50,318 nucleotides of DNA. It comes from an uncultured Actinomyces sp. (GTDB lineage Bacteria > Actinomycetota > Actinomycetes > Actinomycetales > Actinomycetaceae). Positions within the stretch are counted from its first letter, which is position 1, and every line of letters begins with the position of its first letter. This document shows positions 1 through 50,318 of the stretch, piece after piece. The notes under the pieces were generated by a model. The model was not told where the DNA came from and did not search any database. It saw only the letters and a program-made list of their open reading frames with translations. The DNA is taken from the NCBI GenBank assembly GCA_900556405.1, contig USPB01000001.1:1-50318 (forward strand), written 5' to 3'. The position numbers and the translations under genes were made by a program.

Positions 1-105
1 CCGATTCGTTCACCGCTTACGTAGCCTCACGAAATATACTACTGCCCAACCACATGGAAACTGCAACTTTGTCCAGTTTTGTTGCAGAGTCGTTAAGGAG
101 CAGCG

Positions 106-1668
106 ATGGCACCGGCACGCAAGGGTCGACGACAGCGAGCGAAGACACCTCGCTTACGTCCCCAACCCGGCGCCACCCGATCCCTGATGCACGGGCGAGC
201 CCCGGCCTCGTCCCCCGCTCTCTCGGAAGAAACCCTCAGCCCACAGCCCTCCCCCATCGTCCGCCAAATCCCCGGAGGACCCAGCGGCCCCCACCCCCAG
301 GTCCCCACCTCCCGCATGCAGCGCGTGCGCGCCTGGCTCTCACGCCAAGCACGCTACTCGCCCGCACGCCTCGCACTGGGCACCTTCGCACTCATCATCG
401 GCGTCGTCACCGCGCTCCTGATGCTCCCCATCTCCTCCTCGTCGGACACGTCCGCGCCCTTCGTCGACGTACTCTTCACCGCCGTATCCGCCGTGTGCGT
501 CACCGGCCTGACCACCGTCGACACCGCGACCTACTGGTCCCCCTTCGGCCAAGCCGTCATCGCCGCCGGCATCGTCGTCGGCGGCCTGGGCGTCATGACC
601 CTCGCATCAATCCTCGGATTCGCGGTGTCACGCCACCTCGGCCTCACCCAGCGCATGCTCGCCACCCAGGAAACGGGAACCGGCGCCATGGGCCAGATCT
701 CGACGCTCCTCAAAGCCGTCATCGCCACATCACTGAGCATGCAGGCACTCCTCGCCGCCATGTTCCTCCCCCGCTTCCTCGCCATGGGATTCGACCCCGT
801 GCGTGCCATCTGGGATGCCGTCTTCATGGCGATCTCCGTGTTCAACAACGCCGGCTTCGTCATCCTCCCCGACGGCCTCGCGCCCCACGTCACCGACTGG
901 TGGATGCTCATCCCCATCATCCTGGGCACAACCGTGGGCGCCATCGGCTTCCCCGTCATCATGGACGTCGCCAAAAACCTGCGCACTCCGCGCCGCTGGC
1001 GCCTCCACACCAAGCTGACACTGTCGACCTACCTGATTCTGGCATTCGTCGGCGCCCTCGCAATGGCTCTCACCGAGTGGCACAACCCGACGACGCTCGG
1101 CGCAATCGATACGCCGTCGAAGATCCTCAACGCCATGCTCGCCGGCGTGAACTCCCGTTCTTCCGGCTTATCTGCGCTCGATGTGGGCGCCATGCACTCG
1201 CAAACCCACTTCGTCCAGGACATCCTCATGATGATCGGCGGCGGCTCCGCATCCACCGCGGGCGGCGTCAAGGTCACGACCTTCGCTGTCCTCGTGCTCG
1301 CCGTCATCGCCGAAGCCCGAGGCGACCGCGACATCGAAACCTTCGGCCGGCGCATCCCGACCTCCACGATCCGCCTGTCGGTCGCCGTGTCCCTGCTGGG
1401 CCTGGCGCTCGTCGCAATCTCCGTCGTACTCCTGATGTCGATGACGGACTACACGCTCGATATCATCCTCTTCGAGACCGTGTCAGCATTCGCGACCGTC
1501 GGCCTGTCCACCGGCATCACCCCGATCCTGCCCGTGGGCGCCAAATACGTGCTGATTGTCCTCATGTTCGCGGGCCGCACCGGCTCCATGACCGTGGCCG
1601 CAGCCCTTGCCCTGCGCCAGCGCTCCCGCGTCATCCGCATGCCCGAAGAGCAGCCCATCATCGGCTAA
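106..1668 (+). CDS. ktrB: TrkH/KtrB-family potassium uptake membrane subunit
   Basis: Multi-TM protein with four pore-loop motifs (SAVCVTGL, SVFNNAGF, NSRSSGL, SAFATVGLSTG) and STAGGVKVTT. RBS AAGGAG at 95-100 and a TATACT -10-like hexamer at 35-40. Confidence 0.93.
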   Translation: MAPARKGRRQRAKTPRLRPQPGATRSLMHGRAPASSPALSEETLSPQPSPIVRQIPGGPSGPHPQVPTSRMQRVRAWLSRQARYSPARLALGTFALIIGVVTALLMLPISSSSDTSAPFVDVLFTAVSAVCVTGLTTVDTATYWSPFGQAVIAAGIVVGGLGVMTLASILGFAVSRHLGLTQRMLATQETGTGAMGQISTLLKAVIATSLSMQALLAAMFLPRFLAMGFDPVRAIWDAVFMAISVFNNAGFVILPDGLAPHVTDWWMLIPIILGTTVGAIGFPVIMDVAKNLRTPRRWRLHTKLTLSTYLILAFVGALAMALTEWHNPTTLGAIDTPSKILNAMLAGVNSRSSGLSALDVGAMHSQTHFVQDILMMIGGGSASTAGGVKVTTFAVLVLAVIAEARGDRDIETFGRRIPTSTIRLSVAVSLLGLALVAISVVLLMSMTDYTLDIILFETVSAFATVGLSTGITPILPVGAKYVLIVLMFAGRTGSMTVAAALALRQRSRVIRMPEEQPIIG

Positions 1669-1737
1669 TTGCTGGTAGCGGGCGCCGTCGCGGCGCGCGG
1701 GCGGGTGGGCAGGCGGGTGGCCTGTTAACGCCAGAGG

Positions 1738-2018
1738 GCGAAAAAACTCGCCCAGCGCGCCCCTCCAACCGTTCCCGCGCGAAAAAGTTCGCCCAGCGCG
1801 CCCCTCCAACCGTTCCCGCGCGAAAAAGTTCGCCCAGCAACAGCCCAATCTTGGCCAAACCGCGAAAAAGTTCGCCCAGCACGCCCAAAAACACCAAAAT
1901 CTAGCCATTTTTCCCGAGCAGGGCGAACTTTTTCGCGTTTCCCGAACCAATTCACCCCGCAGGGCGAACTTTTTCGCGCTTCCCGAACCAATTCACCCCG
2001 CAGGGCGAACTTTTTCGC
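1738..2018. repeat. REP/BIME-like array: 4 forward + 3 inverted copies of a 19-bp motif at 41-42 bp period
   Basis: GCGAAAAA(G/A)(T/C)TCGCCCAGC at 1738, 1779, 1820 and 1862; near reverse complement GCAGGGCGAACTTTTTCGC at 1918, 1959 and 2000. Confidence 0.95.
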
Positions 2019-2106
2019 GCAGATTCAACACTCAACGTGTAATTCAGGCACACCCCTGGCCAGGCACACTCAACAGAGCACATTGGTAATAGAACGGCAA
2101 CCACTT

Positions 2107-2149
2107 GTCGTCCACAGGCTGTCTCTCCCACTCGTAGTTATCCACAGGC
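2107..2149 (+). promoter_or_regulatory. Pair of DnaA-box-like direct repeats
   Basis: GTCGTCCACAGGC (2107-2119) and GTTATCCACAGGC (2137-2149), 30 bp apart. The second contains the exact DnaA box TTATCCACA (2138-2146). Confidence 0.45.
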
Positions 2150-2247
2150 CCACGCGGAAGGCTTGAATCGTACCCACCATCGGCACACAGTGGGACTCAT
2201 GCGCCAACAAACAAAGAGGCCTACTAGCCTGTAACGAAGGAGTTGCG

Positions 2248-3261
2248 ATGTTGCGTGACCACGTGGAGTCTATCCGTTCTTCCCTAGTCGTTGCTGACTC
2301 GCACGCGACTAAGGATTGCATCCATAGGCGCTTGCAGAAAGGAGAACTCATTCGTCTTCTCACCGGCATTTGCATTCCTTCAGCACGGTTGATCGGACTG
2401 AACTCACGTGAGCGCAAAACAGCGCTTTTCATTGCTCGCATGTGCGCGCTGAGTCTGCGATATCCCGATTACGTCATCAGCGGCGGCGTCGCCGCTTACC
2501 TTCTCGGCCTCCCCGCCGACGACCAGATCGAGAAGCTCACACTGTATGCGCCATCTCGAGAACGCCCCCGCCAGATTCATTTTCCAGCAATCACAGTTGA
2601 GAAGAATGAACATTTTTCGGCCGCGACAACGCCCGTTTCTCGCCCCCGATCGCCAGTTCCCTCAATCACGTACTTAGGCTTCCGCATCGCGACACCGGCG
2701 CGAGTTGTTGTTGACTGCGCTCGCCTACTCAACAAACAGCACGCTTTTCCCATCGCCTGCGCAGGGTTGGCCCACGCGTGCCAGTTCGATCGTTTCCGTC
2801 AGGATGCGTCGCGGCCGCGGCAGGAGGAGGCGCGGAGGGATTTCCACGAGGCCTTGGATGCCACTCCCCGCAACGCCAGAGGACGCGGGCGCGCCCGTTG
2901 GATCGTCGACCATGCTGACGCTGGTTGTGAGTCTCCCGGCGAGGCCCTCGTGTTGCTTGCCTTGCTGCGCGCGGGGATCGCCGGGTTGACAACGCAGGAA
3001 GAAGTCCACATTGACGGCCGCACGTACTTCATTGATATCGCCCTACCCAACCTGAAGATCGCGATCGAATTTGATGGCCGCATCAAGTACGGGGAGACCG
3101 TCAGCCAGGTACACGACTCGATCGAGGCCGAGCAGCGTCGCCAGCGAGACCTTGAGCGGGCGGGCTGGAAGGTGATTCGCGTTCGGTGGTCGGACCTGCA
3201 AGTCATCGACGAGGTCCTCGCCCAAGTTTTAGTGGCAATCCGCGCGAAGGTCGGACGCTGA
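2248..3261 (+). CDS. AbiEi-like N-terminal region + DUF559/Vsr-like PD-(D/E)xK endonuclease domain protein
   Basis: C-terminal ESPGE...Q...FIDIALPNLKIAIEFDGRIKY...EQRRQRDLERAGWKVIRVRWSDL is typical of actinobacterial AbiEi/DUF559 proteins; ATPARVVVDCAR motif; RBS AAGGAG at 2237-2242. Confidence 0.8.
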   Translation: MLRDHVESIRSSLVVADSHATKDCIHRRLQKGELIRLLTGICIPSARLIGLNSRERKTALFIARMCALSLRYPDYVISGGVAAYLLGLPADDQIEKLTLYAPSRERPRQIHFPAITVEKNEHFSAATTPVSRPRSPVPSITYLGFRIATPARVVVDCARLLNKQHAFPIACAGLAHACQFDRFRQDASRPRQEEARRDFHEALDATPRNARGRGRARWIVDHADAGCESPGEALVLLALLRAGIAGLTTQEEVHIDGRTYFIDIALPNLKIAIEFDGRIKYGETVSQVHDSIEAEQRRQRDLERAGWKVIRVRWSDLQVIDEVLAQVLVAIRAKVGR

Positions 3262-3378
3262 TTGTCCGCATACCACAGCGCGGCCAGATGGCCGCGTCGG
3301 CAAGCCGTACGACCAGGCGACAGCAACTGCGGCTGGTGCAGCACCAACGACGCCAAGACGAGAGCCGACAAAGCCAGA

Positions 3379-3630
3379 CCAGCAGCAATGCGACCGCAGC
3401 CAGCAGCACCACCAGCGAGGCAGGCGCCAGCAGTAACGCCACCGCGGCCAGCAGCACCAACGAGGCCGAGACCAGCGGCCAAGCATCCAAGGACGGCAAC
3501 AACACAGGAACCAACAGCATGACCGGCGTCGGGAGCAGCAACGGCAACGAAGCTGGAACTAGGATCAAAGCAAACAAGAACGACAACAGCACCGGGACCA
3601 GCTTCCGCATGTTTCACGCATGTTTCACGC
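3379..3630. repeat. Degenerate CCAGCAGCA-rich tandem repeats and an 11-bp duplication
   Basis: Imperfect 48/45-bp duplication at 3379-3471; CGCATGTTTCA x2 at 3606-3627. Confidence 0.7.
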
Positions 3631-3739
3631 GCCGAACGTGTGCCCGCGACGGACACGCGCGACAGCCAACACCCACCACACCAGCGACGCGCGGCCGCAG
3701 CGTTCGCGGCACGCGCGCCCGCAGGGAAGAATGGAGGGT

Positions 3740-4417
3740 ATGGCAGATGAACGCGAGTCAAAGGAACTGCAGTCGGGAACGCTGGTCATCGGGCTGGGCC
3801 GTTTTGGCTCTGCGGTCGCGGTGACGCAAGACCAGTTGGGCTATGAGATCCTGGCGGTTGAAAAGAATCCCGCCCGTGTGCAGGCGTTCGCAGGGCGCTT
3901 CCCTCTTGTTGAGGCTGATGCAACCTCCAAGGACGCGCTTGAGCAGCTGGGCGCACGCGAGTTCCGCAGCGCAGTTGTCGGCGTGGGGTCGTCACTGGAG
4001 GCGGCGGTGTTGATCACGGCGAACCTGGTCGACATGGGTATTTCGTCAATCTGGGTGAAGGCGACGTCTTCGCAGCATGGCCGTATCCTGCGCCGCGTGG
4101 GAGCGCATCATGTTGTCTACCCGGATTTGGATGCTGGTAAGCGCACGGCGCACTTGGTGGGTGGCCGCATGGTTGACTACATCGAGATGGAGAAGGATGG
4201 CTTCTCGATCATGAAGTTACGCCCGCCGCAGGAGGTGCGCGGTTTCACGCTGGAGGAGCTGGATTTGCGCGGCCGTTATGGCGTGAATGTGCTGGCTATT
4301 CGTCGTCCGAAGCAGCGTTTTGAGTACGCGGATGCGTCCACGCGTATTAATGCCGACGACGAGATCATCGTCTCGGGCGATTCGCACCTGTTGGAGTATT
4401 TCGCGAATAGGCCGTAG
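3740..4417 (+). CDS. ktrA: TrkA/KtrA-family potassium uptake regulatory subunit (RCK_N + RCK_C)
   Basis: VIGLGRFGSAVA Rossmann motif, DAT...L..LG, GAHHVVYPD, LEELDLRGRYGVNVLAIRR. Start moved from 3620 to the in-frame ATG at 3740 (inference; ATG 3731 is an alternative). Confidence 0.92.
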   Translation: MADERESKELQSGTLVIGLGRFGSAVAVTQDQLGYEILAVEKNPARVQAFAGRFPLVEADATSKDALEQLGAREFRSAVVGVGSSLEAAVLITANLVDMGISSIWVKATSSQHGRILRRVGAHHVVYPDLDAGKRTAHLVGGRMVDYIEMEKDGFSIMKLRPPQEVRGFTLEELDLRGRYGVNVLAIRRPKQRFEYADASTRINADDEIIVSGDSHLLEYFANRP

Positions 4418-4427
4418 CGGCGAGAAT

Positions 4428-4469
4428 ACAGGAGGGCCCCGCACAGTGGTGTGTGCGGGGCCCTCCTGT
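4428..4469. terminator. Probable bidirectional intrinsic terminator between convergent genes
   Basis: Perfect 18-bp stem ACAGGAGGGCCCCGCACA / TGTGCGGGGCCCTCCTGT with a 6-nt loop, 10 bp after the ktrA stop. Confidence 0.85.
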
Positions 4470-4588
4470 TGTACTGGGACGAGGCCGGGGCCGCCCGCGC
4501 TCACGCCGCGAGGCAGAGCGCGGGGGTCCGTGCCGGTCGTCTGACGCGTGCAGTATGTCCGGGGCGACTGGGCGCCCCAGACGCACGG

Positions 4589-6046
4589 TCAGTGGCCATG
4601 GTGATGCGACCTATGCGGGGAGTGATGTCCGCCGCCGCTGTGGCTTCCACCCTTGTGGCTACCGCCGCTATGGCTGCCGCCGCTATGGCTGCCGCCCTTG
4701 TTGCCGCCACCATTGTGGCTACCGTTATGGCTCCCACCATTATGGTTGCCACCCTTGTGGTTACCACCGTTGTGGTTGCCACCCTTGTGGTCGCCATTGT
4801 TGTTGCCACTCTTGTGATCACCACCATTATGGTTGCCACCCTTGTGGTTACCACCGTTATGGTTGCCACCCTTGTGGTCGCCATTGTGGTTGCCACCCTT
4901 GTGATCACCGTTGTGGTTGCCACCCTTGTGATCACCGTTGTGGTTGCCCTTATGGTCGCCACCCTTGTGGTCACCACCCTTGTGGTCACCGCCACCATCA
5001 TGGCCGCCACCATCGTGGTCGGATTTACCGCCACCCCAGTCAATATGGGGCTCGATGCTGGGGTTAACCTCAATGTGGCGGTCTTCGCTATTGTCGACGT
5101 CACCGTTGTTGATGGTGCCATTGTTGTCACCGCCAACAACTGTGCCGCTGTTGTCTCCGCCAACCGAGGTGCCACCGGAGGTGCCACCGTTAGCCGTGCT
5201 ACCGCCACCGGCACTGCCGTCGCTACCGGCGGTGCCGCTCGTCGAGCCGCCTTCGCCGCAGCAACCGCCGCCGGGTGCCTGGCACTGCTCGCCGATGTGC
5301 TCGACGCCACGAGTCAGGTCATCACCAGCCGAGGTCATGACGGCGTAGATGGCCTCGATCGCCTGGAGGGCGTTCACAAGGACCTCGAGGATAGGCTCGA
5401 TGCGTCCGACCCACTTGGAAGTCTTACCAGCCACCTGGGCTGCCGCCACGGGCGTCGCGAGACCGAACGAGCAGATTTCTTCCGCGACGACCTCGAAACA
5501 CGTGACAACGATATCCGCGATAGCGCTCACGACGGCGTCGTGGATATTGTCAACAGAGTCCGCGACCTTGGACAGCGCTTCGCCGAAAGCACCCGACGCC
5601 TCGGACACGCCGTTGATCGCGCTGTAGACGACGGCTTGACGCTCCTGGTAGGCGCGTACGGCTTCACCGTGCATGTCGGCGAAGTCGCTCGCAGCTGCAT
5701 TTTCCAGCTCTTCAGCAATGGATGCGAGGGAGCTGGAGATGGAATCCCAGCTGGCGCTCATGCCGTACACCTGCCCGGAGTCGCCGGTCAGCTGGTTGAT
5801 CCAGGTTTTGAGCGGATCCACGTGCTGCATGATCCATTCGACGACAGAGCCTGCGATGCCACCGACAGGATCCAGCATCAGATTGCCGGCCTCCTCAACG
5901 AGTCCCCGCGCGGAATCAACGAGGTTGGTGACATCGCCCGAGCGCAGATCCTGGGCAGCATTGTAGAGAGTGTCAAAGACGGCCAGGCCCTCTGTCGGGG
6001 TGGTGTTGTCGATACTCCGAGTGTATTCGGGGGCTTCGGGACTCAC
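4589..6046 (-). CDS. Putative T7SS substrate: WXG100/EspA-like helical N-terminus + Gly/His/Asn/Asp/Lys low-complexity tail
   Basis: N-terminal DPVGGIAGSVVEWIMQHVDPLKTWINQLTGDSGQV...W...MHGEA resembles actinobacterial WXG100-like substrate domains. Tail of GGNHNGDHK-type repeats ending HHSPHRSHHHGH. GTG start overlaps the upstream stop (GTGA). Confidence 0.78.
   Translation of the reverse strand: MSPEAPEYTRSIDNTTPTEGLAVFDTLYNAAQDLRSGDVTNLVDSARGLVEEAGNLMLDPVGGIAGSVVEWIMQHVDPLKTWINQLTGDSGQVYGMSASWDSISSSLASIAEELENAAASDFADMHGEAVRAYQERQAVVYSAINGVSEASGAFGEALSKVADSVDNIHDAVVSAIADIVVTCFEVVAEEICSFGLATPVAAAQVAGKTSKWVGRIEPILEVLVNALQAIEAIYAVMTSAGDDLTRGVEHIGEQCQAPGGGCCGEGGSTSGTAGSDGSAGGGSTANGGTSGGTSVGGDNSGTVVGGDNNGTINNGDVDNSEDRHIEVNPSIEPHIDWGGGKSDHDGGGHDGGGDHKGGDHKGGDHKGNHNGDHKGGNHNGDHKGGNHNGDHKGGNHNGGNHKGGNHNGGDHKSGNNNGDHKGGNHNGGNHKGGNHNGGSHNGSHNGGGNKGGSHSGGSHSGGSHKGGSHSGGGHHSPHRSHHHGH
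4592..5035 (-). repeat. Coding minisatellite (12/15-bp units) encoding G(G)xHN/K repeats
   Basis: Repeated GCCACCCTTGTGG / CACCGTTGTGGTT units on the + strand. Confidence 0.9.
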
Positions 6047-7746
6047 TTCTTAACTCCTTCGAACAGGAAGCGACGCAGCGTCCGCTCCTCATCCTGACGC
6101 TGACGGTAGAGGAATGTTTCGATGTCCTTATCGCCGCGATCATCCTGTCGTTCGAACAGTGAACGCACGTCGTCCGTATTCGTATCGGGGTTGGCCTTGG
6201 AGAACTCCTCGATGCGGGCGGACTGGGCCTTCTCCTGCTGCTCAACGAAGCTGCGGTAGCTGGCCTGCTGGTCGTTGCGCTGCTGCGACATGAAGGTGTC
6301 AAAGTCCCTGGATGTCGCCTGCGGGTGATCCTGCACGTACTGGCGGATCTGCGTTTCCTCATCGGTACGTTGACGCGACAGGAAGTCCGTCATCGCGTCC
6401 TGCTGCTGTTGCTGGTTGGACTCGATAAGGGTCTTTATCTGGGAGATATCCGTACCCGGATGCGCCTCAGCGTAGCGTGCGAGAGCCTCGCTCTGGTCTT
6501 CCTTCTGGCGCTCGTAGAACTGCGACAGATCGGTGTTTTCGTCATCGCGCTGCTTCTCGAGGAACGCGCGAAGATCGTCCTCGTTCGAGGTGATCTTGTC
6601 GTGGCCGCCAAGGAGACTGTCGAAGTCATTACCGGGGGCACTGTGGTCCCCGTGCTTGCCATCGGAACCATCGTGGCCGTCGGAACCGTCCTTGCCGTCA
6701 TGACCGTCGTGACCGGAACCGTCCTTGCCGTCATGACCATCGTGACCGTTCGAACCATCGTGACCGTCGGAACCGTCCTTGCCGTCATGACCGTCGTGAC
6801 CGTCGGAACCGTCCTTGCCGTCATGACCATCGTGACCGTCGGAACCATCCTTGCCATCGTGGCCCGAACCGTCGTGACCGGAGCCATCGTGGCCCGAACC
6901 GTCGTGACCGGAACCGTCGTGGCCCGAACCATCGTGACCCGAACCATCGTGACCCGAACCATCGTGACCCGAACCATCGTGGCCTGAACCGTCAGAGCCG
7001 CCAGAACCATCAGAACTGCCGGAGCCGCCGGAGCTATGCGTGCCAGGGGTCGGAGGAATCGGGGTGGAAGGCTTATCGCCGCTGGAATCACCGCCGCCGG
7101 AGCCATCGTGGCCCGAACCGTCGTGACCCGAACCGTCAGAGCCGCCAGAACCGTCAGAGCCACCGGAGCCGCCGGAGCTATGCGTGCCAGGGGTCGGAGG
7201 AATCGGGGTAGAGGGCTTGTCGTCCCCGGAGCCATCGCCGCCGCCGCTGGAATCTCCACCACCACCGCTGCTGGAACCGCCACCGCCACTGCTGGAACCG
7301 CCGCCGCCGCTGCTGGAACCACCACCGCCGCCGCTGCTGGAACCGCCACCACCGCTGCTGGAACCACCGCCGCCGGGCGAGGGCGTCGGAGAAGGACCAG
7401 GCTGAGGCTGAGGCTGCGGATTGTCCTGCCCCTCATGAGCCTTCTTAATATCCTCCTTGATTTTCTGCTCAAGATCGTCCATCTCCTGAGCCCATTGAAG
7501 GAGGCAGTTAACGAGACGCTTCTCGGCACCGGCGCAGTCGGTGATCATCTTGGTCAGATTCTCGATCTGCGAATTGACGGGAGGAGCGAAGAAGGCACAC
7601 ATGAGGCCGAACGCATTGCCGCTGGCCTGACCATGCGTCGCGTTAGCGACACCCACATTCTTGTCGAGGGCCGATGCGTTGTCGCTGACCGTGGATGCGT
7701 GGCTACGGATTGTCGCCGTATTGACGCCGAGATCCACCCCGCTCAT
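6043..7746 (-). CDS. Putative T7SS substrate: EspC-like N-terminal domain, Gly/Ser linker, GSGHD and collagen-like GxD repeats, helical C-terminal repeats
   Basis: First ~100 aa (LGVNTATIRSHASTV...AFGLMCAFF...QWAQEMDDLE) resemble the 'type VII secretion target'/EspC family. ATGA overlap with the upstream gene and GTGA overlap with the downstream gene. Confidence 0.75.
   Translation of the reverse strand: MSGVDLGVNTATIRSHASTVSDNASALDKNVGVANATHGQASGNAFGLMCAFFAPPVNSQIENLTKMITDCAGAEKRLVNCLLQWAQEMDDLEQKIKEDIKKAHEGQDNPQPQPQPGPSPTPSPGGGGSSSGGGGSSSGGGGGSSSGGGGSSSGGGGSSSGGGGDSSGGGDGSGDDKPSTPIPPTPGTHSSGGSGGSDGSGGSDGSGHDGSGHDGSGGGDSSGDKPSTPIPPTPGTHSSGGSGSSDGSGGSDGSGHDGSGHDGSGHDGSGHDGSGHDGSGHDGSGHDGSGHDGSGHDGKDGSDGHDGHDGKDGSDGHDGHDGKDGSDGHDGSNGHDGHDGKDGSGHDGHDGKDGSDGHDGSDGKHGDHSAPGNDFDSLLGGHDKITSNEDDLRAFLEKQRDDENTDLSQFYERQKEDQSEALARYAEAHPGTDISQIKTLIESNQQQQQDAMTDFLSRQRTDEETQIRQYVQDHPQATSRDFDTFMSQQRNDQQASYRSFVEQQEKAQSARIEEFSKANPDTNTDDVRSLFERQDDRGDKDIETFLYRQRQDEERTLRRFLFEGVKK
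6640..7375 (-). repeat. Coding repeats: 9-bp GxD units, nine 15-bp GSGHD units, a 144-bp internal duplication and GGGSSS units
   Basis: GAGCTATGCGTGCCAGGGGTCGGAGGAATCGGGG occurs at ~7031 and ~7175; tandem ACC(A/G)TCGTG(A/G)CCCGA-like units at ~6855-6990. Confidence 0.9.
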
Positions 7747-8138
7747 CGCTGACCAGCACCCAACGACCCGAGGGTCGAATCGACGCTATTGAGGTACTCC
7801 TTGAGGGAACCGCCGTCCTCGCCGAAGCGCATGGTCGTCTGCGTACGCACGTAGTCACGCATGTTGCGCCCGGCGTCGGCGTACGCCTCCATGATCGCTT
7901 CTTCAACGTCGCGACCGGTGCCTTCGAGCGCGTCATCATCGATGGACAGTCGGACGAGCCGGCCGTTCGGATCGACCTCCACCTCGACCTCACGGCGGGA
8001 GTCGAAGCCGGTCGCCTTCGCGTTCTTGAGGAGTTCAACGAGGTCGCGAGCATCGGTAGCGCGCTTTTCGGCGGCAGCCATCTGAGCTCGGAGGGTCTGC
8101 TTTACTTCTTCGGGGGTACGCCCCATCACATCTACCAT
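7743..8138 (-). CDS. YbaB/EbfC-family (EspL-like) T7SS-associated protein
   Basis: ATGFDSRREVEVEVDPNGRLVRLSIDDDAL...VEEAIMEAYADA matches the YbaB/EbfC pattern; first gene of a translationally coupled trio. Confidence 0.8.
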   Translation of the reverse strand: MVDVMGRTPEEVKQTLRAQMAAAEKRATDARDLVELLKNAKATGFDSRREVEVEVDPNGRLVRLSIDDDALEGTGRDVEEAIMEAYADAGRNMRDYVRTQTTMRFGEDGGSLKEYLNSVDSTLGSLGAGQR

Positions 8139-8161
8139 ACGGTTATCCTAACTGAGTTCCA

Positions 8162-8177
8162 CGGTGTACGTACACCG
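8162..8177. promoter_or_regulatory. Perfect 16-bp palindrome, candidate operator
   Basis: CGGTGTACGTACACCG, ~25-40 bp upstream of the 8138 start codon. Confidence 0.45.
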
Positions 8178-8273
8178 CTTCAACTGACGAGACAGCTCAG
8201 AGATTCCGGCCTCTCCAGATGCCGTCTATACGTTCAGTATTGAAGCATATTGTCTGTGAGCGACGAGCGCTCA

Positions 8274-9482
8274 CTAATCCGCGTGATAGCGCGGGCTCGT
8301 CCCCAGGTGAGCCGGGTAGCCATAGGCATCCGAGTTCACCACGCGTTCGTCGAAGCCCCGGTAGACGTACTCGTCGTCGTTGAAGATTGCACGCGGATCA
8401 ACAACCCCGGCTGCATAGTCCTCAAAGTTATCGAAGGTCACGACGAGATCACCGCCCTTGTCTTCGAAGGGATTCGCGTCCCGATACTGTGTGGGGTCAG
8501 AAGCGAGGAGAGCCACCGGATCAACCTCACCGTAACCGGTTCGTTCATTCCATTGTCCACCGGATCCGCTGGCCGTGGCGGCGAGCGCCTGCAGGATCTG
8601 GTCTGATGTTATGTCGCTGCCAAAACCTGCCCACGCCAGCGCGAGAACACCGGCGATCAGAGGCGCGGAAAACGACGTTCCCGCGACCGTGTAGATACTA
8701 TTCGTGCTGGCCCTCCGCGCGACTCCCTCGCCGACAGCGACGAGGGACACACCATCACCCCAGTTCGAGTAGTCCGCGTATCGCCCATCCGTCTCGAGAG
8801 CGCCGGCACCAATGACACCACCCCACGTGCCGAGAACGTCGTCCGGATTGCGTTGTCCTTCGTTGCCCATCGATACGACGACCGGTACGCCTCGTACAAC
8901 GGCGCGGGCCACCGCCCAGCGCAACGACTCTGCATCGCTGCGGGCAAAGGACGTGGAGATAGAGATAATGTTCGCGCCGTCATTCAGCGCCTGTTCGATG
9001 AGGCCCGCTTGATCCGCGAGAGCATGCGAATTACTTCCGAGGGAGCAATCCGACCCGGCGTCTCGCTTGAGACCTGCCTGCGCGTAGCTATAAATCGTCG
9101 CGCCGGGGGCGACACCGAAGTCGGGAGCAACCAGAAACTGAGCGATATACGTCGCGTGATCGTTGGTCTCCTGATCTGTTTGAACGGTGCACGGGGTCTT
9201 GTCTTGAATGTCAGCACCCGCCAGCTCAGGAATCGAGGTGTCGATATACCCATCGATAACGGCGATGATCACGCCCTCTCCCGTGTATCCCTGTGCGTGC
9301 AGAGAGGCCAGAGAATAGCGCGAGTAATAGGCCTCGTCGGCAGCTGTAATCTGATGGTCCACCGCATGGGCAGGAGCCACGGGGACGACGGGCGCCACCA
9401 CGATGCCTGCCGCCAGCGCGCACGCCGACGCCATCACGCCCAGGGTGCGCAGGCCTCGCGACCAACGGAAAGAAAGGCTCAT
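8274..9482 (-). CDS. Secreted S8 (subtilisin/mycosin-like) serine protease, paralog 1
   Basis: Signal peptide ending APAHA; catalytic motifs IAVIDG, DHAT, SMGN, GTSFSAP; C-terminus HLGTSPRYHAD; no TM anchor. Confidence 0.9.
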   Translation of the reverse strand: MSLSFRWSRGLRTLGVMASACALAAGIVVAPVVPVAPAHAVDHQITAADEAYYSRYSLASLHAQGYTGEGVIIAVIDGYIDTSIPELAGADIQDKTPCTVQTDQETNDHATYIAQFLVAPDFGVAPGATIYSYAQAGLKRDAGSDCSLGSNSHALADQAGLIEQALNDGANIISISTSFARSDAESLRWAVARAVVRGVPVVVSMGNEGQRNPDDVLGTWGGVIGAGALETDGRYADYSNWGDGVSLVAVGEGVARRASTNSIYTVAGTSFSAPLIAGVLALAWAGFGSDITSDQILQALAATASGSGGQWNERTGYGEVDPVALLASDPTQYRDANPFEDKGGDLVVTFDNFEDYAAGVVDPRAIFNDDEYVYRGFDERVVNSDAYGYPAHLGTSPRYHAD

Positions 9483-9529
9483 GTTTTCTCCTCTTTCGTC
9501 ACTTCACTGACGCTGCCACCGCTAGGGCA

Positions 9530-10732
9530 CTATTGCTGGGCGTGATAGCGCGGGCTCGTGCCCAGATGGGCTGGGAATCCGTAGGCGCCAGAATCCACTA
9601 CCCGTTCGTCGATTCCTCGATAGACGTACTCGTTATCGTTGTATATGTCTTCGGGATCCACGAGGCCATCAACATAATCGTCGATGTCGTCGGAAGTCAG
9701 CACGGGATCGTTACCCTTGTCTTCAAAGGGGTTCTCATCCGGGTACTGCGTCGGGTCAGAGGCAAGGAAGGCCACGGGGTCGATCTCCCCGAAACCGGTC
9801 CGATCGTTCCATTGACCGCCCGAGCCGCGAGCCGTGGCAGCCAGTGCCTGCAGAATCTGCCCCGACGGCACATCACCATCGAAGCCGTTCCATGCCAGGG
9901 CCAGGACGCCGGCAATCAGCGGCGTCGAAAACGAGGTCCCTTCGACCGTCTTCAGCTGATTGGTGCTGGCCTCACGCGCGTAGAACTGCCCGACGGCGGC
10001 GATGGAGACTCCGTCACCCCAGTTGGAGTAGTCCGCGTATTGTCCGTCGGTTGCGAGCGCAGCGGAGCCAATCACACCGGCGAAGGGTCCCATGGTATCG
10101 GACGCGTTGTACTCGCCGTCGTTACCCATTGATACAACAACGGGAACGCCTGCTGCTACCGCGCGGGAAACCGCCCACCGCAGCGATTCCTCGTCGGCCT
10201 CGTTGTAGGAGGATGTGATAACGATGATGTTCGCGCCGTCGTTGAGCGCCTGCTCGATGAGACTCGGCTTGCGCGCCAGAGCGGCCGAATTGGATCCGAG
10301 GGCACAGTCCGAATCCACGTCCCCCCAGTCGTCCGCGTACGCGTAGTTGTAGATCGTCGCGCCGGGAGCGACCCCGAAGTCGGGCGCAACCAGGATCTGG
10401 GCGACTTCGGTCGCGTGATCGTCAGACTCCGCGTCATTGGTGACCTCACAGGGGGTCTTGTCCTGGATGTCTGCACCCTGAAGTTCGGGGATTGAGGCGT
10501 CGATATGACTGTCGATAACAGCAACGATGACGCCGTCGCCGCGATACCCGCGTGCGTGCAGGTCAGCCAGTGAATAGCGGGAATAGTAGGCCTCGTCGGA
10601 TGCCTGTACCTTGTGAGAATCCGCGTGCGCGGCCGGTGAAGGAGCCACCAGCGTGCCCACCGCGAGAAGGCAGGCCGACACCGTCACGCACAGGGCGCGC
10701 AGGCGTTGGAAACGATTAACCAATGGCGTCAT
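9530..10732 (-). CDS. Secreted S8 serine protease, paralog 2
   Basis: Signal peptide ending AAHA; VAVIDS, DHAT, SMGN, GTSFSTP; C-terminus HLGTSPRYHAQQ; clear tandem paralog of 8274-9482. Confidence 0.9.
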   Translation of the reverse strand: MTPLVNRFQRLRALCVTVSACLLAVGTLVAPSPAAHADSHKVQASDEAYYSRYSLADLHARGYRGDGVIVAVIDSHIDASIPELQGADIQDKTPCEVTNDAESDDHATEVAQILVAPDFGVAPGATIYNYAYADDWGDVDSDCALGSNSAALARKPSLIEQALNDGANIIVITSSYNEADEESLRWAVSRAVAAGVPVVVSMGNDGEYNASDTMGPFAGVIGSAALATDGQYADYSNWGDGVSIAAVGQFYAREASTNQLKTVEGTSFSTPLIAGVLALAWNGFDGDVPSGQILQALAATARGSGGQWNDRTGFGEIDPVAFLASDPTQYPDENPFEDKGNDPVLTSDDIDDYVDGLVDPEDIYNDNEYVYRGIDERVVDSGAYGFPAHLGTSPRYHAQQ

Positions 10733-10862
10733 TATTGTCGTTCCTCTCGGTGAATCGGGTGGGTGGGGGCGACCTGCGCCGTGTCAGCGGACGGCAGGGC
10801 GCGCGAGACGCGAGGGCGCAGTGACCAGAGCTACGACACCAGCGCTCCTGCGGCGCCTCGCC

Positions 10863-12287
10863 TCACGACAGGTCTTCGTCTGGCTCTTCGACGACCGCGG
10901 GCCTGCCGCGCAGGTGCGACAGGATCACGAGGCCGGCGATCATGGCGACACCGAGCACGGCGATCGCGGAGACGATGTAGGCGCGGACCGTCAGGTTGTT
11001 ATCCCGTTGCGTCAGGTTCGGCGAGGCGACAGCGGGGCGGGCGGGGGCGGGATGCTCAGCCGCGTTGGGGTGCGCTGGCCCGTATCTCGTGCCGATGTCG
11101 GTGAAGGTCAGCGCGTCAAAGGGGGCGACGATCCCCCACCCGAGCCCATCGGTGCGTTGGTCGGCGGTGCCGCGTACGGCTGTCACCTCCAGGCGGTACT
11201 TCCACATCTCGGGTCCCTCGTCCGGGTACGCCGACGCGATGAGCGCCGCGAAACCTGCGGCGTAGGCGGTCGCATAGGAGGAGGAGGGCATCGGCTGGTC
11301 GCCCTGGTATCCGCCGACGAGGCAGTCGGCCTGGTTGAACCATGTCGTGAGGATGACGCCGGCTGGAACAGCGATCCCGACGTGCGAACCGTGCACCTGC
11401 TGGTCGGAGGCTGACCCGTCAGCGTTCGAGGCCGTCACGCCGAGGACGCTCTCGTAGGCGGCCGGATACACGACCTTGTTTTGCTCCTGCCCCTGGTACA
11501 CGTTGCCGGTCGAGGCCACGACGAGGGCACGGCCGCGCACGGATCGGATTGCCGCTTCGAGGTTCGCGTCGCCCTCGGCCGCCGACTGGGCGACGACGAT
11601 GATTTGCGCGCCATGGTCGGCAGCCCACTGGATGCCTCTGCCGACCTTGGACATGAAGGTCTCTTCGCCTTCCTTCGTCGAAGTATCCTGCTCGAGGCCA
11701 GTGTCCACGCGGACGGGAAGAATCGTCGCCTCGGGGGCGACGCCGATGAGGCCAGAGTTCTTTGACTCGGGCAGTTCGCGGGCAGCAATCGCGCCGGCGA
11801 TCGCGGTCCCATGCTCGCCGACGTCGACGCGCCCGTCGGTGTTTTCGCCACTCAGATCCACGCCGGGGAGCACCACGGGGCCGTCGGAGGACTGAAAGTG
11901 TTCATTGCCTGCGGCCACACCCGAGTCGACGATGGCGACAGTCACGCCCTTGCCGCGGGAAATCTCCCACGCGCGCCGCACGCCCACGGCATCGAAGATC
12001 TCGGGCTGGTTCTTAATGTACGACGGCGAGTTCTCGGAGCATTTCCCGTCCCCTGAGTCGGCCGGGGTGGTCGGCGTCGGGGAGGGAGATGCAGTCGGGG
12101 TGGGACGCACACTCGGCGTCGGCACCGGGTCGGCGTGCGCGGGGGCCGGGCCAAACGCGCCCCCAGCCCCGGCCTCGTCCGAGGGGGTGAGGGGGGCGAC
12201 CAGGGCGGCGAGCGTCAGGCCGGCGATCAGGGATGCCCCGACGAGGCCTCGGCCCAGCGCCCAGGATCTGGCACGTATGCGGATCAC
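10863..12287 (-). CDS. mycP: Mycosin (T7SS membrane-anchored S8 protease)
   Basis: VAIVDSGV, EHGTAIAG, GLIGVAPEATILPVRV, STGN, SSSYAT; C-terminal TM helix (YIVSAIAVLGVAMIAGLVIL). Start set at GTG 12287, which overlaps the eccB stop (GTGA). Confidence 0.85.
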   Translation of the reverse strand: MIRIRARSWALGRGLVGASLIAGLTLAALVAPLTPSDEAGAGGAFGPAPAHADPVPTPSVRPTPTASPSPTPTTPADSGDGKCSENSPSYIKNQPEIFDAVGVRRAWEISRGKGVTVAIVDSGVAAGNEHFQSSDGPVVLPGVDLSGENTDGRVDVGEHGTAIAGAIAARELPESKNSGLIGVAPEATILPVRVDTGLEQDTSTKEGEETFMSKVGRGIQWAADHGAQIIVVAQSAAEGDANLEAAIRSVRGRALVVASTGNVYQGQEQNKVVYPAAYESVLGVTASNADGSASDQQVHGSHVGIAVPAGVILTTWFNQADCLVGGYQGDQPMPSSSYATAYAAGFAALIASAYPDEGPEMWKYRLEVTAVRGTADQRTDGLGWGIVAPFDALTFTDIGTRYGPAHPNAAEHPAPARPAVASPNLTQRDNNLTVRAYIVSAIAVLGVAMIAGLVILSHLRGRPAVVEEPDEDLS

Positions 12288-13735
12288 GACAGCCCCGCTG
12301 AGGTAGCAGCCGCCTGAGGCGTCAACTCCGATCCGGGGGGAATGATATTGCCCCACGCCTGCGGGATCATCGCAACGTCATCCGATGTCCACCCGAGGGC
12401 CTTGAGCGAGACGGCGGGAGCATCGCCAAGCGAATGTCGGTACCCCATATCCGAAATGAAAACGTAGGCACCGGCATCGCCACCGCCCGCCGTCAGGGAC
12501 GCGACGACCCCGGAACCGCCGGCCACGGTGACCGTGCGCGACGTCGTCGGACCACCCGTCGCAGAGACCGATTCAGGGTCGTAGGAGGCCTGGATGGCGC
12601 GCTGCTCCTTCATGGTGTACAGGCCAAATTGCGGAACAGCCTTGTCCTTCGTGTCCATCTTGGTGCACAGGACGGTGCGGCTGGCCGCGTCAAGCTTGTC
12701 GTCCTTCCACTCCGGGTTCGCGAAGTCATCGACGGCGGGCCAGTCCTCGCCGATGAAGTCGGCCTGCACGGGCGCGACGTCCTTGAACATTTCCGTCGGA
12801 TACTGCTCAACCTTCGGTGCGTCCTGGTAGAGCTTGGCCGCAGTTGAATTGAAGACGGCCAAATCGGAGTCGTTGATGACCAGATAGGAGTTGAGGACCT
12901 CGCCATTGGAATTGATCTGTTCGACGACCGTGCCGATCGTCAGGTTCTCATTCTTGAGTGGGCCCGGCAGATTCCTCGCGGGCTCGCCCGCGTTGGGGAT
13001 GTCGCTGTAGCTCCACGGCTTCAAACGCGTGCCGGAGGGGAAGAGGTCGAGCCACTCGGGTTCGACGATGATCGGGTACGCCGTCCTGTTCTGGAAGGAC
13101 AGGACCCAGTCGCCCAGGCGGCTCACGGAGGCGTCAATAAGGTACTTCTTGTGGGTCTTCGCGTCGATGAAGTACTTGTCCTCGCTGCCCACCGCCTGCA
13201 CGAGGGCCGCGGTGGCGGGCTGAAGCGGGAAGTTATCCGTCGGCAGGTCCTGGGCGATCCACGTGTGGTAACTGGTCGGCAGGTCGCAGGAGAGCCACGT
13301 CGAGGCAAGGTCTGCGGATGCAGGCACGTCGTCTGGGACGCCGGGCAGGCCGATCTGGGCACCGCGCGGGGTGTCCTTGAGGGACGAGGCACTGGCACTG
13401 ACGATCGTCAGGCCGGAGTCTCCCGCGAGAAGCTTCGCGGTCGTCACGTTGCTGATCGGGTGTAGCACGCCGTTCACTGACAGGTAGCGCGCGCCCGTGT
13501 CCTTGACGTCGACCAGCTTGTAGTTAGCGTCCGTCAGGTCTGGTTTAGCTGCGAAGCTCCGCAGGGCGATGCCGATGACGCACACAATGATGGCGACGAC
13601 GGCGCCGAAGATGAGAGGCCGCACCGGGGAGGGAGTGTCGACCTCGCGGCCGCCAGGGGTACCCGACGTAAAGGCCGTGATCAGACGGTTTCGGTTGAAG
13701 CGTTGGGCTTCGAGGATATCTTTACTGGTCGGCAT
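12284..13735 (-). CDS. eccB: Type VII secretion protein EccB
   Basis: MPTSKDILEAQRFNRNRLITAF N-terminus, single TM, LHPISNVTTAKLL and PRGAQIGLPGVPD motifs. Confidence 0.92.
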   Translation of the reverse strand: MPTSKDILEAQRFNRNRLITAFTSGTPGGREVDTPSPVRPLIFGAVVAIIVCVIGIALRSFAAKPDLTDANYKLVDVKDTGARYLSVNGVLHPISNVTTAKLLAGDSGLTIVSASASSLKDTPRGAQIGLPGVPDDVPASADLASTWLSCDLPTSYHTWIAQDLPTDNFPLQPATAALVQAVGSEDKYFIDAKTHKKYLIDASVSRLGDWVLSFQNRTAYPIIVEPEWLDLFPSGTRLKPWSYSDIPNAGEPARNLPGPLKNENLTIGTVVEQINSNGEVLNSYLVINDSDLAVFNSTAAKLYQDAPKVEQYPTEMFKDVAPVQADFIGEDWPAVDDFANPEWKDDKLDAASRTVLCTKMDTKDKAVPQFGLYTMKEQRAIQASYDPESVSATGGPTTSRTVTVAGGSGVVASLTAGGGDAGAYVFISDMGYRHSLGDAPAVSLKALGWTSDDVAMIPQAWGNIIPPGSELTPQAAATSAGLS

Positions 13736-13738
13736 AGC

Positions 13739-15100
13739 TCAGCCCCACATGTAGACGGCCAAGGGAATCAGGGCAAAAAGCGACAGCACCGAGATAGTGT
13801 CGGCGAGTCGCGTCAGGTGCGGACGCGCACGAGGCCCGACGACGTTCGTGATGACGAGCACGAGGGCAGCCGCAATTGCTGCGAGGGCCACCCACGCCAG
13901 CATCGTTGGTTCCGCGCGGGTGGCGAGGCTCGCGGTGATCAGGATCGTCACCAGACCCGTGAGAACACCGAGGAGGACCTCCACGCGCGCGCGAATCGAG
14001 CGGGTTTGGAGGATCAGGGAGATCGATCCGAGGAAGACGAGGATCATCGGGAGGAGCACTGAACGGGTGCCGGGCGCACTCATCAACGAGACCGCGAGGA
14101 AAATCGCTGCCAGCGCCCCGCCCGCGCGCAAGGCGACGACGAAGACGAAGGAAGTGCCGACCTGGTCGGTGATCGTTTGGGCGGGAATCTGCTCGGTCGT
14201 GTTCGCGTCGAGGATACGCACGGGAATGTGTGCCAGGGCAATCCACGGCGCCATCTGGAGGAGGACGACCACGAAAGCGAAGAGGGCAGCGGAGACGCCG
14301 ACCTGTGAGAGGGAACCGAGAGAGACCAGGAGACCCGTCGTCGCTATCACCGTACCGAGGACGAGGGGTGCCACGATCGAGATGCGGTAACGCTTGGGCA
14401 GTGTGAGGATCGCGAGCGAGCCGACAAGGAGGCCGACACCGATCCAGATCCACCCGGCGGTGTCCCACTGGCTCTGCGTGAGACGAAGCGCGGACGCGCA
14501 GGTCAGAAGGGGCACTGTGTGCGCCAGCGCGATGCCGCTGGGCCGGGGGCTCTGGCGCGTGACGACAGCCGACGTGCCGGTGACGAGGAGGGCAGCGATG
14601 ATGCCGATGACGCCGTAGACGCGGTTGAGCAGCGTGATGCGCTGGGGGTCCAAGGATGCGAGGGCATCCGGGGGCGTGGTCGCCAGGAGGAGGGCGGCAA
14701 CGAAAATGAGGGCAGCGGCAGACAGCGCAGCAAGAATGCGAGCATCATCACGCGTCCAAGGGGTGGACACTCGTTCGACGACTTGACCGACCGCTTCAGT
14801 GAGGTCGTCGTAGACCATGTCGGCAGCGCCTTCACCAAGAGGCTCGAGCGTGAGGGCGGCTCCCGCACGCACACCCTGGGCAGACAGCGACTTCGACTGG
14901 TCCAGCAGACGACCTGACGCGGTCCTCACCGAGAAGCCATCATTTGTCGGCTGATCAGTGAAAGCACCAACGGTTTCAACCATTCCAGGCAACAGCTCCA
15001 CGAGAGGGATCGACTGCGGAATCGTCACGTCACTACGATCAACGCCATAGGTAATCGTGAGCGGAATCAGCGCCACTCCTCGAGATGTTTTCGTTGCCAT
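13739..15100 (-). CDS. eccD: Type VII secretion integral membrane protein EccD (copy 1)
   Basis: Ubiquitin-like N-terminus (DVTIPQSIPLVELLP...LLDQSKSLSAQGVRAGAALTL), YDDLTEAV linker, ~11 TM helices, ends LIPLAVYMWG. Confidence 0.9.
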   Translation of the reverse strand: MATKTSRGVALIPLTITYGVDRSDVTIPQSIPLVELLPGMVETVGAFTDQPTNDGFSVRTASGRLLDQSKSLSAQGVRAGAALTLEPLGEGAADMVYDDLTEAVGQVVERVSTPWTRDDARILAALSAAALIFVAALLLATTPPDALASLDPQRITLLNRVYGVIGIIAALLVTGTSAVVTRQSPRPSGIALAHTVPLLTCASALRLTQSQWDTAGWIWIGVGLLVGSLAILTLPKRYRISIVAPLVLGTVIATTGLLVSLGSLSQVGVSAALFAFVVVLLQMAPWIALAHIPVRILDANTTEQIPAQTITDQVGTSFVFVVALRAGGALAAIFLAVSLMSAPGTRSVLLPMILVFLGSISLILQTRSIRARVEVLLGVLTGLVTILITASLATRAEPTMLAWVALAAIAAALVLVITNVVGPRARPHLTRLADTISVLSLFALIPLAVYMWG

Positions 15101-15181
15101 ATGGTCCTCCCGTTTGCCGCGTGATGGGGATTCTAACTACACGACACAACCCTGTAAGTCTAGATTCTCGGTCAGCTTTTG

Positions 15182-15216
15182 TCATGATTTTTCCGTAACA
15201 TCAAAAATAATCATGA
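15182..15216. promoter_or_regulatory. AT-rich inverted repeat in the divergent eccD/esx promoter region
   Basis: TCATGATT-N19-AATCATGA, followed by a TAGTAT -10-like hexamer at 15226-15231. Confidence 0.45.
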
Positions 15217-15295
15217 AAACATGGTTAGTATTCATACGTCCCCATGCTCTCACGCATCCCCGCGGGAGAGTCCACTCATACAAATGGAGGTTCAC

Positions 15296-15601
15296 ATGGC
15301 AGACCAGAGGGCCGCAGACGGCGCCCTGAAGCAGGGTTACACAGCGGTTGAGTCCACCAAGACCGAAATCGACGGCCACCTCAGCCGTCTTGAGGGCGAC
15401 CTGTCGACCATCGGCAGCTCCTGGCAGGGCGCTGCGGCGACGCAGTTCCAGACGCTGATGAATCAGTGGCATGAGAACGCTGCCAAGGTTAACCGGGCTC
15501 TTCAGGATCTCGCTGATAACCTGCACGCCACCGATTCGTCGATGTCACACAACGAGGCCGAGACCGAAAACTCGTTCTCCAGCCTGGCCGGCGGACTGTG
15601 A
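15296..15601 (+). CDS. WXG100-family secretion target (EsxB-like)
   Basis: 101 aa with central SSWQGAAA; RBS GGAGG before ATG 15296; first of a tandem pair. Confidence 0.93.
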   Translation: MADQRAADGALKQGYTAVESTKTEIDGHLSRLEGDLSTIGSSWQGAAATQFQTLMNQWHENAAKVNRALQDLADNLHATDSSMSHNEAETENSFSSLAGGL

Positions 15602-15627
15602 GAGATTAGGTAGATTAGGAGACTGAT

Positions 15628-15909
15628 ATGGATTTCCAGGTAAACTACACCGCGCTTGACAGCGCCGCCGCTGACATCAAAACCGGTGCCAATAACCTGC
15701 AGAACTGCCTCGACGACCTCGAGCAGACGCTGAACCAGCTGCGCTCGAATTGGGAAGGCAAGACACAGGAAGCCTACGACGAGGCTCAGCGTCGTTGGAA
15801 CCAGGGCCTCACGGGCCTGAAGGACGTGCTGAACCGTACCTCCAGCGCTGTCGACGCCGCTCGCTCCAACTACCAGACGACGGACCAGTCCAACGCTGCC
15901 CGCTTCTGA
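15628..15909 (+). CDS. WXG100-family secretion target (EsxA-like)
   Basis: 93 aa with NWEG motif and a C-terminal YxxxD secretion motif (YQTTD); RBS AGGAG. Confidence 0.93.
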   Translation: MDFQVNYTALDSAAADIKTGANNLQNCLDDLEQTLNQLRSNWEGKTQEAYDEAQRRWNQGLTGLKDVLNRTSSAVDAARSNYQTTDQSNAARF

Positions 15910-15934
15910 GAGCATGAGCGCCTAGCGCTCTGGG

Positions 15935-15966
15935 AAGGGCCGCCCCGCATGGGGCGGCCCTTTTCT
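15935..15966 (+). terminator. Intrinsic terminator after the esx pair
   Basis: AAGGGCCGCCCC-GCAT-GGGGCGGCCCTT followed by a T-rich tract. Confidence 0.9.
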
Positions 15967-16005
15967 GTTTCGTGCGCATTGTTTCGTGCGCTTTGTATCG
16001 TGCGC
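15966..16005. repeat. 14-bp tandem repeat x3
   Basis: TGTTTCGTGCGCAT / TGTTTCGTGCGCTT / TGTATCGTGCGC. Confidence 0.8.
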
Positions 16006-16214
16006 CCGTCTTGCCGGGCCCGCCTCTACTCGCATCTGGCATTCGGTGCGCGCACTGCGCGATTGCTCGACCGCTGGATCAACGTCGCTCGGGCCCGGCG
16101 CAATTTTCCGTCCGGTTGAATTACCTATGTGCCAGGCAGCAGAAAACCGCCCTTTCCTTCGAAGGGGACAGCGGCGGGAGGCATCCAACTGAACAAACTC
16201 CAACACTCACGCCC

Positions 16215-16327
16215 GGGGTCAGAGCCGCGTGCAGGGCGCGGAGTCAGAGCCGCGTGCAGGGCGCAGGGTCAGAGCCGCGTGCAGGACCAGGGGTCAGAGC
16301 CGCGTGCAGGGCGCGGGGTCAGAGCCG
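16215..16327. repeat. 25-bp tandem repeat x4.5 (intergenic VNTR)
   Basis: GGGGTCAGAGCCGCGTGCAGGGCGC units at 16215, 16240, 16265, 16290 and a partial unit at 16315. Confidence 0.92.
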
Positions 16328-16356
16328 GGAGTGAGACCGGGACGCGCAAGTCGGAG

Positions 16357-17754
16357 TCAGCGCGCAGAATCCGCGTCAGCGTGGACGATCGTGGCGCGAC
16401 GTTCACCCATGAGGATCTCGGTGCCCGCAGGGACCTCAACGGCCTGACCGCCGGTCAACGCGGTGATACGCCCGTCGGGGGTGCGGATCTGCGTGCCGTT
16501 CGCGGAGAACGAGTCCTCAATCCACGCCCCACTTGCTGTGGGACCCACGCGCATGTGCGTGCGCGACAGGGACACCGTCGTATCGGGCACGACGACAGCG
16601 CGCGACCCTTCGACGGCTGCAGGTGCCCGCCCCAGGGTGAGCGGCATGTCGATGAGCTCACGCTGGCCCGAGTCGAAAATGAGCCACAGGAGCTGCGCGC
16701 GCGGCGGCGTCGCGGGCGCGCCCCACTGGGACTGGCCGGCGCCTCCCCACTGCCCCTGGGGGCCGGCGGCGCGCTGGGCAGCCTGCACGTCGCGACGACT
16801 CGGTGGCGGTCCAGGCACGCCCGAGGCCGGGGCCTGGTACTGCACCGGAGCAGAGTACGGGGGCTGAGCGGGTTCCTGGCGCGCGGGCCCACCCCAGCCG
16901 TCCTGGGGCGCGGGCGACGCGGAGGGCGCGGGCGACGCGGAGGGCGCAGGCACCGCCGGGGGCTGCTGGGCTGGTACCTGTGCGGGCGTGGGCCGCTGGG
17001 GTGCCGGACGATGAGTCTCGGGCGCGCCCTGAGGTGGTGCGAGGAGTGCATCGAACTGCGTGGGCTCGTGAGCGGCGGGCGCGGACGGGAGCGGCGCCGC
17101 CGGAACCTGCGCGGCAGCGGGCGCAGCCGGAACCAAGGGAACACTCGGCGCCACTGGCGCACTGTAGGGATCGTTCGCTCGCTGACCGGGAGCCGAGTAG
17201 TCGGGCATGGACGAAGGAACGGGAGTCAGCGGGGCATTCGGCGCATCCCACTGACCCGCACCTGCCTGCACGCCCTCGAAGCCGCTGGGCGCCTGGCCGG
17301 GGCGGGGATCATCCACCGCCTGTCCGGGACCCGCAGCGAGGGCCGCGTGTGTGCGCAGGTCGACGAAACGCGTATGCGTGGGCCCATTGAGCCACGTGCG
17401 CCCATCATGGACCATCGCGTACGAGGCCAGCAGACCCACAACCGTCAGCTGAAGCAGCGCACTCAAGGCCGTGTAGCCCATGGCCGCTCCCAGCGAAGGA
17501 GTCTGGGCGTCATCCTCGTCTCGAATGAGGCACACGCGCATGAGGGCCATACCCGGGGTCCGCCCCGACACCCCCAGCATGACGCCGGAGGCAACCACGG
17601 CCTCGGCGATGATCAGACCGACCGTCACCGGCGTGAAATAGACGAACCACGTCACCCCCACCAGCGCCCCGAGGACCAGCAGGTCGATGACGTACGCGCC
17701 GACGAGCCGCGAGGCGGTCGCGCAGGCGAAAGGAGTCTTCGTGGTGTCACCCAT
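16357..17754 (-). CDS. RDD-domain membrane protein with Pro-rich linker and C-terminal FHA domain
   Basis: RLVGAYVID...GRTPGMALMRV (RDD); LTLGRAP...SLSRTHMRV...IEDSFSANGTQI (FHA GR, SxxH and NGT motifs). ATG 17754 overlaps the upstream stop (TAATG) and has a GGAGG RBS. Confidence 0.87.
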   Translation of the reverse strand: MGDTTKTPFACATASRLVGAYVIDLLVLGALVGVTWFVYFTPVTVGLIIAEAVVASGVMLGVSGRTPGMALMRVCLIRDEDDAQTPSLGAAMGYTALSALLQLTVVGLLASYAMVHDGRTWLNGPTHTRFVDLRTHAALAAGPGQAVDDPRPGQAPSGFEGVQAGAGQWDAPNAPLTPVPSSMPDYSAPGQRANDPYSAPVAPSVPLVPAAPAAAQVPAAPLPSAPAAHEPTQFDALLAPPQGAPETHRPAPQRPTPAQVPAQQPPAVPAPSASPAPSASPAPQDGWGGPARQEPAQPPYSAPVQYQAPASGVPGPPPSRRDVQAAQRAAGPQGQWGGAGQSQWGAPATPPRAQLLWLIFDSGQRELIDMPLTLGRAPAAVEGSRAVVVPDTTVSLSRTHMRVGPTASGAWIEDSFSANGTQIRTPDGRITALTGGQAVEVPAGTEILMGERRATIVHADADSAR

Positions 17755-19175
17755 TACAGGATCGCCCTCCAAGCAAACTCGAAGAGACCCGAGGAGAAAA
17801 TCGCCGCGGGGAGAAGTGCAAAAATACAGAACGACTGCACGAAGTCGAGGATCGTGCCGATCAGCGCGGCATGTCCCTTGGGCTCATACAGCGTCATCCA
17901 GGCCACCAGCGCGATGCCCGTCAGGACGAGGACGCACACGGGCAGGACGGGATAGATCTGTGCGCCGACCGCCCAGGACTTCACCCAGGCGCCAAAGAGG
18001 AAGGCACACCCGATGCCGGCGGCACCAATGCGCGGAAGGACCCTCCCCATCGGCGTGCGGGCACCCCTCGGCGCCGTTAACAGGGTCACCACGGCCGCGA
18101 TGACGATCACGAAACCGCCGACGCCTCGACCCATGGCCACCGTTGGCATCACCGTGCGAGCGAGGGGGATACCACCCGCGAGGGTGAACAACGTCGAGGC
18201 GGTCAGCAGCAGCGTGTAGCGGGCATCGGTGTGTCCGATCGCCGTCTTCATGCGCCCGCCGGTCACCGGCGTGGGAGGGACCATCATAGGCTGGCGGATA
18301 CGCGAGGCAATCGTTTGCACCGCCGCCGCATCGATCAGCTGACTGTCGGGCACGCGCAACGCGAAGCGCGGGGCCATGAGGAACAGGAACACACCCAGGG
18401 CCAACGCGAGCGGCGCAATATTAATCAGGTGGAAGAACGGGTAGGCGCCAATCGTCACGAGGACGGTCGCCCCGAGCCACGCCATCATGGCACTGAGCGC
18501 CGTCGGCGTGTTCGTCAGCGAGAGCACCGCCAGGGACACGACGAGGGCCACCCACACTCCGACAACGGGCGCGAGCGAGAGGGCATGGATACCCGCCATC
18601 GACACGAAGCCGATGGCACTGTAACCCGCGAGCGCCGGCATCAGGAGGAGCAGGAGGGACATCGAGCGCAGCCTGCGCGAGGCAAACAGCGGAATGATCG
18701 CAACCGCGCAGCACACCAGGGCACATACTCCGCGCGCCCACGTCGGGATCGACGAGGCCGCGAGCGCCCAGGCGGGCCCATCCTCCCTGTGGGCGAGCCC
18801 ACTCAGGGCTGCGTCGCCCATCATGGGCAGCAGGCACAGTGAGGAGACCGCACCAATGAGGAGGAAGCACAGGCCGATCAGGGCGAGGGTGGGGGCGAGC
18901 CACTGATTCTCGTGGCGCTCCGAGGCCTCGTTGAGCTGGCGTGCGGACAGGACCCGGCTGGACAGGGCGATTGTCGACCCGGCGGGCAGGTCGCGGCCGA
19001 GGACCGCAGCCCCGTCGAGGGGACGCCCGTCGGCGTAGGAAATACGCACGGACGGCAAGGTGAGGTCGATGGCCAGCATGGCGCACAAACCTGCGACCGT
19101 GGTCCCTGTGGGAGCGGCGAAATCGGAGGCCCCATCGGAGTCGATAACGGTCACGGACACCATGGTGGCGCTCAT
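17754..19175 (-). CDS. Second EccD-like membrane protein
   Basis: Ubiquitin-like N-terminus (VSVTVIDSDGASDFAAPTGTTV...GRPLDGAAVLGRDLPAGSTIALS), ~11 TM helices, APRFALRVP internal loop and LLPAAIFSSG end, paralleling copy 1. RBS GGAGG before ATG 19175. Confidence 0.72.
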   Translation of the reverse strand: MSATMVSVTVIDSDGASDFAAPTGTTVAGLCAMLAIDLTLPSVRISYADGRPLDGAAVLGRDLPAGSTIALSSRVLSARQLNEASERHENQWLAPTLALIGLCFLLIGAVSSLCLLPMMGDAALSGLAHREDGPAWALAASSIPTWARGVCALVCCAVAIIPLFASRRLRSMSLLLLLMPALAGYSAIGFVSMAGIHALSLAPVVGVWVALVVSLAVLSLTNTPTALSAMMAWLGATVLVTIGAYPFFHLINIAPLALALGVFLFLMAPRFALRVPDSQLIDAAAVQTIASRIRQPMMVPPTPVTGGRMKTAIGHTDARYTLLLTASTLFTLAGGIPLARTVMPTVAMGRGVGGFVIVIAAVVTLLTAPRGARTPMGRVLPRIGAAGIGCAFLFGAWVKSWAVGAQIYPVLPVCVLVLTGIALVAWMTLYEPKGHAALIGTILDFVQSFCIFALLPAAIFSSGLFEFAWRAIL

Positions 19176-19205
19176 GAAACCTCCGATCTCAGGGAAACAA
19201 CAGTG

Positions 19206-19269
19206 CCCAGTGTAATGCACTGAGGCTAACCGCCGGTTAAAACTTGGAAGAGCACTCAGCTACACTGGG
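19206..19269. promoter_or_regulatory. Symmetric back-to-back promoters for eccD2 and eccC
   Basis: TACACTGGG on the + strand (19261-19269) and on the - strand (19214-19206); TACACT fits the actinobacterial TAnnnT -10 consensus. Confidence 0.55.
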
Positions 19270-19313
19270 GACAGTCGCATCGAACACGTACGCGCGCAGC
19301 GCGAGGAGACCTG

Positions 19314-22300
19314 ATGGTTACACGCAAAAAACGGCGGATTGCCGCGGTTCCGGAGCAGCCTTCCGGCAGCTTGGCCCTGCAGATGCCGCCGGAGAAGGCT
19401 GAGCCCGCATCGATGGGCAACGTCCTCATGATGGTCGTCCCGATGCTCGGTTCGACGGGTGTCATGATTTTCATGGCGATGCAGAACAACGGTGGCGGGC
19501 GTTCCATGCTCATGGGCGGCGGCATGTTGGTCGCTATGCTCGGCATGGTCGGCTTCAACATGTACCGCCAGTTCTCCCAGTACCGTACGCGCGTGAAGAC
19601 GCAGCGTCGCGAGTACCTGTCCTACCTCGCGGAGACGCGCGAGTCGATCCGCAAGGTCGCGAAGAAGCAGCGCGCCTACTACAACTGGGTCTACCCCGAC
19701 CCCGACGCCCTGGTGACCCTGGCAGCGAACGGGTCTCGCCTGTGGTCGCGTGAGGGCAACACCTACAACGTGCTCACGTTCCGCTATGGCAGTGGCACGC
19801 AGCCCCTGGGCTTGACGTTCGAGCGTCCGCCGATCGATCCGATGACGGAGATGGACGTCGTGTGTCTGTCGGCGATGGAACGCTTCATCGCGGTGCACGA
19901 TCACACGGACAACGTGGGCAAGTTCCTCTACCTGGGCGATTTCAGCCATATCGAGGTCGTCGGCGAGGGCGAGAGCGCCTACGACGAGATCCGCGCCATC
20001 ATGATGCACTTGGCGTGTTTCATCGAACCTTCCAAGCTCAAGATCGCGGTCCTGTGTTCGGCTGATCGTCTGGGCGACTGGGAATGGGTGAAGTGGATGC
20101 CACAGGCGCGCTCGGCCAACGTTCGCGACGCCATCGGCCCGGCTCGCATGATTTCCACGGACCCGCGTGAGTTGGTCGAGATGATCGGCCCCGATATCGC
20201 GATGCGCGGCGCGTACCGCCCGGGCGAAGAGATGCCTGAGTGGCCCCATCTCCTCCTCGTGTGCGACGGTGCCGAGTTCCCCACCTCCTCGCCTTTCGGG
20301 TCGGCGACCGGCGTGCGCGGCGTGACGATCATGAGCCGCGCCCGCGAGTGGACGCCGATGAAGTCTCACACTGCCCTGCGCCTCGTCATCCACCCCAGCC
20401 CGAATCGCAAGGGCGCGGACGTCGTCGACGTGGTGACCATGGATTCTGTGCCCGAGTCAGCCTTCGCGGATCGGCTCAGCGCCGTGCAGGCCGAGGCAGT
20501 GGCGCGCCGCATGACCCCCTTCGCCACCCAGGAGAAGCTGGAGGAGTCGGACACGCCGGTGGGTCGCTCGGACGAGTCGCGTCAGAAGGACCTCATGGAG
20601 CTGGTCGGCATCGGCGACATTCGAGACTTCGACCCGGAGAAGCAGTGGGTGCGACGCGAGGGGCGTGCGCGCCTGGCCGCTCCTTTTGCCGTGACGCCCG
20701 AGGGCCGACCCGTCGTCCTGGACATCAAGGAATCCGCCCAGCAGGGTATGGGTCCGCACGGCCTGCTGATCGGCGCGACCGGTTCGGGTAAGTCCGAGGT
20801 GTTGCGTACCCTCGTTCTCGCGCTGGCTTTGACCCACTCCCCGGAGCAGCTGAACCTGGTGCTCGTCGACTTCAAGGGTGGCGCGACCTTCGCCGGCATG
20901 GCGGACCTGCCGCACGTGTCGGCCATGATCTCGAACCTGGAGTCCGAGCTCTCGCTGGTTGACCGTATGCAGGACGCCCTGCAGGGCGAAATGGTGCGCC
21001 GCCAGGAGATGCTGCGTCAGGCCGGCAACTACGCGAACGTCTCCGATTACGAAGCGGACCGTCTCGCTGGCAAGCACGAGTACCCGCCGCTGCCGGCCCT
21101 GTTCATCGTCCTGGACGAGTTCACGGAAATGCTCATGGCCAAGCCGGAGTTCGGCGAGGTCTTCATCATGATCGGTCGTCTGGGCCGATCCTTGTCGGTG
21201 CACCTGCTGCTGGCTTCGCAGAAGATGGACCTGGGTAAGGCGCGCGGCCTGGAATCCCACCTGTCGTACCGTATTGCCCTCAAGACGTTCACGGAGAGCG
21301 ACTCGCGCGAGGTCCTGGGTATCCCCGACGCCGCGAAGCTGCCGCCGCTGCCCGGTTCGGGCTTCCTGAAGGCGGGCGGCGACGGCCTCGTTCGTTTCCG
21401 CGCGTCCTACGTGGCCGCTCCCCCGCCGGCGCGCACCCTCGCGTCGATTGCCGAGGCCTCGACGGCCGGCGCCCCGAGCGCGCCGATCGAGATCCTGCCG
21501 TTCACGGTCGCTCCCGTCATCACACGCGAAGCCCTGGGCGAGGAGGAAGAGGTCGATCAGAACCAGGAGATCGTCCTGGCCGGTGACGAGGTGTGGGCGG
21601 ACATGTCCGAGATGGACATCGCGGTGGCCAAGATGAAGGGCAAGGGCTACCCGGCGCACCAGGTGTGGCTGCCTCCGCTGGAGGTTCCCGATACGTTCGC
21701 GACTCTCATGCCGGACTTGGCGCCGGATCCGGAGCTGGGCTTCATTTCGCGCGCCTGGCGCGAGTCCGGGGTCCTGCGCGTGCCCCTGGGCACGGTCGAC
21801 CTGCCGCTTGAGCAGCGCCGCGAGACCCTGGTCCTGGACCTGTCGGGCGCGGGCGGTAACTTCGCGCTCGTGGGCGGCCCGCAGACCGGTAAGTCAACGG
21901 CGCTGCGCACGATCGTCCAGGCCCTGTCACTGACCTACACGCCCCAGGAAGTCCAGTTCTACGTGATGGACTTCGGTGGCGGCACCTTCGCGGGCTTCGC
22001 GGGCGCGCCGCACGTGGCCGGCGTGGCGACGCGCGACACCGAGGAGGTGCGCACGCGTATGCTCGCCGAGATCGCGGCGATCATGGATGACCGCGAACGC
22101 TACTTCCGCGCGCACGGCATCGATTCGATGGATACCTACCGTCGCGGGCGCCTGGCGGGCACCTACGACGACGGCTACGGCGACGTGTTCCTGGTGATCG
22201 ACGGGTGGGGTGCGCTGCGCTCCGAGTTCGATGGCCTGGACCGTGAGGTCACGACGATGATGAGCCGAGGCCTGTCCCTGGGCGTTCACCTGGTCGTGTC

Positions 22301-23357
22301 GGCGGCCCGTTGGATGGATATCCGCGCCGAGGCGCAGGATATTTTCGGGTCGCGCCTGGAGCTTCACACGGCGAACCCGAAGGAGTCGATCGTCAACCGC
22401 GAGGGTGCCGCCCGTATTCCGAAGGGGCGCCCGGGGCGCGGCATCGACATGGCGGGGCACGAGATGATGATCGGCCTGCCGCGCGCGGACGCGGAGCAGG
22501 ATCCGTCAACCGTGTCGCAGGGCGTGGCGTACACGGTCAACAAGATTCGCGAGTGCCTGGTGGCGGGCGAGGGCCCGAAGCTGCGTCTGCTGCCCCAGCA
22601 GATCACGCTTCCGGAGATCCTCTCGCAGCTGCCGGATCAGCAGATCCTGCCGCGCGGCGGCGGCGACATGGTGCTGGGCGTGGAGGAGTCGCGCCTGGGG
22701 CCGCTCCTATTCAACACTCGCGCGGAGTCGCACCTGTACCTGTTCGGCGACGGCAAGACAGGCAAGACCTCCTTCCTGCGGTCGATCATTTCCGAGGTCA
22801 CGCGCCTGTACTCGCCCAACGAGGCGAAGATCCTGGCGATCGACATGCGTCGTTCGCTGCTGGGTGCGATCCCGGACGAGTATTCGCTGCGCTACCTGAC
22901 GAACCATGCCGAGGCGATGAAGCAGCTGCGTGAGCTGGCGAAGTTCCTGCGCACGCGCCTGCCCGGTTCCGACGTGACCGCCGAGCAGATTCGCGAGCGC
23001 ACGTGGTGGTCGGGTCAGGAAGTGTGGATCTTGGTCGACGACTACGACCTGGTGGCCACCTCGTCGGGTAACCCGCTGATGGAGCTCATTGACCTCCTGC
23101 CGCAGGCGGGAGACATCGGCCTGCACGTGATCATCACTCGTCGTATGGGCGGCGCGTCGCGCGCGGCCTACGAGAAGGTCCTGCAGATGATGAACGACCT
23201 GGCCGTCACCGGCATCCTCCTGTCCGGCAATCCCAGCGAGGGCGCGATCATCAACGGCGTGAAGCCGAAGCGCGCGATCGCCGGCCGCGCGCAGGTCGTT
23301 CACCGCGAGCTGGGTGTCGTCGCCGCGCAGCTGACGTGGACCCCGCCAGAAATTTGA
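19314..23357 (+). CDS. eccC: Type VII secretion FtsK/SpoIIIE ATPase EccC (EccCa+EccCb fused)
   Basis: Two N-terminal TMs; GMGPHGLLIGATGSGKSE, LVDFKGGATF; further Walker A motifs GGPQTGKS and GDGKTGKT; 1347 aa. Confidence 0.96.
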   Translation: MVTRKKRRIAAVPEQPSGSLALQMPPEKAEPASMGNVLMMVVPMLGSTGVMIFMAMQNNGGGRSMLMGGGMLVAMLGMVGFNMYRQFSQYRTRVKTQRREYLSYLAETRESIRKVAKKQRAYYNWVYPDPDALVTLAANGSRLWSREGNTYNVLTFRYGSGTQPLGLTFERPPIDPMTEMDVVCLSAMERFIAVHDHTDNVGKFLYLGDFSHIEVVGEGESAYDEIRAIMMHLACFIEPSKLKIAVLCSADRLGDWEWVKWMPQARSANVRDAIGPARMISTDPRELVEMIGPDIAMRGAYRPGEEMPEWPHLLLVCDGAEFPTSSPFGSATGVRGVTIMSRAREWTPMKSHTALRLVIHPSPNRKGADVVDVVTMDSVPESAFADRLSAVQAEAVARRMTPFATQEKLEESDTPVGRSDESRQKDLMELVGIGDIRDFDPEKQWVRREGRARLAAPFAVTPEGRPVVLDIKESAQQGMGPHGLLIGATGSGKSEVLRTLVLALALTHSPEQLNLVLVDFKGGATFAGMADLPHVSAMISNLESELSLVDRMQDALQGEMVRRQEMLRQAGNYANVSDYEADRLAGKHEYPPLPALFIVLDEFTEMLMAKPEFGEVFIMIGRLGRSLSVHLLLASQKMDLGKARGLESHLSYRIALKTFTESDSREVLGIPDAAKLPPLPGSGFLKAGGDGLVRFRASYVAAPPPARTLASIAEASTAGAPSAPIEILPFTVAPVITREALGEEEEVDQNQEIVLAGDEVWADMSEMDIAVAKMKGKGYPAHQVWLPPLEVPDTFATLMPDLAPDPELGFISRAWRESGVLRVPLGTVDLPLEQRRETLVLDLSGAGGNFALVGGPQTGKSTALRTIVQALSLTYTPQEVQFYVMDFGGGTFAGFAGAPHVAGVATRDTEEVRTRMLAEIAAIMDDRERYFRAHGIDSMDTYRRGRLAGTYDDGYGDVFLVIDGWGALRSEFDGLDREVTTMMSRGLSLGVHLVVSAARWMDIRAEAQDIFGSRLELHTANPKESIVNREGAARIPKGRPGRGIDMAGHEMMIGLPRADAEQDPSTVSQGVAYTVNKIRECLVAGEGPKLRLLPQQITLPEILSQLPDQQILPRGGGDMVLGVEESRLGPLLFNTRAESHLYLFGDGKTGKTSFLRSIISEVTRLYSPNEAKILAIDMRRSLLGAIPDEYSLRYLTNHAEAMKQLRELAKFLRTRLPGSDVTAEQIRERTWWSGQEVWILVDDYDLVATSSGNPLMELIDLLPQAGDIGLHVIITRRMGGASRAAYEKVLQMMNDLAVTGILLSGNPSEGAIINGVKPKRAIAGRAQVVHRELGVVAAQLTWTPPEI

Positions 23358-23422
23358 TCGTTTGTTGACACGGCGGCCTGTTCGTCGCATATGATTGACC
23401 AGTCTGAAAGTAGGAGAAAAAC

Positions 23423-23962
23423 ATGTCCTCTCTCGTGTCCCGTCGTGCTCGCGCAGCCACCGCTTCCCTGCTGCTCGCTTCCGTCGCCCTGTCCGGTTGC
23501 AGCATCTTGGGTGGTGCGCGAAATTCCACCGATATTTCGAAGTTGCCCAACATTCCCGAGGGGCAAAAGCAGCAGCTGGTCAGCCAGATGCAGTCTGCTT
23601 CTGGCTCGGAGAAGAAGGAGATCGCCGCGAAGGCGACGGCCCTGAGCAAGATGGTGGGGACGGAGCTGGTTGTGGTGGAGCCCCCGTCGATCATCGACCA
23701 GACCTTCAAGTTGGATCCCAAGGGTAAGACCGTGGTGAACAAGGACGACGATATCTACCAGATGATGTCGGCCACCGATTACTGGCGCCTGGGCCAGGAC
23801 ACCTACGACCTGTGCGTGGAGCAGGACTGCGAGTACTACTCGTCGTGGACGGTAGACGTGGAGGGCTCGGGCGCCGACCTGACGTACGTGTGGACCCTGA
23901 AGGTCGACGGTGACGATCAGCCTAAGGAGCCGGTGGTCCGGCGCTTCAAGGTCGGTAAGTAA
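23423..23962 (+). CDS. Putative lipoprotein
   Basis: Basic n-region, hydrophobic h-region and lipobox LSGC; RBS AGGAG. Confidence 0.8.
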   Translation: MSSLVSRRARAATASLLLASVALSGCSILGGARNSTDISKLPNIPEGQKQQLVSQMQSASGSEKKEIAAKATALSKMVGTELVVVEPPSIIDQTFKLDPKGKTVVNKDDDIYQMMSATDYWRLGQDTYDLCVEQDCEYYSSWTVDVEGSGADLTYVWTLKVDGDDQPKEPVVRRFKVGK

Positions 23963-24020
23963 GCGGCCCTGCGCATCGACACACTCTCTTCTTTTCTCAT
24001 CAACCATTTAGGAGTCAACA

Positions 24021-24539
24021 ATGGCCGGAAATGCAGACGTCAGTTACGACGACGACCAGCAGCAAGCAGCTGCACCGAAGGTGACCGAAACCTGGGACGC
24101 GGTGACGGGATCACGCAAGCATACCGAGGCCCTCGGATCCGCGCAGACATCCACCTTCTGGGGACACGAACGCGGGCCCGCGAAACTGCAAGACAGTGCT
24201 GCGGACATGTTCGATGCCGTATCCGGACTTCTCGCGCATGAATCCAACATGCTCACGAAGTTCGAGGCGGACATGCATGAGGCGATGACCCGCTTCACCG
24301 GCGCGGAATACGACAACCAGCTGAAGTTCAAGAGCACGCAGGCCGACCAGCAGATGCAGGCGATCCGCTCGCAGAACCCGACCGAGTTCACCGCGATGCT
24401 TCACGCGATCGGTTTGACCCTCGAAGATCTCGGCTCCGCTGCGGGTCCACTGATCGCACCCCCCACTCAATCGGGTGTCGGCTCGGCGGGTGGTTCGAGT
24501 AGTGCACCGACTACTTCCTCAGGCCCATCGGACTACTGA
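24021..24539 (+). CDS. Small helical protein, probable T7SS substrate partner (PE/EspC-like role)
   Basis: RBS AGGAG; ~100-aa helical region with central FWG and an FxxxE motif (FTGAE); directly precedes a PPE/EspB-like gene. Function is inferred from context. Confidence 0.55.
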   Translation: MAGNADVSYDDDQQQAAAPKVTETWDAVTGSRKHTEALGSAQTSTFWGHERGPAKLQDSAADMFDAVSGLLAHESNMLTKFEADMHEAMTRFTGAEYDNQLKFKSTQADQQMQAIRSQNPTEFTAMLHAIGLTLEDLGSAAGPLIAPPTQSGVGSAGGSSSAPTTSSGPSDY

Positions 24540-24571
24540 GCTGCATAGCTACACATAAGGAGTTTGTCACA

Positions 24572-26173
24572 ATGGTTGCTTCACCGAATTATGAGCGTCT
24601 TAAGGTCTTCATGGAGGCGGCTCGCGCCAACAAGGGGCTTGACGCGTGGGACGGGGATCACGACAAGGCCTTGAAGGGCTTTGATGACGCCGTTGAGCGC
24701 CTTCACGCCTATCGCGAGAGCCACGGCTTTACCGGCGCGACGGGTAAAGCCATGGATCGCTGGGTTGACGCATCCATCACCCGCATCGAAAAGTATCGGG
24801 CGGGCTACGAGCGCGGCTACCGCACCTACACTCGAGGCCGTAACGTGATGGCGACGGCGCTGAGCGAAGCTGAGAAGCTCTCGCCGGACCTCCTCGACGC
24901 GAACACGGCGGCCATGCGCGATGACCTGCTCGTGTCGGTTCCCTCCAGCGAGCCCGGTACGGGTATCCGCTTCATGGGCAAGCTCTACACGACCGGCTCC
25001 GCCTACGTCGCCGCCGTCGAAGAGCAGGCGAACGAGCAGCGCGAGGCCGCGGCGAAGCGCATCATCGACATGGTGAACAACCGCACCTCGACGATCAGTG
25101 GCATCATGAAGGGCCAAATCACGGACAAGCCCGACGATCAGGGTACCGAATTAAAGGTGTACGAACAGCAGGAGAAGGACAAGAATCCGGGTGGCGGTGG
25201 CGGCGGCACCCAGGGCGGTGGTGGCACCCGTGGCGGTGGCGGCGGCACCAGCGGTGGTGGCGCTGGCGGCGGCGGTGGCGACTGGGGATACGGTAAGGGT
25301 GATGACTTTGGTCGCGCCGCGGATCGTAGCCCTTCGTCTCCCAACTACCCCGGTGGTTTCGACCAGCCGTGGTGGAGTGAGGCCGACGCTGCCGCGGCCC
25401 GCAACCGCATCATTTCTTCGGGTGCGGTTCCCACGCAGGAGCCCGCCTACGGCGAGGCCGGATCGCGTACGAACCCCATCACCGATCCCCAGGACCTCAT
25501 GGGCAGGGATCTGCTGCATACGCGTGTGAATGGCACGGCCTACCGCAATGGCGTCGTCGGCGGGCACACCCCGGCGCCGCCCGCGGATATGGATCACCCC
25601 CTGTGGCGCCTGAACGGCGGTGCGGCCTCCGACGCGAGCACCGCGGGACGCCTGGGTGGTGCCGGCGTGCTCGGCGCGGGTGCCCTCGGTATGCGCGGCG
25701 CCGCCCGTATGGGTTCCGGCGGCCTTGGCGCGGGCATGCGTGGCATGACCGGTGGCCTGGGTGGTGCGGGCACCTCCACCTTGAAGGTCGGCTCCTACTC
25801 CGGGTCGGGTTTTGGCTCCTACAATCCCCCCGCGGGTGCGAACGGCCTGGCCGGTTCCGGGGCGGGCGCGTCGGGCGCGACGGGCGTTGCTGGTTCCACC
25901 GGGGCGAACGGTGGCGCGGCTGGCGCTGCCGGTGCCGCGGGCAAGGGTGGCTCGGGTTCGGGCTTTATGGGTGCGGGCGCTGGTGCGGGTGCGGGCGCGG
26001 GTAAGCAGGACAAGAAGGGTCGCAAGCGTCAGTACGTCGCCTTCAAGTTCGAGGACGATGAGGACGATCTGCCCGTCGGCTACGTCAACCCCATGTCCCA
26101 GACCTACGGGTCTGACGCGACCATCACCCCGGCCAAGAGCACGGATGACGGATGGGATCCGCGCCAATGGTGA
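24572..26173 (+). CDS. PPE/EspB-like T7SS substrate: helical N-terminus, Gly-rich C-terminal half
   Basis: WxG-like GFTGATG in a helical N-terminal domain; long Gly/Ala-rich region; GFMGAGAGAG then basic and acidic patches (DKKGRKRQY...EDDEDD), as in PPE68/EspB-type tails; RBS AAGGAG. Confidence 0.65.
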   Translation: MVASPNYERLKVFMEAARANKGLDAWDGDHDKALKGFDDAVERLHAYRESHGFTGATGKAMDRWVDASITRIEKYRAGYERGYRTYTRGRNVMATALSEAEKLSPDLLDANTAAMRDDLLVSVPSSEPGTGIRFMGKLYTTGSAYVAAVEEQANEQREAAAKRIIDMVNNRTSTISGIMKGQITDKPDDQGTELKVYEQQEKDKNPGGGGGGTQGGGGTRGGGGGTSGGGAGGGGGDWGYGKGDDFGRAADRSPSSPNYPGGFDQPWWSEADAAAARNRIISSGAVPTQEPAYGEAGSRTNPITDPQDLMGRDLLHTRVNGTAYRNGVVGGHTPAPPADMDHPLWRLNGGAASDASTAGRLGGAGVLGAGALGMRGAARMGSGGLGAGMRGMTGGLGGAGTSTLKVGSYSGSGFGSYNPPAGANGLAGSGAGASGATGVAGSTGANGGAAGAAGAAGKGGSGSGFMGAGAGAGAGAGKQDKKGRKRQYVAFKFEDDEDDLPVGYVNPMSQTYGSDATITPAKSTDDGWDPRQW

Positions 26174-27387
26174 GCCTGTCTTCTCACGCCGCGCCCCGTT
26201 CTCCCTTCTCTTTCGTGGGGAGGGCGGGGCGCGCCGCGCGCGCCCTGACCACCGTCGCCTCCGCCCTGGCCCTCGCGGCTGGCGCCCTCACCTTGGTGCC
26301 GGCCCCGGCCCACGCGGATGGCGCGGTGCCCTCACAGGAGTACTTCTCCTACTACCACTTCGACACAGCACGCGCGAAGGGATACACCGGTAAGGGTGTC
26401 ACGATTGCCGTCATCGACGGTCCGGTCGATACGAGTAACCCGGCCCTCAAGGGGGCGAACATCACTGATAAGAGCCGCTGCACCATCCAAGACTCACCCG
26501 AGGGAATCCGCCATGGTACTGACATGGCGACCATCCTGGTCTCCCCCATCACGGGCGTGGCACCCGACGCAACCCTGTACAGCTATCAGGCCTCCACCGA
26601 TGGGACAATATCGAACGGCTCATGCGACTCCAAAGGGGGCCGGCTCAACACCACTTCCGCTCTCATTAACCAGGCCGTCGAAGACGGCGCCCAAATCATC
26701 TCGATCTCCCTCAGCGGCTCCGAAGTTTCCTTCGAGCTCAAATGGGCCATCACCAACGCGATCGCCAAGGGCGTCATCATCGTCGCCGCGGCCGGAAACG
26801 AGGCAGTCAAAGACGACATAACAGCGCTGGGCAGGTACTCCGGTGTCGTCGGCGTGTCCGCCATCAACAGTGACGGAACCTTCGCCTCCTATTCCAACTG
26901 GGCCGATGGCATGGTCACCGCCGCCTTCGGCGCACCATACAACACCTACGACGTGAACACAGGGGAACCTGTCACCGTTCAAGGCACCTCCATATCCACC
27001 CCGCTCGTGGCTGGCATGTTGGCCCTCGCGCGCCAAAAGTGGCCCGACGCCACCACCAACCAGATCCTCCAACTCCTGGTCCACACCGGCCTGAACCCCA
27101 ACCACGACTGGAACGAGTACACGGGCTACGGCGCCATCGATGGTGGCGCACTGGTCAACACAGATCCCTCGCAGTACCCCGACGAGAACCCCATCATCCA
27201 AAAGCCGGGGGGCTCTGAACCCACCGCGCAGGAGGTGCAGGACTACATCGACGGTGTCGCAGGATCCTTCGAGATAAACTTCTTCCCCGACACCTACGTC
27301 TACCGCGGAGCTGACCAAGGAGTCGTCTTGAACCACGGGTCCATCCCCACCCACCTGGGAACCAGCCCCCGCTACCACCGGAAGTGA
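26167..27387 (+). CDS. Secreted S8 serine protease, paralog 3
   Basis: Signal peptide ending APAHA; IAVIDG, RHGT, AAGN, GTSISTP; C-terminus HLGTSPRYHRK. ATG 26167 overlaps the upstream gene end (start uncertain). Confidence 0.9.
   Translation: MVSLSSHAAPRSPFSFVGRAGRAARALTTVASALALAAGALTLVPAPAHADGAVPSQEYFSYYHFDTARAKGYTGKGVTIAVIDGPVDTSNPALKGANITDKSRCTIQDSPEGIRHGTDMATILVSPITGVAPDATLYSYQASTDGTISNGSCDSKGGRLNTTSALINQAVEDGAQIISISLSGSEVSFELKWAITNAIAKGVIIVAAAGNEAVKDDITALGRYSGVVGVSAINSDGTFASYSNWADGMVTAAFGAPYNTYDVNTGEPVTVQGTSISTPLVAGMLALARQKWPDATTNQILQLLVHTGLNPNHDWNEYTGYGAIDGGALVNTDPSQYPDENPIIQKPGGSEPTAQEVQDYIDGVAGSFEINFFPDTYVYRGADQGVVLNHGSIPTHLGTSPRYHRK
26185..26237 (+). repeat. 53-bp hairpin-forming direct repeat, copy 1
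   Basis: CACGCCGCGCCCCGTTCTCCCTTCTCTTTCGTGGGGAGGGCGGGGCGCGCCGC, identical to 27414-27466. Confidence 0.95.
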
Positions 27388-27413
27388 CCATGACACTCGC
27401 GCGAACCACCGCG

Positions 27414-27466
27414 CACGCCGCGCCCCGTTCTCCCTTCTCTTTCGTGGGGAGGGCGGGGCGCGCCGC
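27414..27466 (+). repeat. 53-bp hairpin-forming direct repeat, copy 2 (possible terminator between convergent genes)
   Basis: Identical to 26185-26237; stem GCGCCCCGTTCTCCC pairs with GGGAGGGCGGGGCGC using G:U pairs. Confidence 0.93.
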
Positions 27467-27474
27467 ATCACCTG

Positions 27475-28704
27475 CTACTTCTTCTTACGCGTCGTCTTCT
27501 GCGTCGTCTTTTGCGTCGTCTTCTTGTGGTAGCGCGGACTCGTCCCCAGGTGCGTCGGGTACGTGTTGTCGCGGCTGACGACGAGGCGTTCATCGAGGCC
27601 CCGGTACTGGTAGGAGTTATCGTTCAGGATGACGCGCGGATCCACGACGCCATCCTTGTAGTCCTGCACGTCCTGGCGGCTCGGCACCGTGTTCTCGCCC
27701 TTGTCCATGAAGGGATTCTCATCCGGGAAGGACATCGGAGAAGTCGTGAGCAACGCGTACACGTCAAGCGCGCCATAGCCGGTGTACGGGTTCCACTGGC
27801 CGCCGTTTCCGCCCACGCCGGTACGCGCCAGGCCCTGCATGATCTGATTGCCGCTCGCACCTGGCCACCGCTCCATCGACAGCGCCAGCGAACCCGCGAC
27901 GAGGGGTGTCGCAAAAGAAGTCCCCCACCAATTACCGCGCTCCTGCGACACGCCGGAGCGCACGTACGGGCGCGCCAGGGCCGCCGTCGACACGGGACTC
28001 CCCCAGTTCGAATAGTCCGCGATGACGCCGTTGTGCTCGATCGCGGCCACGCCCACCACGCCACCCCACGCGGGCAGCCAGTCCTTCGAATCGCGGGTCG
28101 AATCGTTGCCGACGCAGGCGACCACCGGGACTTCTTGCGCAATCGCGCGCGCCAGAGCCCAGCGCATCCCCTCGTAAGTACTGGGGTAACTCGCTGACGT
28201 CGTGATCACGTCCACGCCGTCGTTCAGCGCAGTCTCAATGAGAACCGAGAGGTCGGAATAGCCTCGCAAAAACTCGCCAATCGCACAGTCGGACCCCGTC
28301 CAATCGCCCGCAAAGGACAGCCCGTATGCACGCAGCGTCGCGCCCGACGCAATCCCGAACTGGGGCGAGACAATCTCTTGGGCAATGACCGTCCCGTGGT
28401 CCCAATACTTATCCTGAGAATTAACCTGGCAGGGACGGTAGATTTCGATGTCGGCACCCGCCAACTCGGGAATGCCAGTATTCACCGGCCCATCGATGAG
28501 GCCAATCGTCTTGCCCTTACCCGTAATCCCCGAGTTCCGTATCGCGTCCAGGTAGTAGTAGGAGTAGAAAGGCTCCTCATTCGCCCCAATCGCACTATCA
28601 GCCGAGGCCGGCGCCGCGGGAATCACGAGAGCCGTCAGCGCGAGTGCCCCGGCCACACCGATACCTGTGCCACGCCGCGCGACGCGACCGAACCCGTGCT
28701 TCAT
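27475..28704 (-). CDS. Secreted S8 serine protease, paralog 4
   Basis: Signal peptide ending APASA; IGLIDG, DHGT, CVGN, GTSFATP; HLGTSPRYH followed by KKTTQKTTQKTTRKKK. Start set at ATG 28704 after the GAAAGGA RBS. Confidence 0.9.
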   Translation of the reverse strand: MKHGFGRVARRGTGIGVAGALALTALVIPAAPASADSAIGANEEPFYSYYYLDAIRNSGITGKGKTIGLIDGPVNTGIPELAGADIEIYRPCQVNSQDKYWDHGTVIAQEIVSPQFGIASGATLRAYGLSFAGDWTGSDCAIGEFLRGYSDLSVLIETALNDGVDVITTSASYPSTYEGMRWALARAIAQEVPVVACVGNDSTRDSKDWLPAWGGVVGVAAIEHNGVIADYSNWGSPVSTAALARPYVRSGVSQERGNWWGTSFATPLVAGSLALSMERWPGASGNQIMQGLARTGVGGNGGQWNPYTGYGALDVYALLTTSPMSFPDENPFMDKGENTVPSRQDVQDYKDGVVDPRVILNDNSYQYRGLDERLVVSRDNTYPTHLGTSPRYHKKTTQKTTQKTTRKKK

Positions 28705-28803
28705 CACTATTCCTTTCGCCACGCACCCCGGCGGCGCGCAACACGTCAGTCTACCATCCGGTCATGTGCGCGAGCGTGACGGCTCAATCGCCATCACCGC
28801 GCC

Positions 28804-30321
28804 TCACGGCACCGTGACACACTGGGTGACGGGTGCCGATTCGCGGCCCGTGGCCTCCACGACGACGCTGACCGTCAGACAGTTCTCACCGCTGACCGCG
28901 CTCGTCGTCAGGCTGTTGCGGCGCATCGTCTCAGCGACCACGGCCTCGCCAGGGCGCGTCAGCAGATACTTAAAAGCCAGCTCCGTGGCCTGGTACTGCC
29001 CCTGCTGGGGAATATCCCAGCCCCACCGGATCTCTTTCCCATTCGGCGTCGCGGTGAGCCCCGTGACCGCCTGCGGAGGAGCCACGCTCGTATCCGTCCC
29101 CTGGCTAGCGCCGCTCAGAGACCCGCCCGTCGCCTCGGCGCTCGGCGTTGCCTCGGCGCCACCGCCGCCCAGGTGAACGCTGTGCCCGCCGCCGGTCAGC
29201 ATCGCGACCACCAGGCCAGCGGTCGCCAGCACCATGACGAGCGCAAGAACCGGCAGCACCCACGCGGGACGCTTCGACTCCCCCTCGACCAAGCCGGTCC
29301 TGCCCGTCGTCGAGTTGCCCGCCCAGGCCTCGTTCAACGAGGGCTGGGCACCGTCCGCGAAACTACCGCGCCGGGTGCGCGTACGCTCCGCGTCGAGGGC
29401 CACAGGGGAGGGCGCGGACAGCGCCGAGGCGGGTGCACTCGAAGAAGCGACGACGCTCAGCTTCATCTCCGTGACCGGGCGATGCATCTCGCGCTCGATC
29501 GTCTGCAACGCGTAGCCGAGGGCCGCCGCCGAACCGAAACGCTGCTCAGGATCCAGACTCATCGCGCGACGAACGATAGCCGTCACCGCCTCGGGCACGC
29601 CCGGACGGTCGATGCGCGACACGCGGCCACGGGCCACGCGCTGGGCCACCGCCTGAGCAGAGTTATCCCCATCCACGACCTCGAAGGGCGAACGGCCCAT
29701 CAGCAGCGTCCACAGGGTCGCACCCAGCGCCCACACATCCTGCGTCGGGTGAGCGCGAGCCGTACCCGCAATTTGCTCCGGGGGCGCCCACATGACCGAG
29801 AACCCGTCGCGACCCCCACGCGGATCGGTCCCCACCTGCTCCGAGACACCAAAATCCGTGAGCACCGGCGACCCGTAGGCGTTAATCATGATGTTGCTGG
29901 GCTTAATATCGCGGTGCACGTAGCCCGCACGGTGCAGCATCTCCGCGCCACCGCACATGCGGATGATCATGGACAGGGCCCGGTCCGTCGCCATCGGATT
30001 TGCGCGCACCTGGTCGAGAATGTTCGCGACGGGGCAATACTCCATCACCAGATACGGGCGGCCGTCCGGCGTGCGGCCCGCCCCGTAGAGCTGGGCGACA
30101 GCCGGGTGACCCGACACGAGAGCCATCACGTCCGCCTCGCGGGCAATACCGGCCTCGCCGTCCGCCCCACGATCACGCCGGGCAACCTTCACGGCCACCT
30201 CTCGGCTGGGCAGCTCCTGGCGGCACAGGAACACGTCCGCGAAACCACCCGACCCCAGCGGCCGGATCCACTGGTATCCCGGCAGAACCGGGACCATCCC
30301 GACGCGAGCGTCGCTCTCCAT
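28804..30321 (-). CDS. Hanks-type Ser/Thr protein kinase with TM helix and extracellular Fn3-like domain
   Basis: LGSGGFADV, VAVK, HRDIKPSN, DFG, WAPPEQ, DVWALG; TM WVLPVLALVMVLATAGLVVAML. ATG 30321 overlaps the upstream stop (TGATG). Confidence 0.93.
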   Translation of the reverse strand: MESDARVGMVPVLPGYQWIRPLGSGGFADVFLCRQELPSREVAVKVARRDRGADGEAGIAREADVMALVSGHPAVAQLYGAGRTPDGRPYLVMEYCPVANILDQVRANPMATDRALSMIIRMCGGAEMLHRAGYVHRDIKPSNIMINAYGSPVLTDFGVSEQVGTDPRGGRDGFSVMWAPPEQIAGTARAHPTQDVWALGATLWTLLMGRSPFEVVDGDNSAQAVAQRVARGRVSRIDRPGVPEAVTAIVRRAMSLDPEQRFGSAAALGYALQTIEREMHRPVTEMKLSVVASSSAPASALSAPSPVALDAERTRTRRGSFADGAQPSLNEAWAGNSTTGRTGLVEGESKRPAWVLPVLALVMVLATAGLVVAMLTGGGHSVHLGGGGAEATPSAEATGGSLSGASQGTDTSVAPPQAVTGLTATPNGKEIRWGWDIPQQGQYQATELAFKYLLTRPGEAVVAETMRRNSLTTSAVSGENCLTVSVVVEATGRESAPVTQCVTVP

Positions 30322-32879
30322 CAGCGTGTTCCTTTCCGACGACCCATACGCCCCGTCAACGGCCGACGCTTCGCCCCGGATGCGGCGGCCGCCTGGCGGC
30401 GCGCACGGCGGCGCCAGCGCAACGACTTCAGCGACAGCGCATAACGCAGCCGCGCGAACGGGGAGACCGAGGCCGCCCACTCGCGGCGCAGCTCATCCAC
30501 GTCCTCCCACGCCTGCTTCGCATCCTCAGGGCGTGCGCCGCCCGCGGCAAAGTCCGCGACATCCGCGCGACGCGCCACGGTGACCGGGCGGGGAACCGCG
30601 CCCGAGAACAGTGACCAGCCGGGCACGCGCACGTTGGCCGCCGAGGCCTTGGCGGGCTTGCGAGACTTCGCCGCCCCCGCCTCGTCGTCCTCAGATTTGT
30701 CAGGCGTCCACTGCGAAGCCAACGCCCACGCGACCTCCTGACGGGTCAGGTGCGGCTCCACCACGAGGCCCGAATCGATCGCCGTATCCACCAGCTCATC
30801 CCACGAACCGCGCACCGACTCGGCGGCCTGCGCACCGCGGCGGGCCTTGCGGCGGCGAGACTTCGCGAGCAGCACCGCCAGAACCGGACCGACCAGCAGG
30901 AACAGGAACGCGGACACCGTCCCGATAGCCATCCACGGGATGTGCAGGCCGTTCGGATCGTGCGGGTCCGTCGCCTGGTCGCGGGTGGCCGGAGGCAGCT
31001 CGACCGGCTGTTCCGGGGGCTCCGGCGGCTGCAAAACCTGCGGCTTGGGCACAGACTTCGGCTTGTTCACCTGCGTCGTGGGCTGCTGATCGCGCGGAGG
31101 CGTCGGGTCGAAGGTCGCCCAGCCCACGCCGGGGAACTCGACCTCGACCCACGCGTGCATGTCCGAGCCCGTCAGGTCGACGCCGCCCGACGTCCCCTCA
31201 CGGTAGGCACCCATGACGACGCGGGCGTTAATCCCCTGCGAGTGCAGCATGAGCGCCATGAGCGTCGCGTACTGCTCGTCGTCGCCCACCAGCGCCTCGG
31301 CGCTGATCATGCGCTCAATACGATCCTGGGAGGAACCGGGGCGCGAGTTAATCGTGTCGTCGTTCGAGTAAAAGCCGTCCGTGTGCAGGTAGCTCTCGAT
31401 CGCGCGGGCCTTCTCCAGGTCCGAGCGCGCGCTCGTCGTGTGCTCGGCCGCCAGGGAATCCACGTCCTTGGGCACATTTGTGTCCGTGCCCGTGTAGCGG
31501 GCCGCATCCACGCTGGCGAACTCCGAATCCTCGTGATCGCGCGGCATCGTCGTGCTCAGCGAATAGTTGAACTGGCCCGTCGGCCCCGTCGTCAGGGCGG
31601 TCTCCGCCCACAGGTCGTAGTTCAAGCCCTTCTGCTGCTCGGCAGCGCCCGGGTCGGAAGGCTCAAAACGCAGCACCGATACCTCGCCAAACGTCGGCAC
31701 CCACGGGCCCAAGAGCTGCGAGGTAGACACCGAGGCCTGCTCTCCCGCCGTTTCTGCGCTGCGTCCCGGGATCGTGGACCCGACGCGGCGGTACCCAGCG
31801 GTACCATCAGCGTTGTTCGTCACACCCATGCCGAACGTCGTTCCGTCGTACACCTCCATCGCGCCCAGGCGCACGCGCGCCCCCTTGGGCAGATTGGACA
31901 CGCGGATCAGGGATTCGTTCTCCAGATCCTTGTTGTAGTGGCGGTAACTGGACAGCGGAGAGGGATACTCGCGCGCATCCACGGGCGGTTCGACGACGTC
32001 ACGGCCCACAACGCGGTCCGAGGCCGTGGGGCCCAGCAGGGATGCCGCGGGGAGGGCGGCCGCGACCATCACGCCCACCATCAGGGCACCCATGCCCACG
32101 CGCCACCACACGTGCACGACCTGACGCGACGAGCCACCCATCGTCGTGGATGCAGTGGTCGACGACGCGGACATGCCGATCACGATGTCGGCACCCATGC
32201 GGGCACGGCCAATCGCCGACGCCCACGCCCACCACACGATGAGGCCAACCCACCACGCAATAACGAAGAGGGACGAGGGCGCCTCGTGCGTGGGCCCCCA
32301 CACGATCGCAATCACTCCGGCGAGAATCAGCGGCAGGGACCCCCACATGGGACGCCCATAGCGTACCGTGACGACCCCCGCAGCAACCGAGCACACGAGG
32401 CACGTCATCCACGGGACCATCGCCGGACCAACATAGGAACCGGCAGGAGGCGTCAGCGTCAGAAGATCCTTCCAGGCCTCGACCGAACCGATCACCAGCG
32501 TCTGGAGAGTGCGCGACGTGGGAACCACGACCCACCGGGTCGTGTCTCGCAGGGCTGCCGCCCCGCCCAACAGGAAGTGAGCCGCGACGACGGAAGCCAC
32601 GATCGACAGCAGGTCCCAGCGCCACTTCGACGCCACCCACGCGAGAGCGAGGCCGGTCGCGACGCCTGCGAGCGCTGCTATCAGACCCTGACCGCCACCA
32701 AAGACGGACTCGAACTGTACCACCGGGCCAGCGAACAGAACGGCAAGAATCAGGAGGGACCACGCGGGCATGGCGGCGCGGTGCACCGAGCCACCCATGG
32801 TGGTTTCCTGGGCAGTCGACCGACGCGTTCGACGCGGCGGCGCGGCCTGACGAGAAGGGGTGCGGGTAGGCGTACTCAC
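30321..32879 (-). CDS. TgpA-like multi-TM protein with transglutaminase-like domain
   Basis: N-terminal TMs; GDDEQYA...ARVVMG...MHAWVEVEFPGVGWATFDPTP core. GTG 32879 overlaps the DUF58 stop (GTGA). Confidence 0.87.
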   Translation of the reverse strand: MSTPTRTPSRQAAPPRRTRRSTAQETTMGGSVHRAAMPAWSLLILAVLFAGPVVQFESVFGGGQGLIAALAGVATGLALAWVASKWRWDLLSIVASVVAAHFLLGGAAALRDTTRWVVVPTSRTLQTLVIGSVEAWKDLLTLTPPAGSYVGPAMVPWMTCLVCSVAAGVVTVRYGRPMWGSLPLILAGVIAIVWGPTHEAPSSLFVIAWWVGLIVWWAWASAIGRARMGADIVIGMSASSTTASTTMGGSSRQVVHVWWRVGMGALMVGVMVAAALPAASLLGPTASDRVVGRDVVEPPVDAREYPSPLSSYRHYNKDLENESLIRVSNLPKGARVRLGAMEVYDGTTFGMGVTNNADGTAGYRRVGSTIPGRSAETAGEQASVSTSQLLGPWVPTFGEVSVLRFEPSDPGAAEQQKGLNYDLWAETALTTGPTGQFNYSLSTTMPRDHEDSEFASVDAARYTGTDTNVPKDVDSLAAEHTTSARSDLEKARAIESYLHTDGFYSNDDTINSRPGSSQDRIERMISAEALVGDDEQYATLMALMLHSQGINARVVMGAYREGTSGGVDLTGSDMHAWVEVEFPGVGWATFDPTPPRDQQPTTQVNKPKSVPKPQVLQPPEPPEQPVELPPATRDQATDPHDPNGLHIPWMAIGTVSAFLFLLVGPVLAVLLAKSRRRKARRGAQAAESVRGSWDELVDTAIDSGLVVEPHLTRQEVAWALASQWTPDKSEDDEAGAAKSRKPAKASAANVRVPGWSLFSGAVPRPVTVARRADVADFAAGGARPEDAKQAWEDVDELRREWAASVSPFARLRYALSLKSLRWRRRARRQAAAASGAKRRPLTGRMGRRKGTR

Positions 32880-34111
32880 GCGTTCACCCCCCGCGACACG
32901 AGCATCGGCAGGTCCTCCAGGGAGGGGCAATCGATGATGACGCCACGTGTGATCTTGCGTCGGCGCCTCGCCCGTCCCGGGACCACGCGAATGACGGACA
33001 CGACCACGTCGACTGGCGCGATATTCGCCAGGCGGGCCGCTTCCTCGTCATCCACGGACTCACTCACCACGATCGACAGGACCGAAATCCCGCCACGCTC
33101 CATGATGCAGCGACGGACGATGCCCGCGAAGTCGGGACGCGTCGAGGTCTCCATCTCGGACAGCGCATCCAGCATCGCCACGGGCGTACCCGTCGGAATC
33201 CACTCGTCGGCGGTGTGCATTGACAGCGTGCGCGCCTCACCCGACCCTGCGATCGCCAGCGACGCCGCGACCGACACGGCTGTCTCGAAGGAACGCCGAT
33301 CCCACGCGTCCATGCGCGTGTCGAGGAGCACCATGTGGTGGGAACGGTGAGTCTCCTCGAACTGGCGTACGATCAGGCGGCCCAGGCGCGCCGTCGAAGG
33401 CCAGTGCACCGCGCGCCGGTCGTCGCCCGGCTCATAATCACGCAGTGCGTGGAAGGACACGTCCGAACTGGTCAGCTTCTCGCTGGCCACGCCTTCGACA
33501 TCCATCTGCATACCCGTCGCGTCAAACGAGAAGCGCACCGTCGGCGGATGCACGTGCACCAGGATCGGCTCGTCCCACGAGCGCACGCGGCGCAGCAGGC
33601 CCAGGCCATCCATACGCACGGTGCGCGCCGGGCCCACGTTGATCACGCCGCGGCGCTTCGTCATCACCGAAAATGCCTCGTTCCACGTGCTGTTCGCGCT
33701 GATCGGAGGCACCAGGAACTCGCCACTGCCTCGTCCGATCGTGACCTCCACGATCGTCGAACCCGAGCGATGCCCGGACCCGTTCACCACGCGGATGCGC
33801 CCCACCGCCACCTGACCGGCAACGATGCGATCATTCTTCATGCGCAAGGACACCGACAGCGGCGACGGGGACGCGACCGAGGCGACCGCGACCACGAGGG
33901 CCACCAGGCCCATCACGGCAACGATAAAGCCCTCCAGCCAGCCGAAGGCCGCCGCAGCGATGCCACCCGCGGCCGTGACCGCGATCACCGCCCACCCGAC
34001 CGGCGTGAGCGCGCCCAGCCAACGAGCCGCCGCGTCGTAACCGGGCAGGGCCCGCACGCGTTCGCCCAGGGCACGCCACGCGCCGTTGAGAAGTCGACGT
34101 AGTTTCTTCAC
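32876..34111 (-). CDS. DUF58-domain protein (MoxR-associated, vWA-like)
   Basis: Two N-terminal TMs; RRGVINVGP...DGLGL; FHALRDYEPGDDRRAVHWPSTARLGRLIVRQFEE signature. Confidence 0.92.
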   Translation of the reverse strand: MKKLRRLLNGAWRALGERVRALPGYDAAARWLGALTPVGWAVIAVTAAGGIAAAAFGWLEGFIVAVMGLVALVVAVASVASPSPLSVSLRMKNDRIVAGQVAVGRIRVVNGSGHRSGSTIVEVTIGRGSGEFLVPPISANSTWNEAFSVMTKRRGVINVGPARTVRMDGLGLLRRVRSWDEPILVHVHPPTVRFSFDATGMQMDVEGVASEKLTSSDVSFHALRDYEPGDDRRAVHWPSTARLGRLIVRQFEETHRSHHMVLLDTRMDAWDRRSFETAVSVAASLAIAGSGEARTLSMHTADEWIPTGTPVAMLDALSEMETSTRPDFAGIVRRCIMERGGISVLSIVVSESVDDEEAARLANIAPVDVVVSVIRVVPGRARRRRKITRGVIIDCPSLEDLPMLVSRGVNA

Positions 34112-34118
34112 GCGATCA

Positions 34119-37100
34119 TCACTCCGGACGGCATTCGCCGGTCAGGTAGGACCCTTGCTTGAAGGCATCCTCGCTGTCTGCCTGGGTGGTCAGGCGCGTC
34201 CAGATCGGGCCCGCGCCATCCACACGCACCCACTCCGTGCCGTTCGTGCGGTCGTTGCGCACGGGGCACACGAACGGGACCGATGAACCCGACCATCCCG
34301 GCGCGCTCAGCGTGAACGTGTGGCACGAGGCCGGGTTGAACCCGCGCTCGTCACCGCGGCAGGTTTGCACCCACTGAGCGCTCACGTCGAGCTTCGTCAC
34401 GGAGTCCGGATGCTGGCTCATCGTCTTGGGCGCCACCGCGTTCACAGCCGTGACACTCGCCTGGTAGTGCGTCCCCTGCGCCAGATCCGAGAACGTCACC
34501 TCAGTGGCGTTACCGGGCACGGTCTTCGTCTGACCGCCCAGGGACACGCGAATCTCACTCACGGCCGGATTCGCGCCCACCGGGTCCCACTGGACCGTCA
34601 GGCTCGTCGAATTGACGTTCGTGATTCTCACGCCCACCTCCGAGGGCGCACCCGTCGCCGTACCCGTCGCCGCAACGACGGGAGAGACAGCCAGCGTGTT
34701 ATTCAAACCGATGCCCGTCTGGCAGAAGTAGTACGTCGTTGGCGCCCACCCGTTGGAGGGCACGATCATGCCATCACTAATCGGCTGGCCGCTGCCGCAC
34801 CCATTCTCGCTGGAAGAGTAGCGCAACGTCAGGTCGGAGGCATCGAAGCCTCGGCCCGTCGCAATCGACAGCCCGCTCACCCTCAGCTCACCCGGCGTGT
34901 TCGTTCCCGACAGGGTCGGGGCAGAAATCGGCGCGGGGGTCGTCGCAATCGAAACCTGCGCGTAACCGGCGCCCGCCTGGTCGCCGTCCGAGTTCGTCAG
35001 CACGACCGACACCGGTACCCCGCGACCGGTCTGCACGCCCGACAGCGTCACAGACGTCTGACCCGGCCCAGCCGTTTCGGTCACGCCACCAGCCGTGACC
35101 GTGGTGGGACCCCAGCCTCGACCATTGGAATTGCCCAGCGACCACGAGACCTCAACCGTCGCGCGGTTCGGGTCCGAACCCGCACCCACCGGCACTGCCG
35201 ACACGTTACTCGCCGGATCGGGGGCGCCGTGCGGGTAGCTCGCCGTCGGCGAAGACGGCGGCGACGGCGTCTCCGCATTGTTCAGCGCCTGAACGGACAC
35301 CGAGTACAGCTCACCGTTCTTCAATCCGCCGATCCGGATCGAGTTCTCAGAGCCCGACACCGACTGCGAGATCGGCTGGCCACCCGACGGCAAATTAACG
35401 AACACCATGTACGTGTGGATCGCAGACCCCGAGTTGCCCGGCTTCACCCACGAGATATCGAGGGCACCATCGACACCCACAACCGTGGGCGCCGCCATCT
35501 GCTCGGGTGCCGCGTCGATCAGCACCTCGGCCGATGCCGTCGACGGATCCGAATCCCCGGCCTCGTTGTGCGCGACGACCGTGAAGGAGTGCTTCACGCC
35601 GTTCTCCAGGCCCGTGACCTGGACGCCCGGATCGCGCGTCGTGAAGGTCCGACCGCTATTCCTATCGGTGATCGTGTAGCCCGAAATCGTGCCGCCATTC
35701 GCGGCGCCCGGCTGGAAACTCACGAACGCCGTTCCCGCACCCATCGGGGTCACCGACACGTTCTCCGGCGGGTCGGGGCGGTCCAGGACCTTGACGATAA
35801 CGCGGCCCTGCACGATGCGATCGGGGTCATTCGTCGCGTCCATGACGCGGTACACGACGATCATGTCGCCATGGAAGCCCGCCTTGGGCGTCACCGACAG
35901 AACATTCCCGTCTCCGGAGGCTGTTCCCTGCCCCACGTGAACAGACGCGTCGAGGACGACGAGCGGCTCCGTAAACGGGTTCGTCGTGTACTCCGCCAGA
36001 TTCACGTTCGCAGTCTGACCAGCGTTGACCTTGATGCGCGCGTCCGTCGTCGTCACGAGGGGTTTCGAGGACTTCACGATCGTCACCGGAATATCGGCAT
36101 TGACCGCGCCCGACCCATCATCGACGCTGACCGTGATCGCGCCGACCGGACCCTTCGGCTGGTCCTTCTTGCCGGTCACCGTCAGATTGAAGCCGTCCAG
36201 GGACACGTCGACGCCACCGGGGGCCTTGACCACGGCGTACGTGAAGGAGCCCTTCGCCTGGTCGTCCGGGTCGTCCACCATCTGCGTGAGATCCACCGTC
36301 ACGGCCTCGCCTTGTCCCACGAGGATCGGGGTCGGGGTCAGACGCGGCGGTAGGTTCCTGGCCGGCTGGATCGTCACCGGGATCGTCAGCGTCGAGGACA
36401 GGGCCGAGGCATCGTCCGACGCGCCGTCACGCACCGTGAAAGACAATGACGCCTTGCCCGACGCCGTGTCGGGAGCGCTCACCACGAGGTGCGTCGGGTC
36501 CTGCAGGGACACCGAATCCAGGCCGCCGTTGAACTTCACCGAGGCCGCGTCCGTAATGATCGGGGAACGCGAATGATCGCGCACGAGCACGTAGTCGCCG
36601 ATATCAAGGGTCACCGACGAACCCGCGCGGATCGCCACCGGAATACGCGTCATATCCAGGCGCGGGGCCAGCAGGTCGGTACCCGGAACGGTCACGACCG
36701 CGCTCGCGCTCAGGCCGTCGGGATCCGTCACCGTGTAGACGACGAGACGACGACGCGCATCCGGGGAAATTGACAGGTTCTGCCCCGACACGCTCACACC
36801 CGAGCCCTGCGCCGACACCGTCAGCGCAGCCGTCGTCCCATCCGGATCCTCGTCATTGACGAGGACGGGAACGCTCACGGGCTTCGAATCGGCGGGTAGG
36901 TCCGCGACAGACACGACGTCGTCGCGGGCAATCGGGGCGCGCAGCGGCGCATCAGCATCCACCGTCACCGTCAACTGCCCTTGCGCGCGTCCGCCTCGTC
37001 CATCCTGAATCTGGTAGGCAACGACGAACACGCCATCGGCTGCGGGAGCCTTGACCGTCACCGCATCCTGCGCCACGGTGACGGTAGCCGCGGGATCCGA

Positions 37101-40100
37101 CACCGACACAGTCGCCGGGTCCGTATCGACCGACAGGGCGTCACCATCCGCGTCCAAGTCGTTGCTCAGGACGTTGACACTCACCTCGCGTCCCGGTCGA
37201 ATCGTCACCGAGTCAGGCACGGCCGTCGGGTTGTGGTTCTGTGATCCCGGGGGCGCAATACCAACGCGCACACGGGCGCGCCCCTGCACGCCGAGGCGGT
37301 CCTCGACAATGTAGGAGAACGTGTCCGTACCGGTCGCGTCGTCGGAGGGCGTGTACTCCAGCCACTCCGTCCCCAGCACGACGCTGCCCTTGGCGGGCGG
37401 CTGGTCAATGCCGACCAGAGCGACCGAGTCGCCGTCCGGGTCGATGCCGGTGAGCGGCACGGGGATGCGCGTCATCTGGCCCTGAACGGCCCACGCGCTC
37501 AGCGCCTTGGGAACGGGGGCACTGTTCGCGTCGGAAGCCGCCACGACCTCGAACGTCACAGTCGACGTCGCGCGGTTACCCACCGAATCAACGACCGTGT
37601 ATGCCACGCGCACGACGCCGGGCTCGGTACCCGCAGCCAAGCGCACCTGGTTGCCAGTCACGAAGACCGTACCCAGCTCGCCACCCGACATGACCTGCAC
37701 GCTCGGGTCAACGTTGAGCGACAGACCGATCGGCGACCGGTCATTCGACAGGACAGCAACCGAACCAATGTCGCCCGCGCGCACCTTGGCGGTATCAGGA
37801 TTCGCCTCGGGCGGCGTTTCCTCGCTCTGGGCCTCCGTCGGGATGACGCTCACCTGAGCGGTCGCGGAACCCGCGCCGTTGGACACCGTGTATGTAAACG
37901 CGGTGACGTCGCTCAAGCCCGCAGGTGCCGTAATGCGCAGCAAGTGACGCTCAATGAGGGTTACCTCGAGGCCCGAGTTCGCAGGCACATCAATCGACTG
38001 GACGACGAGCACACCACCCGAAGGATCCGTGTCATTCGCCAGCGGCGCAATCAGCGAAGCGCCACCGCTGGGCAACACCGCCAGGTCATCCTCGGCGATC
38101 GGCACCGCATTCGTATCGTCGGCGACCACGTCGACGCGGATGACTCCCACAGTCGTTGACGGTCCGTCAGAGATCGTGTAGGTGAACTGGAAGGAGCCCG
38201 GAACCGACCCCGTGAACGTCAGCGTGCCGCGCGACAGGTCGGCGCTCACAGACGTACCCGCCGGGGGTGTGCCCGCCGCAACGAGATTCAGCGTATCGCC
38301 ATTGGGATCCGTGTCATTCTCGACCGGGTCGATCGTCAGCGGTTCGCCCACGCGTGCCACGTAAAAGTCCGCGCGCGCGATGGGCGGCACGTTGCCGCTC
38401 TCCTGCACGCTCACCTGCAGCTCGCCCGTGGTCTCCGCGTGCCCATCTGACATGGTGACGGCGATCGCCTTGACGCCCGCGCCGGAACCCAGGTCGCGGA
38501 TCTGAACTGTCCCGTCCTCAGAGAACTGCACGGCCATGCCGTCGGGAGCCGTCGCCGACTTCAGGTAGAACTGGTCTCCATCGGGATCAATCCAGTCCGA
38601 CAACAGGTTGTACTCCACCTGCGCGTTCGCGCCAACCTTGACAACCGGGTGCTTGAGCTGACGCGGACCCTCGTTCTGGCTCCACGGATGAATCGTCACA
38701 TTCACCGTCGCCGTCGCACCCGCGAGGCCGTCCGAGGCCTCGTACGTGAAAGACGTCGACCCGCTCGTCAGAGACTCCGGAATGTCCGTGATCTGTAGGG
38801 CGCGCCCGCCCCTCGTGCGCACGACCGTCCCGAACTCCGGGTTCGTCAGGGCGCGCGCCGTCAGCACGTCGCCGTCATCATCCGAGTCGTTGTCGAGGAC
38901 CGGCAGGAGCGTCGAACGACCCGGACGGATGCCGAAGTCATCGTCGACGGCCTCGGGCGGAGTGTTCTTATCGTTGTGCTCCGGCTCGGAGACCTGCTCG
39001 CGATCATCAGGAGTCGGAGTATCTTCTTCCTCCTGCTCCTCGGTGGGGATCTGATCCCAGTTGTCGACGACAACCATGTTCTTGTCCGGCAGCCACAGCG
39101 TGCCCGTCGACACATCATTGAGGACGATGCGCGTGCGGTTCGTCCGGAAAACGGCGGACGTGGCCTCGGCGAGCGTGGGCACCATCTGCGCCTGGTTGCG
39201 CGTCGAATCCGTGCAGGTGCGCACGAAGGCGCCCGAACCCGCCCACGCACCGTAGGAGCAGCCGCCGTGGAAAACCGGGGGTGCGGGCGTGCCCTTCTGA
39301 CCGCCGTCCGAGGCCGGCTGACGGTCCACCGACTTGCCGTTCAGGGAGACAGCCACGAGCTCGGCATCGGTGGCCAGCAGGACGGAGGACGCATCGTCGC
39401 CGGGCGCCTGCAGGACCGCGCCGGTCACGTGCTCCTCGGCGAGGTCGCGTACCTTGCCACCGGGCAACACCAGCTTGTTACCGGCCTGGTCGTAGATGAC
39501 GGGCTTGTCACCGACCGCGGTGATCGTCGGTGTTCCGGCCGGAGTGAAATCCTTGATCTCCGTGGTCTTTGCGCGCCAAGCCTGGCCTTCTCGCGTGAGC
39601 GTGACCAGCTTGGAGGACCCGGGAGAATATGCGAAGACCGTCCCCGCGACCGACACCGTGACGACCCCGTCGCTCAGGTCGTTCGCGATTGCATCCTCGC
39701 GCACGAGCGACATGGAAGCCGGTTCGTTGGCGTCACCAACCCACAGCAGGCCCTCGTTGGGGTCGAGGACGGCCAACACGGACCCGCCCTGGACCTGGAC
39801 CGCGTTGTCGGGCAGCGTGATCGCCTGGCCCAGCGAGAAGGACGTGGAGCGCACGGGGGTTACCGTACGGCCCACTGTTTCCCCCAGCGTCACGTCGCCG
39901 CCGGCCTGCCCGATGTCGAAGGACGCTGACTTGACAGACACCGTGCCGTCGAGCATGAGCGCGTCATAGTTGAGGTGGCCCAGGAGCTTGCGATCCTGGT
40001 TCGTCACCCAGATACCGCCGTCATCGACGCTGACCTGGGTGACCTCGACGCCGCGGTAGACCACGGCGAGAACGCACAGCATCGCTGACACCAGCAGGAC

Positions 40101-40157
40101 GGCGATTGCGGGCATCCGCTTCGACCAGGTGTTTCGCGATTGACGCGCCTTGTTCAT
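34119..40157 (-). CDS. Large surface protein with cadherin-like/Ig (tandem-95/Big_9-type) repeats and C-terminal fibronectin type III domains
   Basis: 2012 aa; N-terminal signal/anchor then DDGGIWVTN; repeated PxAxxD...NDxDxDGD units; Fn3 motifs (WVKPGNSGSAIHTY, GLKNGELYSVSVQALN). Confidence 0.9.
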   Translation of the reverse strand: MNKARQSRNTWSKRMPAIAVLLVSAMLCVLAVVYRGVEVTQVSVDDGGIWVTNQDRKLLGHLNYDALMLDGTVSVKSASFDIGQAGGDVTLGETVGRTVTPVRSTSFSLGQAITLPDNAVQVQGGSVLAVLDPNEGLLWVGDANEPASMSLVREDAIANDLSDGVVTVSVAGTVFAYSPGSSKLVTLTREGQAWRAKTTEIKDFTPAGTPTITAVGDKPVIYDQAGNKLVLPGGKVRDLAEEHVTGAVLQAPGDDASSVLLATDAELVAVSLNGKSVDRQPASDGGQKGTPAPPVFHGGCSYGAWAGSGAFVRTCTDSTRNQAQMVPTLAEATSAVFRTNRTRIVLNDVSTGTLWLPDKNMVVVDNWDQIPTEEQEEEDTPTPDDREQVSEPEHNDKNTPPEAVDDDFGIRPGRSTLLPVLDNDSDDDGDVLTARALTNPEFGTVVRTRGGRALQITDIPESLTSGSTSFTYEASDGLAGATATVNVTIHPWSQNEGPRQLKHPVVKVGANAQVEYNLLSDWIDPDGDQFYLKSATAPDGMAVQFSEDGTVQIRDLGSGAGVKAIAVTMSDGHAETTGELQVSVQESGNVPPIARADFYVARVGEPLTIDPVENDTDPNGDTLNLVAAGTPPAGTSVSADLSRGTLTFTGSVPGSFQFTYTISDGPSTTVGVIRVDVVADDTNAVPIAEDDLAVLPSGGASLIAPLANDTDPSGGVLVVQSIDVPANSGLEVTLIERHLLRITAPAGLSDVTAFTYTVSNGAGSATAQVSVIPTEAQSEETPPEANPDTAKVRAGDIGSVAVLSNDRSPIGLSLNVDPSVQVMSGGELGTVFVTGNQVRLAAGTEPGVVRVAYTVVDSVGNRATSTVTFEVVAASDANSAPVPKALSAWAVQGQMTRIPVPLTGIDPDGDSVALVGIDQPPAKGSVVLGTEWLEYTPSDDATGTDTFSYIVEDRLGVQGRARVRVGIAPPGSQNHNPTAVPDSVTIRPGREVSVNVLSNDLDADGDALSVDTDPATVSVSDPAATVTVAQDAVTVKAPAADGVFVVAYQIQDGRGGRAQGQLTVTVDADAPLRAPIARDDVVSVADLPADSKPVSVPVLVNDEDPDGTTAALTVSAQGSGVSVSGQNLSISPDARRRLVVYTVTDPDGLSASAVVTVPGTDLLAPRLDMTRIPVAIRAGSSVTLDIGDYVLVRDHSRSPIITDAASVKFNGGLDSVSLQDPTHLVVSAPDTASGKASLSFTVRDGASDDASALSSTLTIPVTIQPARNLPPRLTPTPILVGQGEAVTVDLTQMVDDPDDQAKGSFTYAVVKAPGGVDVSLDGFNLTVTGKKDQPKGPVGAITVSVDDGSGAVNADIPVTIVKSSKPLVTTTDARIKVNAGQTANVNLAEYTTNPFTEPLVVLDASVHVGQGTASGDGNVLSVTPKAGFHGDMIVVYRVMDATNDPDRIVQGRVIVKVLDRPDPPENVSVTPMGAGTAFVSFQPGAANGGTISGYTITDRNSGRTFTTRDPGVQVTGLENGVKHSFTVVAHNEAGDSDPSTASAEVLIDAAPEQMAAPTVVGVDGALDISWVKPGNSGSAIHTYMVFVNLPSGGQPISQSVSGSENSIRIGGLKNGELYSVSVQALNNAETPSPPSSPTASYPHGAPDPASNVSAVPVGAGSDPNRATVEVSWSLGNSNGRGWGPTTVTAGGVTETAGPGQTSVTLSGVQTGRGVPVSVVLTNSDGDQAGAGYAQVSIATTPAPISAPTLSGTNTPGELRVSGLSIATGRGFDASDLTLRYSSSENGCGSGQPISDGMIVPSNGWAPTTYYFCQTGIGLNNTLAVSPVVAATGTATGAPSEVGVRITNVNSTSLTVQWDPVGANPAVSEIRVSLGGQTKTVPGNATEVTFSDLAQGTHYQASVTAVNAVAPKTMSQHPDSVTKLDVSAQWVQTCRGDERGFNPASCHTFTLSAPGWSGSSVPFVCPVRNDRTNGTEWVRVDGAGPIWTRLTTQADSEDAFKQGSYLTGECRPE

Positions 40158-40545
40158 GTCGCTTCCTCAGTCTTCATGTGCGCACTGTTGTGGGGCGGTA
40201 TCTGTATCCGTGTGGCCATGGTGAGCCATTCCAAGGATACACATCGACCAACCCTATGGATAAACGCCCGAGACAACAACAGGTACCGAATAAGCGCACG
40301 CGCGTGGCGGCTCGTTCGCGCGGCGTTCCCGCGCTTCCCGGGCGCGCGAGAACCTGACCACAGTCACGTATTTGGATGCTCGTTCTCGTTCGACGAGGCC
40401 GGGGACGGCCCTTTCCGTTCACGGGTCCTACGCGCACGGTCCCTACGCGCTCGACGCACGTCGTTGCGCCCCTCGGCCCGCACACCTGCGGCCTTCTTCG
40501 CGCGCGCGAACCGCAGATGAGGGTGGGTCGGGTTACGGTGAGTGC

Positions 40546-41931
40546 ATGGCGAAAGAGAAGATCACGTACCGCTGCTCCGACTGCGGGTGGACCTCCCCCA
40601 AGTGGGTGGGCCAGTGCCGCGAGTGCGGGGCGTGGGGCACGGTTGACCAGGCCGGCGAGGTCACGGGGGGCGCGCGCACCACCGCCACCACCCCGCGGCG
40701 TCCCGCGCTGCCTATCGGCGAGGTCGACGGGGAGCGGGCTTCGTCGCGGTCGACGGGCGTGGGCGAGCTGGACCGGGTCCTGGGCGGCGGGATCGTGCCC
40801 GGAGCAGTGATTCTCCTGGCAGGCGAGCCCGGCGTGGGCAAGTCGACGCTGCTCCTGGACGTCGCTGCGAAGGCCGCGCGCACGGCCGCGGCGGGCGGGC
40901 GCGGCCCCGTCCTCTACGTGACGGGCGAGGAGTCGGCGGCGCAGGTGCGCGGGCGCGCGGAGCGCATCGGCGCGCTCGAGCCGAACCTCCTCATCGCGGA
41001 TGAGACGGAACTCGGCGTCGTCCTCGGGCACGTCCAGGAGGTCTCCCCCTCCCTGCTGATCGTCGACTCCGTGCAGACCATCTCCTCCTCCCAGGTCGAG
41101 GGCGGGGCGGGCGGGGTCGCGCAGGTGCGCGCGGTCGCGGCATCCCTCATCCGTGTCGCCAAGGAGTCCGACCTGCCCACCCTGCTCGTCGGCCACGTGA
41201 CGAAGGACGGCGGTATCGCGGGCCCGCGCGTGCTCGAGCACCTCGTGGACGTCGTCTGCCAGTTTGAGGGCGACCGCCATTCGCGCCTGCGCCTGCTGCG
41301 CGCGGTGAAAAACCGTTACGGTCCCACCGACGAGGTGGGCTGCTTCGAGCTGACCGACTCGGGGATCTACGGCCTCGCCGACCCCTCCGGCCTGTTCCTG
41401 TCGCGCACGACGCGCGGCGTGCCCGGCACGTGCGCGGCCGTCTCTCTGGAGGGGCGCCGCCCGCTGCCCACGGAGATCCAGTCGCTCGTCGCCCCCTCCT
41501 CGGGCGGCTCGCCGCGGCGCACCACGTCGGGCGTGGACCACGCGCGCGTCGCCATGATCCTGGCGGTCCTCCAGGCCCGCATCGGCGCAGACACGTCGGG
41601 GGCGGACGTCTACGTCTCCACGGTCGGCGGGGCCCGCACGGTTGAGCCGGCGATCGACCTCGCGATGGCCATCTCGATCGTGTCCTCGCTCAAGGGCGTT
41701 CCCCCTCGCGCCGACCTCGTGGCGGTCGGAGAGATCTCCCTGACGGGCGAGGTCCGGGCGTGCACGGGCACTCAACGTCGCCTCGCCGAGGCCGCACGCC
41801 TGGGCTTCTCCTCGGCGATCGTTCCCGCTCAGGGCAGCGAGGATCTCGCCGGCGTCGACGGCATCACCGTCTTTACTGTGTCGGATCTGGCGACGGCTAT
41901 TCGTGTCGCTTTCCCGGCAGACTCGCAATAA
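40546..41931 (+). CDS. radA: DNA repair protein RadA/Sms
   Basis: C4 zinc finger CSDCG...CRECG, Walker A GEPGVGKS, KNRYG motif, Lon-like C-terminus. ATG 40546 lies 6 nt after a TACGGT -10 (leaderless-type). Confidence 0.97.
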   Translation: MAKEKITYRCSDCGWTSPKWVGQCRECGAWGTVDQAGEVTGGARTTATTPRRPALPIGEVDGERASSRSTGVGELDRVLGGGIVPGAVILLAGEPGVGKSTLLLDVAAKAARTAAAGGRGPVLYVTGEESAAQVRGRAERIGALEPNLLIADETELGVVLGHVQEVSPSLLIVDSVQTISSSQVEGGAGGVAQVRAVAASLIRVAKESDLPTLLVGHVTKDGGIAGPRVLEHLVDVVCQFEGDRHSRLRLLRAVKNRYGPTDEVGCFELTDSGIYGLADPSGLFLSRTTRGVPGTCAAVSLEGRRPLPTEIQSLVAPSSGGSPRRTTSGVDHARVAMILAVLQARIGADTSGADVYVSTVGGARTVEPAIDLAMAISIVSSLKGVPPRADLVAVGEISLTGEVRACTGTQRRLAEAARLGFSSAIVPAQGSEDLAGVDGITVFTVSDLATAIRVAFPADSQ

Positions 41932-41967
41932 TAGGTATCACACCTACTCGTCTGGGAGGAAACCACA

Positions 41968-43038
41968 TTGACGTCCGATGCAGCGATCCTTCGCGAGGCA
42001 CTGCGCGCAGTCGCGCCCGGTACGCCATTGCGAGAGGGACTGGAACGAATCCAGCGCTCCCACACGGGCGCCCTCATCGTCCTGGGATACACCCCCGAAG
42101 TCCAAGCCATCTGCTCGGGCGGCTTCGACCTCGACGTCGCTTTCACGGCCGCGCGCCTGCGTGAGTTGTGCAAGATGGACGGTGCCGTCATCATCGATCC
42201 CGACCTGTGGCGCATCCGCAAGGCCAACGTGCAGCTCTTCCCGGACCCCACGATTCCCACCGACGAGTCCGGCATGCGCCACCGCACCGCGCAGCGCACC
42301 GCCCGTCAGACCCACCTGCCGGTCCTGTCCCTGTCAGCGTCGATGCGCATGATTTCCATCTACGTGGGCACCGAGCATCGCCTGGTGGAGGAGCCCGAGG
42401 CCCTGCTCTCGCGCGCCAACCTGGCGGTGGATACGCTTGACCGCTACAGTCAGCGCCTCGACGAGGTCCTGCAGACCCTCACCATCCTCGAGATGCGCGA
42501 CAGCGCGACCGTGCGCGACGTCGCCACCGTCATGCAGCGCATGGAGATGATCCGGCGCATCACCTCCGAAATCACGGAATACCTGGAGGAGCTCGGCTCC
42601 GAGGGGCGCCTGCTGGCCCTGCAAGTCGAGGACCTCGTGCGCGGCTCCGCGTCCGAGCGGGCCCTCGTCATGCGCGACTACATCCGCGACCCCGACGACG
42701 TCGCCCGCGTCGAGGCCGAACTATCCTCCCTGGGGTCCGAGCGCATCGTGGACCTCACCGCGATCGCGAACATCCTCGGGCTGGACGTGTACGAGGTCGC
42801 GGACCTGGACCGCGAGATCACGCCGCGCGGCGTGCGCGCCCTCTCCCTGGTCCCCCACCTGTCGTGGAGCGCCATCAAGGAGGTGTCCGCGCACATCACG
42901 ACGCTGCCGGCACTGCGCGCCGCCACCACCGAGGAGCTGGAAGCCATCGAGGGCATCGGCCCCTACCGCGCCAAGCTCATCACCGAGAACCTGGCGCACC
43001 AGGCGCAGGCCGTCAGTTCCGGCCTCGTCGGCTGGTAG
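41968..43038 (+). CDS. disA: DNA integrity scanning diadenylate cyclase DisA
   Basis: APGTPLREGLERI, KMDGA and GMRHRTA catalytic motifs, C-terminal HhH (IEGIGPYRA); follows radA. Confidence 0.97.
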   Translation: MTSDAAILREALRAVAPGTPLREGLERIQRSHTGALIVLGYTPEVQAICSGGFDLDVAFTAARLRELCKMDGAVIIDPDLWRIRKANVQLFPDPTIPTDESGMRHRTAQRTARQTHLPVLSLSASMRMISIYVGTEHRLVEEPEALLSRANLAVDTLDRYSQRLDEVLQTLTILEMRDSATVRDVATVMQRMEMIRRITSEITEYLEELGSEGRLLALQVEDLVRGSASERALVMRDYIRDPDDVARVEAELSSLGSERIVDLTAIANILGLDVYEVADLDREITPRGVRALSLVPHLSWSAIKEVSAHITTLPALRAATTEELEAIEGIGPYRAKLITENLAHQAQAVSSGLVGW

Positions 43039-43041
43039 ACC

Positions 43042-43983
43042 CTAGCGGCCCGACTGGGTTCCCGACTGCGGGCCGGATTGGGCTCCCGACTGCGGGGCGG
43101 GCACGGGAGTCACGTCGACGACGGTCGAGCCGACCTCGCGCGTACCCATCGTGACCGCGACCTTGTACGTCCCCGCAGACGCGGCGCTCGCCCCACCGGC
43201 CGGGGTCGTGCAGCCGTTTGTGTACACGTAGCCATCCCAGCGCAGGGCGCCGGTCCACGTGGCGCCCGGGCGCAGCAGCAGGGTCGTCGACGACTGTTGG
43301 TCCTCACCGCACTTCGCCGAGTTGTAGACCTGCAAGTCACCCGTCGAAATCTGCAGCCCGAAGCGGGACAGGGACGTCGCGCAGGCGACCGAACCGCGGT
43401 TTTCGAGCGTGAGAGTCACGGGCATCGCCGACCCCGACGAGGTCGCGGATGCCTTCGCCGTGGCCGTGATGTCGCGATCCAGGCAGGTGGGAATATCGAT
43501 TGTCGTGCCGTCGGTGAGCAGGCCGTCGGCCGTGGCCTCCTGGCCGCCCTTGAGGGTGTAGCCGGACGCGTCCACCGCGCCTGACTGAACGGCGGATTGG
43601 GGGCTGGACTGCGAGGCGGGATCGGCGCTCACGGCTCCGATGATCGCGCGGATCCCAGCGACGATGCCCCACACGAGAAGCGCGAGGATGAGGATCAGCC
43701 CGAGGCCCGTGATGATGCGCCGCGGCCACAGGTTGACGGGCGGACGGCCACCGCCCGACGCCTTCTTCTGACGGGGTGCCTTCGCCGCACCGGGGCGACC
43801 CGCCGGGGAAGCACTCCCCCGCTTCGCGGATGCGGAGGCCTTCGAGGCGGCCGGACGAGCAGCGGAAACGCGGCTACCAGCTGCCGCGCGGGACGCGCGA
43901 TCGCCGACGCGACCAGTAGCACCTCCCGGCGCGCTACGCCTGGAGGTGGGTCGCCTGGGGGAATTCTTACGCTGGTCAGCCAC
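43042..43983 (-). CDS. Conserved membrane protein (basic N-terminus, one TM, Cys-containing extracellular domain)
   Basis: TM IITGLGLILILALLVWGIVAGI; C...TLTLENRGSVAC...W.G...GTY domain. The position convergent on disA matches common actinobacterial synteny. Confidence 0.75.
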   Translation of the reverse strand: MADQRKNSPRRPTSRRSAPGGATGRVGDRASRAAAGSRVSAARPAASKASASAKRGSASPAGRPGAAKAPRQKKASGGGRPPVNLWPRRIITGLGLILILALLVWGIVAGIRAIIGAVSADPASQSSPQSAVQSGAVDASGYTLKGGQEATADGLLTDGTTIDIPTCLDRDITATAKASATSSGSAMPVTLTLENRGSVACATSLSRFGLQISTGDLQVYNSAKCGEDQQSSTTLLLRPGATWTGALRWDGYVYTNGCTTPAGGASAASAGTYKVAVTMGTREVGSTVVDVTPVPAPQSGAQSGPQSGTQSGR

Positions 43984-44087
43984 GCATCCACGATACCGGG
44001 CGCGGGGCGCGGGGCGCGGCTAACGCTCGGGACGGGGGCGACTTTCACACGAGGCGGCCGCCCCGACGCGCTGTGCCGAACGAGCGA

Positions 44088-44564
44088 TCAGGCGGCCGCG
44101 CTGCGCTTGGAGGACGTCGATCCCTCGTCGTCGGGGTTGATGACGCACCAGCGTTCGATAACGACCGCGATGATCGTCCAGACCATGCCGACGAGTCCGG
44201 ACAGGCCCGACCCGATCGCGTTGGCCAGCATCACGGGTGCTTCGAGCTGCATGAGAGACACGGCCATGACGCCGATGAGAATTCCGGTCAGGCCGGAGCC
44301 GACGAGGGCGCTCGTGCGCGCGAAGACTGCGACGCGCATCGCCCCGATCGCGTCGATCCACGTGTCCTTGCCCGCGCGCAGGCGGCGCACCGCCAGGCCG
44401 GACCAGATGAGGCAGGCCGTGGCAATCGCAAAGATGACCGCGGGTCCAGGGGTGACGATCATCGGGGTGCCGCCCTGGCGCATGTGCGCGAGGAAGCCGA
44501 GGAAGCTCAGGCCGGCGGCCACGAAGCCCACCGCCACCACCCACAGGATCGACACGGGTTTCAT
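44088..44564 (-). CDS. DUF3180-family membrane protein
   Basis: Four TMs, ARTSALVGS and IERWCVINPDD end; directly follows folK, as usual in actinobacteria. Confidence 0.85.
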   Translation of the reverse strand: MKPVSILWVVAVGFVAAGLSFLGFLAHMRQGGTPMIVTPGPAVIFAIATACLIWSGLAVRRLRAGKDTWIDAIGAMRVAVFARTSALVGSGLTGILIGVMAVSLMQLEAPVMLANAIGSGLSGLVGMVWTIIAVVIERWCVINPDDEGSTSSKRSAAA

Positions 44565-46681
44565 TAGCGCCTCTTGACGATCGGGATCGCTCCGGTCATC
44601 GTGGGCCGCACGACAACGCGACGCAGGATGCCGGTCTGTGTGGCCTCGTCCTCGGGGATCGGGCCGACGGGAGTGTTGTCGGGCAGCCCGGGGGCGAGGA
44701 TCGTCGAGCGCCCATCAGCGTGGACGGTGGCCTTGGGGGGCTCGTCGTCGTGGCCGAGGCCGGAGCGGTCGTCAACGACGCGCACGTCGTGTGCGGAGCT
44801 GACGGAGAAGTTCCAGTCCGGCAGCGCGATCGCCGAACGCGTGTCCTCCCGCTTGGGTTCAAAGACGGGGACCCAGCGGGGCTTTTCGGTGCCGCTCGGC
44901 TTGTAGGTGCCCGTGCCGATCTTGCGGGTCATGCGCCCGGCCGCGGAATCGGCGGGCACGGAGGAGACCGGGTGCCAGGAGGGTCGCGACGAGGCGCGAT
45001 CTGCGCGGTGACGGCGTTCGCGCTGGGGCGGAGCCTCCTGGGCGGGCGCGTTGTCCTGGGCGGGCGCGTTGTCCTGGGCGGGCGCCGACTGCTCGACGGG
45101 AGCAACGGGTGCCTGAGCGGCCGCTGCCTCCTCGTCGGCGGGGGCGAAGCGCGATGTGCTGGCGGCGGATCGGGCGGGGTCTGCCGCCTGCTCGGCCGCG
45201 CGCTGGGCGGGGGTCTGCGACTGCGGGAGGGGCACGGCGTCGAGCGCAACCGCTTCCTCGCTGCTCGCCTCCTCCGGAGCGGGTGTCACCTCGGGCGCAG
45301 GCACGGCCGCGGGCGCAGGCACCGCCTCGGGGGACCACGCCGCGTGCGAGGCCGCGGCCTCGGGCGACGGCGCACCTGCGGGAGCCGACGCACTGTGAGG
45401 CGCGGGCGCAGGCGTCGGCGCGGGCGGGACCGAGGCTTCGATCGCGCCGGAGAAGGGGGCGTCGGCCGCGGGCACACCCGGGCGGGTCACGAGGTTGTCG
45501 ACCTGGCTGATTTCGCCGGTCAGGGCCTCGATGAGCTCACGCATGTCGGCGCTGGCCTGCTCGGCGCGCTGGGCCAGGAGCTGGTCCGAGTCGGCCATGA
45601 CGGCCGCCGGATCTTCGAGCCAGTCGTCGACGGCGTCGATGATGCCCTCGCGGTCGGGGGTGTGGGCCAGCAGGTCGGACACGCGTCCCACGCCCTCGAG
45701 GATGGCGTCAGGGTCGCACAGGAGCCAGGGAGCCAGCACGAAGGCGCGGTCCTTGGCGCGCGGGTGCGGCAGGGTGAGGACCGGGTCGGCGGAGGCCAGG
45801 CCCTCGATCTGAATGATGTCGATGTCGACGGTGCGCGCGCCCCAGCGCTCGTGGCGTTCGCGCCCCAGCTCGCGCTCGATGCGGCTGGTCTGAGCGAAGA
45901 GCTCGTCGGGGCTCGCGATCGCGGAGCCGACGACGACGGCGTTCCAGTAGTCGGGCTGGGGTGCCTGTCCGGGCGCGAGCACGGGCTTCGTGCGCATGAT
46001 CGGCGAGACGTCCTCGATCTGGAAGCCCTCCATATAGGACAGGGCCTCGACCGTGTGCATGAGCGTGACGGGCACGTCCCCGAGGTTGCCGCCGATCGCC
46101 AGGACCACGCGACGCGAGCGCAGGTGCGCCGGACGGGAGGTGTCCTCCTCGCGCTCGGCGGCGTGCGCGGCGCGGCGCGACGGGAGCGCCTCGCGGTGTT
46201 CCTGCTGCGCGGGGCTGGGCGCCTGAGCGCGGCCGTAGGCCTCGATCTCGCCGGTGAGGACGGATCCGTCCTCGGCCTCGTAGATGCCTTTGAGGGACAG
46301 CGATAGGGGCATCGCGTCAGTCTCACCCGCGCGCACGGTCACCGACACGTCCGCGAAGGGGTGGTCGATGGGGGCATCGGGCTTGTGGACGGTCACCTCG
46401 GTGCCGACGACGCCCTCGTGGCTCATGACGCGCGCGGCGATGGTTTCGGCGAGGGTTTCGATCAGGTCGACGGCGGTGCCGGTGAGGACCGCCATGGCCT
46501 CGTCGGCGATATCCGCGTAGGAGACGGTGGCGGCGATGTCATCGGTGGCGCCCGCGGTCTCGACCCACATGACGATGTCGGCGCTGAAGCGCTGGTCGCG
46601 GGCGCGCTCGAAGTCGTAGACGCCGTGATTGGCCATCGCCCCCAGTCCTTTGAGGGCGATGATGACGCGTCGGTTAGTCAA
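44564..46681 (-). CDS. folK: Dihydroneopterin aldolase - HPPK fusion (FolB-FolK) with long Pro/Ala-rich C-terminal extension
   Basis: FolB: HGVYDFER..Q.FSAD, VSYA, LIETLAE, HKPDAPI. FolK: VLAIGGNLGD, YWNAVV, RWGARTVDIDII, LPHPRAKDRAFVLAPW. Confidence 0.92.
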   Translation of the reverse strand: MTNRRVIIALKGLGAMANHGVYDFERARDQRFSADIVMWVETAGATDDIAATVSYADIADEAMAVLTGTAVDLIETLAETIAARVMSHEGVVGTEVTVHKPDAPIDHPFADVSVTVRAGETDAMPLSLSLKGIYEAEDGSVLTGEIEAYGRAQAPSPAQQEHREALPSRRAAHAAEREEDTSRPAHLRSRRVVLAIGGNLGDVPVTLMHTVEALSYMEGFQIEDVSPIMRTKPVLAPGQAPQPDYWNAVVVGSAIASPDELFAQTSRIERELGRERHERWGARTVDIDIIQIEGLASADPVLTLPHPRAKDRAFVLAPWLLCDPDAILEGVGRVSDLLAHTPDREGIIDAVDDWLEDPAAVMADSDQLLAQRAEQASADMRELIEALTGEISQVDNLVTRPGVPAADAPFSGAIEASVPPAPTPAPAPHSASAPAGAPSPEAAASHAAWSPEAVPAPAAVPAPEVTPAPEEASSEEAVALDAVPLPQSQTPAQRAAEQAADPARSAASTSRFAPADEEAAAAQAPVAPVEQSAPAQDNAPAQDNAPAQEAPPQRERRHRADRASSRPSWHPVSSVPADSAAGRMTRKIGTGTYKPSGTEKPRWVPVFEPKREDTRSAIALPDWNFSVSSAHDVRVVDDRSGLGHDDEPPKATVHADGRSTILAPGLPDNTPVGPIPEDEATQTGILRRVVVRPTMTGAIPIVKRR

Positions 46682-47537
46682 CGTCGTTCTCCTTTCGGGC
46701 GATGGCTGCCACGGTGGCGGCTACGTCGTGGACCCGCACGGCCCACGCGCCTGATGCCGCGCAGTAGGCGGCGATGGCCGCACTGTCGGCGTCCACGTCG
46801 CCCCCGAGGGCCTTGACGAAACGCTTGCGAGACGCGCCGACGAGGACGGGATAACCGCCCTCCAGGAAGCGCGGCAGTTCGCGCAGGATCTGCCAGCACT
46901 GGTCGCCCGTCAGCGAGAAGCCGAGGCCCGGGTCGATGACAATTTTATCAGCTGTCACACCAGCATCAATAGCGTCTTGAACCTGGGAACCCACGCGCTC
47001 AACGAGCGTGCCCACGAGGTCCTCCCCGTAATCGAAGTGCTCCCCCGGCATACCCGGCAGCGCGCGATAGTGCTGAACGACGTACGCGCAGCCCGAGGCG
47101 GCGACCGCCGCATTCATCTCGGGGTCCCAGCGCCCACCACTGACGTCGTTGATAATCGCCGCACCGGCGCGCGCGGCCTCGCGGGCCGTCGCCGCGTGCA
47201 GCGTATCCACGGACACGACGACGCCATCGGCAGCCAAGGCCTCGACGACCGCGCCGATGCGCGCCCACTCCTCGTCCGCGCTGATACGCGTCGAATTCGG
47301 CCGCGTCGACTCCCCGCCCACGTCGATCAGGTCCGCGCCCGCGGCCACCATCTCGCGCGCGTGGCGCAGCGCCGCGGCCACGTCCGCGTAGCGTCCCCCA
47401 TCCGAGAAGGAATCGGGGGTGACGTTGAGGATGCCCATGACCGCCGTGCGCCCACCGGGCAGGGCCAGCCCGTCCGGCAGCGCCAGGGACGGGACCGGGA
47501 ACGAGGCCGGGGCGGCGGGCAGGGGCAGGGTGCTCAT
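46674..47537 (-). CDS. folP: Dihydropteroate synthase
   Basis: VMGILNVTPDSFSDGG, IDVGGESTRP, IDPGLGF, GASRKRF, VRVHDV. Confidence 0.97.
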   Translation of the reverse strand: MSTLPLPAAPASFPVPSLALPDGLALPGGRTAVMGILNVTPDSFSDGGRYADVAAALRHAREMVAAGADLIDVGGESTRPNSTRISADEEWARIGAVVEALAADGVVVSVDTLHAATAREAARAGAAIINDVSGGRWDPEMNAAVAASGCAYVVQHYRALPGMPGEHFDYGEDLVGTLVERVGSQVQDAIDAGVTADKIVIDPGLGFSLTGDQCWQILRELPRFLEGGYPVLVGASRKRFVKALGGDVDADSAAIAAYCAASGAWAVRVHDVAATVAAIARKENDVD

Positions 47538-47538
47538 G

Positions 47539-48108
47539 TCATCGGCTCCCAGACAGGACGAGGGCCATCATCTCGGCGCGGGTCGCCCCGTCGCTCATGA
47601 TGCCGCGCAACGCGCTGGTCACGGTCGACGAGCCCGGCTTGGAGATGCCGCGCATCGACATGCACATGTGCTCGGCCTCGATGACGACGATGACGCCCTG
47701 AGGGTGCAGGACCTCGTCGATCGCGTCGGCGACCTGGGCGGTCAGGCGCTCCTGGACCTGGGGGCGGCGCGCGTAGCCTTCGACGACGCGAGCCAGCTTG
47801 GACAGGCCCGTCACGACGCCGCCGCGCGGGATATAGCCCACGTGGGCGCGGCCGTAGAAGGGCAGCAGGTGATGCTCGCACACCGAGAAGAAGGTGATGT
47901 CACGGACCAGGACGAGCTCGTCGGTGCCCGCGTGGAACTGCGTGCGCAGGTGCTCACGCGGGTCCTCGGTCAGACCCTTGCACATCTCGCGCCACGCGCG
48001 CGCCATGCGGTCGGGCGTGCCGACCAGGCCCTCGCGCTCGGGGTCCTCACCGATCGCGACGAGCAGGTCGCGCGACGCCTTCTCGACGCCTGCGGGATCG
48101 TAGGTCAC
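47539..48108 (-). CDS. folE: GTP cyclohydrolase I
   Basis: [35 protein letters not shown] start overlaps the ftsH stop. Confidence 0.97.
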
Positions 48109-50147
48109 TCCTGCTCCTCTTCCACGCCCGAGGCACCGGTGACGTCAATCGGCGACACGTCGATTCCCTGCACGGGAACGGGCTTCCACTCGTCCTCGGC
48201 CTTGATACCGACCGGGTGGCCCAAGACCACGCCCGGAACGGCCGCGTCGGACTGATAGTTCCACACGGGACGCTCGGGAGCCTTGATGACGTCCTGGAAA
48301 ATCTCGCGCAGCTGCGCCTCGTCGAGGGTCTCCTCCTCGAGCAGGCGCGATGCCAGCGTGTCGAGGACGCCGCGGTTTTCCGACAGGATGCGCCACGCCT
48401 CGCGCATCGCGTTGTCGAGGAGGCGACGCACCTCCTCGTCGATGATCGCGGCGGTCTCATCGGAGAAGGAACGCGGAGCCTCGCCAGACCCGTGCCCAAA
48501 GGCCTCGGTGTCGGCGTCTCCGAGCTTAACCATGCCGATGCGGTCGCTCATGCCGTAGTCGGTGACCATCGCGCGGGCAGTCTTCGTGGCCTGCTGAATG
48601 TCGTTCGCGGGGCCGGTCGACGGATCGCGGAACACGATCTCTTCGGCGACGCGACCACCCATGCCGTACACCAGGTCGTCGAGGAGCTGGTTGCGGGTCT
48701 TGTTGAAGCGGTCCTCGGTGGGCATGACCATCGTGTAGCCCAGCGCGCGGCCGCGCGGCAGGATCGTCACCTTCGTGACCGGATCCGTGTAGTTCAGCGC
48801 GGCGGCGGCCAGGGCGTGGCCCGCCTCGTGGTACGCGGTCACGGCCTTGTCGTGGTCGTTCATGACACGGGTGCGCTTCTGCGGGCCGGCGATCACGCGG
48901 TCGATGGCCTCGTCGATGGCGCGCTCGTCGATGAACTGCATGTTCGAGCGCGCGGTGAGCAGCGCAGCCTCGTTGAGGACGTTCGCCAGGTCCGCGCCCG
49001 TGAAGCCGGGCGTGCGCTTGGCGATCTGACGCAGGTCCACCTGCGCGGTGAGCGGCTTGCCCTGCGCGTGGACCTTCAAGATGGCCTCGCGGCCCTTCAA
49101 GTCGGGGGCCTCGACGGCGATCTGACGGTCGAAACGTCCCGGGCGCAGGAGCGCCGGATCGAGGATGTCGGGGCGGTTGGTCGCCGCGATCAGGATGATG
49201 TTGGCGCGCTCATCGAAGCCGTCCATCTCCACGAGGAGCTGGTTGAGCGTCTGCTCGCGCTCGTCGTTACCGCCGCCGATGCCGCTGCCGCGGTGGCGAC
49301 CCACGGCGTCGATCTCGTCGACGAAGATGATGGCCGGCGCGTTCTTCTTCGCGCGCTCAAAAAGCTCGCGCACACGCGAGGCACCCACGCCGACGTACAG
49401 CTCCATGAACTCCGAACCGGAGATCGAGAAGAAGGGGGCGTTCGCCTCGCCGGCGACGGCCTTGGCGAGGAGGGTCTTACCAGTTCCGGGAGGGCCGTAC
49501 AGCAGGACGCCGCGCGGGATACGCGCACCCACCTTGTGGAACTTGTCCGGGGAGGCCAGGAACTCGCGGATCTCCTCGAGCTCCTCCACGGCCTCGTCCT
49601 CACCGGCCACGTCCGCGAACGTGACGTCCGGACGCTCCTGGTTGAATTCCTTAGCGCGCGACTGAGTAAAGCCGCCCATCATGCGCGAACCCGACATGGA
49701 ACGCATCACGAAGTAGAACGCGCCCATGAGGACCAGCAGCGGAATCAACAGCTGAATAATCGCGCCGAGGGCGCCGGACTGCGGGCGCACCGCGTTCCAC
49801 CCCTTGGCGGGAGCCTTGTCGGCCACCGTGTCCAAGATGTCCTTGGTCTGCACGTAGGAGTACGTGAAGTACACGCGCTTACCCAGATCGACGGTCTTGT
49901 CGTCGCCGCCGGTGGACTGGTGGACGTAGTTCTCCGTGAGCGTCAGATTCACCTGCTGGGTGCCCTCGTTGAGGACGACCTGCTCCACCGTGTCACCCGA
50001 AATGAGCGCCAGGCCCTCCGAGGTCGTCACTGCACGTGGTTGGTTCGTCTGCCAGAGGAACCAGCCGCCCACCAGCAGCACGATGAGCGGAACCAGCACC
50101 CACCCCAGGCTGGGGCGTTTGTTCTTGATCTTCTCGTTCACGGGCAT
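48105..50147 (-). CDS. ftsH: ATP-dependent zinc metalloprotease FtsH
   Basis: Two TMs, [37 protein letters not shown]. Confidence 0.98.
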
Positions 50148-50166
50148 CCCTTACAGGTAGGCGTTC

Positions 50167-50318
50167 TCAGTTGGTGTAGACGTGCGGCTGCAGCGTGCCG
50201 ACGAAGGGCATGTTGCGGTACTTCTCGGCGTAGTCCAGGCCGTAACCGACGACGAACTCGTCAGGAATATCGAAGCCCACGTAGGCAACGTCCACGTCGA
50301 CCTTGGCGGCCTCCGGCT
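50167..50318 (-). CDS. hpt: Hypoxanthine phosphoribosyltransferase, 3' end (partial, runs off the window)
   Basis: Minus-strand translation ...[38 protein letters not shown]; hpt-ftsH-folE synteny. Confidence 0.95.

Follow-up and report, generated by a model that had tools for sequence, protein, structure and literature searches.

The window, by which we mean the whole 50,318-nucleotide stretch of DNA analysed, from an uncultured Actinomyces sp., contains ktrB and ktrA separated by 2071 bp, and these hold an array of 41-bp units in a four plus three inverted arrangement (T1 hereafter), two DnaA-box-like sites, a gene for a 337-residue protein (ORF337) and a T-poor tract. The features are listed below, with positions counted from the first letter of the window.

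106–1668, plus strand: ktrB, TrkH-family K+ transporter gene, left flank (Pfam TrkH, E 2.4e-47; NCBIfam TIGR00933, 271.7 bits, under its cut-off of 331)
1738–1881, plus strand: T1 left arm, four forward units of 41–42 bp, each with the near-palindrome GCGAA-N4-TTCGC (repeat search, TRF)
1882–1917, no strand: T1 centre, the A/T-richer sequence between the arms, kept among genomic copies and orthologous loci
1918–2020, minus strand: T1 right arm, three reverse units (inverted pairs with the left arm)
2108–2148, plus strand: paired DnaA-box-like motif, TCGTCCACAGG, 19 nt and TTATCCACAGG, with 30-bp phasing, ~100–140 nt upstream of ORF337
2248–3261, plus strand: ORF337 nuclease gene, 337 aa (Pfam DUF559 above cut-off)
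2248–2883, plus strand: ORF337 residues 1–212, AbiEi-like N half (winged helix and middle domain), hypervariable, with weak AbiEi matches
2884–3261, plus strand: ORF337 residues 213–337, Vsr/DUF559-type PD-(D/E)xK nuclease domain (Pfam DUF559; fold match over residues 227–337)
3203–3610, minus strand: ORF of 135 aa, overlapping the T-poor tract, with ambiguous codon-position GC
3290–3600, no strand: T-poor low-complexity tract (the spacer 3262–3739 is 7% T), with imperfect 24/48-bp repeats at 3376–3476 (TRF)
3606–3630, plus strand: tandem (A/G)TGTTTCACGC repeat (TRF period 11, 2.3 copies)
3740–4417, plus strand: ktrA, TrkA-type regulatory subunit gene, right flank (Pfam TrkA_N, 2.2e-21; TrkA_C, 1.5e-10)

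All parts of this arrangement described in the original prediction were recovered where it had placed them, as were the AT-richer composition of the 5′ part of the nuclease gene region (GC 0.54–0.58 over 1801–2700, against 0.63–0.70 in the flanks) and the absence from the interval of a transposase and of any identifiable target-site duplication. ORF337 is the only ORF in the interval with a family match, the minus-strand ORF at 3203–3610 having none in Pfam or PHROG. Among the 13 orthologous loci compared, the T-poor tract occurs in the window's genome only, and a search of that genome for a second copy returned none. The (A/G)TGTTTCACGC repeat is present in all 13 orthologous spacers and also in the gene-less, 383-bp site of G015, and by this sequence comparison can be regarded as native to the ktrA upstream region. 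A scan of positions 1500–4000 against Rfam (E up to 1) returned a chance snoRNA match only (E 0.5), so the interval contains no known RNA family.

Pfam places DUF559 (PF04480) on ORF337 residues 259–331 with 23.1 bits against a cut-off of 20.6, and MTES_1575 (PF18741) reaches 30.1 bits, under its cut-off of 38.2. Among the PADLOC models, those of AbiEi (E 5e-4 to 1.3e-2) and of a type II enzyme of the methyl-directed kind (E 3.8e-3) are matched weakly; Pfam AbiEi gives no match at E up to 0.1, and a single homologue, P0093, carries PF13338. In the structure model (pLDDT 92, pTM 0.89) the C domain, residues 227–337, has the fold of I-Bth0305I (3r3p, Z 12.8), NGO0050 (3hrl, Z 12.6) and Vsr (1cw0, Z 11.2), superposing with an rmsd of 1.9–2.6 Å over 91–104 residues, a fold common to the nuclease domains of PvuRts1I and AbaSI. 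The N half resembles Rv2827c (PDB 1zel) with a borderline Z of 6.2 over residues 8–319, and the middle domain resembles NTase-like folds, again at borderline values (Z 7.4–7.8). Residues D263, E274, D276 and K280 are invariant in 21 aligned sequences, their active-site role being assigned by motif position only. Read through this model, ORF337 is predicted to be an AbiEi-like DNA-binding N half joined to a Vsr/DUF559-type nuclease C half.

The two halves evolve differently, the family alignment being hypervariable in the N half and conserved in the C half, with dN/dS values of 0.22–0.43 and 0.07–0.13, respectively. The N half falls into allele classes, with dS reaching 1.14 in G046 against 0.11–0.21 in the flanking genes. 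Used as a query, ORF337 retrieves 3359 representatives at 50% identity (E up to 1e-3); searches of plasmids (E up to 1e-8) and of phages (E up to 1e-6) returned nothing, and its PHROG matches are marginal (E 1.2e-3). Neither an AbiEii (DUF1814 nucleotidyltransferase) toxin gene nor a methyltransferase gene was found in the interval, the neighbours of the nuclease gene being ktrB and ktrA. We know of no established function for DUF559/AbiEi-type proteins, and, in the literature searched, the titles and abstract openings of papers mentioning DUF559 make no link to repeats.

Comparison of the interval across the genus supports the cassette being an insertion. In 23 of the 28 genus loci that lack the ORF337 gene, ktrB and ktrA are adjacent, with gaps of ~40–383 bp; the empty sites thus bear out, as first proposed, both the normal adjacency of the two genes and, with other species of the genus as reference, the inserted state of the cassette. 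An ORF337 orthologue lies in synteny at the ktrB-ktrA site in all 12 close relatives compared and hence, with the window, in 13 of 13 genomes, across a clade in which flanking-gene dS reaches 0.5–1.15 and the ktrA protein stays 97–100% identical. This synteny, together with the purifying selection on the gene, makes the insertion an old one, and the interval is best explained as the long-standing, clade-specific insertion of a cassette that is self-contained and has its own promoter region.

The promoter region is marked by the paired DnaA-box-like motif, TCGTCCACAGG at 2108–2118 and TTATCCACAGG at 2138–2148, which is kept in 12 of the 13 orthologous ORF337 loci and is found upstream of 13 of 40 ORF337-family loci in other genomes. 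The spacing is specific: TCCACA-N24-TCCACA occurs as 14 pairs in the genome, as against 0–3 pairs for other gaps, and the pair is promoter-proximal at 13 loci, lying upstream of comEA-, yraN-comM-, ssb-, Tad-cluster DUF4244-, WXG100- and tag-like genes, of the paralog C92 and of ORF337; a GmrSD_C nuclease gene is preceded by one such box, unpaired. The motif itself is indistinguishable from DnaA boxes near dnaA, the DnaA-box clusters proper being found beside rpmH/dnaA and in the stretch from dnaA to dnaN. The two DnaA-box-like sites noticed at the outset are present, but they mark a promoter-proximal pair common to competence-type genes and not an origin. PMC13660472 (section 32 and Table S3) gives a gene set induced in Bifidobacterium pseudocatenulatum under transformation-promoting conditions, and the genes downstream of the box pair match the set as given there. 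Competence regulation in this phylum is described as poorly known in PMC8467076 and PMC12849477, and the paired TTATCCACAGG motif is a candidate operator for an Actinomycetaceae competence regulon.

The T1 array has forward units starting at 1738, 1779, 1820 and 1862 and reverse units at 1918–1937, 1959–1978 and 2000–2019, with a period of 41–42 bp (TRF scores 188 and 199). Folded as a single strand, the region 1725–2035 pairs its arms into three ~20-bp helices with loops between them, with a z-score of about −13 and none of 100 shuffles folding as well. The GCGAAAAAGTTCGCCC array of the window is one of ~16 such loci in the genome, all laid out as n forward units, a gap and n reverse units, and, with 2 mismatches allowed, the T1 core is found 52 times in the genome. 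The genes beside these loci were identified by scanning every long ORF with Pfam: the other 15 loci adjoin unrelated housekeeping genes. Of 61 genomes scanned, 17 genomes of the close clade have 16–114 copies of T1 each and the remaining 44 at most 8; unit number varies between strains and species, and in the G016 chromosome 48 of 53 copies lie within the origin-proximal 38%. A Mutator-family transposase lies ~1.3 kb from one T1 copy only, and a Y1 transposase of the RAYT type (Y1_Tnp, PF01797) was found in none of five close genomes. For T1, whose arms are inverted, no terminal duplication, parent transposase-bearing element or transcript was identified, and an empty-site search for a solitary T1 element, made with a 1.9-kb query consisting almost entirely of dispersed repeats, gave neither clean boundaries nor a target duplication. 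T1 and a further repeat, T2, are modules of the same composite elements and both occur across allele classes. The repeat islands as a whole are nests of several modules, and because these composite nests merged 122 of 149 islands into one network, single-linkage clustering into repeat families failed. The T1 array is best read as a single representative of a palindromic repeat that is modular and dispersed, sitting in one of many miniature-repeat nests. In oral Schaalia and relatives, such dense origin-proximal nests may influence how plastic the genome is.

With regard to the link between nuclease and repeat, the original prediction suggested that T1 could be the cognate repeat of the gene, with co-location of repeat copies and DUF559 paralogs as the check. 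None of the 15 other GCGAAAAAGTTCGCCCAGC loci in the genome lies beside a DUF559-type gene, none of the genome's other DUF559/MTES_1575-type genes carries GCGAAAAAGTTCGCCCAGC, and since no other GCGAAAAAGTTCGCCC locus adjoins a DUF559 paralog and no RAYT turned up in the five close genomes searched, this specific co-location fails. In the window T1 lies upstream only, with nothing similar downstream, so that flanking of the gene on both sides by this repeat does not hold there. Nor is the gene tied to one repeat at its site, the orthologue being present in 13 of 13 close genomes while the upstream repeat type differs (T1, T1b, T2, T2′ or T3). Allele and repeat type do vary together at the ORF337 locus, but the two are in physical linkage, and T1 abounds in genomes of different allele classes; because T1 is present at counts of 23–32 in G004, G013 and G069, whose N-half allele is only 64–66% identical, there is no clean match of allele to repeat family.

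What survives, and in a more general form, is a link at the level of the family. In the genome, a repeat island lies no more than 300 bp upstream of each of the four family paralogs, and three of them also have one within 35 bp downstream, as compared to 4.0% upstream, 2.2% downstream and 0.25% on both sides for random 1-kb windows. Flank-to-flank repeats of at least 80 bits were found at three of the four paralogs and at 15 of 38 evaluable family members elsewhere (14 of them direct), the 15 positive loci not being independent in that they include orthologues with one array family in common (L148, L158 and L160), against 1/386 and 1/58 (0 direct of 58) in two control sets of long, high-GC3 ORFs, that is, core-like genes (Fisher p 1.5e-16 and 1.4e-6). 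Some of the association could be due to the repeat nests, with miniature repeats gathering neutrally around genes that are dispensable. The bracketing repeats measure ~100 bp or more and are mostly palindromic, and those of at least four loci (L144, L148, L158 and L160) are, like T1, arrays of short repeated motifs; two positives, L162 and L163, extend the bracketing to other genera. Within the genome, C99, C92 and C142 are each bracketed on both sides by their own repeat, and the four paralogs all differ from one another in their flanking repeat. At C99 and C92 the two flanking copies are each other's best matches in the genome, with those of C99 matching over 110 nt as compared to 77–80 nt for other copies, and in G016 and G061 the C99 site has no gene and a single repeat copy. 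For ORF337 itself, direct repeats of 125–781 bp enclose the orthologues in G004, G013 and G076, and the remaining 10 of 13 are unbracketed. The evidence that family genes as a class are physically tied to structured palindromic repeat arrays is strong. The proposed link between nuclease and repeat stands as frequent bracketing of family members by mostly palindromic repeats, and not as a pairing with T1, whose 15 other loci are away from DUF559-type genes. Nuclease genes flanked by repeats that are also scattered in the genome hint at an undescribed repeat-linked mobile cassette.

Several readings of the locus compete. A plasmid-like or chromosomal origin is suggested by the order of the parts, in which a 41-bp-phased, iteron-like array with an A/T-richer centre is followed first by the two DnaA-box-like sites and then by an initiator-like gene of winged-helix type. 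We hold this to be extremely improbable: the same arrays recur next to housekeeping genes at ~16 places in the chromosome, the box pair lies close to promoters at 13 loci, the C domain has a nuclease fold and not a Rep fold, and the locus lies ~413 kb from dnaA in the complete genome G016, from which the distance was taken since dnaA was not found in the window's 80%-complete assembly. That ORF337 spreads the GCGAAAAAGTTCGCCC array through the genome as its own cognate repeat, in the manner of RAYT, is an unlikely reading as well. It would fit a single-copy, syntenic and vertically inherited nuclease gene with a hypervariable DNA-binding half adjoining a palindromic repeat scattered through the very genomes that have the gene, reaching high numbers only in the clade with the gene and left, in the five close genomes searched, without a Y1 transposase to account for it. 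However, the correlation between T1 and gene is confounded by shared descent within the clade, and the details run the other way: T1 lies on one side only in the window, 5 of 13 orthologues are without T1 at the locus, genomes with an N half only ~65% identical have 23–32 copies of T1, and G076 has the gene and only 4 T1-like matches. To our knowledge, moreover, a PD-(D/E)xK nuclease alone has no strand-transfer activity, which counts against this reading.

A role in defence or DNA surveillance, with ORF337 as a solitary restriction-like or AbiE-derived nuclease that acts on incoming DNA through a diversifying specificity domain and may be competence-induced, we regard as doubtful. The weak PADLOC matches (AbiEi at its best E of 5e-4, and the methyl-directed type II enzyme), the fold held in common with PvuRts1I and AbaSI, the fast N half with its G046 dS far above that of the flanks, as expected under diversifying or balancing selection, and the box pair held in common with DNA-uptake genes, a single box also preceding the GmrSD_C nuclease gene, all point in its direction; yet the interval has no AbiEii partner and no methyltransferase, phages and plasmids give no match, dN/dS is below 1 throughout, and the flanking direct repeats are left unexplained. 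Of the defence module initially considered as an alternative, then, profile matches are retained, all of them weak, and the partner gene is absent from the interval. More credible, if still on the improbable side, is coincidence: an ordinary accessory nuclease gene, with miniature repeats piling up in long, dispensable, AT-richer spacers and with no functional link between the two. T1 copies adjoining unrelated housekeeping genes at 15 other loci speak for it, as do the composition of the islands as nests of several modules, the change of repeat type at the ORF337 locus between lineages, and spacers that look like landing pads, with three arrays in a row in G070 and ~1.6 kb of units in G076. 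Against it stand the direct bracketing of three of four paralogs and 14 of 38 members elsewhere as compared to 1/386 and 0/58 controls, the C99 and C92 flank copies that are mutually closest, with the C99 match running past the repeat core, and the recurrence of bracketing in other genera (L162 and L163).

The reading we prefer, with a probability of roughly 0.5, is that of an old insertion of a self-contained nuclease cassette beside a genome-wide repeat, belonging to a family that is gained and lost by recombination at repeats it recognises. Gene and T1 array would then not be a private pair, the family being typically bracketed by two direct palindromic copies, often iteron arrays. The variable N half may recognise the flanking repeats and the nuclease domain may provide the DNA break, such that the cassette would be gained and lost via recombination at the repeats, leaving two copies at occupied sites and one at empty sites; its expression is probably coupled to a competence-like regulon.

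Beyond this locus, we tentatively put forward, as a possibility that we ourselves consider rather less than probable, that AbiEi-like/Vsr-type nucleases are the partners of undescribed mobile DNA, bracketed by repeat arrays and spread by transformation and repeat-guided recombination. If true, a family thousands strong and common in Actinobacteria would have each of its genes lying between two direct iteron-array copies, the N half recognising the array and the nuclease half breaking it. Solitary arrays would be either non-autonomous copies moved in trans or single copies left by cassette loss, the cassettes would be switched on together with the DNA-uptake genes, and the whole would correspond in function to RAYT/REPIN while relying on another enzyme. 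The signature comprises direct palindromic repeats on both sides, a single copy at empty sites, and a protein in which the DNA-binding half is hypervariable and the nuclease half to which it is joined is conserved. A reproducible signature of this kind makes DUF559/AbiEi-type proteins candidates for a repeat-associated nuclease system, and proteins very common in Actinobacteria thereby gain a testable genomic context.

Among known systems, T1 resembles pneumococcal BOX, MIRU, BIMEs, MITEs and similar modular repeats in being intergenic and dispersed, with variable tandem unit number and inverted symmetry, and it differs from them in the concentration of its copies within the origin-proximal 38% of the G016 chromosome. 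AbiEi proteins of type IV AbiE toxin-antitoxin systems, for example Rv2827c, are like the N-terminal part of ORF337, all matches being weak, but ORF337 has no neighbouring AbiEii toxin gene and ends in a nuclease domain. Vsr, NGO0050 (DUF559) and the EDxHD homing endonuclease I-Bth0305I have, according to the structure model, the same catalytic-domain fold, whereas the DNA-binding part of ORF337 differs from that of Vsr-like nucleases. As with a free-standing homing endonuclease, the ORF337 gene has conserved genes on either side, occupies its site in 13 genomes and has empty sites in relatives; unlike one, it has long been fixed and vertically inherited at its site, and the long flanking duplications are unlike homing sites. 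In LTR/solo-LTR pairs and in Campbell-type integration an occupied site has two direct copies and an empty site one, and the same holds here for the two direct copies around a family gene and the one copy at empty sites, with the difference that no integrase or reverse transcriptase is present and the repeats are ~100-bp palindromes. In RAYT/REPIN systems, an HUH Y1 transposase gene lies beside short dispersed palindromic repeats that it is thought to move. Here too a single-copy, vertically inherited nuclease gene adjoins short palindromic repeats dispersed between genes, and different paralogs adjoin different repeat families; but in place of the HUH Y1 transposase there is a predicted Vsr/DUF559-type PD-(D/E)xK fold with an AbiEi-like DNA-binding half, in place of inverted REPs there are direct duplicates of ~100 bp or more flanking the gene, and the repeats themselves are arrays of 19–42-bp units.

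ktrB and ktrA are separated by 2071 bp, and every part of this interval set out in the original prediction is present at the locus:

106-1668: ktrB, TrkH family
1738, 1779, 1820 and 1862: starts of the four forward units of T1, the composite repeat array upstream of ORF337, at the start of the spacer with a period of 41-42 bp
Between forward and reverse units: T1 centre, 36 bp, A/T-richer
1918-2019: three T1 reverse units, period 41-42 bp
2108-2118 and 2138-2148: two DnaA-box-like sites, about 90 bp past T1
2248-3261: ORF337, 337 codons, after the box pair
3' of ORF337: T-poor tract (T makes up 7% of the spacer)
3606-3630: tandem TGTTTCACGC repeat, after the T-poor tract
3740-4417: ktrA, TrkA_N and TrkA_C

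The near-palindrome GCGAA-N4-TTCGC is present in every T1 unit, and the single-stranded element is predicted to fold into three ~20-bp helices with loops between them (z about -13). GC content is 0.54-0.58 at 1801-2700, versus 0.63-0.70 for the flanks. Two to three tandem copies of (A/G)TGTTTCACGC are kept 5' of ktrA in all 13 orthologous loci (the window and 12 relatives) and, independent of the presence of the nuclease gene, also upstream of ktrA in locus L054 of G015; they may form a ktrA operator, and a similar doublet lies at C92:1814-1836. Overlapping the end of ORF337 and covering the T-poor tract is a Leu/Val/Ala/Pro-rich minus-strand ORF of 135 aa (3203-3610), for which a family search returned no match and which may either encode a small membrane protein or be a base-composition artefact. 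Two long minus-strand ORFs (485 and 567 aa) at 4589-7746 carry extreme Gly/His/Asn/Asp/Ser low-complexity repeats of the GGDHKGGNHN and DGSGHDGSG types, and may encode secreted or type VII secretion-associated proteins.

The ktr locus was compared in 40 genomes of the genus, taken from 59 with a KtrA match. An ORF337 orthologue lies between ktrB and ktrA in 12 of the 40, with KtrA identity of at least 97% in all 12, and in 23 of the 28 loci without ORF337 the two genes are adjacent, in the same orientation and with a gap of about 40-383 bp. ktrB and ktrA are thus usually neighbours, as had been assumed, and ORF337 is an insertion. The remaining five loci comprise two with other inserts (WXG100 genes in G018, L052; insertion-sequence genes in G017, L053), one in which disA and radA separate ktrB from ktrA (G022, L070), one with ktrB inverted (G024, L067) and one whose contig stops short of ktrB; the junction is a plastic site. 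Both parts of ORF337 are under purifying selection (dN/dS 0.22-0.43 over residues 1-212, 0.07-0.13 over residues 213-337) and dS of the flanking genes reaches 0.5-1.15; taken with the orthologues, the insertion is therefore older than the species split. Along the locus dS is mosaic, being 0.03 for ktrB and 0.76 for ktrA between the window and G070, and, between the window and G046, 1.14 for the N half of ORF337 versus 0.11-0.21 in the flanks. The N-half alleles have been shuffled by recombination, and the dS jumps over 106-4417 indicate breakpoints within or beside the cassette.

The confident AlphaFold model of ORF337, built from 21 sequences (pLDDT 92, pTM 0.89), presents a two-part protein with a nuclease fold. 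In model structure comparisons residues 227-337 match, in falling order of Z, the catalytic domain of I-Bth0305I (12.8), NGO0050, a DUF559 protein (12.6), and Vsr (11.2); residues 54-240 match nucleotidyltransferase folds only at a borderline Z of 7.4-7.8, and the match to the AbiEi protein Rv2827c is likewise borderline (Z 6.2). At the level of profiles, Pfam DUF559 is slightly over its cut-off at residues 259-331, MTES_1575 is under it, and AbiEi matches (PADLOC) are weak. The C half is nearly invariant in the alignment, D263, E274, D276 and K280 included, and the N half is hypervariable. The family numbers 3359 representatives (E up to 1e-3), most of the matches listed being near ORF337 in length; it was not found on plasmids (E up to 1e-8) or phages (E up to 1e-6), and the ktrB-ktrA interval holds no AbiEii partner gene.

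T1 is a dispersed array and not private to the ORF337 locus. Its 16-nt core is present in the 1.97-Mb assembly in 21 exact copies, or 52 with up to two mismatches, and T1 occupies about 16 loci there, always laid out as forward units, gap and reverse units. A family scan of the 133 ORFs of at least 130 aa within 1.5 kb of the 15 other T1 loci returned, among others, dnaK-, dnaB-, ideR-, asd-, sucCD-, gltX-, uvrD- and PTS-types and no DUF559-type gene, and no T1 was found at the other DUF559/MTES_1575-type genes of this assembly (contigs C99, C92, C142, C122 and C22), so that the co-location of T1 with DUF559 paralogs put forward in the original prediction proved negative over the 15 loci and the paralogs checked. 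Five close genomes were searched for a Y1 transposase, and none was found (0/5). Copy numbers of T1 are 16-114 in 17 of 61 genus genomes, all of the close clade, and at most 8, which is background, in the other 44. In the complete chromosome of G016 (2360 kb), the 38% around dnaA accounts for 48 of the 53 copies, at 12-566 kb or 2037-2308 kb, and repeat nests in general are apparently also origin-proximal there, like T1.

Self-comparison of the window's assembly gave 149 short-repeat islands amounting to 2.2% of bases. Islands are nests of several ~80-150-bp modules (for example C24:12117-13507, C26:2475-3532 and C144:1900-3800), one being a MITE (terminal inverted repeats of 18 bp, about 35 copies) and another carrying a CGGCGTGTCGC doublet at 15 loci; island repeats reach dozens to hundreds of copies in related genomes. 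Paralog C92 is followed by another dispersed element, of ~280 bp (C92:4228-4513), copies of which adjoin T1 loci on C76 and C5, with several more in G016, G062 and G059.

All four AbiEi/DUF559-type paralogs in the window's assembly have a repeat island at most 300 bp upstream and three of the four have one at most 35 bp downstream; random 1-kb windows do so in 4.0% and 2.2% of cases, and in 0.25% for both. We then matched the two 500-bp flanks of each gene against each other, with a threshold of 80 bits. By this measure direct repeats enclose three of the four paralogs (C99, 114 bp, 92%; C92, 104 bp, 88%; C142, 111 bp, 77%), and 1 of 386 long, high-GC3 control ORFs from the same assembly is bracketed. 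Of the 122 family matches listed in 40 relatives, 40 were picked by match length and contig size, flanks unseen; of the 38 evaluable loci, 15 are bracketed, 14 of them directly and some of them in two other genera, versus 1 of 58 control ORFs from the 40 ktr loci, a Mutator transposase with inverted ends. Fisher tests of family against controls give p 1.5e-16 and 1.4e-6, with positives that are not independent, several being orthologues with one repeat family in common. The flanking repeats are mostly palindromic, and at least four loci (L144, L148, L158 and L160) have the T1 build of forward units, centre and reverse units with other unit sequences. At C99 and C92 the two flank copies are each other's best match genome-wide (at C99, 110 nt versus 77-80 nt for other copies), and the C99 site in G016 and G061 holds one copy of the segment and no gene, a single-copy empty site. 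Among ORF337 orthologues, those of G004 (125 bp, 92%), G013 (164 bp, 97%) and G076 (781 bp, 80%) are bracketed, and the other 10 of 13, the window's own included, show no flank-to-flank bracket.

At the level of the family, then, the statistical tests back a link between these nucleases and structured palindromic repeats; the specific pairing of ORF337 with T1 lacks such support. A RAYT-like pair is unsupported in the form proposed, T1 being one-sided in the window; an array of some kind is present in 13/13 orthologous upstream spacers and its unit type changes between orthologues, T1 abounds also in genomes whose N-half alleles have diverged, and the genomes are full of repeat nests, 122 of the 149 islands being linked to one another. 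Neutral repeat accumulation is a serious alternative explanation of the association, the controls being random 1-kb windows, long high-GC3 ORFs and ORFs of the ktr loci. Under a functional link between family and repeats, the N half of the nuclease would recognise the flanking repeats and the nuclease half would cut DNA; recombination at the repeats would lead to gain or loss of the cassette, in either direction at C99, and cassette expression would track a competence-like regulon.

ORF337 shares a promoter motif with competence-like genes. The assembly contains 22 copies of TATCCACAGG, about 2.3 being expected, and TCCACA pairs, 35-110 nt 5' of start codons, number 14 where the gap is exactly 24 nt versus 0-3 at every other gap from 18 to 30. 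The paired TTATCCACAGG motif, with exact 30-bp phasing, is found at 2108-2148 of the window and on contigs C6, C20, C47, C50, C66 (two sites), C72, C74, C92, C106 and C129. By Pfam, the genes that follow are yraN then comM, paralog C92, ORF337 and those for a 3-methyladenine glycosylase (tag), a DUF4244 protein of the kind found in Tad-pilus clusters, a WXG100 protein, an M23 peptidase, an FtsK/SpoIIIE protein, SSB and a ComEA-type protein; a single box precedes a GmrSD_C gene, paralog C142 and dnaB. The box pair, with a gap of 22-24 nt, is kept in 12 of 13 ORF337 orthologues and is present in 13 of 40 family loci of other genomes. Its boxes are indistinguishable from the DnaA boxes clustered just upstream of rpmH/dnaA and between dnaA and dnaN, where 4-5 nnATCCACAG boxes lie at C210:1-560 of the window's assembly and across the end and start of the G016 chromosome (L117, L115), probably marking oriC and the dnaA promoter region. 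A search for dnaA itself in the window's assembly (80% complete) found none. The paired motif, which DnaA or another protein would bind, could serve an actinobacterial competence regulon as its operator, or mark a DnaA-dependent regulon.

The link of AbiEi/DUF559-type nucleases to palindromic repeats appears undescribed in the literature searched: DUF559 and AbiEi were never found together, papers that mention DUF559 concern other topics, by title and abstract opening, and a search for Schaalia with repeat elements gave nothing on Schaalia among the ten best matches. For the motif there is a counterpart. A study of Bifidobacterium pseudocatenulatum (PMC13660472) reports that transformation-promoting conditions induce more than 10-fold a Tad cluster with DUF4244, ssb2, WXG100, dprA-comM-yraN and comEA-comEC, and the gene set behind the paired motif overlaps the set induced there.

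Follow-up and report, generated by a model that had tools for sequence, protein, structure and literature searches.

Genomic context of the A/B gene pair

The window analysed here, a stretch of DNA of 50,318 nucleotides from an oral Schaalia-type bacterium, contains on its minus strand an open reading frame of 485 aa (gene A, 4589..6046), the positional ortholog of OBNOAD_00338 of S. odontolytica F0309. Its GTG start overlaps by 4 nt the stop of the upstream gene B (6043..7746, minus strand; 567 aa, the ortholog of OBNOAD_00337), and inspection of the sequence places an AAGGAG 7 nt 5' of this start. The 3' neighbour of gene A is a convergent trkA (3620-4417, plus strand), and a perfect 18-bp hairpin (4428..4469, assigned to no strand) lies between the two. 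The fold of the minus-strand segment 4415-4590, which spans this hairpin, amounts to −116.8 kcal/mol (z = −9.56); the hairpin is probably a bidirectional terminator, missed by a simple terminator scan because no T-run follows it. Neither the ORF list nor the profile scan of the window revealed an immunity-like ORF 3' of gene A, as an earlier note on this DNA had already observed, and the matching arrangement at the F0309 locus has no immunity gene either. The homology search recovered 107 homologs of gene A; within the window's own genome (80% complete) the gene is single-copy, with no paralog at E ≤ 0.01.

The same 25 kb hold a complete ESX locus comprising EccB, EccC (TIGR03924, 814 bits), two EccD, a mycosin and a WXG100 pair, which bears out the type VII secretion (T7SS) setting proposed in the earlier note; four further S8 protease genes are present in addition to the mycosin. 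Gene A closes this locus. The A/B pair occupies the locus end across the genus, and its 4-nt overlap is kept in all nine loci (9/9) with enough flank. The flank opposite the ESX genes consists of trkA, a DUF559 gene and ktrB, and no metal transporter, Zur/Fur-type regulator or metallochaperone was found beside gene A in the window or in F0309. The gene order of the window corresponds to OBNOAD_00320-00341 of F0309 in reverse (Table S1 of the Wang et al. 2026 preprint, PMC13622651). This order rules out that genes A and B are AesA and AesB themselves, the orthologs of which are found in the window at 24021-24539 and 24572-26173.

In the available text of the same preprint (PMC13622651), OBNOAD_00337 and OBNOAD_00338 figure only as candidate Esx substrates, on structural grounds. 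Both proteins are produced, and a Saccharibacteria epibiont induces them some 2.5-3-fold; at the RNA level, OBNOAD_00338 shows a log2FC of 1.46 under TM7-008 infection (adjusted p 1.9e-5). The rise of the OBNOAD_00338 protein in whole cells (about 2-3-fold) is lost in the delta-esrA1 mutant and kept in delta-esrA2, the induction by the epibiont running via the Esr1 pathway alongside the Esx core cluster. The drop reported for the delta-eccC secretome, obtained from a TSB monoculture without epibiont, comprises only EsxA, EsxB, AesA and AesB; OBNOAD_00338 is absent from this set, though detectable in whole cells. The secretion of EsxA and EsxB is described there as independent of AesA and AesB. 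The latter two carry variant export signals, and the Gly-rich intrinsically disordered region (IDR) of AesB is needed for restraining the epibiont; the AesB motif is spelled in two ways in this text (GYNVP and GYVNP). Our literature search found no Schaalia histidine-rich protein, and protein A was undescribed among the type VII secretion, Actinomyces and histidine-rich matches listed.

The N-terminal domain is related to toxin carriers

Residues 1-254 of gene A (5285..6046, minus strand) are modelled by AF2 as a series of helices (23-36, 39-58, 60-75, 79-87, 90-121, 128-193 and 198-255); across residues 81-250 the block means of pLDDT lie between 82 and 95. The calculated charge of this domain is −27 at pH 7.5, and its 254 residues hold only 4 of the 38 His of the whole protein. 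Its relatives were gathered by phmmer (974 representatives at E ≤ 1e-3, 513 at E ≤ 1e-10). C-terminal toxin domains (TNT, ART, GH-E, deaminase and others) were detected in 31 of the 111 relatives scanned, in agreement with the expectation of the earlier note that domains of this type often carry polymorphic toxins; the toxin-bearing relatives match at E-values from 1e-19 to 1e-27, and their C-termini also include Gln-amidase, CdiA-CT and RHS-AHH. Judged by these sequence matches, the N-terminal domain is a homolog of the domain used for trafficking by actinobacterial T7SS polymorphic toxins. The Pfam profile WXG100_2 (PF25547) covers residues 88-206 of gene A with a score below the gathering threshold (20.6 versus 27 bits, E = 4.8e-4). 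The threshold is passed by relatives at 25-30% identity (P0150, 43.1 bits; P0198, 44.5 bits), and the homology of gene A therefore holds via such intermediates, so that the WXG100-like helical domain recognized in the earlier note is solid despite the weak direct match.

The AF2 model contains a helix-turn-helix hairpin inside an elongated helical bundle. According to VIA, residues 88-177 superpose on EsxA (3zbh_A) with an rmsd of 1.7 Å over 90/90 residues (Z 10.6), and gene A on PPE15 (5xfs_B) with Z 9.6 over 159 residues. These matches do not discriminate, because generic BAR-like bundles score alike (Z 10-12), and we take the overlays as consistent with a T7SS substrate fold. A Foldseek search of the model against PDB gave no match at E ≤ 1e-3, the best rows being BAR/eisosome bundles. 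The canonical WXG motif is absent from gene A, the turn at residues 125-127 reading MHG, a variant of WXG: among 150 aligned relatives, 78 have M and 8 have W in the first column of the turn, and 138 retain G127. The alternative placement of a WXG motif at W212-V213-G214 was ruled out, G214 not being conserved. No YxxxD/E export motif occurs in residues 1-256.

An invariant Cys motif joins the domain to a His/Gly polymer

The Cys cluster described in the earlier note (EQCQAPGGGCCG) was located at residues 253-264. It contains the motif CQAPGGGCCG (residues 255-264; 5255..5284, minus strand), which marks the junction of domain and tail. In its general form, CxxPxGGCC, the motif is found in 106 of the 107 gene A homologs, and C255, P258, G260, G261, C262, C263 and G264 are invariant in the 19/19 aligned family members. 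It is followed by a Gly/Ser/Thr/Asn-rich, acidic proximal tail (residues 265-335; 5042..5254, minus strand; calculated charge −8.8 at pH 7.5), which bears a conserved V.GDN.G...N.(I/V)E segment with V304, G306, D307, N308, G310 and N328 invariant.

The remainder of the protein (residues 336-485; 4592..5041, minus strand) is a repeat polymer with the composition G55, H32, N22, K13, S13, D12, in which G, H, S, R, Q, P, K, E, N and D account for 149 of the 150 residues and a single residue is order-promoting. Taken over the last 156 residues, there are 33 His (21% His, 35% Gly). The repeats are graded from GGDHK through GGNHN/GDHK to GGSHS, as the earlier note had described, and end in the cluster HHSPHRSHHHGH, with 8 His within 12 residues; successive His are spaced by 5 in 17 cases and by 4 in another 5. 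At the DNA level, Tandem Repeats Finder reports periods of 15 nt (24.4 copies), 27 nt (9.1) and 87 nt (3.0) at 4639-4990. The AF2 model has pLDDT below 50 from residue 277 onward, and neither Pfam nor NCBIfam gave a match past residue 206; a low-complexity His/Gly polymer occupies the position of a toxin domain. With the tail as a query, we retrieved 12 members of the gene A family, together with a single tick protein whose GGEHK/GGDHK repeats we take as a case of convergence rather than homology.

The calculated charge of the 150-residue polymer is +4.9 at pH 7.5, +18.0 at pH 6.5 and +31.4 at pH 5.5. Since the charge is carried by some 32 His, the polymer would be near neutral at pH 7.5 (about +5) and strongly cationic at pH 5.5 (about +31). 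The whole protein is acidic, its three segments summing to only about +3 at pH 5.5; the strongly polycationic character is confined to part of the chain unless the protein is cleaved.

Gene B is a predicted binding partner

The product of gene B is composed of an EspC/Tap-like helical hairpin (residues 1-105), a low-complexity region rich in Gly/Ser/Asp/His with collagen-like G-X-Y triplet runs, and a conserved helical C-domain (residues 372-567). Its match to Pfam EspC (E = 0.006) is below threshold, and residues 1-105 contain no Tyr and hence no YxxxD/E. The C-domain is modelled with a pLDDT of 86.3, and Foldseek found no match for it in PDB (best E = 0.69). A short NCBIfam match to MTB_hemophore (33 residues, E = 5.4e-4, 20.8 bits versus a cut-off of 32) was dismissed as chance. 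The low-complexity region is also His-rich (26 His) in the closest relatives of the window.

When modelled together with gene B, the N-terminal domain of gene A gave a median ipSAE of 0.76 (0.78, 0.76, 0.76) versus 0.00 for the best of three controls; the runs had at least 84% of contacts in common, with a partner pLDDT of at least 80. In calibration, 116 of 157 solved complexes attained this ipSAE mark, against 2 of 215 mismatched pairs; these counts are only rough here because the alignments were self-made. PE/PPE and EsxAB complexes have been solved, and the pass may thus partly reflect likeness to known structures. The models support a four-helix-bundle heterodimer of the gene A domain and the gene B hairpin. 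The idea that the acidic region of gene B neutralises the gene A tail was rejected as a general rule, as this region is near zero charge in three species (net charge over 10 loci: −35, −34, −26, −5, −2, −2, −28, −26, −27, −17).

Tails differ in chemistry and agree in potential charge

The earlier note had made its metal hypothesis depend on the conservation of His among orthologs. This expectation was borne out in part: 89 of the 107 family tails are His-rich (11-36 His), and the other 18 hold only 1-6 His. The low-His group includes the tails of syntenic orthologs from sister species (loci L009, L011, L012 and L013), which consist of Lys/Pro/Thr repeats; the S. meyeri tail (L008) has 38 His. 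At least four tail types follow the one junction motif, the C-termini being variable on a conserved N-terminal domain, and His persists across at least four unrelated repeat types, a pattern that selection for metal binding could likewise explain.

The 89 His-rich tails have a mean potential charge (K+R−D−E+H) of +14.5 and the 18 low-His ones of +15.2; for the last 20 residues the mean net charge, His not counted, is +4.2 and +7.1, respectively. Complete syntenic orthologs have values of +27, +17, +14, +41, +18, +20 and +19; in a single distant relative (P0109) the tail is acidic. The reading frame and the basic end are retained in the 107 analysed tails, which span 110-230 residues and vary in repeat unit and length, and the V.GDN.G segment is kept in 19/19 aligned members down to ~35% overall identity (~42% in the N-terminal domain). 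With about +15 of potential charge and a basic end in both groups, the conserved property appears therefore to be that of a disordered, repeat-variable polycation, which in gene A is gated by acid.

The tails vary on a short time scale as well, with in-frame indels of 5, 9, 13 and 14 residues between strains whose N-terminal domains are identical at 252-254 of 254 positions. In one protein (P0018) the N-terminal domain is that of P0021 (254/254 identical) and the tail is that of L003 (145/149 identical), a combination due to either a tail swap or a chimeric assembly.

Proposed function and alternatives

We tentatively propose that gene A encodes a substrate of the adjoining ESX (T7SSa) system with a disordered, acid-switched polycation tail in the place of a toxin, a reading that falls a little short of probable. 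The mechanism that we infer would be as follows. The A and B proteins would be exported together as a pair; the toxin module would have been replaced by a disordered, fast-evolving repeat tail acting via its bulk physical properties and not via a fold, and the family would keep a polycation, either latent or constitutive, whose C-terminal end is basic. Outside the cell, such a tail may bind anionic envelope polymers (teichoic or lipoteichoic acids, wall polysaccharide, membranes or eDNA), whether these belong to attached epibionts and neighbours or to the wall of the producer itself, and the binding would be switched on by acid, for example in dental plaque or tongue coat. The five S8 proteases of the locus may first free the tail as peptides. 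The binding of Zn, Ni or Cu would be an expected chemical side property, which might modulate the action of the tail without being its conserved function.

A bolder form of this proposal strikes us as rather improbable, namely that the tail serves as a polycationic effector which is gated by acid and exported by the T7SS together with gene B. It would be made as a repeat "polyprotein" joined to a carrier domain of the toxin type, and would be the bacterial counterpart of host His-rich disordered antimicrobial peptides. In this case the extra subtilases may cut the tail into Gly/His peptides that would coat or permeabilise Saccharibacteria epibionts or oral competitors only once the local pH falls, and the sister species would achieve this with a Lys/Pro/Thr version that is always on.

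The explanation preferred in the earlier note, a secreted metal binder whose tail captures Zn, Ni or Cu outside the cell for uptake in the manner of a metallophore, for withholding from neighbours or for cross-linking into a metal-bridged matrix, is in our view unlikely. His-rich tracts are well-established ligands of Zn, Ni and Cu, and metal binding by the tail in vitro is expected from its chemistry. The His density and spacing and the His cluster at the end favor this explanation, as do the His-richness maintained through unrelated repeat units in most of the family (38 His in S. meyeri), the His-rich gene B region of the closest relatives and the invariant triple-Cys motif adjoining the tail. 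Against a metal-related function stand the syntenic orthologs with Lys/Pro/Thr repeats, the lack of adjoining metal genes in the window and F0309, the fact that no receptor or uptake partner is evident, and the response of the F0309 ortholog to the epibiont via Esr1 together with the Esx core genes (as described in the available text of PMC13622651). Metal scavenging or cross-linking as the function is neither supported nor excluded by these data, and the tail seems closer to a sticky polycation switched by acid than to a device dedicated to scavenging metal.

We consider it equally doubtful that the A-B heterodimer is a structural or accessory component of secretion or a wall tether (EspA/EspC-, EspB- or PE/PPE-like) and not an effector. 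The pair would then aid other substrates across the thick wall or decorate the surface, with the tails as spacers or anchors of minor importance in composition. Such a role would agree with a pair that is fixed and syntenic in the core ESX locus (in the nine flanked loci and F0309), not a variable toxin-immunity cassette, and that is single-copy in the window's genome; with the subthreshold EspC match and the collagen-like runs of gene B; and with the adjoining mycosin-type proteases, MycP1 being known to process the EspB tail. The Lys/Pro/Thr repeats of the sister clade are likewise reminiscent of the regions with which Gram-positive surface proteins span the wall. In F0309, the protein is abundant in whole cells and unreported in the supernatant in the available text of PMC13622651, a further point in favor; on the other hand, the secretion of EsxA and EsxB, which requires neither AesA nor AesB according to the same source, argues against an accessory role. 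So do the relatives of the N-terminal domain, which are effector carriers, and the charge of about +15 with a basic end held across differing chemistries, which indicates that the composition of the tail is not arbitrary.

Finally, it is highly improbable that gene A is a decayed ex-toxin in which the tail is functionless repeat slippage after toxin loss and the N-terminal domain pair alone is needed: the in-frame indels among near-identical strains, the lack of a fold and the lack of matches outside the family (bar the convergent tick protein) would fit this view, but the frame, the basic end and the V.GDN.G segment are kept in all 19 aligned members, tail length stays within 110-230 residues in 107 proteins, His content or positive charge is kept through differing repeat units, and the F0309 ortholog is expressed and induced (available text of PMC13622651).

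The function of Esx systems in Actinomycetaceae has been described only recently, as a defence against epibiotic Saccharibacteria, with AesB as the sole effector demonstrated so far in the available text of PMC13622651. Gene A adds to that ESX locus a second candidate substrate bearing an IDR, one unrelated to AesB. The family amounts to a natural experiment, in which positional orthologs have His/Gly or Lys/Pro/Thr tails of near-equal potential charge and strains vary in repeat number. Such variation makes the hypothesis that disordered Esx effectors act as polycations directly testable and separable from the idea of metal binding.

Comparison with known systems

T7SS polymorphic toxins, as represented by the Eat loci in the available text of Benedict et al. 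2026 (PMC13444075), combine a WXG100_2 N-terminal domain, one or more upstream Tap/Lap-like hairpin genes, a toxin and an immunity gene. Gene A shares with them the homologous N-terminal domain, an upstream gene supplying a helical hairpin predicted to bind this domain, and a polymorphic C-terminal part that may have been swapped at a conserved junction. Unlike these loci, gene A has neither a toxin domain nor an immunity gene, its partner B is a protein of 567 aa with a low-complexity region and a C-domain of its own, the A/B pair is single-copy and fixed in the core ESX locus, and CxxPxGGCC is found at the junction.

The A/B pair has several features in common with AesA-AesB (PMC13622651, available text): they belong to the same ESX locus, are both co-induced by the epibiont and form helical N-domain heterodimers (a predicted one for A/B), and AesB also has a Gly-rich variable IDR where an effector domain would sit. 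However, gene A has no sequence similarity to the AesB-like protein of the window (BLASTP E = 2.1), and GYVNP, present in the product of 24572-26173, is absent from gene A. The gene A tail is His-rich, whereas the word "histidine" does not occur in the main text of PMC13622651, and OBNOAD_00338 is outside the EccC-dependent secretome set reported there.

The overlays of gene A on PPE15, PPE4 and PPE41 by VIA (Z 9.1-9.6 over 149-160 residues) do not score above those on unrelated BAR domains. Mycobacterial EspB, EspA/EspC, PE_PGRS and PPE-MPTR proteins resemble gene A in layout, with a helical secretion domain followed by a Gly-rich, repetitive, disordered C-terminus, and EspB/PE/PPE proteins are likewise paired (A/B being candidates for co-export) and encoded next to mycosin genes. 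In contrast to PE/PPE proteins, gene A lacks PE or PPE signatures and YxxxD/E, and MxG replaces WxG; its repeats are His pentapeptides and nonapeptides rather than PGRS or MPTR repeats. His density and short His repeats are also typical of Hpn of H. pylori, histidine-rich glycoprotein and HRP2. Gene A differs from such metal-binding proteins by having no link to metal genes or their regulation and by the Lys/Pro/Thr tails of its positional orthologs, and from Hpn, a cytosolic storage protein, by its probably extracellular product.

Histatins are known as His-rich, acid-activated host-defence peptides. Related precedents are provided by the CIDAMPs derived from hornerin: as stated in the available text of PMC6399351, disordered cationic peptides rich in His are active solely under acid conditions, and a 22-mer composed of nothing but Gly and His is potently bactericidal at pH 5.5, killing P. 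aeruginosa. CIDAMPs are products of eukaryotic epithelia, unlike the gene A tail, which is joined to an acidic helical domain. The likeness lies in a composition of almost entirely disorder-promoting residues with many His, in the charge at acid pH (calculated here for gene A) and in long repeat precursors that, for CIDAMPs, are cut into peptides (PMC6399351). Under our proposal, gene A would also be a case of a polymorphic-toxin carrier domain reused for a non-enzyme payload.

A histidine/glycine tail on a predicted toxin-carrier domain

Gene A (window 4589-6046, minus strand) is an intact open reading frame of 485 codons that starts with GTG, has AAGGAG 7 nt 5' of this start and overlaps by 4 bases the stop of the upstream frame 6043-7746 (gene B). 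Its product contains 38 histidines, 33 of which lie within the last 156 residues (21% His and 35% Gly there); the complete composition of residues 336-485 is G55, H32, N22, K13, S13, D12, W1, P1 and R1. The tail repeats pass from GGDHK through GGNHN/GDHK to GGSHS (DNA periods of 15, 27 and 87 nt; His-to-His spacing of 5 in 17 cases and of 4 in 5 cases), the protein ends in HHSPHRSHHHGH, and residues 253-264 form a Cys cluster, EQCQAPGGGCCG. All particulars of the earlier note on this gene (His/Gly tail, graded repeats, Cys cluster) were borne out by the ORF, composition and repeat analysis, as was its view that a terminator rather than an immunity-like gene follows: no candidate immunity gene was found downstream, where a perfect 18-bp hairpin (4428-4469) precedes the convergent trkA. 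The whole 176-nt spacer between the converging genes (4415-4590) shows folding far above that of its shuffles (z = -9.56), with two more GC-rich hairpins beside the terminator-like one. The calculated charge of the polymer is +4.9 at pH 7.5, +18.0 at pH 6.5 and +31.4 at pH 5.5; that of the N-domain (residues 1-254) is about -27 at pH 7.5. A tick protein (P0256, Rhipicephalus appendiculatus, 474 aa) carries a long GGEHK/GGDHK pentapeptide run near-identical to the first gene A repeats (58% identity to the tail over 85% of the query region), a resemblance that is presumably convergent.

An exhaustive phmmer search with residues 1-265 against 1.84 billion representatives retrieved 974 relatives at E <= 1e-3 and 513 at E <= 1e-10. 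Among the 111 of the best 150 relatives that were scanned with Pfam, 31 have a recognised C-terminal toxin domain (TNT in 7, ART in 5, GH-E and Gln-amidase in 4 each, CDI EC869-like and CdiA-CT in 2 each, and YwqJ deaminase, Endonuclease_NS_2, PT-HINT+Ntox33, Ntox15, SsdA_C, RHS+AHH and Ntox50 in 1 each), in agreement with the earlier statement that such N-terminal domains often bear polymorphic toxins. Judged by these relatives, the gene A N-domain is a toxin-carrier domain. The gene A protein reaches 20.6 bits with WXG100_2, under the threshold of 27, which several toxin-bearing relatives pass. Its hairpin turn is M-H-G (138 of 150 relatives keep the G; at the first position 78 have M and 8 have W), and YxxxD/E is absent from residues 1-256. 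An AlphaFold2 model built with 150 sequences is an elongated bundle of helices (90-121, 128-193 and 198-255), with block-mean pLDDT of 82-95 over residues 81-250 and below 50 from residue 277. Foldseek gave no significant match to this model. VIA-align superimposed it on EsxA (Z 10.6, rmsd 1.7 A over 90/90 residues) and on PPE15, PPE4 and PPE41 (Z 9.1-9.6); since these values are no higher than those for unrelated BAR domains, the fold evidence is only compatible with the assignment.

Family tails share potential charge rather than histidine as such

A word-indexed search with residues 1-255 matched 107 proteins (one named 'Schaalia sp.'), and a scan of 185,579 species genomes gave 13 loci, 11 of them labelled Schaalia, Pauljensenia, Actinomyces, Actinomycetaceae or 'uncultured Actinomycetes' and 2 being short contigs labelled Xylanimonas. 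Among 201 sampled genomes of the taxonomic family, matches of any kind at E <= 1e-5 were confined to 20, and full-length orthologs occurred in the window's own genus only (7 of 12 genomes, the window's included). The 254-aa N-domain is common to all 19 aligned members, as are an invariant C-x-x-P-x-G-G-C-C-G and a short conserved segment, V.GDN.G...N.(I/V)E, beyond which the tails diverge. Strains with an N-domain 252-254/254 identical to that of the window differ in their tails by in-frame indels of 5, 9, 13 and 14 residues. The homolog P0018 combines an N-domain 254/254 identical to that of P0021 with a tail 145/149 identical to that of locus L003, whose own N-domain is only 178/254 identical; the combination reflects either natural exchange of a C-terminal cassette at the Cys motif or chimerism of the metagenome assembly. 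In P0018 and P0019, both on contigs under 2 kb, the change of lineage from N-domain to tail falls at the CQAPGGGCCGEG junction.

The His-richness expected of the metal scavenger proposed in the earlier note was present in 89 of the 107 family tails that are 100 residues or longer (11-36 His, mean 20.4) and missing from 18 (1-6 His). The latter are mostly Lys/Pro/Thr repeats, e.g. those of L011-L013, which occupy the syntenic position of gene A. Mean K+R-D-E is -5.9 in the His-rich versus +12.7 in the low-His tails, mean K+R-D-E+H is +14.5 versus +15.2, and the last 20 residues without His average a net charge of +4.2 versus +7.1; complete syntenic orthologs have K+R-D-E+H of +27, +17, +14, +41, +18, +20 and +19. 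His is kept across unrelated repeat units, including the barely repetitive S. odontolytica-type tail. Given the charge equivalence of the two groups, the family constant is therefore a disordered positive, or acid-inducible positive, block with a basic end, and not His itself.

The ESX locus and the partner gene

Gene A closes a complete ESX-type T7SS locus. Beyond gene B follow a YbaB-like gene (7743-8138), three S8/mycosin-like genes (8274-9482, 9530-10732 and 10863-12356, together 8274-12356, minus), EccB (12284-13735), EccD (13739-15100, minus), a WXG100 pair (about 15296-15601 and 15628-15909), an RDD/Pro-rich/FHA-domain protein (16357-17772, minus), a second EccD-like gene (17754-19220, minus), EccC (19314-23357), three small or unknown genes (23423-26173), two further S8 genes (26152-27387, plus, and 27475-28722, minus) and a Ser/Thr kinase (28804-30480, minus). 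Five S8 subtilase genes thus lie within a single ESX locus. Only 10863-12356 scored well with the mycosin model (217.8 bits, below the 278.75 cut-off), the others reaching 126-131 bits or having been scanned with Pfam S8 only; the subtilases are possible processing enzymes for low-complexity substrates.

The order S8 genes, YbaB-like gene, gene B, 4-nt overlap, gene A holds in 9/9 loci with enough flank. Gene B (567 aa, minus strand) begins with a helical hairpin (residues 1-105) that is conserved and gives a subthreshold match to EspC, continues with a variable Gly/Ser/Asp/His/Lys/Pro region containing proline-free G-X-Y triplet runs, and ends in a strongly conserved helical C-domain (residues 372-567; window 6046-6633, minus) with internal FL.(K/R)QR.(D/E)E repeats. 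Uninterrupted triplets number 17 in the window (GHD/GKD/GSD, residues about 295-345) and 47, 38 and 24 in relatives at L009, L012 and L011 (GEK/GKD). These charged runs look collagen-like, which would be unusual in a T7SS-linked protein; no Pfam collagen family matched gene B at E <= 0.01. The C-domain, modelled at pLDDT 86.3 and pTM 0.80, had no informative structural match (best E = 0.69) and only 22 close homologs (69-74% identity).

Co-folding of gene A residues 1-256 with gene B residues 1-106 gave an ipSAE of 0.76 (0.78, 0.76, 0.76), whereas none of three controls exceeded 0.00; the runs had at least 84% of their contacts in common, with a partner pLDDT of 80 or more. In the model, gene A residues 84-168 and 230-255 contact residues 7-85 of gene B. 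This prediction supports, rather than shows, binding through the helical domains, and PE/PPE and EsxAB complexes of known structure may add to the score through likeness.

Counterparts in an epibiont host

Table S1 of the Wang et al. 2026 preprint (PMC13622651) lists genes OBNOAD_00320-00341 of S. odontolytica F0309 in the order kinase, S8, S8, 'PPE family domain' protein, hypothetical, Tat-signal protein, EccC, EccD, FHA, two ESAT-6-like, EccD, EccB, three S8, YbaB, hypothetical 00337, hypothetical 00338, trkA, DUF559 and ktrB. The window order is its exact reverse, so that by position gene A is orthologous to 00338 and gene B to 00337. The two EccD-like genes, the FHA protein and the kinase have counterparts annotated there as eccD, FHA domain-containing protein and kinase; the window FHA protein is probably the preprint's EsrG2.

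According to that source, F0309 uses its Esx system to hold the Saccharibacteria epibiont TM7-008 in check, and AesA and AesB form a co-secreted, Esx-dependent heterodimer in which the Gly-rich IDR and the GYVNP/GYNVP motif of AesB matter for restraint. Orthologs of this pair lie at 24021-24539 and 24572-26173 (both plus); the latter (533 aa) has a Gly-rich middle and GYVNP near its C-terminus, and no sequence similarity to gene A. The preprint text gives 00323 as aesA and 00324 as the IDR-bearing aesB; these labels, or their order, may be swapped. In its methods, 00337 and 00338 are named as no more than candidate substrates, from AlphaFold3 plus Foldseek. Upon infection their RNA rises (log2FC 1.28 and 1.46) and their proteins increase about 2-3-fold in whole cells, a response that delta-esrA1 abolishes and delta-esrA2 leaves in place. 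Neither is among the four proteins reported there to drop in secretion in delta-eccC, a secretome obtained from monoculture in TSB.

Possible role of the pair

We tentatively favor, at a likelihood somewhat short of probable, an Esx substrate pair whose tail acts as an acid-switched polycation; what goes beyond expression, induction and predicted pairing we infer. The two products would be exported together with the disordered tail as 'payload', locus-encoded subtilases might first cleave this tail, and acid pH would turn it into a polycation binding anionic envelope polymers of epibionts, neighbours or the producer's own wall. An experimental precedent is found in PMC6399351, where a 22-mer of Gly and His only shows strong bactericidal activity at pH 5.5 and neutral pH abolishes the activity of His-rich disordered cationic peptides.

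Metal binding by the tail would fit the persistence of His across family tails and the Cys motif, but orthologs with few His, a context devoid of metal genes and regulation tied to the epibiont make it unlikely. The fixed synteny of the pair, its single copy and its absence from the published secretome (PMC13622651) would suit a structural, accessory or wall-tether role, which we consider doubtful. That the tail is a functionless relic is very improbable.

Comparison with known systems

No paper was retrieved by a search combining Schaalia with histidine-rich, and 'histidine' is absent from the main text of the preprint (PMC13622651). The literature searched contained no His/Gly polymer in place of a toxin on a polymorphic-toxin carrier, no invariant triple-Cys junction and no charge-equivalent Lys/Pro/Thr tails of sister species. 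T7SS substrates that join a helical carrier domain to a low-complexity C-terminus are a known kind of protein, and the ortholog is already flagged as a candidate substrate in PMC13622651. Actinobacterial T7SS toxins, as described by Benedict et al. (PMC13444075), comprise a helical bundle, upstream Tap-like gene(s), a variable payload and downstream immunity; whereas the gene A locus has neither toxin payload nor immunity gene, its architecture agrees with theirs.

What the first reader, a model, noticed from the sequence alone, without database searches (positions are those of the whole stretch)
6043..7746. EspC-like protein fused to a His/Asp collagen-like tract and a helical repeat domain
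Seen: a ~100-aa EspC-like domain with 3 Cys, Gly/Ser linkers, a duplicated DKPSTPIPPTPGTHSS block and nine GSGHD units. These are followed by ~16 consecutive Gly-X-Y triplets (GHD/GKD/GSD), one interruption, ~8 more triplets, and a ~180-aa acidic helical region with recurring FxxxQRxDE and HP/NP turns. Known: EspC-family proteins are normally ~100-aa stand-alone proteins that can polymerise, and bacterial collagens need an adjacent trimerisation domain. Inference: a T7SS-exported collagen-like stalk or fibre that pairs with the adjacent His-rich substrate.
Basis: partly seen in the sequence, partly recalled or inferred. Interest (0 to 1): 0.75.

Follow-up and report, generated by a model that had tools for sequence, protein, structure and literature searches.

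The report
Esx secretion substrate with tethered bundle
In oral Schaalia-type bacteria, the normally tiny helper protein of a type VII secretion cassette has gained a conserved, unnamed helical domain on a long variable spacer that is collagen-like in only some strains; it is likely exported with its neighbour, possibly as part of the defence against parasitic Saccharibacteria.

Summary
The anatomy is confirmed; the collagen-fibre reading is only partly supported. The 567-aa ORF is the middle gene of a YbaB-chaperone / EspC-like / WXG100-partner cassette in an Esx cluster. By gene order it is OBNOAD_00337 of Schaalia odontolytica F0309, which a 2026 preprint lists as an untested candidate substrate: induced by Saccharibacteria, not among four proteins found Esx-secreted. 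In 8 of 8 more distant cassettes examined, the EspC-like gene lacks this extension, and 3 partners carry a TNT toxin domain. Here the partner ends in a disordered tail and the small protein carries the folded cargo: a 197-aa, 15-residue-periodic four-helix domain with no specific family or fold match, found in 26 of 338 family genomes, all one genus. It is the most conserved part of a cassette whose alleles are exchanged between strains. The Gly-X-Y tract is real but dispensable in evolution (8 or more triplets in 14 of 26 genomes). This allele has no Pro or KGE/KGD, and His enrichment occurs in 3 of 26. Best reading: a likely exported heterodimer displaying the bundle on a flexible tether. 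Trimer and heterodimer could not be modelled.

The parts
6043..7746 (-). The gene of the finding (P0001, 567 aa); positional orthologue of S. odontolytica F0309 OBNOAD_00337
   Evidence: gene order eccD-eccB-S8-S8-S8-YbaB-this-next-trkA
7432..7746 (-). EspC/EspF-like helical hairpin (aa 1-105); AFG at the turn, MxxxE variant of the YxxxD/E signal, invariant Cys81
6991..7431 (-). Pro-rich hinge, Gly/Ser linker and the duplicated DKPSTPIPPTPGTHSS block (7174-7221 and 7030-7077)
6856..6990 (-). Nine tandem GSGHD units (aa 253-297), 15-bp DNA repeat
6643..6864 (-). Gly-X-Y tract (aa 295-368): 16 strict triplets, G-S-G break, 8 triplets; GHD/GKD/GSD, no Pro, no KGE/KGD
6046..6636 (-). Conserved C-domain (aa 371-567): four predicted helices of about 40 aa, 15/45/90-residue repeats, alternating Phe/Leu and Gln/Glu core layers; its last codons hold the ribosome-binding site of the next gene
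4589..6046 (-). Likely partner (P0002, 485 aa): WXG100-like helical region of about 255 aa, invariant C-x-GGCCG motif, disordered Gly/His/Asn/Lys tail, no toxin domain; positional orthologue of OBNOAD_00338
7743..8138 (-). YbaB/EbfC-fold protein, likely EspD/EspH/EspL-type chaperone of the pair; its stop overlaps the start of the finding's gene
   Evidence: role by analogy with passages of PMC6109436 and PMC6319747
8274..15100 (-). Upstream part of the same run of genes: two secreted-type S8 proteases, MycP, EccB, EccD
15221..23357 (+). Rest of the Esx core: two WXG100 genes (15221-15601, 15628-15909) and EccC (19314-23357)

Best explanation
This is the small EspC-like member of a three-gene type VII secretion cassette that has gained a conserved helical domain on a long variable spacer; it likely pairs with the next gene's product, would be exported by the adjacent Esx machine, and is predicted to display that domain at the cell surface as part of the response to parasitic Saccharibacteria. 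Steps. (1) Shown: cassette of YbaB-fold gene, EspC-like gene and WXG100-like partner, translationally coupled, inside an Esx cluster. (2) Inferred, about 0.85: the N-terminal hairpin forms an EspC/EspA-type heterodimer with the partner, stabilised by the YbaB-fold chaperone. (3) Inferred, about 0.7: the dimer is exported through EccC using the M/LxxxE variant signal. (4) Shown: in this clade the partner lacks the toxin domain seen in relatives, and the conserved folded part is the C-domain of the small protein. (5) Inferred, about 0.5: the spacer, whatever its sequence (Gly-rich, Pro-rich or Gly-X-Y), is a length-variable tether; the pair stays on the cell surface (basic partner tail, conserved cysteines) and the bundle binds or blocks an epibiont surface structure. 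A triple helix is an optional, allele-specific stiffening at most.
For: Esx context and family hits; hairpin model whose best Foldseek matches are WXG100 proteins, TM 0.65-0.74 by query, though E 0.12 or worse. Same three-gene order in 20 of 20 fetched orthologous regions; stop/start overlap in 21 of 21. Pairwise identities of the two N-domains correlate at rho 0.94 and hardly with TrkA (0.09, 0.07) or EccB (0.19, 0.23); trees share 14 of 18 splits against 4 of 17 with EccB. C-domain mean identity 77% against 55% and 47% for the two N-domains; median dN/dS 0.21 against 0.41 and 0.59. Linker 78-281 aa with unrelated sequence types. Relatives: EspC-like gene without the extension plus a partner with a long C-terminal region in 8 of 8 loci, TNT over cut-off in 3 of 8. 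All 26 genomes with the C-domain have EccB. Preprint PMC13622651: OBNOAD_00337 and 00338 named as candidate substrates; 00337 mRNA log2FC 1.28 and 1.54 with TM7-008, 0.17 in the esrA1 mutant, 0.12 with the evading TM7-074; raw protein signal about 3-4 times higher, about 1.1 times in the esrA1 mutant; Esx loss favours the epibiont. Last 60 residues of the partner are net basic in 15 of 18 complete tails.
Against: The preprint's secretome found only EsxA, EsxB, AesA and AesB as EccC-dependent, not 00337/00338, although in mono-culture, cell-free supernatant only. Deleting aesA or aesB alone already impairs the defence; no deletion strain for 00337/00338 turned up in a search of the strain table. 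Induction is shared by the whole operon, so it is not specific evidence for this gene. Orthology to OBNOAD_00337 rests on gene order, not on sequence. The canonical YxxxD/E Tyr is missing in 21 of 21. Linked genes co-vary without binding; kin are not independent. A conserved C-domain fits less well with an arms-race binding surface than a variable one would. No target or activity for the C-domain was found.
Confidence: 0.55

Rival explanations
1. One reading: the C-domain trimerises, the Gly-X-Y tract zips into a collagen triple helix (helped by acid pH or metal at the His/Asp residues), and the protein forms an Esx-exported stalk or fibre.
For: Excised tract passes Pfam Collagen (48.5 bits, cut-off 27.2); four orthologues of one allele pass as full-length proteins, with 14-46 unbroken triplets and 4-8 KGE/KGD motifs. 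In all 16 loci with a run of 4 or more triplets the last run ends 2-16 residues before the C-domain, and collagen folding nucleates at the C-terminus (abstract of PMC11923368). The window's tract has 22 Asp against 6 Lys and 13 His, so it would be near neutral when His is protonated (inference).
Against: No run of 4 or more triplets in 10 of 26 genomes and in 22 of 22 database homologues, which keep the same C-domain. No Pro and no KGE/KGD in the window's tract; these are the stabilising triplets described in PMC11923368. The two closest relatives have the tract broken every 5-10 triplets. The units are 9- to 36-bp DNA repeats, so slippage alone keeps the register. The C-domain is predicted as a confident single-chain fold (pLDDT 85, pTM 0.78).
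Confidence: 0.17
2. The pair is not an exported effector but an accessory of the Esx machine that stays in or on the apparatus (co-secretion factor, plug or regulator); the C-domain binds a host protein such as EccC or the chaperone.
For: Present in whole-cell proteomes but not among the EccC-dependent secreted proteins; non-canonical signal; C-domain strongly conserved. Mycobacterial Esp pairs are mutually needed for secretion (passages of PMC6109436).
Against: 29 of 55 EccB-bearing genomes of the genus gave no C-domain match. The cassette is exchanged independently of EccB and MycP. It derives from toxin-delivery cassettes.
Confidence: 0.15
3. A metal- or haem-scavenging substrate: His/Asp repeats bind metal and the C-domain is hemophore-like.
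For: TIGR04529 hemophore-related E=1.1e-5, matched by 20 of 21 members; PF16525 by 16 of 21. Tyr425 and His429 are invariant in 21 of 21, even where the following Pro is lost. 26 His in the linker.
Against: Both hits are under the cut-off (26.1 of 32; 18.3 of 27.4 bits) and cover 33 of 77 model positions, at the second helix turn rather than the invariant Tyr/His turn. His-rich linkers in only 3 of 26 genomes. Induction follows the epibiont sensor.
Confidence: 0.06
4. A decayed toxin cassette: the partner lost its toxin, and the linker and repeats are neutral slippage products with no role.
For: No toxin domain and no room for an immunity gene before the convergent trkA; strongly variable linkers and tails.
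Against: No stop inside any of the 26 C-domain matches, one copy per genome; 85 of 197 columns invariant, median dN/dS 0.21; the positional orthologue is transcribed, translated and regulated.
Confidence: 0.07

Closest known systems
S. odontolytica F0309 OBNOAD_00337/00338 (candidate Esx substrates, preprint PMC13622651)
   Same: Gene-for-gene position eccD-eccB-three S8-YbaB-337-338-trkA; named as candidate substrates; epibiont-induced through Esr1.
   Different: In the text read they are only listed; no domain description, mutant or secretion evidence. 'collagen' and 'EspC' occur 0 times in the main text. The supplementary PDF with their models could not be read. Which allele F0309 carries is unknown to me.
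Mycobacterial EspA-EspC-EspD and EspE-EspF-EspH (ESX-1)
   Same: Small EspC-family hairpin, larger helical partner and YbaB-fold chaperone encoded together (passages of PMC6109436, PMC6319747).
   Different: EspC is a small protein with YxxxD/E; here it has M/LxxxE and a 460-aa extension with a folded domain, in a bacterium without a mycolate outer membrane (own knowledge).
YbaB / EspC-like / WXG100-toxin cassettes of other species in the same genus
   Same: Same three families; in G006 the same place next to trkA.
   Different: There the EspC-like gene has no extension and the partner has a long C-terminal region, TNT in 3 of 8; here the partner ends in a disordered tail and the small protein carries the folded domain.
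AesA/AesB of the same Esx cluster
   Same: Substrate pair with helical N-domains, variable Gly-rich disordered region and a conserved C-terminal element; epibiont-induced.
   Different: A separate pair (window 24021-24539 and 24572-26173, GYVNP motif); AesB's cargo is disordered, here it is a predicted folded four-helix domain on the smaller-type partner.
Prokaryotic collagen-like proteins (Scl1/Scl2, Bcl; PF01391)
   Same: Gly-X-Y runs rich in charged residues next to a non-collagen domain.
   Different: Short, Pro-free, not conserved among orthologues, no shown trimerisation domain, no Sec signal or wall anchor; linked to an Esx targeting domain.

Membership tests
EspC family (PF10824) | Profile match over the curated cut-off | tested here: inconclusive
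   23.1 bits against 23.5 for the window's domain; 21 of 21 orthologous domains match at E<=0.1, best 1.3e-6; one full-length orthologue 23.7; 3 of 4 stand-alone relatives over cut-off
EspC family (PF10824) | WXG100-like helix-turn-helix fold | tested here: met
   AlphaFold2 pLDDT 84, helices 10-43 and 54-105; top Foldseek rows are WXG100 proteins, E 0.12 or worse; VIA Z 10.3, rmsd 1.7, 91 aligned to EsxA 3zbh, tied with unrelated hairpins
EspC family (PF10824) | YxxxD/E secretion motif after helix 2 | tested here: not met
   MxxxE in 17, LxxxE in 4 of 21; Glu invariant, Tyr absent
EspC family (PF10824) | Stand-alone protein of about 100 aa | tested here: not met
   567 aa; 364-567 aa in the 22 complete orthologues of 26
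EspC family (PF10824) | Encoded with an EspA-like partner and a YbaB-fold chaperone | tested here: met
EspC family (PF10824) | Heterodimer with the partner, Esx-dependent export, filament formation | not testable with these tools
Bacterial collagen-like proteins (PF01391) | Six or more contiguous Gly-X-Y triplets / profile over cut-off | tested here: met
   16 + 8 strict triplets; 48.5 bits for the excised tract, no hit in the full-length scan
Bacterial collagen-like proteins (PF01391) | Stabilising triplets (Pro, or KGE/KGD salt bridges) | tested here: not met
   0 Pro, 0 KGE/KGD in the window's tract; KGE/KGD (4-8) in only 4 of 14 tracts of 8 or more triplets
Bacterial collagen-like proteins (PF01391) | Adjacent trimerisation domain | tested here: inconclusive
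   C-domain is adjacent but predicted as a complete single-chain fold; the trimer could not be modelled
Bacterial collagen-like proteins (PF01391) | Forms a triple helix | not testable with these tools
   needs CD and SEC-MALS
T7SS polymorphic toxin cassette | C-terminal toxin domain on the WXG100 partner | tested here: not met
   No Pfam or NCBIfam hit beyond the helical region; low-complexity tails in 21 of 21
T7SS polymorphic toxin cassette | Immunity gene directly downstream | tested here: not met
   171 nt separate the partner's stop from the convergent trkA
T7SS polymorphic toxin cassette | Divergent alleles exchanged between strains | tested here: met
   9 pairs with EccB >=95% but N-domain <65%, 4 pairs with the reverse pattern, among 20 sequences; trees
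Mycobacterial hemophore-like (PF16525, TIGR04529) | Profile match over cut-off across the domain | tested here: not met
   18.3 of 27.4 and 26.1 of 32 bits, 33 of 77 positions
Mycobacterial hemophore-like (PF16525, TIGR04529) | Hemophore fold | tested here: inconclusive
   only generic helical-bundle matches were listed

The most novel reading that the evidence does not exclude
An Esx-exported collagen: after export the C-domains trimerise, the Gly-X-Y tract forms a triple-helical stalk (constitutively in the KGE/KGD allele with up to 46 triplets, acid- or metal-switched in this His/Asp allele), and the EspC-like hairpins anchor or polymerise it on the cell surface as a strain-variable coat against Saccharibacteria. 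Exchange of cassette alleles would then help set epibiont host range.
Probability: 0.15. Interest if true: 0.85.

Novelty: new variant of a known kind. Interest (0 to 1): 0.55.

Why it matters
How Actinomycetaceae use Esx against Patescibacteria is an open question: the 2026 preprint found one disordered effector and no mechanism. This is a second, co-induced, untested pair in the same cluster and in a genetically tractable host. It offers a folded, conserved domain of no named family to test, an inversion of the usual design (cargo on the small targeting partner, toxin lost from the large one), and a cassette that strains swap, which could bear on strain-specific epibiont susceptibility. If the long KGE/KGD alleles fold as triple helices, they would be collagens routed through a type VII system, which I did not find described.

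Tried and rejected
C-domain homology: phmmer over 1.84 billion representatives gave 8 hits, 5 from this family (one full-length, four fragments or frameshifted) and 3 weak repeat proteins (17-30% identity) sharing only a helix-HP/NP turn, rejected; PDB sequence search nothing under E 0.03; Foldseek no E<=0.001; VIA best Z 10.0, rmsd 4.1, 127 aligned to a designed helical protein, within the generic range for bundles; Atlas feature search blank, structure search returned four clusters of this same family. None of this proves a new fold. C-domain as a duplicated WXG100/EspC hairpin: profile comparisons gave probabilities 0.24% and 0.03%, rejected. Stand-alone C-domains: among 6 short hits one singleton (P0032, 215 aa) starts inside the linker; likely a broken gene call, not excluded. 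Paralogues in the own genome (80% complete): none. Promoter and terminator scan: counts near chance. Earlier scan findings: none returned. Opposite-strand ORFs over the repeats (6325-6987, 7036-7752) were not pursued; the minus-strand frame carries the family hits and purifying selection. Paper searches without a relevant hit by listing: (except PMC11923368). The EspC filament paper (PMID 27859904) is not held; only its title and citations were seen.
Full report
1. Observation. The ORF is on the minus strand, 7746 to 6043, 567 aa. The C-region is periodic at multiples of 15 residues (z 5.4-9.4 against 200 shuffles); its two 90-residue halves share 24 identities. The repeats are DNA tandem repeats with periods of 9 to 144 bp.

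2. Context. The gene lies in a complete Esx cluster: EccD, EccB, MycP, two further S8 proteases, a YbaB-fold gene, this gene, a WXG100-like gene, then a convergent trkA; two WXG100 genes and EccC lie on the other side. The YbaB gene, this gene and the next overlap stop-to-start, and the junction with the next gene is an overlap in 21 of 21 loci, with the ribosome-binding site inside the terminal FEGVKK codons. Relatives' record titles name Schaalia odontolytica, S. meyeri, Pauljensenia and Actinomyces sp., and three carry names of other genera; all matches fall in one genus of the genome collection. I infer a member of the S. odontolytica group.

3. Literature link. Preprint PMC13622651 (Wang, Mougous and colleagues, 2026; I read the abstract, parts 1-4 of 11 of the text covering Introduction, Results and Discussion, sections 21, 27, 31 and the first part of 34, and term searches in four supplementary spreadsheets, one of them cut; the supplementary PDF could not be read and may describe these proteins) shows that Esx of S. 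odontolytica F0309 limits Saccharibacteria. Its gene order 331 eccD, 332 eccB, 333-335 S8, 336 YbaB, 337, 338, 339 trkA equals the window's, so this gene is by position OBNOAD_00337; I had no sequence to confirm it. The authors list 337 and 338 as candidate substrates. 337 is induced by TM7-008 (log2FC 1.28 and 1.54, adjusted P 5.6e-4 and 5.7e-5), not in esrA1 or esrG1-T152A mutants (0.17, 0.14) and not by the evading TM7-074 (0.12); raw protein signal rises about 3-4 times. Against export: only EsxA, EsxB, AesA and AesB were found EccC-dependent in cell-free mono-culture supernatant. The likely AesA/AesB genes are elsewhere in the window (24021-26173, GYVNP motif). The whole operon is induced, so induction does not single out this gene.

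4. N-domain. It matches PF10824 just under the cut-off, 21 of 21 orthologous domains match, it is predicted as a hairpin and its best Foldseek rows are WXG100 proteins, with weak E-values and generic Z-scores. The signal position reads MxxxE or LxxxE, never YxxxD/E. In mycobacteria EspC carries that motif, pairs with EspA and depends on the YbaB-like EspD; EspE/EspF depend on EspH and EspL (passages of PMC6109436 and PMC6319747). The cassette works like these modules by anatomy; strict EspC membership is not met.

5. Where it came from. A profile of the N-domain found 26 strong matches, in the same 26 genomes that have the C-domain, and 12 weak ones in 10 genomes. I fetched 8 of the 12: in all 8 the EspC-like frame ends without the extension and is followed by a homologue of the partner with a long C-terminal region; a YbaB-like gene is upstream in 7 and downstream in 1. 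Three of the 8 partners carry a TNT toxin domain over the Pfam cut-off. In G006 the cassette sits beside trkA as in the window. So the clade's version likely descends from a toxin-delivery cassette (direction not tested with a rooted tree): the partner now ends in a disordered tail of 89-261 aa after an invariant C-x-GGCCG motif (21 of 21), there is no room for an immunity gene, and the small protein has the folded cargo.

6. C-domain. Found once in 26 of 75 genomes of the genus and in none of the other 263 genomes of the family searched; all 26 have EccB, which is in 55 of 75. It is the most conserved part of the cassette (mean identity 77% against 55%, 47% and 57% for the N-domain, partner and chaperone; median dN/dS 0.21 on 163 of 210 pairs, against 0.41 on 94 and 0.59 on 101, pairs near saturation or nearly identical dropped). 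AlphaFold2 on a 21-row alignment gives four helices of about 40 residues, pLDDT 85, pTM 0.78. In the 15-residue register the likely core positions are spaced 3-4-4-4, two hydrophobic (Leu/Ile, Phe) and two polar (Gln, Glu/Gln); from my own knowledge such pentadecad repeats favour right-handed bundles, but I could not measure this on the model. No family or specific fold match was found. A sub-threshold hemophore hit covers one turn.

7. The linker and the collagen question. Among 26 genomes (4 cut by contig ends, so lower bounds) the longest strict run is 14 or more triplets in 5, 8 or more in 14, 4-5 in 2 and under 4 in 10; complete linkers are 78-281 aa and may be Gly-rich, Pro-rich or Gly-X-Y; 20 or more His occur in 3. 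None of 22 database homologues has a run of 4; that search returned only non-collagen alleles, so it is a biased sample. For collagen: the runs always end 2-16 residues before the C-domain, four orthologues of one allele have 14-46 unbroken triplets with KGE/KGD motifs and pass Pfam Collagen as whole proteins, and an Atlas cluster already carries an automatic Collagen/EspC name. Against, for this allele: no Pro, no KGE/KGD, which passages of PMC11923368 describe as the stabilising triplets, net charge -16, and frequent breaks in the two nearest relatives. Passages of the review PMC8968730 confirm that charged Pro-poor bacterial collagens exist and use an adjacent trimerisation domain. The trimer could not be modelled. 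I put a triple helix at about 0.15-0.2 for this allele and about 0.4 for the long allele.

8. Allele exchange. In 20 fetched regions plus the window, TrkA is 98% identical on average while the cassette falls into several deep alleles. Nine pairs have EccB at 95% or more but the N-domain under 65%; four pairs show the reverse. Trees of chaperone, N-domain, C-domain and partner recover largely the same allele groups (8-14 of 18 splits shared), EccB does not (1-4 of 17). The two N-domains track each other most closely (rho 0.94), as cognate partners would, but linkage alone can produce this and the rows are not independent.

9. Mechanism and verdict. Most likely: a chaperoned EspC/EspA-type heterodimer, exported by Esx on epibiont sensing, kept at the surface, presenting a conserved helical bundle on a variable tether (overall 0.55; pairing about 0.85, export about 0.7, anti-epibiont role about 0.5). 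Surface retention is inferred from the basic end of the partner in 15 of 18 complete tails, the conserved cysteines and the absence from supernatant; it is untested. Rivals: collagen stalk 0.17, apparatus accessory 0.15, decayed cassette 0.07, metal or haem scavenger 0.06. The locus and candidate status are published; the inverted cargo, the unnamed domain, the allele-specific collagen-like spacer and the cassette exchange were not found in the text read or in searches. New variant of a known kind; interest 0.55.

Noticed in passing
window 24021-24539 and 24572-26173 (+): Likely AesA and AesB of PMC13622651: right position after EccC and a 179-aa gene, Gly-rich tail and GYVNP motif in the 533-aa protein. 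The preprint's main text and its strain table disagree on which locus tag is aesA.
   Followed up: partly
window 28804-40157 (-): Ser/Thr kinase, transglutaminase, DUF58 protein and a 2012-aa Ig/Fn3 repeat protein: matches the Esr2 sensing cluster described in the preprint.
   Followed up: partly
window 8274-9482, 9530-10732, 26152-27387, 27475-28722: Four S8 protease paralogues end in a shared HLGTSPRYH motif instead of MycP's membrane anchor; their number next to the cassette varies from 0 to 3 between genomes. They could process substrate linkers.
   Followed up: partly
window about 5255-5290 (-), partner protein residues 255-265: Invariant C-x6/7-GGCCG motif at the end of the helical region in 21 of 21 partners; with invariant Cys81 of the finding's protein it suggests disulfide or metal links.
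   Followed up: partly
window 12284-13735 and orthologues L027-L046: EccB itself occurs as divergent alleles (58-99% identity) next to a 98% identical TrkA, so the Esx core is also mosaic.
   Followed up: partly
window 16357-17772 and 17754-19220 (-): A Pro-rich 471-aa protein and a second EccD-like membrane protein between the WXG100 genes and EccC; by position the FHA protein OBNOAD_00328 and eccD OBNOAD_00327, with no Pfam hit here.
   Followed up: no
L085, L086 (G005), L088 (G054): Related cassettes whose partner carries a TNT-family domain; G005 has two copies with near-identical N-terminal regions and different C-termini.
   Followed up: partly
L082, L083, L084, L087, L089: Partners with long C-terminal regions that match no Pfam toxin family: candidate unnamed interbacterial toxin domains.
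   Followed up: no
G000:C26:6437-6793 (+): A second Gly-X-Y-like run in the genome (15 triplets, GVE/GVD) in one six-frame ORF; may be a non-coding frame of a repeat.
   Followed up: no
window 2248-3261 (+): DUF559/REase-like gene between trkH and trkA, absent in two relatives (L033, L046) and 55-84% identical in the others.
   Followed up: no
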